DNA of 64,000 nt from Cyanidioschyzon merolae. Its lineage: Eukaryota. The notes under the pieces were generated by a model. That model was not told the origin of the DNA. It made no database searches and saw nothing but the letters and a program-made list of their open reading frames with translations. The stretch lies in assembly GCA_000091205.1 (NCBI GenBank), contig AP006492.2. The stretch is one strand, 5' to 3'. Shown piece by piece: positions 1 to 64,000 of the stretch. The translations under genes were made by a program, and so were the position numbers. Within the stretch, counting starts at the first letter, position 1; every line of letters starts with the position of its first letter.

Positions 1-566
1 TGTCTCCAGGATGGCCGCGTTGCCAATAGCGTTAGCGAGATGACACCATGGAGCGCCTCGCTCTGCTGAGCGGAAGGCTTTCAGTGCATTCGGTGCAAGC
101 GTCGTTCCCTGGTGCGCACGATAATCAGTCGCTCCGACCTCAAGGTGAAATTTTCGATGGACAACGCCCTGCTCGTGGCGACACGAAACCCTAATTGCGT
201 TGAGACGAAATTTGCTTGCGTTCCAGAGATTGTCGCCCAGGACTTTTTGCTGTTCAACCCAACGGGCTTCGATCGAGGCCTCCACGTGCTCCGAAGGATG
301 CGGGCGGCGCGCAAAATGATCGCCTTCCATATCAACCTCAAGCACCAGATCGACGCTAGCCCCGGCAACAGCACGAGAAAGACACGACCTTTGCAGTCCG
401 GGGGTACAGAACACGAGCAGCTCATACCGACCCTCTTTCTCCGCTCTGCGAACCAAGTCAACTACCCCCGGCTCCATACAGGCAAGGCTCTGAGCGCTCC
501 ACAAAGCGTCCCATACCTCCGATGCTCGGGTGCTTCAAGTGCACGCACACCGCCACCGCCACCGCC

Positions 567-1910
567 TTTTACACTCGAACGACGCCAGCGGTGTACAGTA
601 TTGGCGAGAAGCCCGCCTTGGACAAGAAGTTTTCAACTGCGGTGTAGACGCCTCCCAGCCCTTTTGCATCGGCCACCTACTACTGCTTCCAATCTTTTCT
701 CATATAATTCCACTTTGAGAGGTTGTCCAACAAAGTTCTCCCGTGTCTACTCTGGAGGTCTTTTCTCCAGCACCGCACATCTCCTTATATTGATTGCGGC
801 ATTAAAGTCTCGGTTCACAAACTCCATACGTTTCTTGCAATTGATTGTACTTCCTAATGCTAGTAGCCCTCGCACTTTCGCCCTCCTTTCCATTTGCTCG
901 TCTGTCAGCGGTCCGTACTTTGCGATTTCCTCAGGGCTCCTCTGGCACTTTTCCATCTCGACCCTCTGGAGTGTACAGCCCAGTTCATGGTGTGTATAGG
1001 ACGTTCGGAACTCGTCTACATGTATCGTGACGAAACGCCTTGCACACTCCTTATATGTTTTTGCCGTTGGAGCTGGCGTGGTCCCTTTTTGGGTCTTCCA
1101 GTGTCCCGCTCCGTACGCTACTACTAGCCTCTGATTTCCATCCTCCTTCAGGTCACTCAACTGATTGAAGAAAATCGCGAACGCCCGCTGCTTACCAAAA
1201 TACAAATTCATTCGCAAACGAGCCCACCGGGGCTTTGTATACCGCCCCCCACAGCGCATCCTAATGTGCCATGCGAAATTCCATGAATTTCCGAAAAGCT
1301 TCAAAGTCGGCTCCTCGGCTCGTCAGCTCGCTCAAAGCTTCAAGGTGATCTTTCATTCCTGAATTCCATTTCTCGGTTTTCTTCCTCGCATTCATGATTC
1401 CCGATTCCCGATTGTATCTCGCTGTCGAGAACCTCAAAAGACGCATGTCTTTCTGACGCAAGTTGCCGTCGGTACCATCCTCCGCGAGCTTGGGCACAAC
1501 GATGGTTACGATATATGTGTTTCCGGAGTCCGCGCCAACGACAAAGTCGTTCACATGCACTTTCTGTAGGGCAGGATCCGCCTTCTTCTCATCTTCATGC
1601 TTCGCCGCGTCAACGACAAACTCGTTATCCTGCACCTTCTGTGTCGCCGGATCCGCCTCCTTCTCATCTTTATGCATCGCCGCGCCAACGATAAAGCCGT
1701 TATCCTCCACCTTCTGCGTCACAGGACCCGCCTCCTTCTCATCTTTATGCATCGCCGCGCCAACGAATAGGTCGTTATCCTCTGCTTCCTGCGTCGCAGG
1801 ATCCGCCTCCTTCTCATATTCATGCTTCGTCGAGGGCGCAGCAGAGGGCGGGACTGGACGATCTTTCTTCAACCGCCGATAGTGTACACACAAGGCTACT
1901 CCATCGGTTT
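567..1910 (-). mobile_element. Fanzor/TnpB-like element, copy A. Only the 3' two-thirds survives (RuvC-I to RuvC-III plus a degraded right end). It is frameshifted and joins LINE copy 1 at about 1910.
   Basis: ORFs 1261..1893(-) and 747..1304(-) align with copies B, C and D. Motifs: VVGADSGNT (RuvC-I GxDxG-like) and FVNRDFNAAINI (TnpB RuvC-III). Right-end DNA is homologous to copy D down to about 567, with an internal deletion of about 46 bp relative to C. Confidence 0.6.
1545..1830 (-). repeat. 69-bp in-frame tandem repeat, about 4 units. It encodes acidic 23-aa units (ADPATQKVEDNxFVVxAAxHKDEKE) inside Fanzor copy A, immediately upstream of RuvC-I.
   Basis: Direct DNA periodicity is visible at 1561-1830 (gccgcgccaacga...cctccttctcatc repeated). 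The same repeat is in copy B at 35785-36065. Confidence 0.8.
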
Positions 1911-4900
1911 CCTGGTTCCGTGTCTACGTTTCCGTATTGCTGTTTGGACCGTTCGCTTGAGGCGGCGGGAGCCTTGTACATTCCTGGGGAACGATTGGGG
2001 AGCGTGTTGTCCCCTAAGAGGCGCTTCAGCCAAATCTGCGTCGATTTCATCCAAGTGTTCTTGCGGTGCGTTGGGGTCTGCATGGATATCCGATCGAACC
2101 AGGTGTTCATAGTTGGCCCTTTGCCCCATATGCGTGCCCGGCAACCTGCTGCTGTCGCTTCTGTCGAGGCTATTTGGAGTTCAAGTCCGAGTGCCAGCGC
2201 GGTGGTTGCTCTGCTCTACATTGAGCATCCAACAGCAACAACGAGTCACATTGCCATGTTGGCGGCTGTCTGCAGACGTGAGGCATTTGTGTGGTTCATG
2301 CCGCACCACTCAGCACCACAGGTCGCAGGCTGGATGATACACATCCTTAGTGCCCTGGTACGAATTGCTATGCAGATAGAGGGGTCGGATGGGAATGGAC
2401 GTGCGATCGCTGTACGTCTATGCATCTTGGCGATCATCTCGTCGACGTGTGCCTCTTCGTCGATCGTCGGCGTTAGACAGACCCCCGGGTAGCGATATTT
2501 TTCCACGATCGGAATTTCCTGGTTCTGCAACCGCCACGAGCGATTGCGAATGCTCTGCGAGTCTCCATGGATGACCATGGCGCCGCACTTCGATGCTCCT
2601 ATGCTCATCTCCCAGCGATCGGCCCAGTCGCTGACTTGTTCCATGCTACCCGCAAGCGTTTCCGGGGCGGGTGCCAACAGCACGACATCGTCCGCAACGA
2701 GACAGCCTGCGAGGCGGTTCCTACGTGAGGGCTCCTCATCGGGCATCTCCACAGTCTATCCACGGCACCTCAAGCCCGTATTGTCTGCAGTTGTTCAGCA
2801 GATCGTTGATGAAGATGTTGAAAAGGAGCGGGGATGCGCGCTCGCCCTGCCGCAGTCCACGGCGGATTCTTCTGGAAGGGGTTCTTGAGCGGTCGCCCAG
2901 TCGGATGCGCATCCATGAGTCTGCATAGAGCGCACGGAAGAATGCTAAGCACTTTCCGGAGACTTGGGCTCGTTCCATCTTCAGAAATGGAGCCTCGTGC
3001 GGGACCGTGTCAAAGGCCTCTTGGAAGTCGATGAAGCATACGTAAGCTGGTTGTTGGCCGCTAATGGAGCGACGTTGCACCCATCAATGAGGGTCAGGGC
3101 ATGGCTCATGCACTCCTCGTGGCTCCGGAATCCAGCCTGTTCTGGGGCGAAGAACTTGCGTTCCACGAGGCCTCTCTGAGTCCGGTTCGTGGGAATGGCG
3201 CAAAGTAGCTTCATGATTGACGGGATGAGGCGAATAGTCCGGTAGTTGTTCATGTCTGTGTTTGTGTACGTCGGAGTCCTTTTTGAGGATCGGTACGACC
3301 TCGGCAGTCCTCCATACATCCGGGATGTACGCCTCTTCGAACATGCGTTGGATGAGCTCCACAAGGCGTTTGCCTAAGCTTGTGTCAGGTTCATCTGGTA
3401 TCGATAGTGTCCCTCTTGTCCCGTCTTTTGGGATCACCAGTTTCATCCACTCCGCCGCGATACCGTCGATGCCAGGTGTTTTGCGGTTGCTTGAGCATAG
3501 CACGGTCCGAACAGATTCAGGCCAGAAGATTGGGTCGTTCCATTCCGGTACCGGTTCGAGGCGCGGTAGTTCTGCGGCATATTGGTGCCAATAGATTCTG
3601 TCTTGGCAGTGCCCAGTTGCGTCTTCATGCAGCTCTGTGCCGTGGTCCGTCCAGGCCTCATTCACTGAGGCACGCTCCGTCCTCAGCGCTTCCTCATAAA
3701 CGATTGGTGTGAGCCCCAGGCACTTTTTTGGTGGGTCCAGTCTCGATCGAATGTAGCGCCAGGTCTCATCTTCGTTGGTGCTCTCTAGCATAGATTTCGC
3801 TAGGGAGGCGATTTTGCGGTTTCGATCCTCTCGTTTGTCTTCTCTGGAAAGTTTCTTCTTTCTTTTGATAGCTTCTTCATGTTGCGCCTGTAGCGCCGTT
3901 AGGACTGCCTTCGCTTCCTTGTCTCCTGCGTTGGCGCGTATGGCGGTGTGGTTGACGATCTGATAGAGTCGGTGATGCTCGTCAATCCGGGTATTGGTAC
4001 GTCGTTTCAGGCACTGAGGTTTGCAACTGTTGCGTTCTGGTGCAAGCAGTCCCAGCTCTCCGGCAATCTTCTGATTCCCATCTACAAACTCTCGTGCCAA
4101 TTGGTCTAAAGATTTGTATGCACAACTTTTCGGATCTTCAGCGCTGTGAGTAGGTGACTCGGTTTGGCGACGGCTTTCTTGAGTTCCTGCTGGGGTGCTC
4201 TTTCGGGGACGACTTGTGATGGGCTCGCTGGAGCCCCCGCCTGTGGGCTCGTTCGGGAGTTCTTCTTCCTATTCTTCTGTTTTTCTCTTGTTGGTTTTCT
4301 TCTTCATCGGGTTCTTTCCTGAGCTACATTCTCTGGTTACTTTGCATCTAGGCGGATCATGAGGTTTCTGTGTCTCCTTCTCCGTGTCTGGTTGGGTCTC
4401 TTTTGCCTTTTGTACAGTCCTCGACTTGTATCAGTTCTTCATTACTGTACTGGTAATTCGATATCTCGTAGTTCAATACCGAGGCGATCCCACAAATATT
4501 CCATGATGCGAAACCTATCGAGTCGTAGCGCATAAGGGAATAGGAGTAACGCTGCGGTACTCGAGAGATACGTTGTCGATTGAGATGCACCCTCCACGGG
4601 GTGTTTGAGAGCACATGCCACCAGCGCCTCCTGCATTCCAGTCGTTCACTGAGTGTCTGCCGCAGCGCTAGCGTAGAATCAGATGTACATTAGTCAAGGT
4701 CGATTCGAATGCGACCTTTATCTTGCCCGACGCTTTAACCTCCCCTCAACAATTGGGAACAGTCTGCAAACCACCCTTTCAGCGGCTACGTATCCGCTCC
4801 CCAAACACATAGGCGGGCAAGCCGCTTATTCCAGCTTCGACCGCAAACATACTGCCAGCCGTCTTCAAAAGTCTCCGCCGAGACTATTTCCAAAGTTGAG

Positions 4901-5223
4901 GTAGGTAGCCAAGGTAGGAGGTAAAACGGAGCCCGAGTTCAAGGATGGATCCAAGATTTGCGCCCGAACCTGCAGCGTTGATTCGGGAGGGGCGGATGAC
5001 TAATCAGGATTTTCGTCAACATTTTCTGGTGCTGCTGCCGCCGCCCCTCCGTTCGTTGCGGTCAAGGTCCCTGGCGTGGGCTTCCTTCGCCGTCGCCCAA
5101 GCACCCCGCGTTAACCCACTTTCAGAGCTTCTCCGGAAAAACTAGACCTCTAAGGCGGGCGTGGTGTGTGGGTCTTTAAGATAGTTGTTCTTTAATAAAT
5201 AGTTTGCGACTAGTTTGTTTTGT
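1908..5223 (-). mobile_element. Non-LTR retrotransposon (LINE) copy 1. RT ORF2 is frameshifted, and the copy is 3'-truncated by about 960 bp relative to copy 2.
   Basis: Minus-strand ORFs 3084..4100, 2981..3364, 2736..3080 and 2246..2752 carry RT motifs: KTPGIDGI, YRTIRLIPSIMKLL, PEQAGFRSHEE, CFIDFQEAFDTVPHE, GLRQGxxASPLLFNIF, LVADDVVLLA. It is about 95% identical to 29967-34257. Its 5' terminus is identical to that of copy 2 (both end ...GTTTGTTTTGT). Confidence 0.8.
2246..4100 (-). pseudogene. LINE ORF2 reverse transcriptase, broken into three or more frames
   Basis: RT motifs 0 to C are spread over overlapping ORFs in different frames. No intact ORF spans the RT. Confidence 0.75.
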
Positions 5224-5496
5224 CTTTTTTTATTCTCCTCGCGCCCGTTGCATCACTAGCCACATTATTCGCGGCGTTTCTCCGTCCTATTCGAGTAGTT
5301 ATTGTTACTTTGTGCACATTGTTTAAAGCGCGTTCGTTTATTGAAAAACTCAAAACAGTATTCAATCGTGTGTACCTCGACTTGAAAATGACCTGCCGTG
5401 CCAGCCGCTGCATGCACGCGCTGTTAATCGTTCAATTCTTGCACATAAAAGCGAATTTGTTGACGGGGTGTAGGTTCATTGTGCTTGGGGTGAACG

Positions 5497-6786
5497 ATGC
5501 GTTCCTTGCCTCCCAGTGGCTCTAGGTGCTCAGAGGACGCAATGACATGGGTGCAAATAGTAGGAACACGAGCGGACCAAGTGCACTTCGCGCCAAGACC
5601 CGAACGGTGTGGTCGGGGGGCTCCCGTCTCCTTCACGAGACCCCTGCTTTCGAGGCGTCGCCAACAGGCGTTGATGGTGCGCTGGTGTCCAGCACGCCTG
5701 TGCGCCGGAAATAGCAACGGTAATCAGCCGAAAAAGACGCGAGCAAAGCAAACATTCTCGCCACCACCGAGTACCTTTTACCAGGCCCTAAACCAAGCAG
5801 TGGAAGCAGTTTTAGCAGCAGTGGAGGCTGGAGAGCGTCTACTGGAGATTGACTTCCCTCCATTGCCCGCAAGTGTGCTGAATTCGACCAGATCTTCATC
5901 GGACGACGTTATTGACGCCAATACGCGACTGGCGTTTGACTTTGCGAAAATGCTTCAGGAAACAACGCGAGAGAGACGCAATGGCCGCTCGACTTATCAG
6001 CGAGTCGCGCTCATCTATCCCGACATGATCGAGCGTAACCGAGCCTTTGCGGGGGATGCTGCCCCCAAGAAACCAGGCTCGGGGTATGCAAATCGCTTCG
6101 GTGATACAGTCGGCACTGCGGACAGCCGCATCCGGCTTGCTGCTCTGCGCGCGGGCTATGAGGCTGGTAACTTTATCCAGCGAATCCTGCAAGCCAATAT
6201 TCGCGACGGTGATGCTGGCGATCGTATCGAACCCATTTTGGATGATGACGATATTTTTATCGTTCTTGGCGCCTCGGCGCAGGAGCTCGTGGACGTGGAA
6301 AAGTTCGTGCAACGTCTCGAAGAAACGGACAAAACGAGAGGCGACCAGCGACCCGTCATTCTATTCAATATGCAGCTGGATACATCACGTGGTGATCTGG
6401 GCTTGCCTGCGTTTCCGTCTCGGATGCTCCATCACCGCTTTCTATGTCGATTCTTGCCCGTCTACTACTTGCGAACGCGCTCGTACTCGAGGTCGATTTC
6501 GCGACCTCCATTTGTTGTCAACTATCAAGGCGCAATATTTAGGGTATATCCAGAGCCATACCAGGTGCTTCTCGAGACCCAAGAGAATCGTTATCGGCAG
6601 GTTGCACAGTATGCCACACGGCCGAGACTCACAGAGGCCAAGGATGCCCTAACGAAGGCCGTATTTCCACAACAGAACGAGAAAGATGGTGGGTCATTTG
6701 GTTTCTTGCGGCGAGGGATGCAGACAGCGACCTGGTGGGAGCGTGCCTCCGACGACAGCTCTGTGTCGAACAAGTGGCGTCAGTAG
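5497..6786 (+). CDS. Hypothetical protein, 429 aa. ATG start confirmed. The N-terminus is Arg/Ser-rich and may be a targeting peptide.
   Basis: Long ORF with host-like codon usage and no repeat homology. I do not recognise the family. Confidence 0.4.
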   Translation: MRSLPPSGSRCSEDAMTWVQIVGTRADQVHFAPRPERCGRGAPVSFTRPLLSRRRQQALMVRWCPARLCAGNSNGNQPKKTRAKQTFSPPPSTFYQALNQAVEAVLAAVEAGERLLEIDFPPLPASVLNSTRSSSDDVIDANTRLAFDFAKMLQETTRERRNGRSTYQRVALIYPDMIERNRAFAGDAAPKKPGSGYANRFGDTVGTADSRIRLAALRAGYEAGNFIQRILQANIRDGDAGDRIEPILDDDDIFIVLGASAQELVDVEKFVQRLEETDKTRGDQRPVILFNMQLDTSRGDLGLPAFPSRMLHHRFLCRFLPVYYLRTRSYSRSISRPPFVVNYQGAIFRVYPEPYQVLLETQENRYRQVAQYATRPRLTEAKDALTKAVFPQQNEKDGGSFGFLRRGMQTATWWERASDDSSVSNKWRQ

Positions 6787-8699
6787 CGTCTCCGTGGCAC
6801 TGGCCAGAAGCGCCGTTCGGCCCAACACTCATTTCAGCTTCGTCCAAGGTAAAGCTGGGGTTAGGGGTACCGGTTCGAATGAGTGTAACTTGTTCCAGCT
6901 CACAGACTCCGTGGAGTTGTCTTTAGCTATCGTTTGCGACCGTCCGCTTCGCCGGAGTGTGCCTTTGACGGACCTGGAGCTCTTCTGGTATCTCTTCTTG
7001 AACCAGCGGTCGAAGTCGTTTCGGGAGACGGTCTGCTACGTCAGCAAAGAAAGGGCCGCGACTTTTAGCTCGAAGAAAGCGAATCCTCCGCGCCTCCGCT
7101 GCGCGTCGCCAACGTGGCGTACGGTTATTCAGTATCGGAAACGGCGGTCGGTGGATCCGCATTCCGATGACCCCGAGCACCCCTAAGAGCATGGTGCGTA
7201 TAACGTAAAGTTGCAAGTCCGCGTGATGATGTAATTGTCCCTGTGAAAATGCGTCCACCATGGGACCGTCGAGCAGCGCGGAAAAACGCTGCCCAGGGAC
7301 TCGGCGCCTTCTGTGCACCAGCTGCTGACCCCTCGCCACACGCGCAGACAAGCCCTCGGCCGCAGCGTCGCGGCGACAAAACCTTCCACAAGTGCCAGCA
7401 GCTTTGTAAGCAGTTGAAAAGAGACCCGCGAACGCCAGTGTTTGGCTGGTTTTTCCGAAAAGCATCCGTGCGTCAACTCCTCTAGTCCAAAGTTTGCAAG
7501 CTGTACGCACACAGTATAAAGTTCCTTAGAACGCAGCACCAGCATGAGCGCTTGCCGTAGGCGCCGCCAGTTTGAGATCCGATCACCACCGTCGCGCAAC
7601 GCCGTGGCACAGGCACTCGCGGAGGCGTCTTGTTCTTATGCAGAGGCAGTGCTGCGGCAACGGTGCATCCTGGGTACCGGTACGTACCTGCGGTAGGCTT
7701 GGCATCTGGTGGTTCGCTCGACTGTGCAATCCGTTATGCCAACGCGAATACTAGTCCGATGTGACTGGAACCCGAACGTGCTTAGATCGGAGCGGGAGTG
7801 TCTCCACGGCGTCCAGGTCAACTGCGCATCCCGGGGATTCTTGTAAGCGTTGTCGATTGTGCATCATAGGGAAAGCCGGCGCTGGCATAGACGCAAGTCG
7901 TCTCGCAGCTCGCTGGATCCAAAGTAGAATCCGCACAGACGGACAAGACCAGGGCTGATAGAAAATTGTCAAATACGGTGAAGCGCTGCAGCGATCTCGT
8001 TTTTGCTGATCGATATACTCAGCAGTATCAGCTCATAGAACACGCTTATCGCGCATGAATCTCCAGGGGGAATGATTCCAGGTACAAGTTTCAACCGTGC
8101 TCTAGATTTGCTGCATTGTGTTTGCCGTACAACCTTTGTGCTTTGCTCCAGCGAGTAACCGATCCCCTCTGTCCTGACCGCTGATTGTTTACTTCGATAG
8201 CATTCAGCGTTTCAGCACAACGCTCACAATGACTGTTAAACGATTCCCTCGAACGTCCGCTTAACGTAAAGCCACCGAACGCTCTGGAGGCACGAGACAT
8301 TCCCGGATGTCGACTGCAGATGCTGCCGTCGACACAAACATATCAGACAGGACTTTTCCTCAGGAACGGAAACTCGATTGGCCCGGTGAATCTCCAGATG
8401 CCCAGCGCACCGCGTACGTTGCACGGTCTCAGCGTGGCGTTGCAGTGCCTCCAGCCATGGGGGCGGCTTCCTACAACGCTCGCACCCTTGGGGTTTCCCG
8501 GTCAGTCTTGACGATCTTGCACCGTAAAAAAATCCAAGGTCACATTCGATGATCGTCAGGTCTGCCTGCACACAATTTGTTTTGATCGACATAACATTTC
8601 AGTGAACCAGGGATCCTCGATTTCTTAATCGAAAGAAAGTACACACGAGCTCGGGATCCTCGAGTGCGCGAAGGATCTCGGCATCCAGTAGAGCGTGGC

Positions 8700-9276
8700 A
8701 TAGTGTTCGCGCTGAAAACGGGAAAGGTTTTCGGCATTTTCGAAAGGTTACCTTCTAGGCGGACGCTCCCGCGAACCGCTCGAGTCTACCAGGCTAGTGA
8801 ATCATCTACCTCTCCAATGGCAGGTGCTTTAGTGATATCTGAGCAGCAACTCGTCCGCTACGCAGTTCACTCTGGGACAAAGAGCGGGTAGATTGCGCCT
8901 GGACGTCGCTCTGGCCGCTGTAGACTCCCTGCATATTGCTTCGCGATGCGGCACGCAGTACGTCTCTCCGTACAGTTAGCAGGCTCCCAGAATGATTTTG
9001 TACTCCGACCCCATGTCGGGTGATCCACGCGTCGAGCCGGCTACCCCAGTGGTATGGCAGAGCCGTACTGTTTCCGTGAGGCATCGGCTCCAGCAGTATA
9101 AGCGCCAAGGCGGGCGCTCAAAGCAAGCAATCGCCGCGCGATTGAAGGTACAAAACGGCCAGCACCTCCGAGAGAAAATATGGGATATAGAGCTGGAAGT
9201 TAGGGCACAACATAAAGAGCGATTTCTCGTCTGCCAATAGCTATCCCGCAATCTGGAGTCCATAATCAATGAAAAT
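8700..9276 (+). repeat. Short LINE-3'-region-related repeat (SINE-like family), copy 1 of 3
   Basis: Shares the blocks ACCTTCTxGGCGGAxG and CCGACGCCCTCTGTGGT / CACACGATAG with the LINE 3' region and with the copies at 24700 and 49256. All three copies share the same head (TCGAAAGGTTACCTTCT) and the same tail (CCCGCAATCTGGxxTCCATxxxCAATG). Confidence 0.55.
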
Positions 9277-9402
9277 GCTTTGTCACTGCGGCCCGCGGCG
9301 GCCGTGCGTTACGCCGCGCAGTACCTCGGGAATTCAATTTCCGACCGACAAACGAACTGGCTGCTGCTTCTCAGTATTTTCTGTCGCCGCTGAGACGCTT
9401 CC

Positions 9403-10476
9403 ATGCAGACACCTTCGCACGGGGCGCGTCCTTTCGGGACGCTCTCATACAGTCAGCAGCGTATCCATGCGCTCAAGGCAGAGTTGCTCCGCTATCGGAC
9501 AGCGTACAGGAGGCTTCGGAGCTATGTTTCTCGAATCAACGATTTGCTGGAACAACGCGAGAGAGCGCTAGCGTGTTCTTCACGTACAAGGCTCTTCCAA
9601 GCTATCGAAGAAAAGGTCGTTTATGGCCAGTATCCTGACAAGGAAAATCGGGACTTTTCGTATCTGAATACTTTGGAACCTGTCGCCCCGGTTCAGGTGG
9701 AAAAGGAGAGCCTGTTGCTCGAGGGTACGCCAGCCACTGCGTTCAGTGTGAGTCCCGTGTGCGCCCGAGCCCCCAGAGACGGCAGAGCAATTATGGGTGG
9801 AACGCTGGGCGGCGATGTGCTCGATTCCTGCAACCGAGCATATTCCGAACACGCAAGCTGCACCACAGTGGCTAAACCCGAGAGTGTCGACGAAAATTCC
9901 GGTCAGACTGCAGGCTCTGTCCGAGCTGACGATCTGGTGAGCCCGCCTCGTACAGGTGCTTCGCCACACACCGTGCATAACCCTATCACTGTTGCAGCGT
10001 CGATTGAAAATCCTGGATTGCAGGAGGAGGTGCATGATTGCGCGCAAGCGAATGCGGTAGCAAAAGCGCCTGATTCGACGCAAGCACCCTCCGAACCGCC
10101 ATCGAAAAGCGGGAAACCCCCAACAGAACGGGCTCCGGCGAGGACACAACGACGACGACAACAACAACAAGAACGACGACGACGACGGCTGCCAGCTATC
10201 TGTGTTGAAGAGGTTCCCAATATCTGGGCAGTGAATCCGGAACACCCGCCAGGTGATCGTCGAAGCCAATCGAATGCTCTGATAAGCTGCCTGAAGCGTG
10301 TATCTCGGATGCTGGCCGGGGCGCTGGGCCCCTCGAGGCGCATCTGCCATCCATCGTATTCGAAAATCTTCGCATTATGCGGCGTTTCCTTTGGTGCGGG
10401 CTTCCTCTCTGCGGTGTTGACCATACAGCACGTAGAGTGCAGCTCTGGAAGCGCGCGGCGAAGCCCGCGTGCCTAA
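9403..10476 (+). CDS. Hypothetical low-complexity protein, 357 aa, with a coiled-coil-like N-terminus
   Basis: ATG-initiated ORF. No recognisable domain. It contains a QRRRQQQQERRRRR tract. Confidence 0.25.
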   Translation: MQTPSHGARPFGTLSYSQQRIHALKAELLRYRTAYRRLRSYVSRINDLLEQRERALACSSRTRLFQAIEEKVVYGQYPDKENRDFSYLNTLEPVAPVQVEKESLLLEGTPATAFSVSPVCARAPRDGRAIMGGTLGGDVLDSCNRAYSEHASCTTVAKPESVDENSGQTAGSVRADDLVSPPRTGASPHTVHNPITVAASIENPGLQEEVHDCAQANAVAKAPDSTQAPSEPPSKSGKPPTERAPARTQRRRQQQQERRRRRLPAICVEEVPNIWAVNPEHPPGDRRSQSNALISCLKRVSRMLAGALGPSRRICHPSYSKIFALCGVSFGAGFLSAVLTIQHVECSSGSARRSPRA

Positions 10477-11119
10477 GCGTCCAGCACCGGCGACATGCGG
10501 CCTTGTGCGACGCACGCTGAGCATACACCAGCGGAGCGTGCCGCATCTAGTCCACCACGAACAGTGTACTTGGGCACCTACCCGAAATGCGTGGATATGC
10601 GTTGCTCCCTCGACACCGGATGTCAGGTCTGTGGACAGAGGACGACGCTGGCGCCGAACCAGAGCCGCAGGCCAGCTGTGCTGTGGCGGAAACGATCGAT
10701 ATCCTCGCAACGCAATCGAATCTCTCGAGGTAACCTGTTCTCTTTTATACGAACACGAGGGACCAGCATGTTGCGCGCCACATGCTCGAATGAGAACACC
10801 TGAACCGCGGAGCGCATAATCGTGGTGCTCGCGCAACGCAGCCGCCATTCTGGGGCGTTGGCGCTACGCGATCACGACATCCAGCGCTGTCTATCGCTGC
10901 GGCCTTGGGCTTTTCTCCTTCGGGGCGCTAGCATCGGTCGCACTCGCTATCCGTTGACTGGGTAAAACTGATTCTATGAAATTTTTGAGCCATATCGTGT
11001 CCACCACTCTCCTCCTCAGCGAAAGCCGGTTACATTGAGATTTCATGCTGCTGTTCTTGTCGTCTGATGTTGGACACTGAGCCCTTTGTATGATGGAATC
11101 GCGCGGTATTGGCGCGAAC

Positions 11120-12691
11120 TTAGACGCCACTCAGGAGCCAGCCATCCAGATCTAGAATTTCCTTATCTTTGGGAATATCGCCTTTCTCGGCCGCGGGAGA
11201 TAGGTTCCAATCGAATGTTCCGAGGGCACTTGCGACATCGGCAATCTCGGTATGGTTCGCTAGTTCAAGGCCCTCGTTTGGGGCGAACTCCAACGGAGAT
11301 ACAAGTTCAGAGGCATCTGCCGAACATGTGGTGAGTTTCAGAAAGACCTCATCGCAGCAAGGCGTTTCCTGAGCGGCAAAGTTGTGCGCTCTGCCCATGT
11401 CCGTGCATATTTCCTTCGCGATATCTTCCTCGGACATTCTCATAAACGGACACGTCTTTGTCTTCTCTGCTGGGCGCTGTCTGTAGCGGTCCGAGCCAGA
11501 CGCGCTAAGCGTGCGACGACGAGAGGACGCACACCGAGCTCGCAGCTGCTCGCGAACTCGAAGCTTGCCTACGCCATCCTTCAGACTCGTCAGTGATCCG
11601 GAACTCGAGCAGCGGCTCAACGGGGAGTGCGCCACGGTCAGCATGCACCTGTTCACAGGTGAATACGAGCTCGGAAGCATTTCGCCAATTTTTGTCTCCA
11701 GCGATGAGGAAACCTGAACGCTAGAGTACGTCTCCGGGAACTGGGGCGCCTCACTACACGATAGCTGACGACTCGGGTCTAAACAGAGGCTATGGATGGT
11801 CTGGGAGGAGCTCTGCGTGGTGTTCGCGTACTCCTCATTCGTCTTGCAGAAGCATGTCTTACCGTTGCCGACTGGAATAGGTTCACTGTTCCGCTGGATA
11901 CGTTTTCTCGGTCCGGACACAATTTCATGCAGCTCTGTCGCAGTCGAAGCAGAGAGACGCTCAAGCGAGAGTGAACGTGGAACCTGTGATGCATGGTCTC
12001 CGCTGGTGCGGGGAAGATTCAAGCGCGCTGCAGTCTCCGCATTCCACGGGCGTCCAGCGGCCAAGGTCGCAGACCGTTCGGCTCGCCAGCGGCGATGCAT
12101 AGAACTGTTCCACCTATTCTTGATCGCATTATCCGTGCGACCGGGAAGATATTTGCTCATTTTCGCCCAGCAATTCCCAAAACGCGCATGCAGCAGCACA
12201 AGAGCCTCGTCCTCCTCGAACGTCCATGCACCTCGACGCACGGACGGATCCAACTGGTTGAGCCAACGCTCCCTGCACTGCTTGCCGCTACGCCCAGGCA
12301 TACACGCGGCAACAGCAGTCCAAGCCTGAATGCCGAACTGTGCAACCAAACTCAGAAGAAGTGCATCCTCAGCCGGTGTCCAAGGCCCTTTCACGTGCGC
12401 GACACTCGGAGACTGACTCTTTCCCGCTACAAGGTCCAGGTTGTCGGACAGCAACCAGCTGCCCCCTTTCAACGAACTATATGAGACGCTTGAGGAGGAA
12501 GCTTCAGGAGCTGGCGTAAGACAAACCTCTGGCGACGGTGCTAGTGGAGACTCCGACAGCTTCGCCGACTCGTTACTCGGTGTGCTCGGCGTCGCAAGAC
12601 CCGCCGATTCAAACGCTTTTGACGGCAACTCCAGAAGCAAATAGCGAAAAGTTGTCTCCTCGTCAAGTGTGAAAGGCTCCACGTCGTCCAT
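11120..12691 (-). CDS. R2R3-MYB DNA-binding protein
   Basis: Two tandem Myb repeats: KGPWTPAEDALLLSLVAQFGIQAWTAVAACMPGRSGKQCRERWLNQLDP and RGAWTFEEDEALVLLHARFGNCWAKMSKYLPGRTDNAIKNRWNSSM. The track start at 12730 is GTG, so I used the first ATG at 12691. Confidence 0.75.
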   Translation of the reverse strand: MDDVEPFTLDEETTFRYLLLELPSKAFESAGLATPSTPSNESAKLSESPLAPSPEVCLTPAPEASSSSVSYSSLKGGSWLLSDNLDLVAGKSQSPSVAHVKGPWTPAEDALLLSLVAQFGIQAWTAVAACMPGRSGKQCRERWLNQLDPSVRRGAWTFEEDEALVLLHARFGNCWAKMSKYLPGRTDNAIKNRWNSSMHRRWRAERSATLAAGRPWNAETAARLNLPRTSGDHASQVPRSLSLERLSASTATELHEIVSGPRKRIQRNSEPIPVGNGKTCFCKTNEEYANTTQSSSQTIHSLCLDPSRQLSCSEAPQFPETYSSVQVSSSLETKIGEMLPSSYSPVNRCMLTVAHSPLSRCSSSGSLTSLKDGVGKLRVREQLRARCASSRRRTLSASGSDRYRQRPAEKTKTCPFMRMSEEDIAKEICTDMGRAHNFAAQETPCCDEVFLKLTTCSADASELVSPLEFAPNEGLELANHTEIADVASALGTFDWNLSPAAEKGDIPKDKEILDLDGWLLSGV

Positions 12692-14742
12692 TATGGTTCG
12701 TCGGCAAGAGTACGCACCACACACCGGCACAGAAAACTTGCTCCTTCGTTAACCAGAGTACTGGCAGCGCGTTACAAGCCGTCGACCAGCAACAGCGCGC
12801 TGCATATGTGTTTGCGCCGTCGCGCCGGCGGCGGGTTCATTCGCGCATCGTCCAATATTGAAATCTGGACATTATTGTCCCAAAAGGCTCTCTTGACATC
12901 GCACGAAGTTGTCACGTGACATGTTTTGGCGATGCACGAAGGCATCGCGCGGCGATGAGATTCTTGAAACGCTGATCCGCTGCTTTTTGCAGTGCCGGCG
13001 CTGGAAACAAGCGCGCAGCTGCCTAGAATGCGAAAAGTAACGGGCCTCTCCGAAGGAACTTATTGTTGAGGAATTTGCGAGTTGGCGGAACAATGGATGC
13101 TTCACCAGGCGCTGAGAACCAGTGCGAAATTGGGGATCGCGGGTCAGTGCAGACGTTCTGCTCTCCCAAAAAATAGAGCGGCGATGCGTCCGCACCGACG
13201 CTCATTCGCGCCACCTTCCGCTGCAGAGCACACAGGAAACGCAGAAACACCGAGCTCGACCAGTCCCAGAGGCTGCCATAAACATCGGAAACACAGGTAA
13301 TATTCTGGCGATTGCAGTTTTACTTCATGGGATGCTGGGCTCGGGGAAGGATCTCGGAATGGCTACTTTCGAGGCTACAGCAGCAGGTTCCGCGCTCCGT
13401 ATTGGTGTTGCGGCATAGCGTTCCACGATATCGGTACCCGGAAAACGTCAAAACTCAGCACTGCGCAAGAAGATTACATGAAGAACCAAGTCGGCTTCGT
13501 TTGCTTCCAGAAAATCAACTGCAGCCTGAGGACATTCTGCTCCCATTCGTTCCTCAAGTGATAGGCTCGTTCCGGAATAAATCGATGGGCATGGCACACG
13601 CTACACTGTGGTGCTGCATGGCACTGCTTCCATGTAGATGGCATCTGCGATCAAGGCGATGCCGGAAGCCGCAGGCAGCAGCACTGGTCAATCGTCGGCA
13701 ACATCGAGATAACCATGGATTCAAACGCATGCTCCTGCTCTGGTGACAAAACAAGGATTTAATACGGCGGTTCCGGCTACGAAGAGGTAGACATTCTGTG
13801 GGACAAGCCCGCGACTTTCATGTCTTGAGTCGATTTCGCGAAAAATTGCGGTTTTCCAACATGCTGCATTATTCAACGGAAGAAAGGCATAGCCGTTCCC
13901 GTCTAGTGAAGAACCAGGACTTCATTCCGGTGACCGCATTCGCTATGCTTCGTCAATCGAGCAGGGCATGCACCCCCAGGAGCCGCCTACGTGGCTACGC
14001 CTCCCCGCTCATGCTCTCTTTTTCAAGGCGATATCATTGGTGACCAGGCGAGCTGGTGCGTCCCCAGTGGCGCGTATCCACGAATACAACGCGCGCTCTC
14101 TACAACAGCGTCTAGCGGCAGCCTCGGTTGTGGTGCTTTCGGAGTCGGCGTGCGGCGTGCACGAGGCACTGTCACCCTTCAACAAGCTCAGTTTAGAGGA
14201 GCCTCACAGGTCTCTTGCGGGACCAAAGTTCAGAGCCGCAGTCTCGCGCACTGGAGGTCGCCTTCTCTCTCTGTGTGTGTATGTGTGTGTGAGCGACGCA
14301 GAGCGGCCTCGCGAAAGGACGCGAGACCCCGCTCTGCGTACATTTACCACAACGATGCGCCTTCCTCGACGAACGTACATAACATAGGGGCATGCTAGAG
14401 TCTCCAGCAGAGTCGTCCTCGCTTTACATTCCAAGGATGTGTACTGCCGTTACATCCATACGTGCGCAGCCGGTGATACCACAGCACGTCATCGTGCACA
14501 GGCAGGCACACGAGCCGCTCTGTCTCGGGTCCGCAGCTGAGGCACTGTCGCCTCAGAGGTCCAACAGACGCGGATACCGTTCCGCGGCCGCAGAGCAGGT
14601 CGAGCGCCCCAGAGGCAGCGCAGCGGCAACTGCTCCGAGACGGAGCGCTCCTGATGATGCCCGCTACAGATCGACTGTTCAATAAATGAATGAATGGAAT
14701 GCCACCTGGTCGAAGATGTTGCCGAACGGTTCACTAATCCTG

Positions 14743-16413
14743 TCACGACGCTACGACAACTGGTACGGCCTCCGATGTGCAAGCGGTGTCAGTGCCTGCC
14801 CCAGTGCCTGCTCCAGTGCTTGCGTCCGCAACACGCCAACGCGCACGAATAACACTGTCCGCTGGGTATATCGTCGGCAAGTAGATGATCTCGTCGCTGT
14901 GCACGGTGCGCACCCGAGTCCAGTCCACAGTGGTCGCCAGCACCGCCAGATAGCACATCAAATGGTTGATCGCATAGTTCCGCCCGACACACATGTGCGG
15001 ACCGCAGCCAAACGTCAGGAAATGCTTCCGGTACTTTTGCTCCTCCTGCCGCGGCGGCAGCATCCGCTCCGGATCGAAGCGTTCAGGTGACGGAAAGCCC
15101 TGCATGCACGCAGTCCAGAGACTCGGCACCACGAGCGCACCTCGCGGCACCTCGTAGCCGTTCGGCAGCTGCACCCGCTTGCTCGCAACCTGCGGAACCA
15201 TCACAGGCGGCGGCCGGAAGCGCAGCACCTCCAGAACGACCGCGCGCGTGTACACCATCTGCTCCAGCAGCTCGTAGGTGATCGGCTCGTCGTGCGGGCG
15301 CAGCCGCTGTTGCTCTTCGCGCACCCGCTGCAGCACGTCGGGTCGCTCGGCCACCAGCACAGTCGTCCATACCAGCGACGCTGTCGACGCATCCTGAGAC
15401 GCAAACAAAAAGTCCAGCATGGCGTCCGCCATCTCGTGGTCCGCGCTGTACTTGGGCGGCGCCCGGTTCTCGCGCTTCGCAGCTGCAACCTCCTCCAGCA
15501 CGGACACCGTCCAAAAGTCCAGCAGGCACTGCGGCTCCGCCTCGGCGTCCTTCCGGAAACGCTCCTTCGACGCCCGTACACACGCAGTCAGGTCCCGTAG
15601 TACACGCTCCCGCGCCCGTATCGCACGCCACAGGCCCGTCCCAGGCAGCGCTAACGGGAACGAAAGAAAACCCTGCGTGATCAGCAGATAGTCCGCACAG
15701 AAGCGCTCCCGATCGCGCAGGTAAGGACCCACAAACACCGTCTGCGACGTCCGCAGATTCAGGTCGCGGATGCGCGGGCGCACCTCAAATGCGGCCGTGG
15801 TGCCGTCCGTGCCGCGCCCCGACAGCCACGCCGCCAGGTGCTCGCGAATCAGGCGCTCCTGGATGCTCACGTACACGCCTAGCGCCTTGGGCGTGAACAG
15901 CCGCAGAAAAGACTGCCGCAGGAGCTTGTGCTCCTCGCCGCTCTTGAAGGCAATATTGTTCCGCCCGAGGATCCGCCAGCCGTTCGGGTGCAGTATCATC
16001 TCAAACGCGTGCGGGCCGTTCTCGCTGAGCACGTACCGGCTGAGGTCCGTGTCCGTCACGAAAAGCACGAAGAAGCCCGCCAGCGCATTCCAGCTCAGGC
16101 CGCACGGGTTTAAGCGCCGCTGCCGCTCCCAGAACCCGTACGGCGACAGCACCATTTCCACGATGCTCCCGATGAGCGGAATCACAAACCGCGGGCCTGG
16201 GATTCGCCCGTAGCCCGCCCAGCGCCGCAGTCGCACCTGTCTGCGATCGCGAGGCCGAGCACCAGCAGCGCAACGTACGCCAGCGCACGGCTGGCGGTAC
16301 CCCAGCCGGCGATCCCAGCGCAGCGTCGCGCGGCGCAGGCAGTGCCGCGCCACCGATCCACCCACTCGGCTGCTGCCAGAGGCGTCGAGCGCGTAGCGAG
16401 GCCGTCTAATCAT
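14743..16413 (-). CDS. Cytochrome P450 monooxygenase
   Basis: Heme-binding signature FLTFGCGPHMCVGRNYA, proline-rich hinge RIPGPRFVIPLIGS, and an ExxR-like ETLRFRPP-type region (VVLEVLRFRPP). ATG at 16413 confirmed. Confidence 0.8.
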   Translation of the reverse strand: MIRRPRYALDASGSSRVGGSVARHCLRRATLRWDRRLGYRQPCAGVRCAAGARPRDRRQVRLRRWAGYGRIPGPRFVIPLIGSIVEMVLSPYGFWERQRRLNPCGLSWNALAGFFVLFVTDTDLSRYVLSENGPHAFEMILHPNGWRILGRNNIAFKSGEEHKLLRQSFLRLFTPKALGVYVSIQERLIREHLAAWLSGRGTDGTTAAFEVRPRIRDLNLRTSQTVFVGPYLRDRERFCADYLLITQGFLSFPLALPGTGLWRAIRARERVLRDLTACVRASKERFRKDAEAEPQCLLDFWTVSVLEEVAAAKRENRAPPKYSADHEMADAMLDFLFASQDASTASLVWTTVLVAERPDVLQRVREEQQRLRPHDEPITYELLEQMVYTRAVVLEVLRFRPPPVMVPQVASKRVQLPNGYEVPRGALVVPSLWTACMQGFPSPERFDPERMLPPRQEEQKYRKHFLTFGCGPHMCVGRNYAINHLMCYLAVLATTVDWTRVRTVHSDEIIYLPTIYPADSVIRARWRVADASTGAGTGAGTDTACTSEAVPVVVAS

Positions 16414-16899
16414 TGCTGTCGCAGCTGCGCTCGATGCTCAAGCACGCGCACGCGCCAGCGAGTACGGCCGCGATCGCGAACGCGAACGCGTGTCTCTACG
16501 ACTAGGAGGCGCGCGCCCGTGTGCTTCAGCAGCGTACGCGCCTTTGGACAGCAGCAAACGCTGACCGGTCCGCTCAAGCGCTGCGCGTTTCGCCAAAACG
16601 TATACACAAACGGCACGCACTTGGTTCACGAGCAAAGCGCTCTGCTCGGTGCCGCTCCAAAATAGTCTCCAGCAACCTCTCGGGGGCGTCTGCGCCCCAG
16701 CACGGCACGCGCAGCTCAGCAACGCCTCGCTCGACGGGGTCTCGCTCAGCCTACCGAGTTCAAGCACGGCTTAGACTAGCCTTGCCCTTGCTGTGATTCA
16801 GTCCTTGCTTTCCCTCGCCGCACTAGACTCAGACTCGTGCGGCACAGCTGCGCACCGACACGCCGGGTCAAGCGCGCTCGATCGTGTCAGAGCCCGAGG

Positions 16900-17137
16900 C
16901 AAGCGTTCACACGTGTACACACACACAGACACAAACACACTGATGCAGACAATAAAAACAGTGATATCGACAGGACCAAACCAGAGATGCACACACACAC
17001 TTCGACCCTGTTTGGAATACACACAAGACGGGTGTTCCCCGAAATACTGCTACACTTGATTGTGTTGAAACGCGCCTTCACCGAATAATGAAATGCGCGG
17101 CATCGAGCAGCACGCATCGACGACGCGACAGCCGCAA

Positions 17138-17182
<45 letters not shown>

Positions 17183-17445
17183 ATCCATAGACCGCTCGCC
17201 TTCAGACGTAGGGCAGCGAGGCACCCGGTCGATGCGGATGCGTCACGCGGGGCAATGCGCGCCACCACGCATCGATTGCGCTGCCGCTGAGGCCTGTTGA
17301 TGATGGTGATGATGGTGATGATGGTGATGCTTGGGAGCGAGGCGGGGAGTCGCTGTGCTGCGTCGCCGACGCTGCTGGCTACACGATCGCGGGAGGGGAG
17401 GGTTTTGTGTTGATGCTTCTCTCTCTCTGTGTGTGTGTGTATGCA
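16900..17445. repeat. Cluster of microsatellites: (CA/AC)n, (GCGT)11 at 17138-17182, (GATGGT)n at 17296-17330, (CT)n(GT)n at 17419-17442
   Basis: Direct reading of the sequence. Confidence 0.85.
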
Positions 17446-19122
17446 TCTAACATCGTGCAGCGTCCCGTAATGGCACCAGATGGTGCAGTCGACGGGGTAC
17501 GCTGATTTCCCGCAGGCGATGCCCGACATTACGTAGTAGGTATTGGACCAATGTGCACGCGCACCGCTGCAGCGGGTGCTGTATCCTACTGCAGTATAGC
17601 TCATCCTTGAATTGCCACATTGGTTGATCATCGCTGAAGAACACTTTTAGCGACCAATAGTGTCTATCCAGCGCTGCTTCAGTGCCGTAACTGGTCATTC
17701 CGCACACGCGTCCAGTGCTTTTGCGGCCGACAGTCACTGTAGGCGCCGTATCTGCATACGCTTGCTCTCATGTTTTAAAGCCGCATGCCGCCCAGAATTA
17801 GATGCCCTTTCGTGCTGTTGCCGAGTTGTGCGGGCGTCTTGCGTGTAGACCAGCCCACCGAATCATCATGCCACTGTCGTCCTAGTGAATGCACCATCAT
17901 CGAAACCCGAATGGATCACGCATTGGACACTGCGAGCGTTTCCGAAGTATCTCGTGAAGATCAACAACGCAGGCGAACGCGAAGGTTGCGCTTTCCCGGT
18001 GGCGGGGCAACCTCCAGGGTGACGAAGCACTTTACCCCGTGACAAATTGAAAAGCTTGTGCATACGATGGTACCTTCTGTCCAGCTGATGCCTGCAGAGC
18101 AACTGCTGTAATGTTATAGTTCGCGCTCATGGTCCTGATGGCGGAATAAGAGACCATAGGTATCCTTTTTACCCGTGATCTAGGGGTACACTCACAAGCA
18201 ACGCATGATATCACGACGGGAGCGTGCTTGACACACACCATACTCATCGGTGATTCTTCTGCGCTAACGGTCGCTCTCATCGAGCCGGGCCTGCGTTGGC
18301 ATGCATTCGCCATCTTCATCGACCGAAATCGCATTCACGCGTATTGCAGGATTCTCCTCTTTGTCCCGCAACAATAGGATGTAAGTTTCTTTGCATTCAG
18401 GTCCGTCCAGTGTATCCGACAACCATACCCGGTCGTGAACAACACAACGCCTGTCTGATTTCTTTGGAAACAGTTTTCAGGCAGGATTTGTACCATGCTG
18501 CGAAAGCAAATCAGACCGAGGGAGCGCATGCGAAAGCGTCCCAGCCAGCGTGCATTCCAAATGAGGTATCTTCATGAGATCGGCGTCCGAGTCCCGTCGA
18601 CATGGAAATGCACAGATTTGTCTAGTGGTGTGCCAGGATGATTTTACGGTTTCCGGCGGCACGCTGCCTTCCGGAGCGGCAGCTCTGCAGCGTATAGCGC
18701 AGAGATTTCTGCAAACCACTCAAGTCCTTGCATGGAGCGCAGGCTTACGCCCAATAAATGTTCCTTGACATTGGGAGGCACTTTCATCGTCTGGTTCCAC
18801 AACTGCGGTCGCTAGGTAACCTCGATTGAATGCATCTATCCGACTGGGGTGCTCTACAGGCCCCACGCTTGCTGCTCGAGAACACGAGCTTTCCGAGACA
18901 TCGATCATGAATACGAGTAACGTTAGAAAGGCTGCCAAGACCTTCTTTTCGCGCGCTCGAGTGTCGAAAAGAAACCAAGTCGTTCAGTCGTGTGACTGCC
19001 ACCAGGCACTACACGCGGGACCCCCTCGGACCTGGCTTCGGCACTGTGCTCTGCTGCGCGTGAACGTACGAGCTTATGTTTCTAGACGAACGACGACCTG
19101 TAGCCGATTACCAACGCAGTAC

Positions 19123-19665
19123 TCAGGGAGCTTCCATACCTCTAACCGGAGGTTCCGCGCGCGGGGGGCGATACACGTCCCTGCCGCCCGCTCCCGGCGC
19201 GTTACCGCCGCCCCTGCCGAAGCTCCGAAAACCACCAGGCCCGCCACGACTCCGGTACTCTGACTGGAAGGTACCAGGGCCCCGGCGTTCACCAAAACCA
19301 CGTTCTCCGGGGGCCCCAGGACGGCGGTACCCGCCAGCGCGGTCACCGCGGAAACCTCCGATCACGCGCGGCGGTTCGGCTTTGGCTTGCAGAGTTTTCG
19401 GCACAACGTCTGACGGTACGTTCAGCCATTTTCGTAGGTATTCAATACCCTCGTCCGTTAGGAAGAAATAGTAGTGCTGCCAGCTGAACTGCTCCCGAAC
19501 GAAGCCGCGAGAACGCAGGGACTGGCACGTTTTGATCACCTCGATGTTCTTGATGTGCTTTAGCTCCATATGCTCTGGAGAAGCAAAGTCCTTCCTCGCG
19601 ACTAGAACGCCATCACTGAACAAGCGAGCGTAAATGTCGCGTCGATTGGGAGTCGAAACCAACAT
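19123..19665 (-). CDS. RPS10: 40S ribosomal protein S10 (eS10)
   Basis: N-terminus MLVSTPNRRDIYARLFSDGVLVARKDFASPEHMELKHIKNIEV, FVREQFSWQHYYFFLTDEGIEYLR, and an RGG-rich C-terminal tail. ATG and the TGA stop were checked. Confidence 0.85.
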   Translation of the reverse strand: MLVSTPNRRDIYARLFSDGVLVARKDFASPEHMELKHIKNIEVIKTCQSLRSRGFVREQFSWQHYYFFLTDEGIEYLRKWLNVPSDVVPKTLQAKAEPPRVIGGFRGDRAGGYRRPGAPGERGFGERRGPGTFQSEYRSRGGPGGFRSFGRGGGNAPGAGGRDVYRPPRAEPPVRGMEAP

Positions 19666-20329
19666 GAGCCTACGCGTTACAAGAATACGTGCGTGCAGCT
19701 GCAGCTGGTCGGGTTGTTGGATAGGTGTGCGGCGACAGCGCGGGGCACCTTGGAAACCAAACTAGACATCTTTGTTCTAATGGGACACGACCATCCCTGG
19801 CCTGGAAACGAGTGCGCTTGCGTGACGTGCTGGCAACAATGCACCGGCGGGTCCGTTCTGCGCGATAGAGGCGGACAGAGCCATGTACCGTCGATGTTTC
19901 ATCTGCGAACGCTGGGCCCTGAAGCCGCACAGCATGTCTCGACCGCTGTACCTTCAGGGACCACTGATTACCACTCAAACTTCATCTCGATTTTGCGTGC
20001 GCTGCCGCCTCGGCGCTATGCCAGCACCGCATCGAAACGAAACTGGGCAAAATCGATTATTTGTCCAAGCAGAAAGCCAGTATGACCGGCGGCTTGGTGA
20101 ATACCACGCACACAGCCGCTGTTCAGCGAGCACCTCGGCGCACCACCACCCACGAAGAGCGGCTCTATCCAACGCCCATGTCAGCGGCATTTGAGAATTC
20201 TCTATCGCGTTGCATACGTCGCATCTGGGAAATTTCATCAACCATGCACGGTCAACATCGTCTAGGAAATATAGGCTCGCGAGATAGAGAGACGCTCTGC
20301 ATGTGCGATAATCCCCTGTAAACCTCGAT

Positions 20330-20375
20330 CTGTGCACGCACGGACGCACGCACGGACGCACGCACGGACGCACGC
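20330..20375. repeat. 12-mer tandem repeat (GCACGCACGGAC) x3-4
   Basis: gcacgcacggacgcacgcacggacgcacgcacggacgcacgca. Confidence 0.7.
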
Positions 20376-20676
20376 ATCATGCACCGCGGTGATCGCCACG
20401 TAGCGTCATTGCAGCCGTCGCCGCCGCCGCCGCCTGCCGGCAATCAGTTGGTCGACGGCGCCCACATCGCGAGCGGCGCCGCCGCGTGCGGTGTCCGCCT
20501 GCTGCGACGCATCACGCGACGCGCCAAGGCTCCCCGCTCCATCGTCATCATCATCATCATCATCGCCGCCGTCGTCATAACTAGGCACACCCGCCGGCTT
20601 CTGTTGTCGATTATTACAGAGCGCAGTACAGGGCTGTAGTAAAAAAAAGAGAAAAAAATAAAATAACGTTAAAGAA

Positions 20677-23676
20677 ATGGAGGACAGCAGAGGATCTAGC
20701 GCAGACGCGACTGGACTTTCTACTATGATCAGGGACTTGTCGCTGAACAGTGGTAGCGGGTCGAAACAGAACTCGACTAGCACTGGCGTTGGTGTTGCTG
20801 GTGCCACGGGTGCACCAGCTTCTGGAGAAACCTCAAGTCGCAAGACTTCCCCGATGAGCTACGCCAGCGCAGCCCAACAGTCGGGAGCGGAGAGCGGGGT
20901 ACTTGGTGGCACAGCGGGCGGGCCGTACGCAGCTTCGGCTGCTGCGCAAACCGCACGTGCGCCCTCCGCGAGCAGTACCAGCAGCATCAGCAGCGGCGGC
21001 GGCAGCAAAGGCCCCGGCGGAGCGCTACAGGCCGCTGGGGAGAGCATCCCTCCTGCGCAGAGCGTATCGGGCGCTGGTGCCGCTGGTTTCGGAGACGGAT
21101 CTGTGGCGGGCTTCGCCCTAAACGGTATGAGCTCGTTGCCAGCGAGCGGAGCTACTGCTGTGCCAGCCGCATCAGCGAGCGGAACGGGCGAACTGCCAAA
21201 CGTGTCTCTCTATGTTGGCGATTTGCAGCCAGATGTCGTTGAACAGAACCTTTTCGAGCTGTTTTCCTCCGTCGGACCGGTCGTCTCGGTAAGAGTCTGC
21301 CGCGACGTTGTAACCCGTCGCTCGCTTGGTTACGCGTACGTCAACTTTCAGAACCCAGAAGACGCCGAGAGAGCGATCGATGTCCTGCAGTTCTACGAGG
21401 GGCCGCTCACGAAAAATAAGCCCATTCGGATCATGTGGAAGCGCAGTGATCCTTCGCAACGCCGAAATCCCGAGGGAAATATCTTCATCAAAAATCTCGA
21501 CAAGAGCATTGACAACAAAGCGTTGTACGACACATTCAGCACATTTGGCAAGGTTCTTTCGTGCAAACTTGCGACCGACGACAAAGGCAATTCCTTGGGA
21601 TATGCGTTCGTGCACTACCAGGACGCGAATGTGGCGAAATACGTCATCTCGAAGATGAACGGCATGTTGCTCAACGGACAGAAGGTTTACGTTGGAGAAT
21701 TTCGCCCAAGACGCGAGCGCGAAGCCACTGGGGAATTATCCACCAAGTTCACGAACGTGTACGTCAAAAACTTGGATGAGTCGTTGTGCACGACCGAAGA
21801 GGTGACAAAGCTATTCGCACCATATGGAAACATCACGTCGATTTTCATCCCAACGGAAACCGTTCAGGAGCAGCAACCACACCACGAAGACGAGCACCGT
21901 GCACCTAGTGAAGAAGCGAGCAGCGAAGCGGGTCGCCAGGGTGGCAGCAGCCAAGAGGTCAAGTCGGCGGGCGCCGACCAATCGAATGCGGCACCAGACC
22001 TGGAAACGTCGGAACGGAACGATGGAGCCAAGGCTCCAGAGAATCGTGCGCATGCTCAAAGCGTTGTGCGCGTGCGACCTCGAGGATTTGCCTTTGTCAA
22101 TTTTGAGACGCCCGAGCAGGCAGCTGCAGCTGTAGAGGCTCTGAATGGAATGGAGCTTAACGGAAAGACGCTCTATGTCGGGCGAGCACAGAAGAAAGCC
22201 GAACGCGAGGCGATGCTACGAGCGCAAATGGAGCAGCTGCGCAACGACAGGATGCAGAAACTCCAGGATGTGAACCTTTTCGTGAAAAATCTCTCCGATG
22301 ATGTGGATGAGAATCGCCTCCGAGAAGAGTTCTCCCGCTTTGGCACAATCACCTCGCTGCGTATCATGCGCGATGAAAAGGGCGTGTCGAAAGGGTTCGG
22401 GTTTGTTGCGTTTTCGCACCCTGATGAAGCGATCAAGGCCGTCACTGAAATGAACCAGCGAATTGTCGGTCAGAAGCCGATATACGTGGCCCTCGCGCAA
22501 CGCAAAGACCAAAGAAGAGCACAGATCGAGGCACAGCGAGCGGCGATGATGCGAGCCCAGATGAGCTTCCTTCCGCCTGGCTTGGCTGCATCCATGTACG
22601 TTCCTGGAACTGGCATGCCGACACCTTCGGGTTATCCATATCCGTACGCAGTGCATCCGATGCAGATGCAGATGTCCATGGGCATGAGCCGCGCTATGTC
22701 CGCGATGCCCGGTGGTGCTGCCTCGGGTGCCATGACGTACGGCGGATTCGCAATGCAGCCAAATATGGCGGTTGGAGCATCAGGTATCCCGCGGATGAAT
22801 ATGACCTCGCCGAATATGACGAACGCTGCGCCCGCATCCGCCGGCAGTATTCCAATGGGCGGCCCAAATGCCGCCATGCTGATGCAGGGCCGCATACCCT
22901 ACGCTACCGTGGGATCGCAGCAGCCAATGACGAGCACGCTTGGCTCTGGTCAGGTTCTGCAGAACAGCGGGGCGCCGGGCGCTGTAGTCGGCGTACCCGG
23001 ATCGGCAAACGCCGAAGCAGGTGCCACAGCGGCCGCTTCTGGTCATCCCAACCCGAACTTTGCTGCAAGCGGCGTTGCAGGTCGTGCGGGGCCTCGCCAA
23101 GCGCGAATGGCTGCCCGTATGGGTCCAGCATCTGGCCCGATGCCGGGAGTATCCATGCCAGCCATGGCGTCAGGGTTACCGACCGGCCTGGGTGCACCCG
23201 GCATGGGCTACAAAATGGGTGGCGCGATGCGGGCGCCTCCTGGCGGTACCATGGCGGGTATGGTTGCCATGTCACCAATGACAGCTGGGGCGGGCAACAC
23301 GGTACCGTCCGGTGCCATGGGTAACATGATGATTGGCTCTGCGGCATCGCAGCCGCTCACCGTCCAAATGCTTGCGAATGCGGACCCCAAACAGCAGAAA
23401 CAAATCCTTGGAGAGCGGCTCTATCCACTCGTTTACCAGCAACTTGTGCGTGAGGGTAAGCGAGAGCTCGCTCCGAAAATAACCGGTATGCTTCTGGAGA
23501 TGGACAACTCCGAAGTGCTCCACCTTGTTGAGTCCCCAGAGGCCCTGCAGGAGAAAGTCGAAGAGGCGCTCGAAGTCTTGCAGCAACACCTGGCTAGTTT
23601 ACAGGCCAAGGCCGCTCAGCATACCTCCGCACAACAGGGCTTGTCATCAACAGCGCCGTCAAACTCTAGCGCGTAA
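20677..23676 (+). CDS. PABP: Polyadenylate-binding protein (PABP), 999 aa. It has four RRMs, a C-terminal PABC/MLLE domain, a low-complexity N-terminus, and an expanded Met/Gly/Ala-rich linker.
   Basis: RNP1 motifs LGYAYVNF, LGYAFVHY, RGFAFVNF and KGFGFVAF. RNP2 motifs LYVGDL, IFIKNL, VYVKNL and LFVKNL. MLLE domain: ERLYPLVYQQLV...ITGMLLEMDNSEVLHLVESPEALQEKVEEALEVL. ATG at 20677 and TAA at 23674 were checked. Confidence 0.9.
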   Translation: MEDSRGSSADATGLSTMIRDLSLNSGSGSKQNSTSTGVGVAGATGAPASGETSSRKTSPMSYASAAQQSGAESGVLGGTAGGPYAASAAAQTARAPSASSTSSISSGGGSKGPGGALQAAGESIPPAQSVSGAGAAGFGDGSVAGFALNGMSSLPASGATAVPAASASGTGELPNVSLYVGDLQPDVVEQNLFELFSSVGPVVSVRVCRDVVTRRSLGYAYVNFQNPEDAERAIDVLQFYEGPLTKNKPIRIMWKRSDPSQRRNPEGNIFIKNLDKSIDNKALYDTFSTFGKVLSCKLATDDKGNSLGYAFVHYQDANVAKYVISKMNGMLLNGQKVYVGEFRPRREREATGELSTKFTNVYVKNLDESLCTTEEVTKLFAPYGNITSIFIPTETVQEQQPHHEDEHRAPSEEASSEAGRQGGSSQEVKSAGADQSNAAPDLETSERNDGAKAPENRAHAQSVVRVRPRGFAFVNFETPEQAAAAVEALNGMELNGKTLYVGRAQKKAEREAMLRAQMEQLRNDRMQKLQDVNLFVKNLSDDVDENRLREEFSRFGTITSLRIMRDEKGVSKGFGFVAFSHPDEAIKAVTEMNQRIVGQKPIYVALAQRKDQRRAQIEAQRAAMMRAQMSFLPPGLAASMYVPGTGMPTPSGYPYPYAVHPMQMQMSMGMSRAMSAMPGGAASGAMTYGGFAMQPNMAVGASGIPRMNMTSPNMTNAAPASAGSIPMGGPNAAMLMQGRIPYATVGSQQPMTSTLGSGQVLQNSGAPGAVVGVPGSANAEAGATAAASGHPNPNFAASGVAGRAGPRQARMAARMGPASGPMPGVSMPAMASGLPTGLGAPGMGYKMGGAMRAPPGGTMAGMVAMSPMTAGAGNTVPSGAMGNMMIGSAASQPLTVQMLANADPKQQKQILGERLYPLVYQQLVREGKRELAPKITGMLLEMDNSEVLHLVESPEALQEKVEEALEVLQQHLASLQAKAAQHTSAQQGLSSTAPSNSSA

Positions 23677-24699
23677 ATCCATCTGTTTCCGTCTCGCGTA
23701 TTCGTTTGTGCACGACCGGTCGAGGTTTCGGGGACAAGCGCGCACGTTTCGATGTGTGCGTACGCGTCCAGTCGTCCGCGGCCTCAGCGGAGCATCGCGT
23801 GAGCCGCCCGATGTCGCAGCGTCGTCACGAGACGCGGTCTTGCGTCGCAGCATCGATCTTCATAGCGCGCACACACACACATATAGACGTAAAACCTCCA
23901 CCCAGTCGGGCTCGTGTGCATTTCGCGCGAAAGGTTCTGGATCCGTGTCGCGCGTGCACCCAAAGTCACTGCTGTATCGGGCGATTGGGCTCGTTTCGCG
24001 GCTTTCTGCAACGCGTAGTCATCCGAATTACAGCAGGAAATTTCGCTGAATATAACACAAGTTCTCAGTCAAAGTCCTTGATCATATGAGGCGTACCAAT
24101 GCTGCACAGCATGCTGGTGCCTCGTCCAGCGCATTCACTGATCCATGGTGTCCAGATTCCGCGCTTTGAATGCCCACGAACGTTGCATACCACGCATGGA
24201 GTCGCTGTCTAGCGATTGCGCACAGAACGTACACGCGCTTGGAGAGCGAGTGCACCCCAAACCCGGCAACACCTTCGACTTTGCGTGCTTCGACCAAGCA
24301 TGACCAGAAGGAAAATCCTGCAGCCGCTGACTCTGGAGGCGCTTGCGTTCCATATTCATGCACGTTCAGGCCGCCAAATCAAGAATCCCATGCTCATCAG
24401 AGACTCCTTTCTCACGAGCAGTGACCCAGACGGGCATTGATGTTCGTCAGGTGCTCGTATCGCGCGGGCACCGGACGCGTGCGTGGAGCCGCTTTACCGT
24501 CGCGATGCTTAAACTTGATGAAAACAGTACCAGCATCGCCCTACGATACCCTGTTCGCCACGTATTGGAACGGGCCATCAGCGCGTCCAGTACGCAGCAT
24601 CACCTTGTTTCACTTGTCCAGAATCTTCAAGTTCCAATGAGATGCACGCACGCACGCATCGATACGTGTAATGTGAGTGCGTATCCATGCACTCTACAC

Positions 24700-25275
24700 T
24701 ACTTACGATCGACGTTAAAAGAAGGGAAAACGTTTCCATATTGTCGAAAGTTTACGTTCTTGGTGGGATGTCCCGCGAGCCGGACGAGTCAGCCCGGCTA
24801 GTGCTTGATGCTTCCACCAGTGGCAGGTGCTGTGGCAAGACCTGCGCAGCTCGACCGCAACGCATTTCATTCTGAGACCTTGAGCAGGTTGCTACGTCTG
24901 GGCGTCGCCCTGGTCACAGCAGACTTGTCGTACATCGCTTCGCGCTGCCGCAGGCAGTACGTCTGTGTGCGCAACTTGCAGGCTCCCGGAATGATAATTA
25001 GCCGTGATTCCGTGTCAGGTGTAGGATTCCACGAGCCGACGCCCTCTGTGGTACGGCAAAGCCGTTCTATCCCTGTGCAGCTTCTGCTTCAGCGGTATAC
25101 GCGCTACGACGGGTGCAACAAGGCAGGCACTCGGCACACGATAGGACGTATGAAACGACCAGCATATCCGAGAGGAAGTATGGGTAATGGAACTTGAAGG
25201 TAGGTGGTTCATCATGGACGCTTTCCCGAAAGCCATTATCCATTCCGAATTCTGGTATCCATGGTCAATCTAAAT
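24700..25275 (+). repeat. Short LINE-3'-region-related repeat (SINE-like family), copy 2 of 3
   Basis: Same head, internal blocks and tail as the copies at 8700 and 49256. Confidence 0.55.
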
Positions 25276-25636
25276 GTTTTGTCTTCTGAGACAAAATCGA
25301 TACGTGTACGCATGCGTCTGTGCACCAAGTGTCGCTGTTGACGACATCACTAAGCGCCTGGGGGCGGGCACAGCGCGCACGCCGCCGCTCCGTGAGCGCG
25401 TGCGTGCTTCGACGCGCGTGCGTGTGTCCATCGACGCTTCACGCATTATCTCCGGCGGATCGAGTGTTTCCACTGCGAGCGCTCGCTTGCTAGCGCTAGT
25501 TTACGCAGTATACGGCGGCTTGTTGAAGAAGCTTTTTTTGTACTGGAACGTGAAGCGTTTATTATCGAGTTGGGGAAATAGTTTTTTTTTTTTTGTTTTC
25601 TAGGACTTGTCGAAGTGTAACTTGACCGAGCGCAGC

Positions 25637-27709
25637 ATGGCATTGAAACACGAGGTCTTCCAGCGGGCTGTGCTCGAGTCGCACGTGGAACCGGAGCGCG
25701 TTCGTTTGCTGAACCAGTGCACTCCGAATACTGCGACTGGGACGTACGTGTTGTACTGGTGTACGCGGTCGCCGAGGGCGGTTCACAATGAGGCTCTTGA
25801 GGTTGCCAAGTCGCTTGCGCGCCTCGTGCGTCTGCCGCTGGTTTGTTTGAACGTCATCGATCTGGAAGAGGCACTGGAAGGGTCTCTTCGACACGTGCTT
25901 TTTCAATTAGAAGGGCTTGTGGACTTTAAGAGGGGGCTCGTGAAGCGCCATGGTCTCTCCCCAGACGCTATACATACGAGGCTGGATCCCGCTTTGAGCG
26001 TGGTTACCCGGCTGGACCCGACGGGAGCCTCTTCCGCAACGAGCAGAACTGGCGAGGAGAGCGTCCCGTACACACCTGAGAGTCCGCCGGCATCCACAAC
26101 GATTGTCGGTGGTCTGAGCGTTCTCGGTGGTGCAGCTCCAGCGCTAGTGGGCGGGCGAGAAGCCCCTGTCACACCACAAATATGCAGCTTCGAGGGCTTT
26201 GCTTCTCGCGCGTATGCTATCGTCACGGATCGCGGGCACTTGCGCTACCAGCGGGCTCGAGCGGCGCGCGTTGCAGCGCTCGCAGGGCGTCCTCTGTTAG
26301 AAGTCGAGACGTCGTTGATTGTTCCAGTTGAGACTGCTAGTGTTCGCGAGGAAGTGGTCGCGTCAACTTTTCTGGACCGCATGGGCAGCGGTCTCGGAGA
26401 GCGATACTTGCATGAGCTGCGCCCGAGCCCGCCCCTGGAACCCGCACCTGCAAACGTCTTAGCAGACCTGCATACGCTCGGGTACTGGCCGTTCCCTCAG
26501 GTTGATCAGGGCTGGTCTGCGGAGACGTGGCTCTCGTCTGTGAATCGCACCCACTTGCTGGAGGTACTGCGGTACCACGGCGTCGACTGTGATGCGCCGA
26601 TTATCAGCGCCTCGGCGTATCGAGGCGGTGAGACAGCTGCTCGCCGCTTGCTCTCAGTGTTTGTCGCACGCAAACTTTATGGCTACGCGGTCAAAGCAGA
26701 GCACCAAAATGAGGCGCTTCGGGCGGAGTATGGCTCCCTGCTTTCTCCTTACCTGACTTTTGGGCACATTTCTCCTGTCTACGTGGCGATCAAAGTTCAC
26801 CGCGCAGCCGCGGAGCGCGAACTCGACGAGCACGGTGGGCGTATGCGAGCCTGCGACAGCGCCGAACGGGTCGTGGCCTCTCTGGAAAAACACCATGGCG
26901 AGGATACGGGTGACTCGGGGGAATCTTTTCCCTCGCAGGCGGGGACGGCATCGCCTGGGTGCACGAGCGAGGAGGCTTTTCTTTTAGGCAGTGCATCCTC
27001 GATGTTGAGCATCGGCTCGTCAGCCAAACGGACCCTGACAACTGCTGATACCCTGACGCTTCGTGCGGCAGTTGAGATAGCCTCGCAGCAGCCTGATGTT
27101 CGCAAGTTTATGGAAAACATGTATCGGCGAGAGCTCGCGTACAATTTCGTGATGTACAACAAGCGTTACGATTCGTTCGATGGCGCGGTGCCGGTCTGGG
27201 CACGCCGCTCGCTCTACGACCGAGCGTCGCGGCGCACCAGCCACTACCAGTACTCCGAGACGGACTGGTACAATGCCCGGACACATAATATGCGCTGGAA
27301 CGCTGTGCAGCGTGAGTTGTTAACACGAGGTCGCAATATCTGCCGTGATCGCAATTACTGGTGCCAAAAAATCCTTGAATACGAAAATGATCCTGCACAT
27401 GCGTTTGAGCTGGCGATTCGCATTAACAACCACTTGATGCTGGACGCCAACGATCCCGTTGGATACGCGACCTGTGCGCAATGTTTCGGGCGCTGGCAAC
27501 AGCCGGTGACCCGCGCATCTACGTTTCCAGGCAGGGATCGAGATCCAGCGCCGGAAGCAGCGTTTGGCGAACAACTTGGCCTCGTACCGGAATTATACAC
27601 ATTGCGAACGGATGAGCAATGGAGAGCTGCAGAGACGCTCGCTGAAATGATCGACCAGCGGCTTGAAATCGTTCCCATACCCGAAAACGACACCGTAGAC
27701 GCGTATTAA
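25637..27709 (+). CDS. PHR: Class II CPD photolyase (deoxyribodipyrimidine photolyase) with long lineage-specific insertions
   Basis: N-terminus VLYWCTRSPRAVHNEALEVAKSLA. C-terminal FAD-binding region ELAYNFVMYNKRYDSFDGAVPVWARRSL...WNAVQRELLTRGRNICRDRNYWCQKILEYENDPAHAFELAIRINNHLMLDANDPVGYATCAQCFG. The track start at 25607 is TTG. The first ATG is at 25637. Confidence 0.8.
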   Translation: MALKHEVFQRAVLESHVEPERVRLLNQCTPNTATGTYVLYWCTRSPRAVHNEALEVAKSLARLVRLPLVCLNVIDLEEALEGSLRHVLFQLEGLVDFKRGLVKRHGLSPDAIHTRLDPALSVVTRLDPTGASSATSRTGEESVPYTPESPPASTTIVGGLSVLGGAAPALVGGREAPVTPQICSFEGFASRAYAIVTDRGHLRYQRARAARVAALAGRPLLEVETSLIVPVETASVREEVVASTFLDRMGSGLGERYLHELRPSPPLEPAPANVLADLHTLGYWPFPQVDQGWSAETWLSSVNRTHLLEVLRYHGVDCDAPIISASAYRGGETAARRLLSVFVARKLYGYAVKAEHQNEALRAEYGSLLSPYLTFGHISPVYVAIKVHRAAAERELDEHGGRMRACDSAERVVASLEKHHGEDTGDSGESFPSQAGTASPGCTSEEAFLLGSASSMLSIGSSAKRTLTTADTLTLRAAVEIASQQPDVRKFMENMYRRELAYNFVMYNKRYDSFDGAVPVWARRSLYDRASRRTSHYQYSETDWYNARTHNMRWNAVQRELLTRGRNICRDRNYWCQKILEYENDPAHAFELAIRINNHLMLDANDPVGYATCAQCFGRWQQPVTRASTFPGRDRDPAPEAAFGEQLGLVPELYTLRTDEQWRAAETLAEMIDQRLEIVPIPENDTVDAY

Positions 27710-28403
27710 CTTTTCTCGTGGTGCCACTACGCAGATCCTTCAAGAAAGCGCGCACCACTCTAGAGCCCTGTGCACGAAAGAGTGTTTGGCGACCACGCCG
27801 TAGGAAGCACTGGAGCACGGGCGCTCGCAACCCACACAGCAGCTTTATCGCGGGCCCCCTTTCTTTGCGTGCATTCGACCTTTTGATGCCCTTTAGAATG
27901 ACCGAACGGAATGGGGATGTCGAATGTGACGAGGTCACTGTTTGAAACGCATTCCATGTCTGCGGAGTTGGCGTTCGACGAAGAGAACTCACACAACATC
28001 TGACCGTTCAGGGGCCCGCCGTGCGCCTCTCAAATCGAATAGCTGCTTTTGATGATGGACATTATGGTTTAAAACCTCGAGCACTAACTAAATGAACTGC
28101 GATCAGAGCCTATCGAGCATAGGCGGCAGGCGCGATGCCCAGCACATGTCCGGGACCAAAGTTTTCGATTCGTCCCTACGCGACCTTGCATGGGTACAAG
28201 CGCATTCGCGAAGCCCGCACGGTCTCTTTGGACCCGCGTTCGTGTCAGGACGCTGGCATCCACCAACGCTTATAAGCGTCGAGTGGCAACTCCGTGGGGA
28301 GACACGCGCAAGCAACCGACGAAGGCTCGAGTGCAACATCAATATGCCGACGTGCCTCTAAAGTGCGAGCTTCCGTGCCCGGCGGCGCCCCGAGCGCACA
28401 AAT

Positions 28404-28802
28404 CTACGACTCTACGGGCTCGAGCCGACCAAGCGCGTTGGCGACACGAATGTCAAGTGCTGCAGCGCGTTTGACAATCGCTGCTCTCTTACGAGCAGAC
28501 ACGCTGTGTGCAATCACCGCGCAGTACCTTCTATTGTGCATCAAGAGGCACTCCAGATCCTTCGAGTTGTGAACTAGGAACGGAAAGAATCCACTTGGCA
28601 GCATATGACGCGTTTTCCTCGCTGATCCGTACCCGATGTTCGGCATCAGCGTTTTGCCGTTAAACCTGCGTCGAACCGCGGAGTCGATGCCTTTCGGTCG
28701 GCGCCAGGACTCTTTCACTCGTTTAAAACGGTCCGATTGATGACGCCGAAAGCGCTTTGTCCTTTTTTTCACAACGCGGACGTGCTCAAGTGGTTCCGGC
28801 AT
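28404..28802 (-). CDS. RPL32: 60S ribosomal protein L32 (eL32)
   Basis: [112 protein letters not shown] used the internal ATG at 28802 that matches the eL32 N-terminus. The stop is TAG. Confidence 0.85.
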
Positions 28803-29966
28803 CCTACAAAACTTCTGGTCCTTCGGCTTTGTCGAGACGCGCTCGCTGCGTAAACAAGGCACGGGCAACGAGCCTAGCGTCGACGCCTGACCGCTCAGCG
28901 CAATGGCGCTGCGTGCGACGCGCGTGCTTGGTGTCGACGAGGCGGCGCTCCGGATTCTGTATCAATAGGTACAAATTGTGCCTTTCCCTGACGAATACCG
29001 GTCGATCGACGACGCGCACGTGTATCCGATCAGCGTGGCGTACTGACCCGCTCGCACGGTGGCTACCCTGAAGGGTTTTTACAATTTTCTCCATGTCGAT
29101 ATCCTGGACATTCCAAGTACAAAAAAGCTCTTATGAATTCATAGGTAGTTCCAGGATGCTCGTTGGTTTTTTTGGAGTGGCTCCTTCGATACGTTCCCAG
29201 TGGAATTCGTCATGGCATTCGAATCAAGGGCCTTCGCGAATGCATCGATCAGGGATTCGTGAAGTACCCGATTTCATGATCCAATGCATATGCACAGGCT
29301 CCCATGCGTTCCATTTTACGCCGTACGACATGTTCAAATGACGGATGCTTCAAATTTTCGATCTTTGGTTTTCAAGGCAACTCGTGGGTGCAGCAAATCG
29401 CGCAGCGCGATGAACGATCCAACATTCTCGATGACGTTCCGCGACGGCGCATTCACACGCTCATACCGAAAGGTCACAGAACTCGTCATGTCAAATTATG
29501 GATTCTGTTCGAAAGATGAATCCTCACCTCTTTGATGGCATTGACGAAACGGAATACCCCAGCAGTAGCTCGGTGCGACTCACGGGCTAAGCTCCGAGAG
29601 GCTCCCGCCTGTGCTCTTTCCACACGCAGAAAGAATCTTGGAGTCAGACTTGCGCACGTGATCGTAGCGACAGCATCGAGTGGCGCATGCGTCACTGCAT
29701 TCCAAGAAGGGTGCGTAGACGGATAGGATTTTGTCGATTTGTTTTTTGGCCGGGATTTTCCTTTCGAAACTTGTATCATCAGAGACAAAACCGCATGCCA
29801 CATATCGTCTGCGGATTCGAAGCGTGAACGCTTGCGCATGCAGGGCGCAGCGTGCACCCGCGCCGAGGACATTGCTCAGAGGAAGCCCGTGGTCGAAGTA
29901 TATGGCACCGGTCGCGGAAACGGAGGGCGGCATTGAGACGAGCTTCCTCTACCCGTCATGGGCGGG

Positions 29967-32900
29967 TTTTTTCCATTGACAAAACGTTTACTTAGGCCAG
30001 CGTTCTCCGATTACGCGCATTTTTCTTTTCTTACTCTTTTTTTGTGTTTTTTTCAGAGCGAGTTGGGGTATCCATCAACCCCCTACCTCCATGTTACATT
30101 ACCTATACTTCGTCTCGGATATTCTGGTCGTTTCATACATCCTATCGTGTGTGCCTAGTACCTGCCGTTCCGTATCCTCCTTTGTGCCTGAACCGCTGGA
30201 GCAGATAGGTCATAGAGCTAGAACAGCTTTTCTATACCACAAAGGGCGTCGGCTCGAGGTGTGCTTCACCCGACGTAGAATCGGGTCTCGTCGTCAGTTT
30301 GTGCTCGGACAGTCTGCGGATGCAGGCTTGTCTTCGCTGCACGACACGCTGGAGAAACTTGGCTGTTAGGATATATCGTGGGAGCCGCCTCTCTCCTTCG
30401 TGATCATGCATGGAATGCGTTGTCGCCGGTTGGAAATGCGGATTTGTGCTTGACGCTCACCACAGTGGATAGGCGCAGAAAGCATACTAAACCCGTGTGC
30501 GCGTCCGATTCGCTAGACCTTCCGCTTGGAAGGTAGCACGTGAGTCTGTTGGCCACTCATGAGCGCTGAGGCTCGGTTAGCGGACCATCAGTTGCCAGTG
30601 CTGCAGTCAAAGTGAGTGTCCGGCCTTCGGCTATCATGGTGATGCCCAGCTGCTGCTGTCCTTCAAGGAGCTCGCTGCGCTCCTGCTTCCAGCGCGGGCA
30701 CTGTAAGCCTAAATATGTCAGCGTCTCGGGGGTCTCGTTTCCGCAGCAGGAACAGTGTGACTCCCAGTGCGATTCCAGTGTCCCTATATGGTTTAGAGCC
30801 GGTGCCGCTAGCCAGAAGCCACCAACGCGGATTTTGGCGAGCCACTGGGTACCTCGAGCAAGTCCTGGGAATTCCAGCGCCTCCCACCAGTACTTGCATG
30901 TGTATGCTAGGTTGTAGTTCCGGTATAGAGTCAAGCCGGCGTTACGGGCCCGACTGGTTCCGTGTCTACGTTCCCATATTGTTGTTTGGACCGTTCGCTT
31001 GAGGCAGCGGGAGCCTTGTACATTCCTGGGGAACGATTGGGGAGCGTGTTGTCTCCTAAGAGGCGCTTCAGCCAAATCTGCGTCGATTTCATCCAAGTGT
31101 TCTTGCGGTGCGTTGGGGTCTGCATGGATATCCGATCGAACCAGGTGTTCATAGTTGGCCCTTTGCCCCATATGCGTGCCCGGCAACCTGCTGCTGTCGC
31201 TTCTGTCGAGGCTATTTGGAGTTCAAGTCCGAGTGCCAGCGCGGTGGTTGCTCTGCTCTACATTGAGCATCCAACAGCAACAACGAGTCGCATTGCCATG
31301 TTGGCGGCTATCTGCAGACGTGAGGCATTTGTGTGGTTCATGCCGCACCACTCAACACCCCAGGTCGCAGGCTGGGTGATACACATCCTTAGTGCCCTCG
31401 TACGAATTGCTATGCGGATAGAGGGGTCGGATGGGAATGGACGTGCGATCGCTGTACGTCTATGCATCTTGGCGATTATCTCGTCGACGTGTGCCTTTTC
31501 GTCGAGCGTCGGCGTGAGACAGACCCTCCAGGTAGCGATATTTTTCCACGATCGGAATTTCCTGATTCTGCAACCGCCACGAGCGATTGCGAATGCGCTG
31601 CGAGTCTCCATGGATGAGCATGACGCCGCACTTCGATACTCCTATGCTCATCTCCGAGCGATCGGCCCGGGCGCTGACTTGTTCCATGCTACCCGCAAGC
31701 GTTTCCGGGGCGGGTGCCAACAGCACGGCTTCGTCCGCAACTAGACGGCCTGCGAGGCGGTTCCTATGTGAGGGCTCCTCACCGGGCATCTCCACAGTCT
31801 ATCCACGGCACCTCAAGCCCGTATTGTCTGCAGTTGTTAAGCAGATCGTTGATGAAGATGTTGAAAAGGAGCGGGGATGCGGGGTCGCCCTGCCGCAGTC
31901 CACGGCGGATTCTTCTGGAAGGGGTTCTTGAGCGGTCGCCCAGTCGGATGCGCATCCACGAGTCTGCATAGAGCGCACGGAAGAACGCCAAGCACTTTCC
32001 GGAGACTCCGGCTCGTTCCATCTTCAGAAATGGAGCCTCGTGCGGGACCGTGTCAAAGGCCTTTTGAAAGTCGGTGAAGCATACGTAAGCTGGTTGTTGG
32101 CCGCTAATGGAGCAACGTTGCACCCTTCAATGAGGGTCAGGGCATGGCTCATGCACTCCTCGTGGCTCCGGAATCCAGCCTGTTCTGGGACGAGGAACTT
32201 GCGTTCCTGGAGGCCTCTCTGAGTCCGGTTCGTGGGAATGGCGCAAAGTAGCTTCATGATTGACGGGATGAGGCGCATAGTCCGGTAGTTGTTCATGTCT
32301 GTGTGGGAGTCCTTTTTGAGGACCGGTACGACCTCGGCAGTCCTCCATACATCCGGGATGTACGCCTCTTCGAACATGCGTTGGATGAGCTCCACAAGGC
32401 GTTTGCCTAAGCTTGTGTCAGATTCATCTGGTATTGATGGTGTCCCTGTTGTCCCGTCTTTTGGGGTCACCAGTTTCATCCACTCCGCAGGGATACCGTC
32501 GATGCCAGGTGTTTTGCGGTTGCTTGAGCATAGCACGGTCCGAACAGATTCAGGCCAGAAGATTGGGTCGTTCCATTCCGGTACCGGTTCGAGGCGCGGT
32601 AGTTCTGCAGCATATTGGTGCCAATAGATTCTGTCTTGGCAGTGCCCAGTTGCGTCTTCATGCAGCTCTGTGCCGTGGTCCGTCCAGGCCTCATTCACTG
32701 AGGCACGCTCCGTCCTCAGCGCTTCCTCATAAACGACTGGTGTGAGCCCCAGGCACTTTTTTGGTGGGTCCAGTCTCGATCGAATGTAGCGCCAGGTCTC
32801 ATCTTCGTTGGTGCTCTCTAGCATAGATTTCGCCAGGGAGGCGATTTTGCGGGTTCGATCCTCTCGTTTGTCTTCTCTGGAAAGTTTCTTCTTTCTTTTG

Positions 32901-40516: not shown

Positions 40517-43500
40517 GCTTTCTTGAGTGCTTGCTGGCAAGCGCATCGAGTGCGTCGACAGCGGCGGTGCTCTGGTTCCAGAATCCACGTGCCGGTGCCT
40601 GGACGAGTGCAGGTCTGAACGGCACTTCTGCGCATCGAGCGCTTCGTTTGCGGGTCTGGAATGCGTCGAAGAGGAAGTTTTTATGATAACGGAGCGTTTA
40701 CTGGGGACAGCGCTCCGCTGCATAGAGTTTTTTGAGGACGCATTCGAGACGATCTTGTTGCTCGAATGGTGCTCCTGCGCGGAACTGCATGTGCGTTTCC
40801 TTGCGTGTCGTCGGGGTCGAATCTCGGGTGAGCACTATGGTGCCCCCTCCCGAGTCGTCGTCTGGAAGCTACGGCTGCCAAGCGCTCGGTTCTTTGAATC
40901 TTTGTCTGCTGTATTCGCGTGCTGCAACGAACGAGCAGCGAGAAGCTTGATTTTTCGTTCGAAGAGCGGTCTGCACTCGCCATGGTGCCCATGTATGCAA
41001 TCTCGCGCGAGGCTGCTGCACATGGCGCGCAGAGCGCTTCGTTGGCGTGGATACCGACTTGAGTTGTTGCACGCGACGAATGAGTCCGGCGCATGGGGGC
41101 ACCCAGCATGCAACTGGCGTCAGGCGGGCATCCCGCTGTGCCCCGATGTTCGTGCTAGGTACCAGAGCATTGGAGCGAAGGCTTTTCTCTGGTCAGCATG
41201 GTCTATGCGACGGAACGTCGACGGCTGTGTTCTGTACCTCATACGGTGGCGGAAGGTGTGCGCCCATACTCGGGGTTTTCTACATACGGGAGTATCGTTG
41301 GCTTCAACGGCACGATGACATATGCTTCGGGATATGGTCCTGGAAGAAGCTGGAAACGGGACTATATGCCCACAACAACTGCTATGAGTGCAAGTCAAGA
41401 TCTCAGGGCGTGCCCCCATTGGAGCAGCATCACTTGCCAGCTACGATTTGATCACGCCTGCGGGATGCAGCGAATGGCTGAAGCGCAGTTTCTCATGCTA
41501 GAGCATTCGCTTGTAAACAGATGTGTCGAATGCCTGCTTTTACGGGCTTCTGTCATGGAGAAAAGGTTCTCAAATCGTCATTCGGACGATGACGCAGCGT
41601 CAAGAAGCCCGCCCGTTAGCAGTTGCGCGCAGAGCCGAAGCGCATCCTAGACTCTTTAGCATCAAATTCTGGAAGACCAGCATTGTTCACCAGCACGCTC
41701 GGAAAGTTGTTCCCGATGTATAGATACGGTGCTCCATTCTTGATGGATTGCTGAACCGACCCAAACCAATGCCTTGCTCCGGACGGAAATCCGCTGGTCT
41801 CTCTCCTCGCCACTGAAATCTTTTTTTCAAGGAAAGTCTTCAGCGTTTCTGCACAATGCGCTGACCAGGGACGAAACGATCGCCTCGAGCATTCTCACAA
41901 TACAAAGCCGCTGGACGCTCAGGAAGCATGAAACATTTCGGGATGTTGTTCGAGGCGGTCAAGTCTCTGTGCAGTACGTGCTTGTACGCATAATCGAGGA
42001 TGCAATCACAGCATAGCGAGCCACTCGATTTCAATTGCCCTCGCCGGCTGACGTTTGTTCCGCTTACCGCACACCATCTCGTGTATTCGTCAAGGTTTTA
42101 CGCTCCTGTTCTCGGCCAGTGTCAGCGTGCACCCCTGCTCTTTACCCGTGCATGTCAACATGAACGCATCAATAGGAAGCATCGGGATTGAATCGTGCTT
42201 TCGTTGGATACTCTCGTCAATGGAGCGGGAATGCAATTATTTGGAAGCTGCAGCACGACCAGCGCCGCAGAATACCGCCAAGGGTGCCAAGCATTGGTCA
42301 TTTTCATCTCATAGCGATTGAACAAGTACGCGAAAGCACGCTTCTTTCATCCGCACAACCGAATGCGCTTTTATGCACTCGCACCAAAGATGTTCCGCAT
42401 GAGCCATTCGGACATGCGTGGCCTCTCTTAAGCTTACGTTCAAGACATTCGCGTGTTTCAGACACGTTGCTCAAAGCGTCGACATTTGGCCATAAATCCG
42501 CCATTCCACGTGCTCGTATGCGTGCTGGCATCCATCGTGCCTGACTCTCGATGGTGCCGTACCCTGGAAAGTCATGTCTTATTGCATCTTCTGTCCAGAT
42601 CATCAGTTTTCGCACGTAGGTTTCTGTCGATAAATCCCCGAGGAATGTGAGAAGCTGGCATCCCTGCGTCCAGAACACCTATAAATCGTTGCCTGGTTAG
42701 CTCTGCCCAGGCGAGCGAAGCTTGGCGTGCCTTTCTCGTGGAAGACGCTGCGTCAACTTTCATGATGTCCTGCACGCTGCTTTTTGGTAGATTTTGCCCG
42801 TCGCTTTGTCTAGGTAGCGATGCCCTGAAACCCGATGCAGACTGGTCATAGCGCTCTGGCAGGTTGTCATTCCTGGCCTTACACTTCATTGTTCAGCTGC
42901 ATCTTCTTCTGTTTGGATTGCTTGCTTTTACTCCTTCTCCTCTACTTGATGTGCTTCCATAGTTGTGATTGTTATACTTCGCACCCGTTTCCTCTCGGAA
43001 CTTAGACGTACAGGGTAGACGGTTGCACTGGAACCCGTCTTTTTCATCTATGAGCGGATCTAGCGTTCCTCAGGTTCCATGTCGTTAACTCCGCCATGGC
43101 GAGCACGCCCACGGACTCTCGCGCACCTGTACGCTCGCTCTGGTGCACGAGCACACAACCAATGGTTCAGCCCAGAGCGGACAACGGTAGATAACGACGT
43201 GTCGAAGCGCCTATTTGGCCCAGATGCGAACGGCCCGTGTACTGATCCGCCCGCGTAAAACTGGCGTTTGAGAACAGAGAAGACGTCTTTGACTCCACCG
43301 AACCAGGACAGCTGGACTGGAACAAAGAGCAGTTCGACGTACCGATAAGCTGCAAAGTCCCGGGCTGCTTTTGAGCAGCGCAAGGCGGCGGCGTCGAAGA
43401 GCAGGGCACAAGTACATGGTAAGGAGAATTCATGGGATGCCTCGACGAAGAATGAAGTGATGAATGATGACGTCCGTTTTGCGATTCGTAGGCGGTCACA

Positions 43501-44245
43501 CAATCGCATTCCCTCCAGGGATGATGTTGTTATCAAGAGGCTCGCTTGTGTCTTTTCTACGAACGGCGGTCTGCCGCTCTCTGAGTACTAACGTACGAAT
43601 CTGCCATTCCTCCCGAATGCCGTTTCATCGAGTGAGACGAATGCCCGTGCTTCCTTTCATTTGCATTCGCGTTTCACGACAAAGTCAATGGTGCGTTGTT
43701 CAGCGCGCGATGCTATTCGATAGAATCGCGCATTTTTCTTTATCCATCCGTTTCTCTTGATTGCCGATTATATATGAAAGTCACAGAAGCTTCGTCCCCA
43801 ATAGGTTCTTCAGTATGGTTTCTTATAAACCGCATTTAGTGGAATGGATGAACCTTTAGACAGAGTTTGACAAGTTCTTTCTAAGGCGGACGATGTTCAG
43901 GATAAGAACTACGCACAGAGTGGTGTATCCACTTGCCCACAGTGGCATAACGAACTTGCAAAAGTAAATCCGTTTCCTCCAAGCCAGCGCCGACTGCGCA
44001 GTATCCTTCCGCATCATTTCCGCGTCTACTAGATACATGCTATCTTTGGAACCGTTCAATGAAAACAAACAAACAAACAAAGCGAAGAAGGATGCACAGA
44101 TACAGACGTCCCAGAATGCACTGACCTGGGTTTGATCTCCTTGCGCGCACCCTGGTCACGACGCCTGGCGGTATGCCGCTGGTGCTTCAGCTGCTTTCTG
44201 GTGTCGCAGCGGACCGACGGATGCGTCGGTGACACCACCCGAACG

Positions 44246-45088
44246 ATGAACGTATGGTTGCTTGGCAGAGGAGAGCTTCGACGCCGTCACGATGACGTGC
44301 TCCAGCTGGAAAGAGCTTTCCTGACGGACCGCACTGGCCTGCACTTTGTGAACGCGCGAAGCTCCGAGGACCTTCTTGCTCTTGCGGAATCCAGACGTGC
44401 GGAACAGCAGTGGCCAGTGCTTGACGCTGAATGGATATCACCGGTGGGCACCGATACCTGTGACGACCTGGTCTGGCAGAACCTTGAAAGCACGCTGGAT
44501 GGCCGACCGGATACGTTCTATTCGACGGCAGGCTTTGAGGCCGGCAACACGCTCAGTGGCACTGGTGAGCTTGCCCCAGGCGAGGCGTTCCTAGCGTATC
44601 GCTTTTGGCGCCCAGTTCGAGTGTACGCGGTTCAGCTGCGTGCATTCCAAGCGGACTTTCACCCTGGTCGGCCGGTCTATCCGTTTCAGGTGGCACGAGT
44701 GGGTGTAGGCTGTAGTCTACAGGCCGGTATGTCGCTGAGCTACGGTGCAGACGCGTCGGCGCCGGGCACCTCTTGCAACTATCGGTGTTTCTGCACCACT
44801 GAACAACAGACCTTGGTTTTCGACGACCCGATGGTGGGTGTCTACCTTGTCATTTGCCTGAAAGGTTTTCCACAACAACAGCTAACTGATCGTCTGCACT
44901 ACGCTGCTGTGTCGGGGATTCGAGTTTTCGGAGAACCTATCTCATCTCCAGCGCTGGAGAACGAGCTTTCGTGCCTTATATCCAGAGGATTCATACTAGA
45001 TGGTCGAGATGCAGCTAGGTGGCTGGATCTACGCAGCGCGCAAGAGCACGCGGCACCGATGCATATTCCAGAAGACGAAGTCATTTGA
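44246..45088 (+). CDS. Hypothetical protein. The track ORF starts at a TTG at 44132, and the first in-frame ATG is at 44246.
   Basis: ORF only. No recognisable domain. Confidence 0.3.
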   Translation: MNVWLLGRGELRRRHDDVLQLERAFLTDRTGLHFVNARSSEDLLALAESRRAEQQWPVLDAEWISPVGTDTCDDLVWQNLESTLDGRPDTFYSTAGFEAGNTLSGTGELAPGEAFLAYRFWRPVRVYAVQLRAFQADFHPGRPVYPFQVARVGVGCSLQAGMSLSYGADASAPGTSCNYRCFCTTEQQTLVFDDPMVGVYLVICLKGFPQQQLTDRLHYAAVSGIRVFGEPISSPALENELSCLISRGFILDGRDAARWLDLRSAQEHAAPMHIPEDEVI

Positions 45089-45984
45089 GCGAGATGCCGC
45101 TCACGTGCAGTACATTATTGTTCTGGGTGGCTGGCTCTGAGCATCTGTACGGTAGGCTTGCGGGATATTGTCGAAAGAAAGAGGGCGATCACTGTTTCGA
45201 TGCGTACGGTTTCGGCGCTGCGGCTTCGTTTGGGATCCACGCCAACGCACCCGCAGCCGATGCCCAGGTGACTCTTGCGAATGAGCGACCCGCGAGTTTC
45301 CGCAGAGTGATGATGCGTTCTGCGAACTGCGAACGATGTTGTGCAAGCGAGCCACTCTGGAGGTTTTATCTTGTATTGGTTGTTGTCGCGGTCTGGAGCA
45401 TGTGGCCAGTACCAGATCGTCACGCCTTGTCTGCATCGAGATGCGCATTCCAGGCATACGACGCGGTATGAAACCGCGCGGAGCCGTTGCAATGCATCGC
45501 AGATGGGATGTTTTGTATATTCTGGTAACGACGCTGAGGGATGCTGCTGTTGCTGCTGCGTTTGCATGTGAGGGCTACTAACGCCGTCGCCTCCGTGCCC
45601 TGGCAGGAGTCCCGGCAGCGCACCTTCATGTATTTGTGCCCAGATACTTAGGCAAGATGACCAGAGCAGATTGGATCAAAAGCTCACTCGGATAAAATGC
45701 CAAGTGCATTGCTCATGGGACAGCCCGCACTTGGCGTATGCCGGCGCATACGCTTCGCGCTCGTGCAGCACCGAGGTTGGCACATGCTCTCTTTCGAATA
45801 ATCCTTGCGATCGGTCGCGCTGTTGACGTTGCGAAGTTCTCTATGAACAGCATCCTTGGGGTTCACTCGAGCGTTCAAACAGCTTCCTTGGCCCGAAATG
45901 CTCGCCATCTGGACTCAAGCACCAGGATAAAGATGAAAGTTCCATTGCTCCGAAGTGCTCAGCGGCTCGAAACCAGAATCTGTA

Positions 45985-46614
45985 TCATCTAGCGGTTCCT
46001 CGGTACCGTTCCCGAAACATGCTTTTTACGCGCCATACACGCCAACCAAGGGTGCTGAACAGCACCATCATTTCGACCAAGGTCATGACTCGGAGCCGAC
46101 GCATGCTCTGTCGCAGTTTGCCCTTCGTTCGTAGGTCTTCGTGTAACGCGTGTTGCGCACGATACTTCAGGTCCTCCAGGGTTTGCGCCAGCGTTAAAAC
46201 AGAGCGCTCAAACCGTTTCAGCTGACCTTTTTTCAACAACGCCTCTAGCTCTGGGAAGTGCGGGGCGCTGATTCCGAACCGTACGCTCGCTGCGGGTGGC
46301 TCCGCAACCCAGCAGAAACAGTAGTCCCCATCGTCAGGCGCCTGGAAAACAAGCTCTGCAGCAGGCCCTTTGGCAGTTTCTAACCGTTTCCGTCCGTCAA
46401 GGGTACTGACCCATGCACGTACTCGCGTTCGTTCCCACTGAAGCGGATAGAACGCCGCCCTTACCCTTTGACCAGTATAGAGACTCTCAAGGACACACGT
46501 CTCGGTTGTGGAGCTGGAGCTCTTCGGATCGAATATAAGCGCGAGCCCCTCGAAAGCCAATAGAAATAGGATAAACAAACAACTTGATGCAATCTTCTTC
46601 GACCTCGCCGTCAT
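45985..46614 (-). CDS. p24/TMED-family (emp24/GOLD domain) cargo receptor
   Basis: Signal-peptide-like MTARSKKIASSCLFILFLLAFEGLA. GOLD-like region with two Cys (ETCVLES...DYCFCW). Coiled-coil, then a C-terminal TM segment and a short basic tail. The track start at 46722 is TTG and lies inside the Fanzor C right end. The first ATG is at 46614. Confidence 0.5.
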   Translation of the reverse strand: MTARSKKIASSCLFILFLLAFEGLALIFDPKSSSSTTETCVLESLYTGQRVRAAFYPLQWERTRVRAWVSTLDGRKRLETAKGPAAELVFQAPDDGDYCFCWVAEPPAASVRFGISAPHFPELEALLKKGQLKRFERSVLTLAQTLEDLKYRAQHALHEDLRTKGKLRQSMRRLRVMTLVEMMVLFSTLGWRVWRVKSMFRERYRGTAR

Positions 46615-46708
46615 ATTGTAGCTGCGGAGGCGCGCTTTTCTGTTTCGATCCGTGTTGGTAACGCGTGTGCGTATGCGTGTGTGTTTGCACGTGCACGCCC
46701 GACACCGC

Positions 46709-49245
46709 CAAACGTCTTTCAAAAGAAAAACGGTGTCACCGGCGGTGTAGAGGCGGCGAAACCCGCCTTAGACTAGACGTCATTAACTAACTTGCAGACG
46801 CCTCCCCGTCTTTTTCGACCGGCCACCCACTACTGCTTCCCATTTCTTCTCATATAGTTCCACTTTCAGTGACTGTCCAACAAAGAGCTCTCTTGTCTGC
46901 TCTGGAGGTCTTGTCTCCAGCACCGCTCATTTCCTTATATTGATGGCAGCATTAAAGTCGCGGTTCACAAACTCCATACGTTTCTTGCCATCACTGGTTG
47001 CACTTACTAATGCAAAGAGTCCACGAACTTTCGCCCTCCTTTCCATTAGCTCCTCCGTCAGCGGTCCGTACTTTGCTATGTCCTTAGGGCTCCGCTGGCA
47101 CATTTTCATCTCGACCCTCTGAAGTTTACAACCCAGCTCATGGTGTGTATAAGATGTTCGGAACTCGTCTGCAGGTATTGTAACAAAACGCCGTGCACAC
47201 TCCTTGTACGTTCTCGTCGTTGGAGCTGGCGGAGTCCCTTTTTGGGTCATCCAGTGCACCGCTCTGTGCGCTACGACGAGCCTTTGAGTCTTGTCCTCTT
47301 TCGAGGCGCTCAACTCATGGAAAAAGTTCGCGAATGCACGCTGCTTTCCACAATACAGATTCATACACAGACGAGCTCACATGGGCTTTGTATACTCCTC
47401 CCACAGCGCCTCCCAATGAGCAACACGAACTTCCATGAATTTCCGAAAAGCTGTAAAGTCCGCTCCTCGGCTCGTCACCTCGCTCATAGCTTCCAGGTGC
47501 TCTTTCATTCCTGAATTCCACGTCTCAGTTTTCTTCCTCGCATTCATGGTTCCCGATTCCCGGTAATATCTCGCATTCGAGAGCTTGAACACACGCATGT
47601 CTTTCTGACGTAATTTGCCGTCAGTACCGTCTTCCGCACGCTTGGGTGCAGCAAGGGCTAGGATGTTCGTGCTCCCAGGGTCAAGGCCAACGACCAAGTC
47701 GTTCTCCTGCACCTCCTGCGTCGCAGGAACTGTCTCCTTGTTTTCTCCATGCTTCGTCACGGGCGAAGCCGAAGGCATGATAGGATGATCCGCATTCAAG
47801 CGCCGACACTGTAAGCATATGGATACCCCATCGATATGGATGATCCCTGTGAATGCTTTTTTCGTGCTCGTATTGAGACGTTTGAAATAGAAGATAGTCT
47901 TCCAATGAGTCTCCCGGTTATCGCCGGTGAACTCTATCTGCCTTACATCGAATTCCAGACTGATCTCCATCATGATGCCGTAAAGGACTCTGGAGTCGAT
48001 CGTCACGAAGCATGACTTGACGTTGCACAACTGAAAGACGTTGAAGCACTTGCCCTGAAGCGCAGTCTTCCGTTTCACCGACTCTTCACGTTTTCCCCGC
48101 TCAGCTCCATCTACGCCTTGCGTTCGAATTCTCGGTTCAGGAGCACGATATAGCGCAGGATGAGGGGATAACATCTTTTTTCATATCTGATACCCTCTCT
48201 GCTCGATCGACCTGCCCCAAGACTGCACGATGCTCTTTAATAGCCGGACGGATTACAGAAGCTTCGTTTCTGCTTCGGCGTGACGTCTTCTCGTCGAAAA
48301 ATTCGATCTGCTGTTCGTGCTGGCGATAAGTCCTGATTTCATTGATGCTAGCCCACATCCCCTGGCGAGAGAGGTCGGGGTTCAGCGCAAACATAGTGCG
48401 TATCATGAAACGTTCGAAGTTCACGATCATATGGTTCTTCAGGTCCGTGAGGTACTTAATTGCCCCGCAGGTGTATATATTCGAGTCACGCTCGTGTCGA
48501 GTGCCGTCGAAGCGGAATTTGGAGCGATTTGCATGGAGGGCATGCGGTCGCTCAGTTTCCGTCGACGTTTCCTCTGTGCCAAGCCTCAGGTGACGAATAA
48601 AGGCCTGGTCGAAAAATTCTTCCGGAACCTGGACTGTTTTCATGTGCGTCACGTCCCGAAACATCTCCTTCACCAAATGCACTAGCCATGACGAAGCCTT
48701 TATAAAACTCATAGAGTACGACTCGACGCAGTTTCTAATGGCGTCTCGTAACTTTTCCTCGTACGGATCCTTGATATGTCGACGAAGACAGGCTTTCGCC
48801 ACCATCTCGTCGTACTGTCATCTTGCTCGCAGCCTTTGTCGTAGGGCCCCCTGCCTCAGCTTTTTCGTCTTTTCCAGTTCCTTTTTGCTCTGGCTGCCGG
48901 CGACTACAGCCCTCAAAGATCCTCCACTTTCATTTCCATAACTCTTCTTTTTTTATGTTTTTGAGCAAAAACACACTTTGAACGCTTCTGCTATAAACCG
49001 CGAATAGTCACTTGAATCCACTCCCATGAGGGTCAAAGCACAATTGAACTGAAAAACTCTACCTTGCTACGACTTGAAAGCAAATACAACTTGCACGTTA
49101 GAACTACAGATCAACGAATAGTCAGGATTGCGTTCCCTTTCAACGGCGATACGCGCGTCGTGTCTCATGGATGCCAGAGCTCTCGGGTGCGCGTATCGGC
49201 CACGCTATGTAGAACAAAGAACAGAGACTCACTACTAACTCGCAA
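46709..49245 (-). mobile_element. Fanzor/TnpB-like OMEGA element, copy C. It is inverted relative to B. The ORF carries one frameshift and two in-frame TGA codons.
   Basis: ORFs 48137..48805(-), 47377..48174(-) and 46927..47364(-). The last 145 codons and 74 bp of the right end are (near-)identical to copy B. The left end aligns with B and D and ends at about 49245, next to the SINE-like repeat. Confidence 0.8.
46927..48805 (-). pseudogene. Fanzor ORF in copy C, with a frameshift near 48140-48175, an in-frame TGA at 47377 and an in-frame TGA at about 46842
   Basis: The same protein family as copy B. The N-terminal half is about 60-65% identical to B. RuvC-I is [16 protein letters not shown]. 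RuvC-III is FVNRDFNAAINI. Confidence 0.75.
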
Positions 49246-49255
49246 CGAGATAACA

Positions 49256-49865
49256 ATTTCTTTTCCCCACTATGATAAATGTTAAAAGTGGGCAACGGTT
49301 TCCGCACTGTCGAACGTTTACCTTCTCGGCGGAAGGTCCCACGAGCCAGACGAGTCTGCCGGGCTAGTGCTTCGTGCACAAGCGAGCGACGAGTTCAGTG
49401 GCGAGACCTGAGCAGCTCGTCCGCAACGTAGTTTATTCTGGGACTAGGATCGGGTAGCCTGCGTCTGGGCGTCACTCTTGTTGCAGTGGCCTCCTAGTAT
49501 ATCAATTCGGATTGCCGCCTGTACTAGGTCCGTCTGCGCTGCTTGCAGGCTCCCAGAATGATTATGAATCCCAGATCCCCATCAGGTGAAGCTTTCCTCG
49601 ATCCGACGCCCTCTGTGGTTTGGCAACGCCGTTCTGCCTCCCTGCAGCATCTGCCCAGAGGTTTAGGCGCCATCGCCGATGCTCAAAGCAGGCAATCGGC
49701 ACACGATAGAACATACGAAACGACCAGTACATCCGAGAGAAAGTATAAGTAATGGAACTAGAAGACAGGGCACAGCATAATAAGTGTCTTCCCGTTTGCC
49801 TGTGACGATCCCGCAATCTGGGATCCATGGACCATAGAGACAATGTACAACCATGAAAAATACGG
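49256..49865 (+). repeat. Short LINE-3'-region-related repeat (SINE-like family), copy 3 of 3
   Basis: Same head and tail as the copies at 8700 and 24700. It directly abuts the Fanzor C left end. Confidence 0.55.
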
Positions 49866-49910
49866 CCCAAGAGGCAGCCAGCGCATCCTTTTTGACCGTT
49901 ATGTACATAA

Positions 49911-51134
49911 ATGTGTATTAACGACCAACTGCCCGTCACGACACCGCCGTCACGAATTTTTCAAACGCCCACACCGGGTGCCAGCCCAACGTGCGCGCGC
50001 CGGCATACGTGTGCCGCGGCACTTTGCGGCTTTCGCGTGAATGTCAACAGCGTGAGCGTGCAGAGCCTCCGCATGCGGCCAACGGAGAAAACCTTCCACT
50101 TTCGGCGCAGATCAGAGTCTCCCGCTGGGGGTGCTGCGAAGCTGCCCGCACGCTCGGACTCTGAGCAACGATCTTGCGGTGTCCAGAACGAAAACAGAGC
50201 CGTTGTAGTGGCGGGCGAGGCAGCGGCGACAAGCGTTTGCGCGGAGCCCTGCGCTGGTGACAAATCGTCTGTCGGTATCCAAAAGCGGCACGGTGAACAA
50301 CAGTCAACGGGTGTGGTGCGTGGACTCGAGGCAGTAGTCTCTGCGAACGGGTTGCTCTGTGAGCGTATTCCGCGCGACATAGCCCAGGAGGTGCGGCTGC
50401 TCCGTCTGTGCGAGTGGTTCGCGCTTGCCTCTCTTGACGGTTTCCGCCAGCGCCTCGTCGCCTCCCAGGACCTTTACCAGAAAACTGCAGGTCTTGAATG
50501 CGTATCTGAGAACGAGCTGTGCTGTTGTATTGCGCTCTTTGAGGGTGCGGTATCCACGTTCTTGAAAGACATAGAGGAGCGTTTTGTCACACCAAATCGC
50601 TTACTCACCAGCGCGCCTCCAGATACTCCAGAATCTGAGGAGCGTCCACGTTTAGAGGAGCTGACCTTCGCCGATGTGAACAGGTTGTTGCAAAGACCAA
50701 TGCGACCGAACAAACACAACCAGCGAATGCGCAAATCCCTCAGCGCCCTTACTGCACTTGAAGCTCTGTATGACCGTGAAATTGCTGGCTGGGAGGACGT
50801 TCAGAATTTCCTGCACGATGAGAATCAAGAGGCTATGGAGTCGGATGAAGCATGCGCCCTTTCGCCCGTTGACTCGACGCAAACCGACCAGGCGCTGCAT
50901 GATATACGCGACCACCAAAAGCGTTTAGAGGAAAATATTCTACTCCATCTAGACCAGCTGGAGCGACATCTGCAGCGCCTGTTCCTCAGGTACCAAGCAG
51001 CTGATGAGTTCTGTCTCAGCACCGCGCGTCGTATTAACTCAGATGCATTCGCCGGCCTCGTCGACATCGGAGAGACCCGAAAACTGCTCGCGAATGCGCC
51101 ATCAGCCGTCTGGCTAGAGCAAGCGGAAGCCTGA
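49911..51134 (+). CDS. Hypothetical protein. The C-terminal two-thirds look coiled-coil and helical.
   Basis: ATG-initiated ORF of 407 aa. The true start may be internal, for example the MRPTEK at about 50073. Confidence 0.35.
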   Translation: MCINDQLPVTTPPSRIFQTPTPGASPTCARRHTCAAALCGFRVNVNSVSVQSLRMRPTEKTFHFRRRSESPAGGAAKLPARSDSEQRSCGVQNENRAVVVAGEAAATSVCAEPCAGDKSSVGIQKRHGEQQSTGVVRGLEAVVSANGLLCERIPRDIAQEVRLLRLCEWFALASLDGFRQRLVASQDLYQKTAGLECVSENELCCCIALFEGAVSTFLKDIEERFVTPNRLLTSAPPDTPESEERPRLEELTFADVNRLLQRPMRPNKHNQRMRKSLSALTALEALYDREIAGWEDVQNFLHDENQEAMESDEACALSPVDSTQTDQALHDIRDHQKRLEENILLHLDQLERHLQRLFLRYQAADEFCLSTARRINSDAFAGLVDIGETRKLLANAPSAVWLEQAEA

Positions 51135-52335
51135 GCAAGGCATTTTACACGCGCCACATGATCAACACCAGTGTCGACATACGCTCCCGGTTTCACGCTC
51201 ACGGTCTGTGGTGTGTTACCCACAAAAGTGGGCGGTGTTTCACGGGAACGATGAGCAAGCTACCGCCACTGATGAGCCTCAATCTCCACGTGCGTGTCAC
51301 CAGGTTTAGTCGATGCCACTGCGCCGCGTCTACTGATATCACTGGCATTGCCCGCCGAGCGCCAAATGCTTGAAAGTAAAATGAGCTCAAGTGAGAATAC
51401 GATGCCCTGGACCAATGAATGAGCGGGATTCGAATTGTTTTTCGTTGCGTCATAGACGGAATGGCAGAATTTAGCGAGTCGTCGAACCCGCGGCTCGCCA
51501 GCAGCGTCCGTGTTCATCATGAATGTACGCAGTCACGAGCTCGTTGCTCGCAAGCGATGTTCGCGCCACATTGGAACTGGAGACTCACGGACAATATGCT
51601 TCGGTTCGAGCCCACACTTCTATGCACGGAGCATGCCGGCAGTGTTTGTAGCTTCGATCCTACCTCTGTAAAAGGCTATCACTATGGTTTCCACCACGTT
51701 CCCGCTTTCACCTGCCAGGGAACGGAAACGACGACGACGCACCGGGGAACGCTGTCGCCTCCGAGCGTTGCCGCCACGCTCCAGACAGCATTGCAGAGAG
51801 TGCTTACCCATCTCTCTCCTAGACAACGGTGTTGACTGATGAACCAGCCCCGAAACTCGTTTTTGTCCTGGATCCTGTGGACTCGGCTGCCGAATTGTGC
51901 TCGGATAGGTTAAACATCAAGTATCAGTGACGTCTGAAGCTCGACCTTGGCTCGAGCGTTTACCTTCTTTTGCACGGTACGTGCGGCACGTTGCTTCTCC
52001 CAAAGTGCATTCGTGCACGTGTCCTGCACAGCGTACTGGAGTCCGTTATTAGAAGAACGCTCTCAGGGAAACTCCTGCTCCATAGTCGCTTACAACCACC
52101 GGCTTACGCGAAGAAGACGCCATGAAGGCAACGTATTTCTGACAGCTATAGTCGTTCACGTACGTGGTACAGTCCAATATAGTCAAATAAAGTTCAATAC
52201 AGTATCGTACAGCCAAATTTAGTACAATAAAGAAAAAACATTCTAAACCCGTCTAATGCAGTACAGTCCAATGCCCTTTGGCGACGCGCGACTACAATCC
52301 ATGCAACCGCCATCGTATCGTATCGTATCTCAGTC

Positions 52336-53697
52336 ATGGAGCCGCAGACGGTTCAGGAGCTCGAGCTCTCCTACGGTGCTCGGGAGTTAATCCACAAGAC
52401 AGCGGAATTTGTCCGTAAGCACGCGGGTACGGATGTGGAGCAGCGGCTGCTGGCCCGCGAACCGAGCAAGTTTGCGTTTTTACAAGAGCAGCACCCCTGG
52501 CACAACGAATACCTCCGCGCCCTACTGGGCGAGGCTGCTGACGTTGTGACACCGCCCCAAGCAGACGCTTGTGCTGCGAAAGCGACTGGAAATGGCGATG
52601 TCATCACTACAGTCACATCGGACGCAATCTCGTTTGAGCAATACCTTCCGTACAAAGATTTTTTCCCGGCGTTGCGATCAGCAAACCTGGTGCTCGCTCT
52701 GGGCGGTACTCTTGAGGAGTGGCGAACGCGTCGACGCGAGCTGCTGTGTGCCCCTACAGCGTCAGAGCTGCAAGTGATGCGGCTGGTTGCGTCACACATG
52801 GCCCTGCGAGTGTTTTGCTCGGCCTTGCCGCCGCAACAGCGCGAGACCGAGGCTCCGGCGTCTGCGAGCCCTATCGCTGACGACTTGCGATGCTGCAGCG
52901 ATATCTGTTCGGGGGAGAAGCGTGGACTCAGCTCGGAACTACAGCGGGAGCTTCTCAGTTTGCTGGAGAAACAACCACGTTTGCTCGCGTTCCTACTGCC
53001 CCAACATGTTTATCATCCAATATTCCACCGGTTCCTCGAAGCGAGCGCAGATCTGCTGCACACGGCAGTCAATGGCGCTGCATTTGAATCGATGCTTGGA
53101 AAGCTTGAATCTTTCAAGGACGACGAATGGGCTGTGTTCGCTGCGGCACGACAATGGGTACCACGTGACCGGTATGCAGCGCCAGATTCTGGTGAGCAAC
53201 TCACGTTTCATGAGCGTGTATCACGGGCTTTCGCACTTGGAGCAGTGAGGCGGCCTAGAAAGCTAGGAACCCTAGCGATAAGTGAGCGTATTCCCGAGCT
53301 TCAGCGCTTGTCGCAAGGCGTACCGCCGGTTGCAGCCAGGACGTCATACCCGAAATCGATACCAGCGCCAGGGAAGCGAAAGCCCAATATGGCCTCTGGA
53401 CCTGCTGCTACTGGACAGCCGCCGTTCAAACGGAGCATGGTGACGCCACGAACATCGACAACGAGCCGCGTGGATGCTCGCGCATCCGCTACGTCGGTTC
53501 CCCAGCGACCACACCATAGAGCGGAGACACAGGCCATTTCTGATCCCCGTGCCGCACCGTTGAGGCCGGAGCACCCGCGGACTCAGCAAACTCGTGGGTG
53601 GCAAAACCAGTCGCCACGCGAAATGCAACGAGGTGGTAGTGCACAGCGGCGCCCGATGAACCCGTCGCCACCGTTTAACGGTCATCACACACGATAG
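52336..53697 (+). CDS. SURP (SWAP) motif-containing protein, possibly splicing-related, with an Arg/Pro/Ser-rich low-complexity C-terminus
   Basis: The N-terminal module ELELSYGARELIHKTAEFVRKHAGTDVEQRLLAREPSKFAFLQEQHPWHNEYLRALL matches the SURP consensus (xxIIxKTAxFVxxNGxxFExxLxxxExxNPKFxFLxxxDPYHxYY). Confidence 0.55.
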   Translation: MEPQTVQELELSYGARELIHKTAEFVRKHAGTDVEQRLLAREPSKFAFLQEQHPWHNEYLRALLGEAADVVTPPQADACAAKATGNGDVITTVTSDAISFEQYLPYKDFFPALRSANLVLALGGTLEEWRTRRRELLCAPTASELQVMRLVASHMALRVFCSALPPQQRETEAPASASPIADDLRCCSDICSGEKRGLSSELQRELLSLLEKQPRLLAFLLPQHVYHPIFHRFLEASADLLHTAVNGAAFESMLGKLESFKDDEWAVFAAARQWVPRDRYAAPDSGEQLTFHERVSRAFALGAVRRPRKLGTLAISERIPELQRLSQGVPPVAARTSYPKSIPAPGKRKPNMASGPAATGQPPFKRSMVTPRTSTTSRVDARASATSVPQRPHHRAETQAISDPRAAPLRPEHPRTQQTRGWQNQSPREMQRGGSAQRRPMNPSPPFNGHHTR

Positions 53698-54678
53698 CTC
53701 GTGAAAAGCATAAGACAGTCAATCCGAATGGTATGCTTGTATCTGCAGTCATGAAGATAGGCCGCACGTTGTGTGGCCGCTCAAGGCGGGTACCCGCGCA
53801 CTTGGTATTTCGATGATTTTTCGGCATTGCTGGCTCGCCAAGATCACGAAATCCATACAAGCGAAAGGTTTCGCGGGTATCGCATCAACGCAAAGGCATC
53901 CAAGCTTTCGGCACAATCGGTTTACGGTGCTTTACGCTCCAAATGCGTTGCACTGCGGGTCGCATGCAAACACGACCAACGATGCACGATCGCAGACGTC
54001 TCAAATCCTTGCACAGGACGCTGTCGACAACCTGGGGCAGTGCTCCTAATTAGGCTTTCGAATTTCAGCTAGAAAAAGCTTCAGTCAACAAGTTTGGCAT
54101 CGTATGCCTTTGCCAGTCAGGCCAAAGATACGGGTCCATTGAACGGGCTCGGGTTCAGCATTTTACCCGATATATAGGGTGCATCTGCGCGTTTCCTCGG
54201 ATCCCAGCGCGACGACGAACCACAGCTGCTGATCCTCGTACGTGATGAGACGCAGACGCTGTCAATCGTTCCACAAAAAGCTCGCCACAACAACGCGCGC
54301 CTCCGCTGCATTTCAATGAGGTCCATGGTATACGCTGGGAAGAGCCTGTCCGCGAATGGACCCCGGCATCGTCGAGCAACGCTAGTCGATACCCGTCGAC
54401 GCGTCACCAGGTGCTTGTGTCATAGTGCGAGGTCCGTGGCGATGGCACATTCAGCGTCGCACGAGGCATTCTAGATAGAGTCGGCATGTAAGATCTTTGC
54501 TAAAGGGTACCAATCATCATTGCAGCTTGGAGGTAGTCTGGCCTGAAGCTAGTGTAGCATCGTCATCCATGGAGAGGCACGGCAGTCGCTCACCTGGTTG
54601 CTGACCGCCCTCGCGCTTCCAGGGGATGCTGTTTCAGTACATCCACCTGACTGCACGAAGAAATCGTCGCGTTGGGTG

Positions 54679-55662
54679 TTAGATCGGCGAGCCTGTGTCC
54701 GTCTCACATACGAACTTCATGGAGACGAGTTCCTCGATCCCGGCTTCGACGATGTCGCCGTGCAAGAGGGGCCCCACACCAGCTGGCGTGCCGGTTAGGA
54801 TGATGTCGCCCTCCTCGAGGGTCATCCACCGCGAGGCGTAGTGCACGAGACTAGCGATATCGTGGACCATGTCGACAGTGCAACCACGCTGGCGAAGCTG
54901 CCCGTTAACTTTCAGCCACAGCCACAGCCGTTGTGGATCATGCACCTCCTCACGTCGAATAAAGCGAGACATGGGCAGGAACGAGTCAGCGCTTTTCGCT
55001 AGTGTCCAGGGTAGTCCTTTGGCTTTCGCCTCGCGTTGCCAGCGTCGCGCTGTCACGTCTATGCAAACGAGGTACCCCGCAATGAACGAAAACGCTGCAT
55101 CTCTAGGCACACGTTTGCACCTACGCGCTATGACAAGTCCTAGCTCAACCTCGTGCTCTGGCTCAGAGCCAATTGGCAGGAGGATCGGTCTCCCTTCGCG
55201 CAAATAGCACGTCGTAGGTTTCATGAAGAAAAACGGTTCCTGGGAAACACTAGGCACTTCATGACCCATTTCTTTAGCGTGCTCCACATAGTTTCGACCC
55301 ACAGCAAGACATTTCTTGGAGATTTTCGATACCAGTGCGTCACCGAGTGCTCTCCTCGCTCGGGAGGCCATGAGCACCTGCCAAGCCTGGGCACTGTTCT
55401 CGCAGCGCTCAAGTGCGGCAGCGGCAACGGTATTGGCGCCAATGCAATGCAGCGCGCCTTGGCGGATATGCATTGAGTCATGAGCAGTCTCTTGTGGTAG
55501 AGGCACGTTGGTTGGGTATACACTGAAGTCTATACCGTCAGTCAGAAGGACAGCTGGTACGCGGTGCTGGCAAGCGAGTTGTGTGACGAGCATCGAGCAC
55601 AAAAGCACGCTGTCGGGGGGCTTGTTGGGAGTAGCGTGTCTTGACGTTCTGGACGCTTTCAT
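54679..55662 (-). CDS. Fumarylacetoacetate hydrolase (FAH) family protein, FAHD1-like. The N-terminal ~97 aa may be an extension, with an alternative start at about 55371.
   Basis: CLAVGRNYVEHAKEMG, FFFMKPTTCY, EHEVELGLVIARRC, IAGYLVCIDVTARRWQ, DIILTGTPAGVG. Confidence 0.7.
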   Translation of the reverse strand: MKASRTSRHATPNKPPDSVLLCSMLVTQLACQHRVPAVLLTDGIDFSVYPTNVPLPQETAHDSMHIRQGALHCIGANTVAAAALERCENSAQAWQVLMASRARRALGDALVSKISKKCLAVGRNYVEHAKEMGHEVPSVSQEPFFFMKPTTCYLREGRPILLPIGSEPEHEVELGLVIARRCKRVPRDAAFSFIAGYLVCIDVTARRWQREAKAKGLPWTLAKSADSFLPMSRFIRREEVHDPQRLWLWLKVNGQLRQRGCTVDMVHDIASLVHYASRWMTLEEGDIILTGTPAGVGPLLHGDIVEAGIEELVSMKFVCETDTGSPI

Positions 55663-55702
55663 CGACCTACGCTGACGGGCTGGTGACCCTCGGGTCTGGA
55701 AA

Positions 55703-57094
55703 ATGACCCGCCGTTTGCGGACAAGTCGTAATTCCAGGGAGCAAAAGCCTCAGGCGAGCAGATCGCAGGCCGCACGGCACGGCGAGTCGACGACAAGTGA
55801 CGCGTTGGCGTGCCTAGGTCCAGACGCGGACGATGCGTTCTTCGCTGCGCGCTCGCGGGGCGCTGGAACCCCAGCGAGTGCGCTGAACCCACCGAGCGAC
55901 TGCGGCGAGCCCGAGCACCACGCCGAGGACCTGGATGCTGAGAATAGAGCACCAAGCGGGGACAGATTGCCTCCGGAAGGAGGACCAGGAGCCATGCAGA
56001 GCACCGGCGAACATGGGGTTTGTGCTGCACATTCACCAGAAACGCCTGCGGTGACCGCACCGACGTCTGCTGGCTCTTGGGATGCACTGGACGAGGACCA
56101 GCAACGGCACCTTGTATCAACAGTAACGCGCTTCCTACTTGTCCGTGAACAATCGCGCATACCCGTGTTGAAGCGGGACATAACAAGCCTCGTGGCTGAA
56201 ACCCTTGGGGTGCCGGCTGGTCCTCGAGGTCGATTTCCAACCTGGCTCACGACACTGCGGAACGCTGCTCTGGAACGCGCCGCACAAATGCTTCTTTTTG
56301 ATTTGGGCTTTCGGGTTCTTCAGGTGGGTCGTCTTCCGCTTGGCGAGCATGCGAGGGGTCGCACGCGACAGGCTGCTCGTGGTTTAACGCTGACCGTAGC
56401 CCCCTATCACTTCTATCAGGAGAGATGTCTGGTCGAGGGAGCACCACCGTCGCTCGACGAAGCGCCGCCTGGAAACGATGGAATGCCCAGTGATCTACTC
56501 CTGCTCGTTTCGGACTTGCCCCCAAAGCTGCGCCCACAGCCGAGGAGCATTGCTTTTTCGGGATTGCTCATGGTGCTTGCATGTCTCTTTGGTCTTTCCG
56601 ACACCGGAATGATACAAGAGAAAGAGCTTTTCAATAGTTTTGCGCGAATCGGCTTAATGACCGTCCACAACAATTCCCAAGCTACCCGTGAGGCAGCGCT
56701 TCCAGCGCATACGCACAACGGAGACTATGTGCCTGAAACGAACCCATTGCGAGGTGTGCCGGCGAATGACGCCGACCCCGATGCCACTGGAGCTGTCTCC
56801 GGCGACAACGTCTGGTTCCATGGGTACCAGCGAAAAGCTGACATCCACAAACTCTTAACGCTCTATCTCCCAAAAATGCTCTATTTGCAACGCTTTCGAT
56901 TGAATATCGCGGATTCGGAATGGACATACGCTGCAGGTCCTCGCCTCAGAGCCGAGCTTCCACCGGAAAGTTTGTTCGAGCTCCTGTGCGAGTTCTTTGG
57001 CGAGGATGCGGACGAAGGCGCTGCAACGAATCTACGGCGCCGTCTCCTACCAGATCAGCCCGTGATGCTGAATGCATCACGTGCCGAATCGTAG
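55703..57094 (+). CDS. Hypothetical protein, 463 aa
   Basis: ATG-initiated long ORF with host-like composition. No recognised domain. Confidence 0.4.
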   Translation: MTRRLRTSRNSREQKPQASRSQAARHGESTTSDALACLGPDADDAFFAARSRGAGTPASALNPPSDCGEPEHHAEDLDAENRAPSGDRLPPEGGPGAMQSTGEHGVCAAHSPETPAVTAPTSAGSWDALDEDQQRHLVSTVTRFLLVREQSRIPVLKRDITSLVAETLGVPAGPRGRFPTWLTTLRNAALERAAQMLLFDLGFRVLQVGRLPLGEHARGRTRQAARGLTLTVAPYHFYQERCLVEGAPPSLDEAPPGNDGMPSDLLLLVSDLPPKLRPQPRSIAFSGLLMVLACLFGLSDTGMIQEKELFNSFARIGLMTVHNNSQATREAALPAHTHNGDYVPETNPLRGVPANDADPDATGAVSGDNVWFHGYQRKADIHKLLTLYLPKMLYLQRFRLNIADSEWTYAAGPRLRAELPPESLFELLCEFFGEDADEGAATNLRRRLLPDQPVMLNASRAES

Positions 57095-57195
57095 AAGGTG
57101 AATGGATTCGGCAGCAGGTGCGCATCTGTGCCGAGTCTGCTTCGACGAATCGCTGCTTTTCTAGAGCTGTCAGTGCCCAGATGATCTGTTCGAGT

Positions 57196-58405
57196 CTAGG
57201 TCGCGTAGAGTACTTCAGCAGGCGAGTAATCGTCAAAAGCTCGCGGTGAGCGCCGATGCTCCAGTCGCAAGTGCTGGTGCACGTCCGGCCATACCTGCAC
57301 ACAATTTGGTCCATACGCTTCAGCAACAGCATGAACAGCTGTGTAGTACACCTGGTCAGTACGTACGAAGCACTTTTCACGGTTCAGGTGCGGTTTGCAA
57401 ACGCGATCAACGGGAGCGGCAGCACCTAGCCATGGCCTCCGGAGCGACGTCTGAGAGGCTTCGCTCCAGTTCAGAGCCGGTTCAATAACGTCGTAACGCC
57501 ACCAGCAAGGCACTCGAACACTGCACAGGTTAATCGGTAGTTGTCTTTCAATGTCATCCAGCACATGCAGTACCGGGCTTTCCGGATTAGAGCGCAGCGC
57601 ATTTTCGCTCGGAACGATGTACTCGTCCACATCTGCGAAAAGAATCCATTTGAATATGCCGCGATTCCGCCACAAACAATCGTTCATGGCTGCAATCTGA
57701 ACATGATTCCAGTGCACGCCCTTTGGTGGACGAAATGGCCACGCTATGATCGATACATTCGCAGGCACATCGGCGAGTCGCTCCGTCAATTCATCCCTAA
57801 GCTCCATTATTCTGGAACCACAGGCATCCGGCTCATTGAGATAGATGAAAAAATTCCGAATGCCGACCCTTGTATGGTGTATGATCCACGACAGGAGGAG
57901 GCTCTGCGAAACGGAGCGTTCTACGTTGTTCGGCCGACGGTTCTCCTGAGACTCAGGGCGCAACCGCAGCATCGTCCAGGCAGCGAGATGTAACTGCTCG
58001 TTTGGAGCAGTTCCTTCGAAAGCATCGGCGTCTGGTTTGCACTGCAGAATGAGCACTTCGTTTTGCGGGTCTAGGCGTGGCGGGAGAACGCCACCGGGCG
58101 CACACCACGTCGCTGCTGCTTGCTCTACAGTGCGCCGGTCCAGGGGCCCGCGAGCGCTCAAGACCAGCGTTTCAAGACCGTCACGTGACCGGAACCTGTC
58201 AAGGACGCGTAGCTTCGCGTAGGAGGTGATTCCTGTAGTCTCCTGGGTAAAACGGCATGCTTCTAGTATGGAAAGCGTGCGCTCGAGAGCATCGCCCGAC
58301 CTGGAGTGAAGTAATACCAGGAGCGTCAGCAGCAGGACGCAACCGGACAGCAGTCTTCTCGGGAAACCTGTTCCAGACGCACCTCCGACACCAACAACAA
58401 ACATC
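57196..58405 (-). CDS. Glycosyltransferase family 92-like (DUF23) type II membrane protein
   Basis: Signal anchor MFVVGVGGASGTGFPRRLLSGCVLLLTLLVLL. GT92-like segments IHHTRVGIRNFFIYLNE and WILFADVDEYIVP (DxD-type). The track start at 58482 is TTG and lies inside the Fanzor D right end. The first ATG, at 58405..58403, lies within the last 8 nt of the Fanzor D right end. Confidence 0.55.
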
Positions 58406-61000
58406 TCCCAAAAGAAAAACGTTGTGACCGCCAGTGGTGTACAGTAGTGGCGAGTGCTCCGCCTTAGACTAGACGTCGCCAACTGACGAGCTGATGCCTT
58501 CCAGTCTTTTTCGACCGGCCACCTACAACGGCTTCCAATTTTTTCTCATATAATCCCACTTTGAGTGGTTGTCCCTTAAAATTCTCTCTTGACAGCTGTG
58601 GAGGTTTTTTCTCCATCACCGCGCATCTCCTGATATTGATGGCGGTGTTAAAATCTCGGTTCACAAACTCCATACGTTTCTCGCCATTGTTGGTACTCAC
58701 CAATGCAAGCAATCCTCGAACTTTCGCCATCCTTTCCATCTGCTCCTCCGTCAGCGGTCCGTATTTTCTTATCCTCAGGGCTCCTCATGCACATTCCTAC
58801 CTCCACTCTCTGAAGTAGACACCCCAGCTCATGGTGTGTATACGACGTTCGAAACTCACCTACAGGTATTGTTACAAAGCGCCTTGCGCACTCCTTATAC
58901 GCACTCGTCGTTGGAGCTGGCGTAGTTCCTTTTTGGGTCTTCCAGCGCCCTGCTCCGTATGCTACTACGAGCCTCTGACTTTTTTTATCCTCCTTCAAGG
59001 CGCTCATCTGATTGAAAACGTTCGCAAATGCCCGCTGCCTCTCTCCGTATAGACTCATACGCAGACGAGCCCACCGGGGCATGGTATACTCCTTCCACAG
59101 TGCGTCCCAATGGGCAACGCGAACTTCCATGAATTTCCGAAAAGCAGTAAAGTCCGCTCCTCAGCTCGTGATCTCCCTCATAGCTTCGAGGTGATCCTTC
59201 ATTCCTGCATTCCACCTCTCATTTGTCTTCCTTGCATTCATTATATCCGATTCTAGACAGTATCTCGCTCTCGAGAACCTCAAAAGACGCATGTCTTTCT
59301 GAGGTAAGTTGCCGTCAGTACCATCATCCGCACGCTTGGGAGCAGCGATGGTTATGATATTCGTATTCCCAGGGTCCGCGCCGACGACAAAGTCGTTATC
59401 TTGCACCTCCTGCGTCGCAAGATCCGCCTCCTTCTTTTCTGCATTCTTCGCCGCGCCAACGAAAGTCGTTATCCTGCACCTCCTGTGCCGCAGGATCCGC
59501 CTCCTTCTCACATTCATGGTTCGTCACGGGCGCAGCCGAGGGCGGGACTGGACGATCTCTCTTCAACCGCCGATAGTGTATACACAAGGCTACTCCATCG
59601 GTATCGATCATCCCAGTGAGTACCTTTTGTTTGCTCACCCTCAGACGTTTGAAATCGAAGATATTCTTCCAGAACGTCTCCCGGTTTTCACCGTAGAATT
59701 CCTCCCTGCTAACATCGAACTCCGGACTGATCTCCTTCATGATGCCATGAAGGACTGCGGAGTCGATACTCACAAAATGTGACTTGATGGTGCACATCGG
59801 AACGATGTAGAAGCGCTTACCCATCAGGAAAGCCTTCCGTCTGTCCCAGTCTTCAGTTTTCCCCACTCAGCTTCATTTCTGCCTTGCGTTCGAGTTCTCG
59901 GTCCAGAAACACGAAATAACATAGGATGAGGCGATAGTATCTTCCCTTATCTTTTTCAACGCTGATATCTTGTCTGTTGGATTCGGCAGCCCCATGACTG
60001 CACGGTGCTCTTGTATATCCGCACGGATGACGGAGACCTTATTCGTGCTCTGGTTTGACGCCTTCTTGTCGACAAATTCGACGTCATCTTCACGCTTGCG
60101 ATCGTTCGTGATGCCATTGATAATCGCTGATATTCCTTTGGGACAGATGCCCGGGTAGAGTGCAAACAAGGCGCGTATCATGTAACGTTCGAGGTTCACT
60201 GTCAAATTGTTCTTCAGGTTCGCGGTATACTTTATCGCCCCGTATATGTAAATACCCCGGTCACCGCTTTATCGATTACTCTCGAGGCGGAATTCCGCCA
60301 AGTTTTCGTGGAGGGCATGCACTGGCTCATTTTCCCCCGCGCTTACTCTGTACCAAGCATCAGCTGACGAATAAACGTCGCATCGAAAACGCCGTCCGGG
60401 AACCTCGACCGTTTCCATGTGCGTCACTTCGCGATACATCTCCCTCGCCAAATGCATCAGTCCTGACGAGGCCTTGACAATACTCTTGGAGTACGAGTCG
60501 ATACGTTTTTCGATAGCGTTTCGCTAGTGTTCCCTGTAAGGATCCTTGATATGTTTAAGAAGAAAGGTTTTCACCAGCATCTCGTTGTACGGTTGTAGTT
60601 CTTGCGGCCATCGACTTGGGATATCCCCTTTTTGCGTTTTCTTCTTATGCTGTTCTTCTGAACTCGGTACTGTTTTTTTCTTTTCTGGCAGCCAGCGACA
60701 CTGGGGCGTCAGGATCGCCGACTTGCTTTTTCATAACATCCTTTTTTTGTTTTTTTTTGAAAAGAACGCTCCATCAACGCCTCTGATATAGACCGCTAAA
60801 TATCACTTGGATAAACTAAATTGAGCGTTGAAACATAATTGACCTGAAAAGTGTACTCTGTTATGACTTTAACGAATATACAACTTGTAATTGAGAGCAA
60901 CACGCTCAAGATCGCGATCGCGTTTCCCTTCACCAACGACATGCGCGTGGTGTCTCATACCTGCCAGATATGGAGGTGCGCGTATCGACCGCTATAATCC
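58398..61000 (-). mobile_element. Fanzor/TnpB-like element, copy D. It is heavily frameshifted. Its left end is cut about 40 bp short by the 5' junction of LINE copy 3.
   Basis: ORFs 58464..58739, 58648..59130, 59161..59517, 59396..59866, 59873..60205 and 60269..60457 on the minus strand all align to copies B and C. Motifs: [16 protein letters not shown] and FVNRDFNTAINI. The right end is homologous to A, and more distantly to B and C. Confidence 0.7.
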
Positions 61001-62269
61001 CTTGGCACACGGACTCGAACTCCAAATACCCTCGACAGAAGGTATAGCAGCAGGCTGCCGGGTACGTATATGGGCCAAAGGGCCCGCCATGCGCACCTCT
61101 TTGAGTCGGATTTTCATGCAGACCCCTACGCACCTCAAGAACACTTGGACGAAATTGACGCAGATTGGGCTGAAGCGCCTATTAGACGAACATACGCTCC
61201 CCAATCGTTCCCCAGGAATGTACAAGGCTCCCGCCGCCTCAAGCGAACGGTCCAAACAACAATATGGGAACGTAGACACGGAACCAGTCGCGCCAGTAAC
61301 GCCGGCTTGATCCTATACCGGAGCTACAACCTAGCATACACATGCAAGTACTGGTGGGAGGCGCTGGAATTCCCGGGACTTGCTCGAGGTACCCAGTGGC
61401 TCGCCAAAATCCGCGTTGGTGGCTTCTGGCTAGCGGCACCGGCTCTAAGCCGTATAGGGACACTGGAATCGCACTGGGAGTCACACTGTCCCTGCTATCG
61501 AGACGATAACCCCGAGACGCTGACATATTTAGGCTTACAGTGCCCGCGCTGGAAGCAGGAGCGCAGCGAGCTCCTTGAAGGACAGCAGCAGCTGGGCATC
61601 ACCATGATATCCGAGGGCCGGACACTCACTTTGAGAGCAGCACTGGCAACTGATGGTCCGCTAACAGATCCTCAGCGCTCATTAGTGGCGAACAAACTCA
61701 CATGCTACCTTCCAAGCGGAAGGTCCAGCGGATCGGATGCGCACACGGGCCCAGTGCTCTCTGCGCCTACCTTCTGTATGGGTGTCAAACACAAACCCGC
61801 ATTGCCAACCGACGACAACGCATTCCATGCATGATCACGAAAGAGAGAGGCGGCTCCCACGATATATCCTAACAGTCAAGTTTCTCCAGCGTGTCGAGCA
61901 GCGAAGACAAGCCTGCATCCGCAGACTGTCCGAGCACACACTGACGACGAGACCCGATTCTACGTCGGGTGAAGCGCACCTTGAGCCGACGCCCTCTGGG
62001 GTATAGAAAAGCCGTTCTGTCTCCATGATGCATCTGTACCAAAGGTAAAGACGCTATTGCGGACAATTAGGACAGGTTCTGGGCACACGATAGGACGTAT
62101 GAGATGACCAGAATATCCGAGATGAAGGATAGGTAATTTGACGTGGAGGTACGGGGGTTGATGGATACCCCACCGCGCACTGTAAAAAAATAACGCAAAA
62201 AGTAAGAAAAGAAAAATGCGCACAATCGGAGAACGCTGGCCCAAGTAAACGCGTTGTCCGTGAAAAAGG
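61001..62269 (+). mobile_element. Non-LTR retrotransposon (LINE) copy 3, a 5'-truncated 3' fragment holding the C-terminus of ORF2 and the 3' UTR
   Basis: ORF 61070..61834(+) has the CCHC block HCPCYRDDNPETLTYLGLQCPRWKQER and is collinear with 29967-31190 of copy 2. It ends ...AAGTAAACGCGTTGTCCGTGAAAAAG at about 62269. Confidence 0.75.
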
Positions 62270-62462
62270 ACTCATCGATGCCGGCAGGCGTGCAGGCAAT
62301 CAGGCAGGCGGCAATCTCAGCCACAGAATGCGACGGCGCGAGCGCACGTCCTTCCCGGGGCAATAAGCGGCGCCTTTCGTCCTATACGAGCGTGCTGCTG
62401 TAATTTCTGCTTTGAACCATTTTACAAGCGAGCAAGTACGAGGACACTGTTTCACGGAAACA

Positions 62463-63896
62463 ATGATAGCGTTCGTTATTAATTCTGCAACGAAGGCCGC
62501 AGTTAGCCCATTAAAAGGACAAATTTGCCGTGGTCTTCCGAAAAACCCGAGCTTTGCGGCGTCTACCTGGCTAGGGCAGGCTGCGCTCTCGACGCGGCCG
62601 CGAAGTTCGCAAGGGCGTGGGCGCTCCGGTGTTCGCGAAAGCGCAGCTACGCGCGCACGCGCTCCTGTTTGTGTTCAAACAAGTGACGTTGCTATGCGGG
62701 TCCGTTCTATTCGTGATTTGCAGGACGCTGAAATCCGCGGAAAAAGAGTGTTTGTTCGTTCTGATTTGAACGTGCCCCTTGATGGAAAGCGAATCACAGA
62801 CGACACGCGGATTCGGGCGTCCGTCCCGACGATCAAGTACCTCGCAGACAAAGGAGCAAAGGTGATCGTCGTTTCGCACCTCGGGCGACCCAAGGGCGGC
62901 TTTGAGGACAAATATTCCTTGGCGCCAGTGGCGGAACGTCTCTCGGAACTCTTGGGAAAGAAGGTTCGCATGGCAAAGGATTGTATCGGGGACGCAGTGG
63001 CGACCGAAGTAGCGGCTATGTCCCCTGGAGATGTTGTTCTTCTGGAGAACGTCCGTTTTTACCCTGAGGAAGAAAAGAACGACCCCGATTTTGCGCGCAA
63101 GCTAGCGGCGAATGCGGACCTCTACGTGAATGATGCGTTCGGAACGGCGCACCGGGCGCACGCGTCCACAGAGGGCGTTACCGCTTTTCTCAAACCCGCA
63201 GTGGCGGGATTCCTCCTCGAAAAAGAGCTGGATTATTTGTCGAACGCAATTGAGAGCCCGAAGCGTCCATTTGCCGCTATCGTTGGAGGCTCCAAGGTCA
63301 GCACGAAAATCGCTGTTTTGGAGAAACTTCTTCAAAAATGCGATACAATCATCATCGGAGGAGGCATGGTATTTACGTTTCTCCGCGCGCGCGGTCTGAA
63401 GACTGGTAGCTCGCTTGTTGAGGAAGACAAAATTGAGTTGGCACGAGTCATCGAGGAAGAAGCGCGCAAGCGGGGAATCGAGCTCCTCCTACCCCTCGAT
63501 GTTGTCGTCGCCGATAAGTTCGCCAATGATGCGAATACAAAGGTCGTACCAGTGGAGGAGATTCCGGACGGATGGATGGGTCTTGATAACGGGCCAGAGA
63601 CGACAAGAATGATCCAGGAGAAGCTTCGCACGATGAAGACTGTTCTTTGGAACGGGCCCCTGGGCGTTTTCGAGATGCCGAACTTTGCCAAGGGCACCTT
63701 TGCCATTGCGGAGACTCTCGCGGAGATCACTCAGAACGGCTGCATCACGATTGTGGGAGGTGGCGATTCTGTTGCCGCTATGGAGCAATCAGGTAAGGCG
63801 GACAAGGTATCGCATATCTCAACCGGTGGTGGCGCTGCGTTGGAGTTAATCGAGGGGCGGGTATTGCCAGGTGTAGCGGCGCTCCAGAGGGCGTGA
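62463..63896 (+). CDS. PGK: Phosphoglycerate kinase with an N-terminal presequence of about 77 aa that is rich in R/S/A and looks like an organellar targeting peptide. The mature-like start is MRVRSIRD at 62694.
   Basis: [65 protein letters not shown]. The track start at 62412 is TTG. The first ATG is at 62463. Confidence 0.9.
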
Positions 63897-64000
63897 TTGG
63901 TCTTTGTTTGGGACGATCTCGCTCGATGCGGGGAATCATGTCGAGTCACGAGAGTTTCCAGCAGAGCACGTCTGGTTGCACCGGAATCTCAGGATTGTCT

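What the first reader, a model, noticed from the sequence alone, without database searches (positions are those of the whole stretch)
58398..58410. GT92 glycosyltransferase start codon lies inside the terminal 8 nt of the Fanzor D right end
The only ATG that can start the GT92-like ORF (MFVVGVGG...) is at 58405-58403 on the minus strand. By alignment with copies C and B (caaacGtctTTc versus D caaacAtctCCc), nucleotides 58398-58409 are the last nucleotides of the Fanzor right end. Copies B and C have CGT, not CAT, at that spot, so the ATG is specific to D. Two explanations are possible. The element may have inserted just upstream of the gene, with a point change creating or replacing the initiator. 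Otherwise my boundary is off by a few bases. The predicted omega-RNA guide of copy D would be the first 20 nt of the GT92 coding and 5' region.
Basis: partly seen in the sequence, partly recalled or inferred. Interest (0 to 1): 0.5.

Follow-up and report, generated by a model that had tools for sequence, protein, structure and literature searches.

The report
Transposon end supplies a gene's start codon

Summary
The window is C. merolae chromosome 10. The ORF is CMJ303C, a GT92 protein of 402 aa. Its only usable ATG is at 58404-58402 on the minus strand, not 58405-58403.

Fifteen independent right ends (RE) of this Fanzor1 family (CMe-1A of Bao & Jurka 2013) show homology running through that ATG. 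It falls off only after ...GCGTTTGTT, which is 58396 in copy D. The other copies have GCG, ACG or GCA where D has ATG. A single C>T change at a CpG in a B/C-like ACG therefore made the initiator.

A 60%-identical ortholog in a related alga lies next to PGK in the same arrangement, has no element, and has a different N-terminus 12 codons longer. Everything from the ATG up to about 200 nt from PGK is repeat DNA. The element therefore probably also supplies the 5'UTR and promoter, which is inferred and not shown.

D's own Fanzor ORF is a pseudogene, and no omega-RNA structure could be demonstrated, so the proposed guide remains an analogy.

Unexpectedly, 11 of the 15 REs lie within about 100 nt upstream of a co-oriented host ATG (P about 1e-13).

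The parts
58402..58404 (-). ATG initiator of the GT92 gene CMJ303C. It lies 7-9 nt from the terminus of the Fanzor D right end. Other copies have GCG, ACG or GCA here.
57196..58404 (-). GT92 glycosyltransferase CDS (402 aa plus stop), a type II membrane protein with the anchor at residues about 17-33. It is identical to XP_005535002.1.
   Evidence: Strain variants show 5 synonymous and 3 non-synonymous codon changes.
58396..58463 (-). Non-coding 3' terminal part (RE) of Fanzor1 copy D, running from just after the stop of the last Fanzor ORF fragment to ...GGGAGATGTTTGTT. It contains the conserved CGCCACTACTGTACAC block and a predicted 9-bp terminal hairpin (CGUUUUUCU/GGGAGAUGU, dG -6.5). The ATG sits in the 3' arm of that hairpin.
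58396..61002 (-). Fanzor1 (CMe-1A) copy D. It is 5'-truncated. Its ORF is split into 5 fragments in 3 frames, so it is a pseudogene. It carries two 75-nt coding repeats at 59376-59535.
58376..58395 (-). The 20 nt directly after the RE end (GTTGGTGTCGGAGGTGCGTC, GT92 codons 4-10). By analogy with TnpB and Fanzor this is where the omega-RNA guide would lie. It also resembles the flanks of other copies: GGTGTC is shared with C and L026, and a GGTG motif occurs in 8 of 15 copies.
   Evidence: The guide role is inferred, not shown.
61003..62262 (.). Another repeat block abutting D's truncated 5' end. Copies lie at 29969-31238 (inverted), 1912-2196 and L019 14878-15075. Its PGK-proximal part (61965-62262) resembles the 5' end of CMe-1A / TE-N2.
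62463..63896 (+). Plastid-type phosphoglycerate kinase, the divergent neighbour. The first ATG of the ORF is at 62463. Only about 200 nt of unique DNA lies between it and the repeat block, and that stretch aligns with the ortholog's intergenic region.
46709..49828 (-). Fanzor1 copy C, full length at 3.1 kb. Its RE ends ...GAAAGACGTTTG at 46709. The p24/EMP24 gene starts about 91 nt downstream on the same strand.
34258..37052 (+). Fanzor1 copy B, 5'-truncated. Its RE ends ...GAAAGACGTTTGTT at 37052. Its 3' 1053 nt are 97% identical to C, while the rest is 74-78% identical.
561..1911 (-). Fanzor1 copy A, interrupted at 1911/1912 by a 3.3-kb repeat. Its RE flank is a (GGCGGT)n microsatellite. A 360-aa host ORF starts about 74-80 nt downstream on the same strand.

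Best explanation
Copy D of the C. merolae Fanzor1 transposon family CMe-1A sits directly against the body of the GT92 gene CMJ303C, in the same orientation. It has replaced the gene's ancestral 5' end.

The gene now starts at an ATG 7-9 nt inside the transposon's right end. At least ATG TTT GTT, codons 1-3, are transposon sequence.

That ATG arose from the family's (G/A)CG by a C>T transition at a CpG. ACG, as in copies B and C, is the likely intermediate. ACG is a near-cognate start codon and could have allowed weak initiation before the change; this last point is inference.

All DNA from the ATG up to about 200 nt from the divergent PGK gene is repeat-derived. The 5'UTR and probably the promoter of the GT92 gene must therefore also lie in the transposon's 3' part. 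This is inferred and not shown.

The element itself is dead, because its Fanzor ORF is a pseudogene. If its right end is still transcribed as an omega/fRNA and used in trans, the guide would be GT92 codons 4-10. This is analogy only.
For: - Identity of gene and organism.
- Fanzor1 identity of the family:
  - a profile of full-length relatives hits Parasitella parasitica Fanzor1, PDB 9cf0, at E=5.2e-17 across DPGR, DEFRT and NRD..A..N;
  - the motifs GLDPGSTN, DEFRTSYTH and NRDFNAAINI are present in the copies;
  - the family matches the published description of CMe-1A: about 3 kb, many copies at about 80% identity, and a 5' part that also occurs as a short solo element (PMC3627910).
- Boundary: 15 independent REs were aligned, and identity collapses after GCGTTTG(TT).
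- The ATG is unique to D and is kept in all 7 strain contigs of this locus.
- There is no other in-frame ATG before codon 145.
- The ortholog (P0002, 60% identity) lies in the same PGK<->GT92 arrangement with a 450-650 nt spacer and no Fanzor. Alignment starts only at residue 39<->122, and its first ATG gives an N-tail 12 codons longer.
- The PGK-proximal 200 nt aligns between the species, and the C. merolae sequence then runs into repeats.
- The gene is still constrained: the ORF is intact, and strains differ by 5 synonymous and 3 non-synonymous codon changes.
Against: - No transcript or protein data were available, so use of this ATG and a start site inside the element are not shown.
- The ortholog is too diverged for a base-level empty site. 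The first ~38 residues (upstream of residue 39) do not align, so the ancestral start position is estimated and not observed.
- Weak similarity continues 11-20 nt past the end (P=0.006; GGTG motif P=1.3e-5, chosen post hoc). The exact terminus, and so how many codons are transposon-derived, is uncertain by about 3 to 9 codons.
- Whether the C>T change happened before or after insertion cannot be told.
Confidence: 0.72

Rival explanations
1. Target-derived core. The element integrates by site-specific recombination, or with strong target preference, at ...GTTTGTT..GGTG-like sites. On this view the last few bases at the junction, possibly including the ATG, are host sequence that merely resembles the element end.
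For: - Flanks of different copies resemble each other beyond the end. C, D and L026 share GGTGTC. B and L020 match at 12 of 16 positions. GGTG occurs in 8 of 15 flanks against a background of 0.088.
- The LE start (CGTTTTTCT..GACAAAACGTTTA) resembles the RE end (CGTTTTTCTTTTGAAAGGCGTTTG) as a direct repeat.
Against: - The AT of the ATG lies on the element side of the conserved GTTTGTT. It is flanked upstream by uninterrupted element homology.
- The ortholog has no ATG at the corresponding place.
- The motif statistics are post hoc.
Confidence: 0.1
2. The ATG is not the functional start. On this view CMJ303C lost its 5' end to the insertion and is silent or decaying, or it initiates elsewhere, for example at a non-AUG codon in the open frame upstream (58405-58482) or through a rare intron.
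For: - The frame is open for 26 codons upstream of the ATG.
- There are no expression data.
- The ATG lies in the 3' arm of a predicted hairpin.
Against: - The 402-codon ORF is intact in 7 strain contigs, with a 5:3 ratio of synonymous to non-synonymous changes.
- The N-terminus from this ATG gives a typical short tail plus signal anchor.
- The ATG and the 75 nt before it are almost invariant among strains.
- From my own knowledge, C. merolae has very few introns.
Confidence: 0.12
3. Coincidence. On this view the right end stops before the ATG, and the match of the last ~12 nt to copies B and C is chance.
For: D differs from them at 4 of the last 12 positions.
Against: Fifteen copies share the terminal block. 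D matches at 10 of 13 positions ungapped, directly after 16 identical bases, including the final GTTTGTT in register. The chance of this is below about 1e-3.
Confidence: 0.03

Closest known systems
CMe-1A, the Fanzor1 element family of Cyanidioschyzon merolae (Bao & Jurka 2013, Mob DNA 4:12; PMC3627910)
   Same: Same organism. Length is about 3 kb (copy C is 3.1 kb). There are many copies at about 80% identity. The 5' ~550-600 nt also occurs as a short solo element (TE-N2_CMe-like copies at 8720-9263 and 24714-25199). No obvious TIR or TSD was found. Most copies have broken ORFs.
   Different: The paper could not define termini or TSDs and says nothing about neighbouring genes. Here the 3' terminus is placed at ...GCGTTTG(TT). 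One copy is shown to provide a host start codon, and most copies abut host gene starts.
Transposon-derived start codons, first exons and promoters (TE exaptation, chimeric TE-gene transcripts); from my own knowledge
   Same: A host ORF begins in TE-homologous sequence. A point mutation in the TE created the ATG. The ancestral 5' end is gone.
   Different: The donor is the right end of an RNA-guided-nuclease (Fanzor) element in a very compact, almost intron-free genome. Expression from the TE is inferred, not shown.
TnpB/IS200-IS605 omega-RNA and Fanzor fRNA systems (Jiang et al. 2023, PMC10530073, read; Saito et al. 2023, Karvelis 2021, Altae-Tran 2021 and Meers 2023 from my own knowledge)
   Same: A TnpB-like RuvC nuclease gene sits at the 3' side of the element. 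A conserved non-coding stretch lies between its stop codon and the right end. In those systems the guide lies just past the right end.
   Different: No conserved RNA structure or covariation could be shown here. No transposase gene is present in the element. D's nuclease gene is dead. No TAM was identified.
Transposons that target gene 5' ends or promoters (Ty3, Tf1, P element, Mutator, mPing); from my own knowledge
   Same: Insertions are concentrated within about 100 nt upstream of coding starts.
   Different: Here the association is with one specific end and one orientation (11 of 15 copies). The elements are old and fixed, so selection after insertion cannot be separated from targeting.

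Membership tests
Fanzor1 (eukaryotic TnpB-like RNA-guided nuclease) | Protein homologous to TnpB/Fanzor, with the split RuvC catalytic motifs (D, E, D) | tested here: met
   Direct Pfam and PDB searches with the copies were negative or weak: PF07282 at E=0.12. A profile of 32 full-length relatives found with the family profile (1141 hits) hits Parasitella parasitica Fanzor1 (9cf0) at E=5.2e-17, covering DPGR, DEFRT and NRD..A..N. The motifs GLDPGSTN, DEFRTSYTH and NRDFNAAINI are seen in the copies. Copy D itself is a pseudogene.
Fanzor1 (eukaryotic TnpB-like RNA-guided nuclease) | RuvC/TnpB fold | tested here: inconclusive
   The AlphaFold2 model built from a 22-sequence alignment had mean pLDDT 39.5. 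It was too poor to use for a fold search.
Fanzor1 (eukaryotic TnpB-like RNA-guided nuclease) | Conserved structured omega/fRNA overlapping the right end, with the guide in the flank | tested here: inconclusive
   RNAalifold on 12 and on 15 right ends gave covariation terms of +0.08 and -0.39 kcal/mol. A terminal hairpin is predicted in most copies, but its z-scores are only -0.4 to -2.1. There was no Rfam match.
Fanzor1 (eukaryotic TnpB-like RNA-guided nuclease) | Target-adjacent motif (TAM) next to the left end | tested here: inconclusive
   The left ends of 6 full-length or solo copies start in a T-run (..GTTTTTC..GACAAAACGTTTA). The boundary is not sharp and no flank motif stands out.
CMe-1A element family (Bao & Jurka 2013) | About 3 kb, many diverged copies in C. 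merolae, 5' ~635 bp shared with the short element TE-N2_CMe, no TIR/TSD | tested here: met
   Copy C is 3.1 kb. Four copies lie in the window and 11 more in related contigs, at 70-85% identity. Solo 5' parts lie at 8720-9263 and 24714-25199. No TSD or TIR was seen. The Repbase consensus was not available for direct comparison.
IS200/IS605-type TnpA+TnpB insertion sequence | A Y1 (TnpA) or serine-recombinase transposase gene in the element | tested here: not met
   The ORFs of B, C and D are all Fanzor fragments, and the remaining ~600 nt at the 5' end is non-coding.
Transposon-derived start codon (exaptation) | The initiator lies within sequence homologous to the transposon | tested here: met
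Transposon-derived start codon (exaptation) | An ortholog without the transposon has a different 5' end | tested here: met
   P0002 / L005 has the same PGK-GT92 synteny, no RE match, a different N-terminus and a first ATG 12 codons further upstream.
Transposon-derived start codon (exaptation) | The ATG is actually used, and the transcript starts inside the transposon | not testable with these tools
   Support is indirect only. It is the only ATG before the membrane anchor. RefSeq annotates it. It is conserved in 7 strain contigs, and the ORF appears to be under constraint.
Glycosyltransferase family 92 | Match to Pfam PF01697 above the gathering score | tested here: met
   56 bits against a cut-off of 23, E=5.8e-15, residues 169-369.

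The most novel reading that the evidence does not exclude
The GT92 case is the extreme of a family-wide rule. CMe-1A Fanzor1 elements are either targeted to, or only survive at, the 5' ends of host genes in sense orientation. Their right end would then act as the host gene's promoter and leader, and each copy's omega-RNA guide would be the 5'UTR or first codons of a host gene. Similar flanks within subsets of copies (GGTGTC; TTTYCAGGRGTG) would reflect guide- or target-directed choice of new sites, or 3' transduction.
Probability: 0.3. Interest if true: 0.7.

Novelty: new member of a known kind. Interest (0 to 1): 0.42.

Why it matters
On its own, this is a clean and datable example of a gene rebuilding its 5' end from a transposon. 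One CpG transition turned ACG into ATG in the last bases of a Fanzor element, in a genome so compact that losing a promoter cannot easily be buffered.

It also fixes the 3' terminus of CMe-1A, which the original description left open.

The wider pattern matters more. Eleven of 15 right ends lie within about 100 nt upstream of a co-oriented host ATG. If the pattern holds genome-wide, it links an RNA-guided-nuclease transposon to gene starts and makes two open questions testable in a tractable alga. The first is what mobilises transposase-less Fanzor1 elements. The second is whether their guides, which would be host 5' ends, have any role.

Tried and rejected
- Direct Pfam and PDB sequence searches with the window's Fanzor fragments, and with a 22-sequence family profile, gave nothing usable. 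Only the profile of distant full-length relatives reached Fanzor1.
- The AlphaFold2 model was too poor (pLDDT 39.5), so no fold search was run.
- RNAalifold, RNAfold and Rfam on the right end gave no convincing omega-RNA.
- The single metagenome DNA scan mostly returned the same four loci from sister strains, plus 2 new copies.
- No strain with an empty GT92 site was found. All 7 contigs of the locus carry the element.
- I tried to rebuild the pre-insertion site from D's left flank. This failed because D is 5'-truncated against another repeat at 61003.
- I tried to align the ortholog's N-terminal coding DNA to codons 1-20. There is no reliable similarity.
- The assembly GCA_041825655.1 could not be tied to a named species.
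- I considered that B and C are recent transposition copies whose divergence point defines the end. This was rejected as stated, because only their 3' 1053 nt are 97% identical and the rest is 74-78%. The pattern looks like gene conversion. The end was instead defined from 15 copies.
Full report
**What is at the coordinates**

On the + strand, 58398-58409 reads caaacatctccc. The minus-strand ORF 57196..58482 is open from a TTG, but its only ATG before codon 145 is CAT at 58402-58404.

From that ATG the product is 402 aa. It matches Pfam GT92 (PF01697, E=5.8e-15, 56 bits against a cut-off of 23). It has a short tail followed by a hydrophobic anchor (MFVVGVGGASGTGFPRRLLSGCVLLLTLLVLLHS), as expected for a type II Golgi glycosyltransferase.

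An exact-sequence look-up identifies the protein as CMJ303C / XP_005535002.1 of Cyanidioschyzon merolae 10D, annotated from the same ATG. The window is therefore C. merolae chromosome 10.

**The element**

The window holds four copies of one repeat: A at 561-1911(-), B at about 34258-37052(+), C at 46709-49828(-) and D at 58396-61002(-).

Their ORF fragments carry GLDPGSTN, DEFRTSYTH and NRDFNAAINI. Direct Pfam and PDB searches were uninformative. A family profile found 1141 relatives among 1.8 billion representatives. A profile of 32 full-length relatives then hit Parasitella parasitica Fanzor1 (PDB 9cf0) at E=5.2e-17 across the RuvC motifs.

The properties match CMe-1A, the Fanzor1 family that Bao & Jurka described in this alga. 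That family has about 150 copies at about 80% identity and is about 3 kb long. Its 5' ~635 bp is shared with the short element TE-N2_CMe, no TIRs were found, and its termini and TSDs were left undetermined (PMC3627910). Solo 5' parts are present here at 8720-9263 and 24714-25199.

Copy D is dead. Its Fanzor region is split into five ORF fragments in three frames.

**Where the right end stops**

I collected 15 independent right ends:
- the 4 copies in the window;
- 11 from hot-spring metagenome contigs of C. merolae-like algae (L008a, L008b, L017, L019, L020, L022a, L022b, L023, L024, L026, L029).

All share the block CGCCACTACTGTACAC. About 30-40 nt later they share a terminal ...GAAAGGCGTTTG.

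In the six copies of D's subfamily, column identity is about 1.0 through GTTTG. TT follows in five of the six. Identity is then 0.38 for 11 nt (null 0.255, P=0.006) and 0.23 further out.

D reads ...CAACGTTTTTCTTTTGGGAGATGTTTGTT|GTTGGTG. The end is therefore at 58396, and ATG TTT GTT are element bases. A second subfamily ends ...GGCGTTGAT in two copies with different flanks (L008a, L024), which agrees with this register.

**How the ATG arose**

At the triplet that is ATG in D:
- nine copies have GCG or a variant of it;
- B and C have ACG;
- L022a has GCA, the same CpG mutated on the other strand.

One C>T transition at a CpG converts the B/C-like ACG to ATG. All seven strain contigs of the D locus, at 98-99% identity, keep ATG and nearly all of the 75 nt before it. 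Among these strains the GT92 codons differ by 5 synonymous and 3 non-synonymous changes, which suggests a gene still under constraint.

The ATG lies in the 3' arm of a predicted 9-bp terminal hairpin. The change leaves a G·U pair. The hairpin's z-scores are weak, so I treat it as a note only.

**The ortholog without the element**

The only other homolog found is P0002, at 60% identity, from assembly GCA_041825655.1 and two sequencing runs. Its locus has the same neighbours: PGK divergent, then a MAGE-like gene, an FAA hydrolase and a Surp gene. The PGK-GT92 spacer there is 450-650 nt, and nothing in it matches the right end.

BLASTP aligns the two proteins only from residue 39<->122. The ortholog's first ATG (M72 of the called ORF, whose own start is GTG) gives an N-tail 12 codons longer, with no similarity to MFVVGV....

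The PGK-proximal ~200 nt align between the species. After that, the C. merolae sequence runs straight into a left-end-like repeat at about 62262 (TTTTTCACGGACAACGCG). It then continues through another repeat block (61003-62262) into D.

Nothing corresponds to the ortholog's remaining ~450 nt or its first 12 codons. Together with the absence of any ATG downstream of the element, this indicates that the element replaced the ancestral 5' end. It did not simply land in front of an intact gene. It follows that the present 5'UTR and promoter must lie in transposon DNA. This is an inference; I had no expression data.

**The omega-RNA guide**

In TnpB and Fanzor systems the guide lies just beyond the right end (PMC10530073). 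By analogy, D's guide would be 58395-58376, which is GT92 codons 4-10.

I could not support this analogy further:
- RNAalifold on 12 and on 15 right ends gave covariation terms of +0.08 and -0.39 kcal/mol.
- Rfam gave nothing.
- D has no working nuclease gene.

**An unexpected wider pattern**

In 11 of the 15 copies, a long ATG-initiated host ORF on the same strand begins between -7 and about +96 nt from the right end. Offsets from the end of the CTGTACAC anchor are given below; the right end lies at anchor +30 to +41.

| Copy | Host gene | ATG offset from anchor |
|---|---|---|
| D | GT92 | +32 |
| L023 | TPT transporter | +48 |
| L020 | hydrolase | +49 |
| L022a | Macro domain | +67 |
| L029 | ribosomal S21 | +81 |
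| L019 | RF-1 | +92 |
| A | 360-aa ORF | +113 |
| L017 | 388-aa ORF | +118 |
| C | p24/EMP24 | +130 |
| L008a | FtsZ | +134 |
| L022b | DEAD_2 helicase | +135 |

The four exceptions are as follows. Two copies abut the stop codon of a convergent gene (L024 Cpn60, L026 Myb). Two have no nearby gene (B, L008b).

Only 3.6% of strand-positions in these loci have such an ATG within -10 to +100 nt. That gives P about 1.6e-13, or 9e-9 with a generous 10% background.

Left ends are not similarly close to genes. The flanks also resemble each other more than chance would give. C, D and L026 share GGTGTC. B and L020 match at 12 of 16 positions. GGTG occurs within 24 nt in 8 of 15 flanks against 8.8% expected (P=1.3e-5, a post hoc choice of motif).

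These flank similarities have three possible sources: a longer and variable terminus, target preference, or carry-over of flank from progenitor copies. I cannot separate them here. The consequence for this finding is that the transposon-derived part of the GT92 N-terminus is at least 3 codons and could be about 9.

**Verdict**

The boundary is sound.

As a phenomenon it is a new example of a known kind, transposon co-option for a start codon, in a known element family. The family-wide adjacency of right ends to host gene starts is the part that deserves a genome-wide follow-up.

Noticed in passing
15 right ends: window A, B, C, D; L008 (2), L017, L019, L020, L022 (2), L023, L024, L026, L029: Eleven of 15 independent CMe-1A right ends lie -7 to about +96 nt upstream of a co-oriented host ATG. 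The host genes are GT92, p24, FtsZ, RF-1, Macro, TPT, DEAD_2 helicase, a hydrolase, S21 and two unknowns. Two more copies abut the stop codon of a convergent gene. Background is 3.6%, giving P about 1e-13. Left ends show no such proximity.
   Followed up: partly
window 58376-58395, 46685-46708, 37053-37070, 530-560; L020, L022, L024 and L026 flanks: Flanks just past the right end resemble each other in subsets. GGTGTC is shared by C, D and L026. TTTYCAGGRGTG is shared by B and L020. GGTG occurs in 8 of 15 flanks. Possible causes are target preference, a longer variable terminus, or 3' transduction.
   Followed up: partly
window 35998-37050 vs 46709-47761: Copies B and C are 97% identical only over their 3' 1053 nt, ending exactly at the right-end terminus. 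Their 5' parts are 74-78% identical. This looks like a gene-conversion tract. Both share an in-frame stop at a conserved Trp (…TKPV* / …TKPM*).
   Followed up: no
L004 1-190 (JGI 3300051449) and protein P0009: Two metagenome contigs show a ~124-nt tandem duplication. It is made of the last 58 nt of D's right end plus the first 66 nt of the GT92 CDS, and the junction differs by one TGC between the two contigs. It is either a real strain polymorphism or an assembly artefact at a contig end.
   Followed up: partly
window 1530-1841, 35773-36072, 59376-59535, 47682-47768: The Fanzor ORF contains a variable number (1 to 4) of 75-nt, 25-aa tandem repeats (…[21 protein letters not shown]…). They lie immediately before the RuvC-I motif VVG.DPG.
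   Followed up: no
window 49760-49830, 62240-62265, 9200-9263, 25150-25212; L019 ~7700-7764; L023 ~3215-3275: The left end starts with ..(C)GTTTTTC..GACAAAACGTTTA. It resembles the right-end terminus CGTTTTTCTTTTGAAAGGCGTTTG as a direct repeat, not an inverted one.
   Followed up: no
window 1912-5223 vs 30954-34257: A 3.3-kb repeat at 96-99% identity lies next to two Fanzor copies. It interrupts copy A at 1911/1912 and abuts the truncated 5' end of copy B at 34257. A related block at 61003-62267 (inverted copy at 29969-31238) abuts copy D.
   Followed up: no
window 8720-9263 and 24714-25212: These are solo copies of the 5' ~550 nt of the Fanzor element. They are probably TE-N2_CMe of Bao & Jurka.
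   Followed up: partly
window 58396-58430 and equivalent positions in other copies: A hairpin of 7-9 bp is predicted at the very end of the right end (CGUUUUUC-UUUU-GAAAGGCG). A second subfamily has a different stem (UUCGA-CUU-UCGAA) at the same place. Stability z-scores are weak (-0.4 to -2.1).
   Followed up: partly
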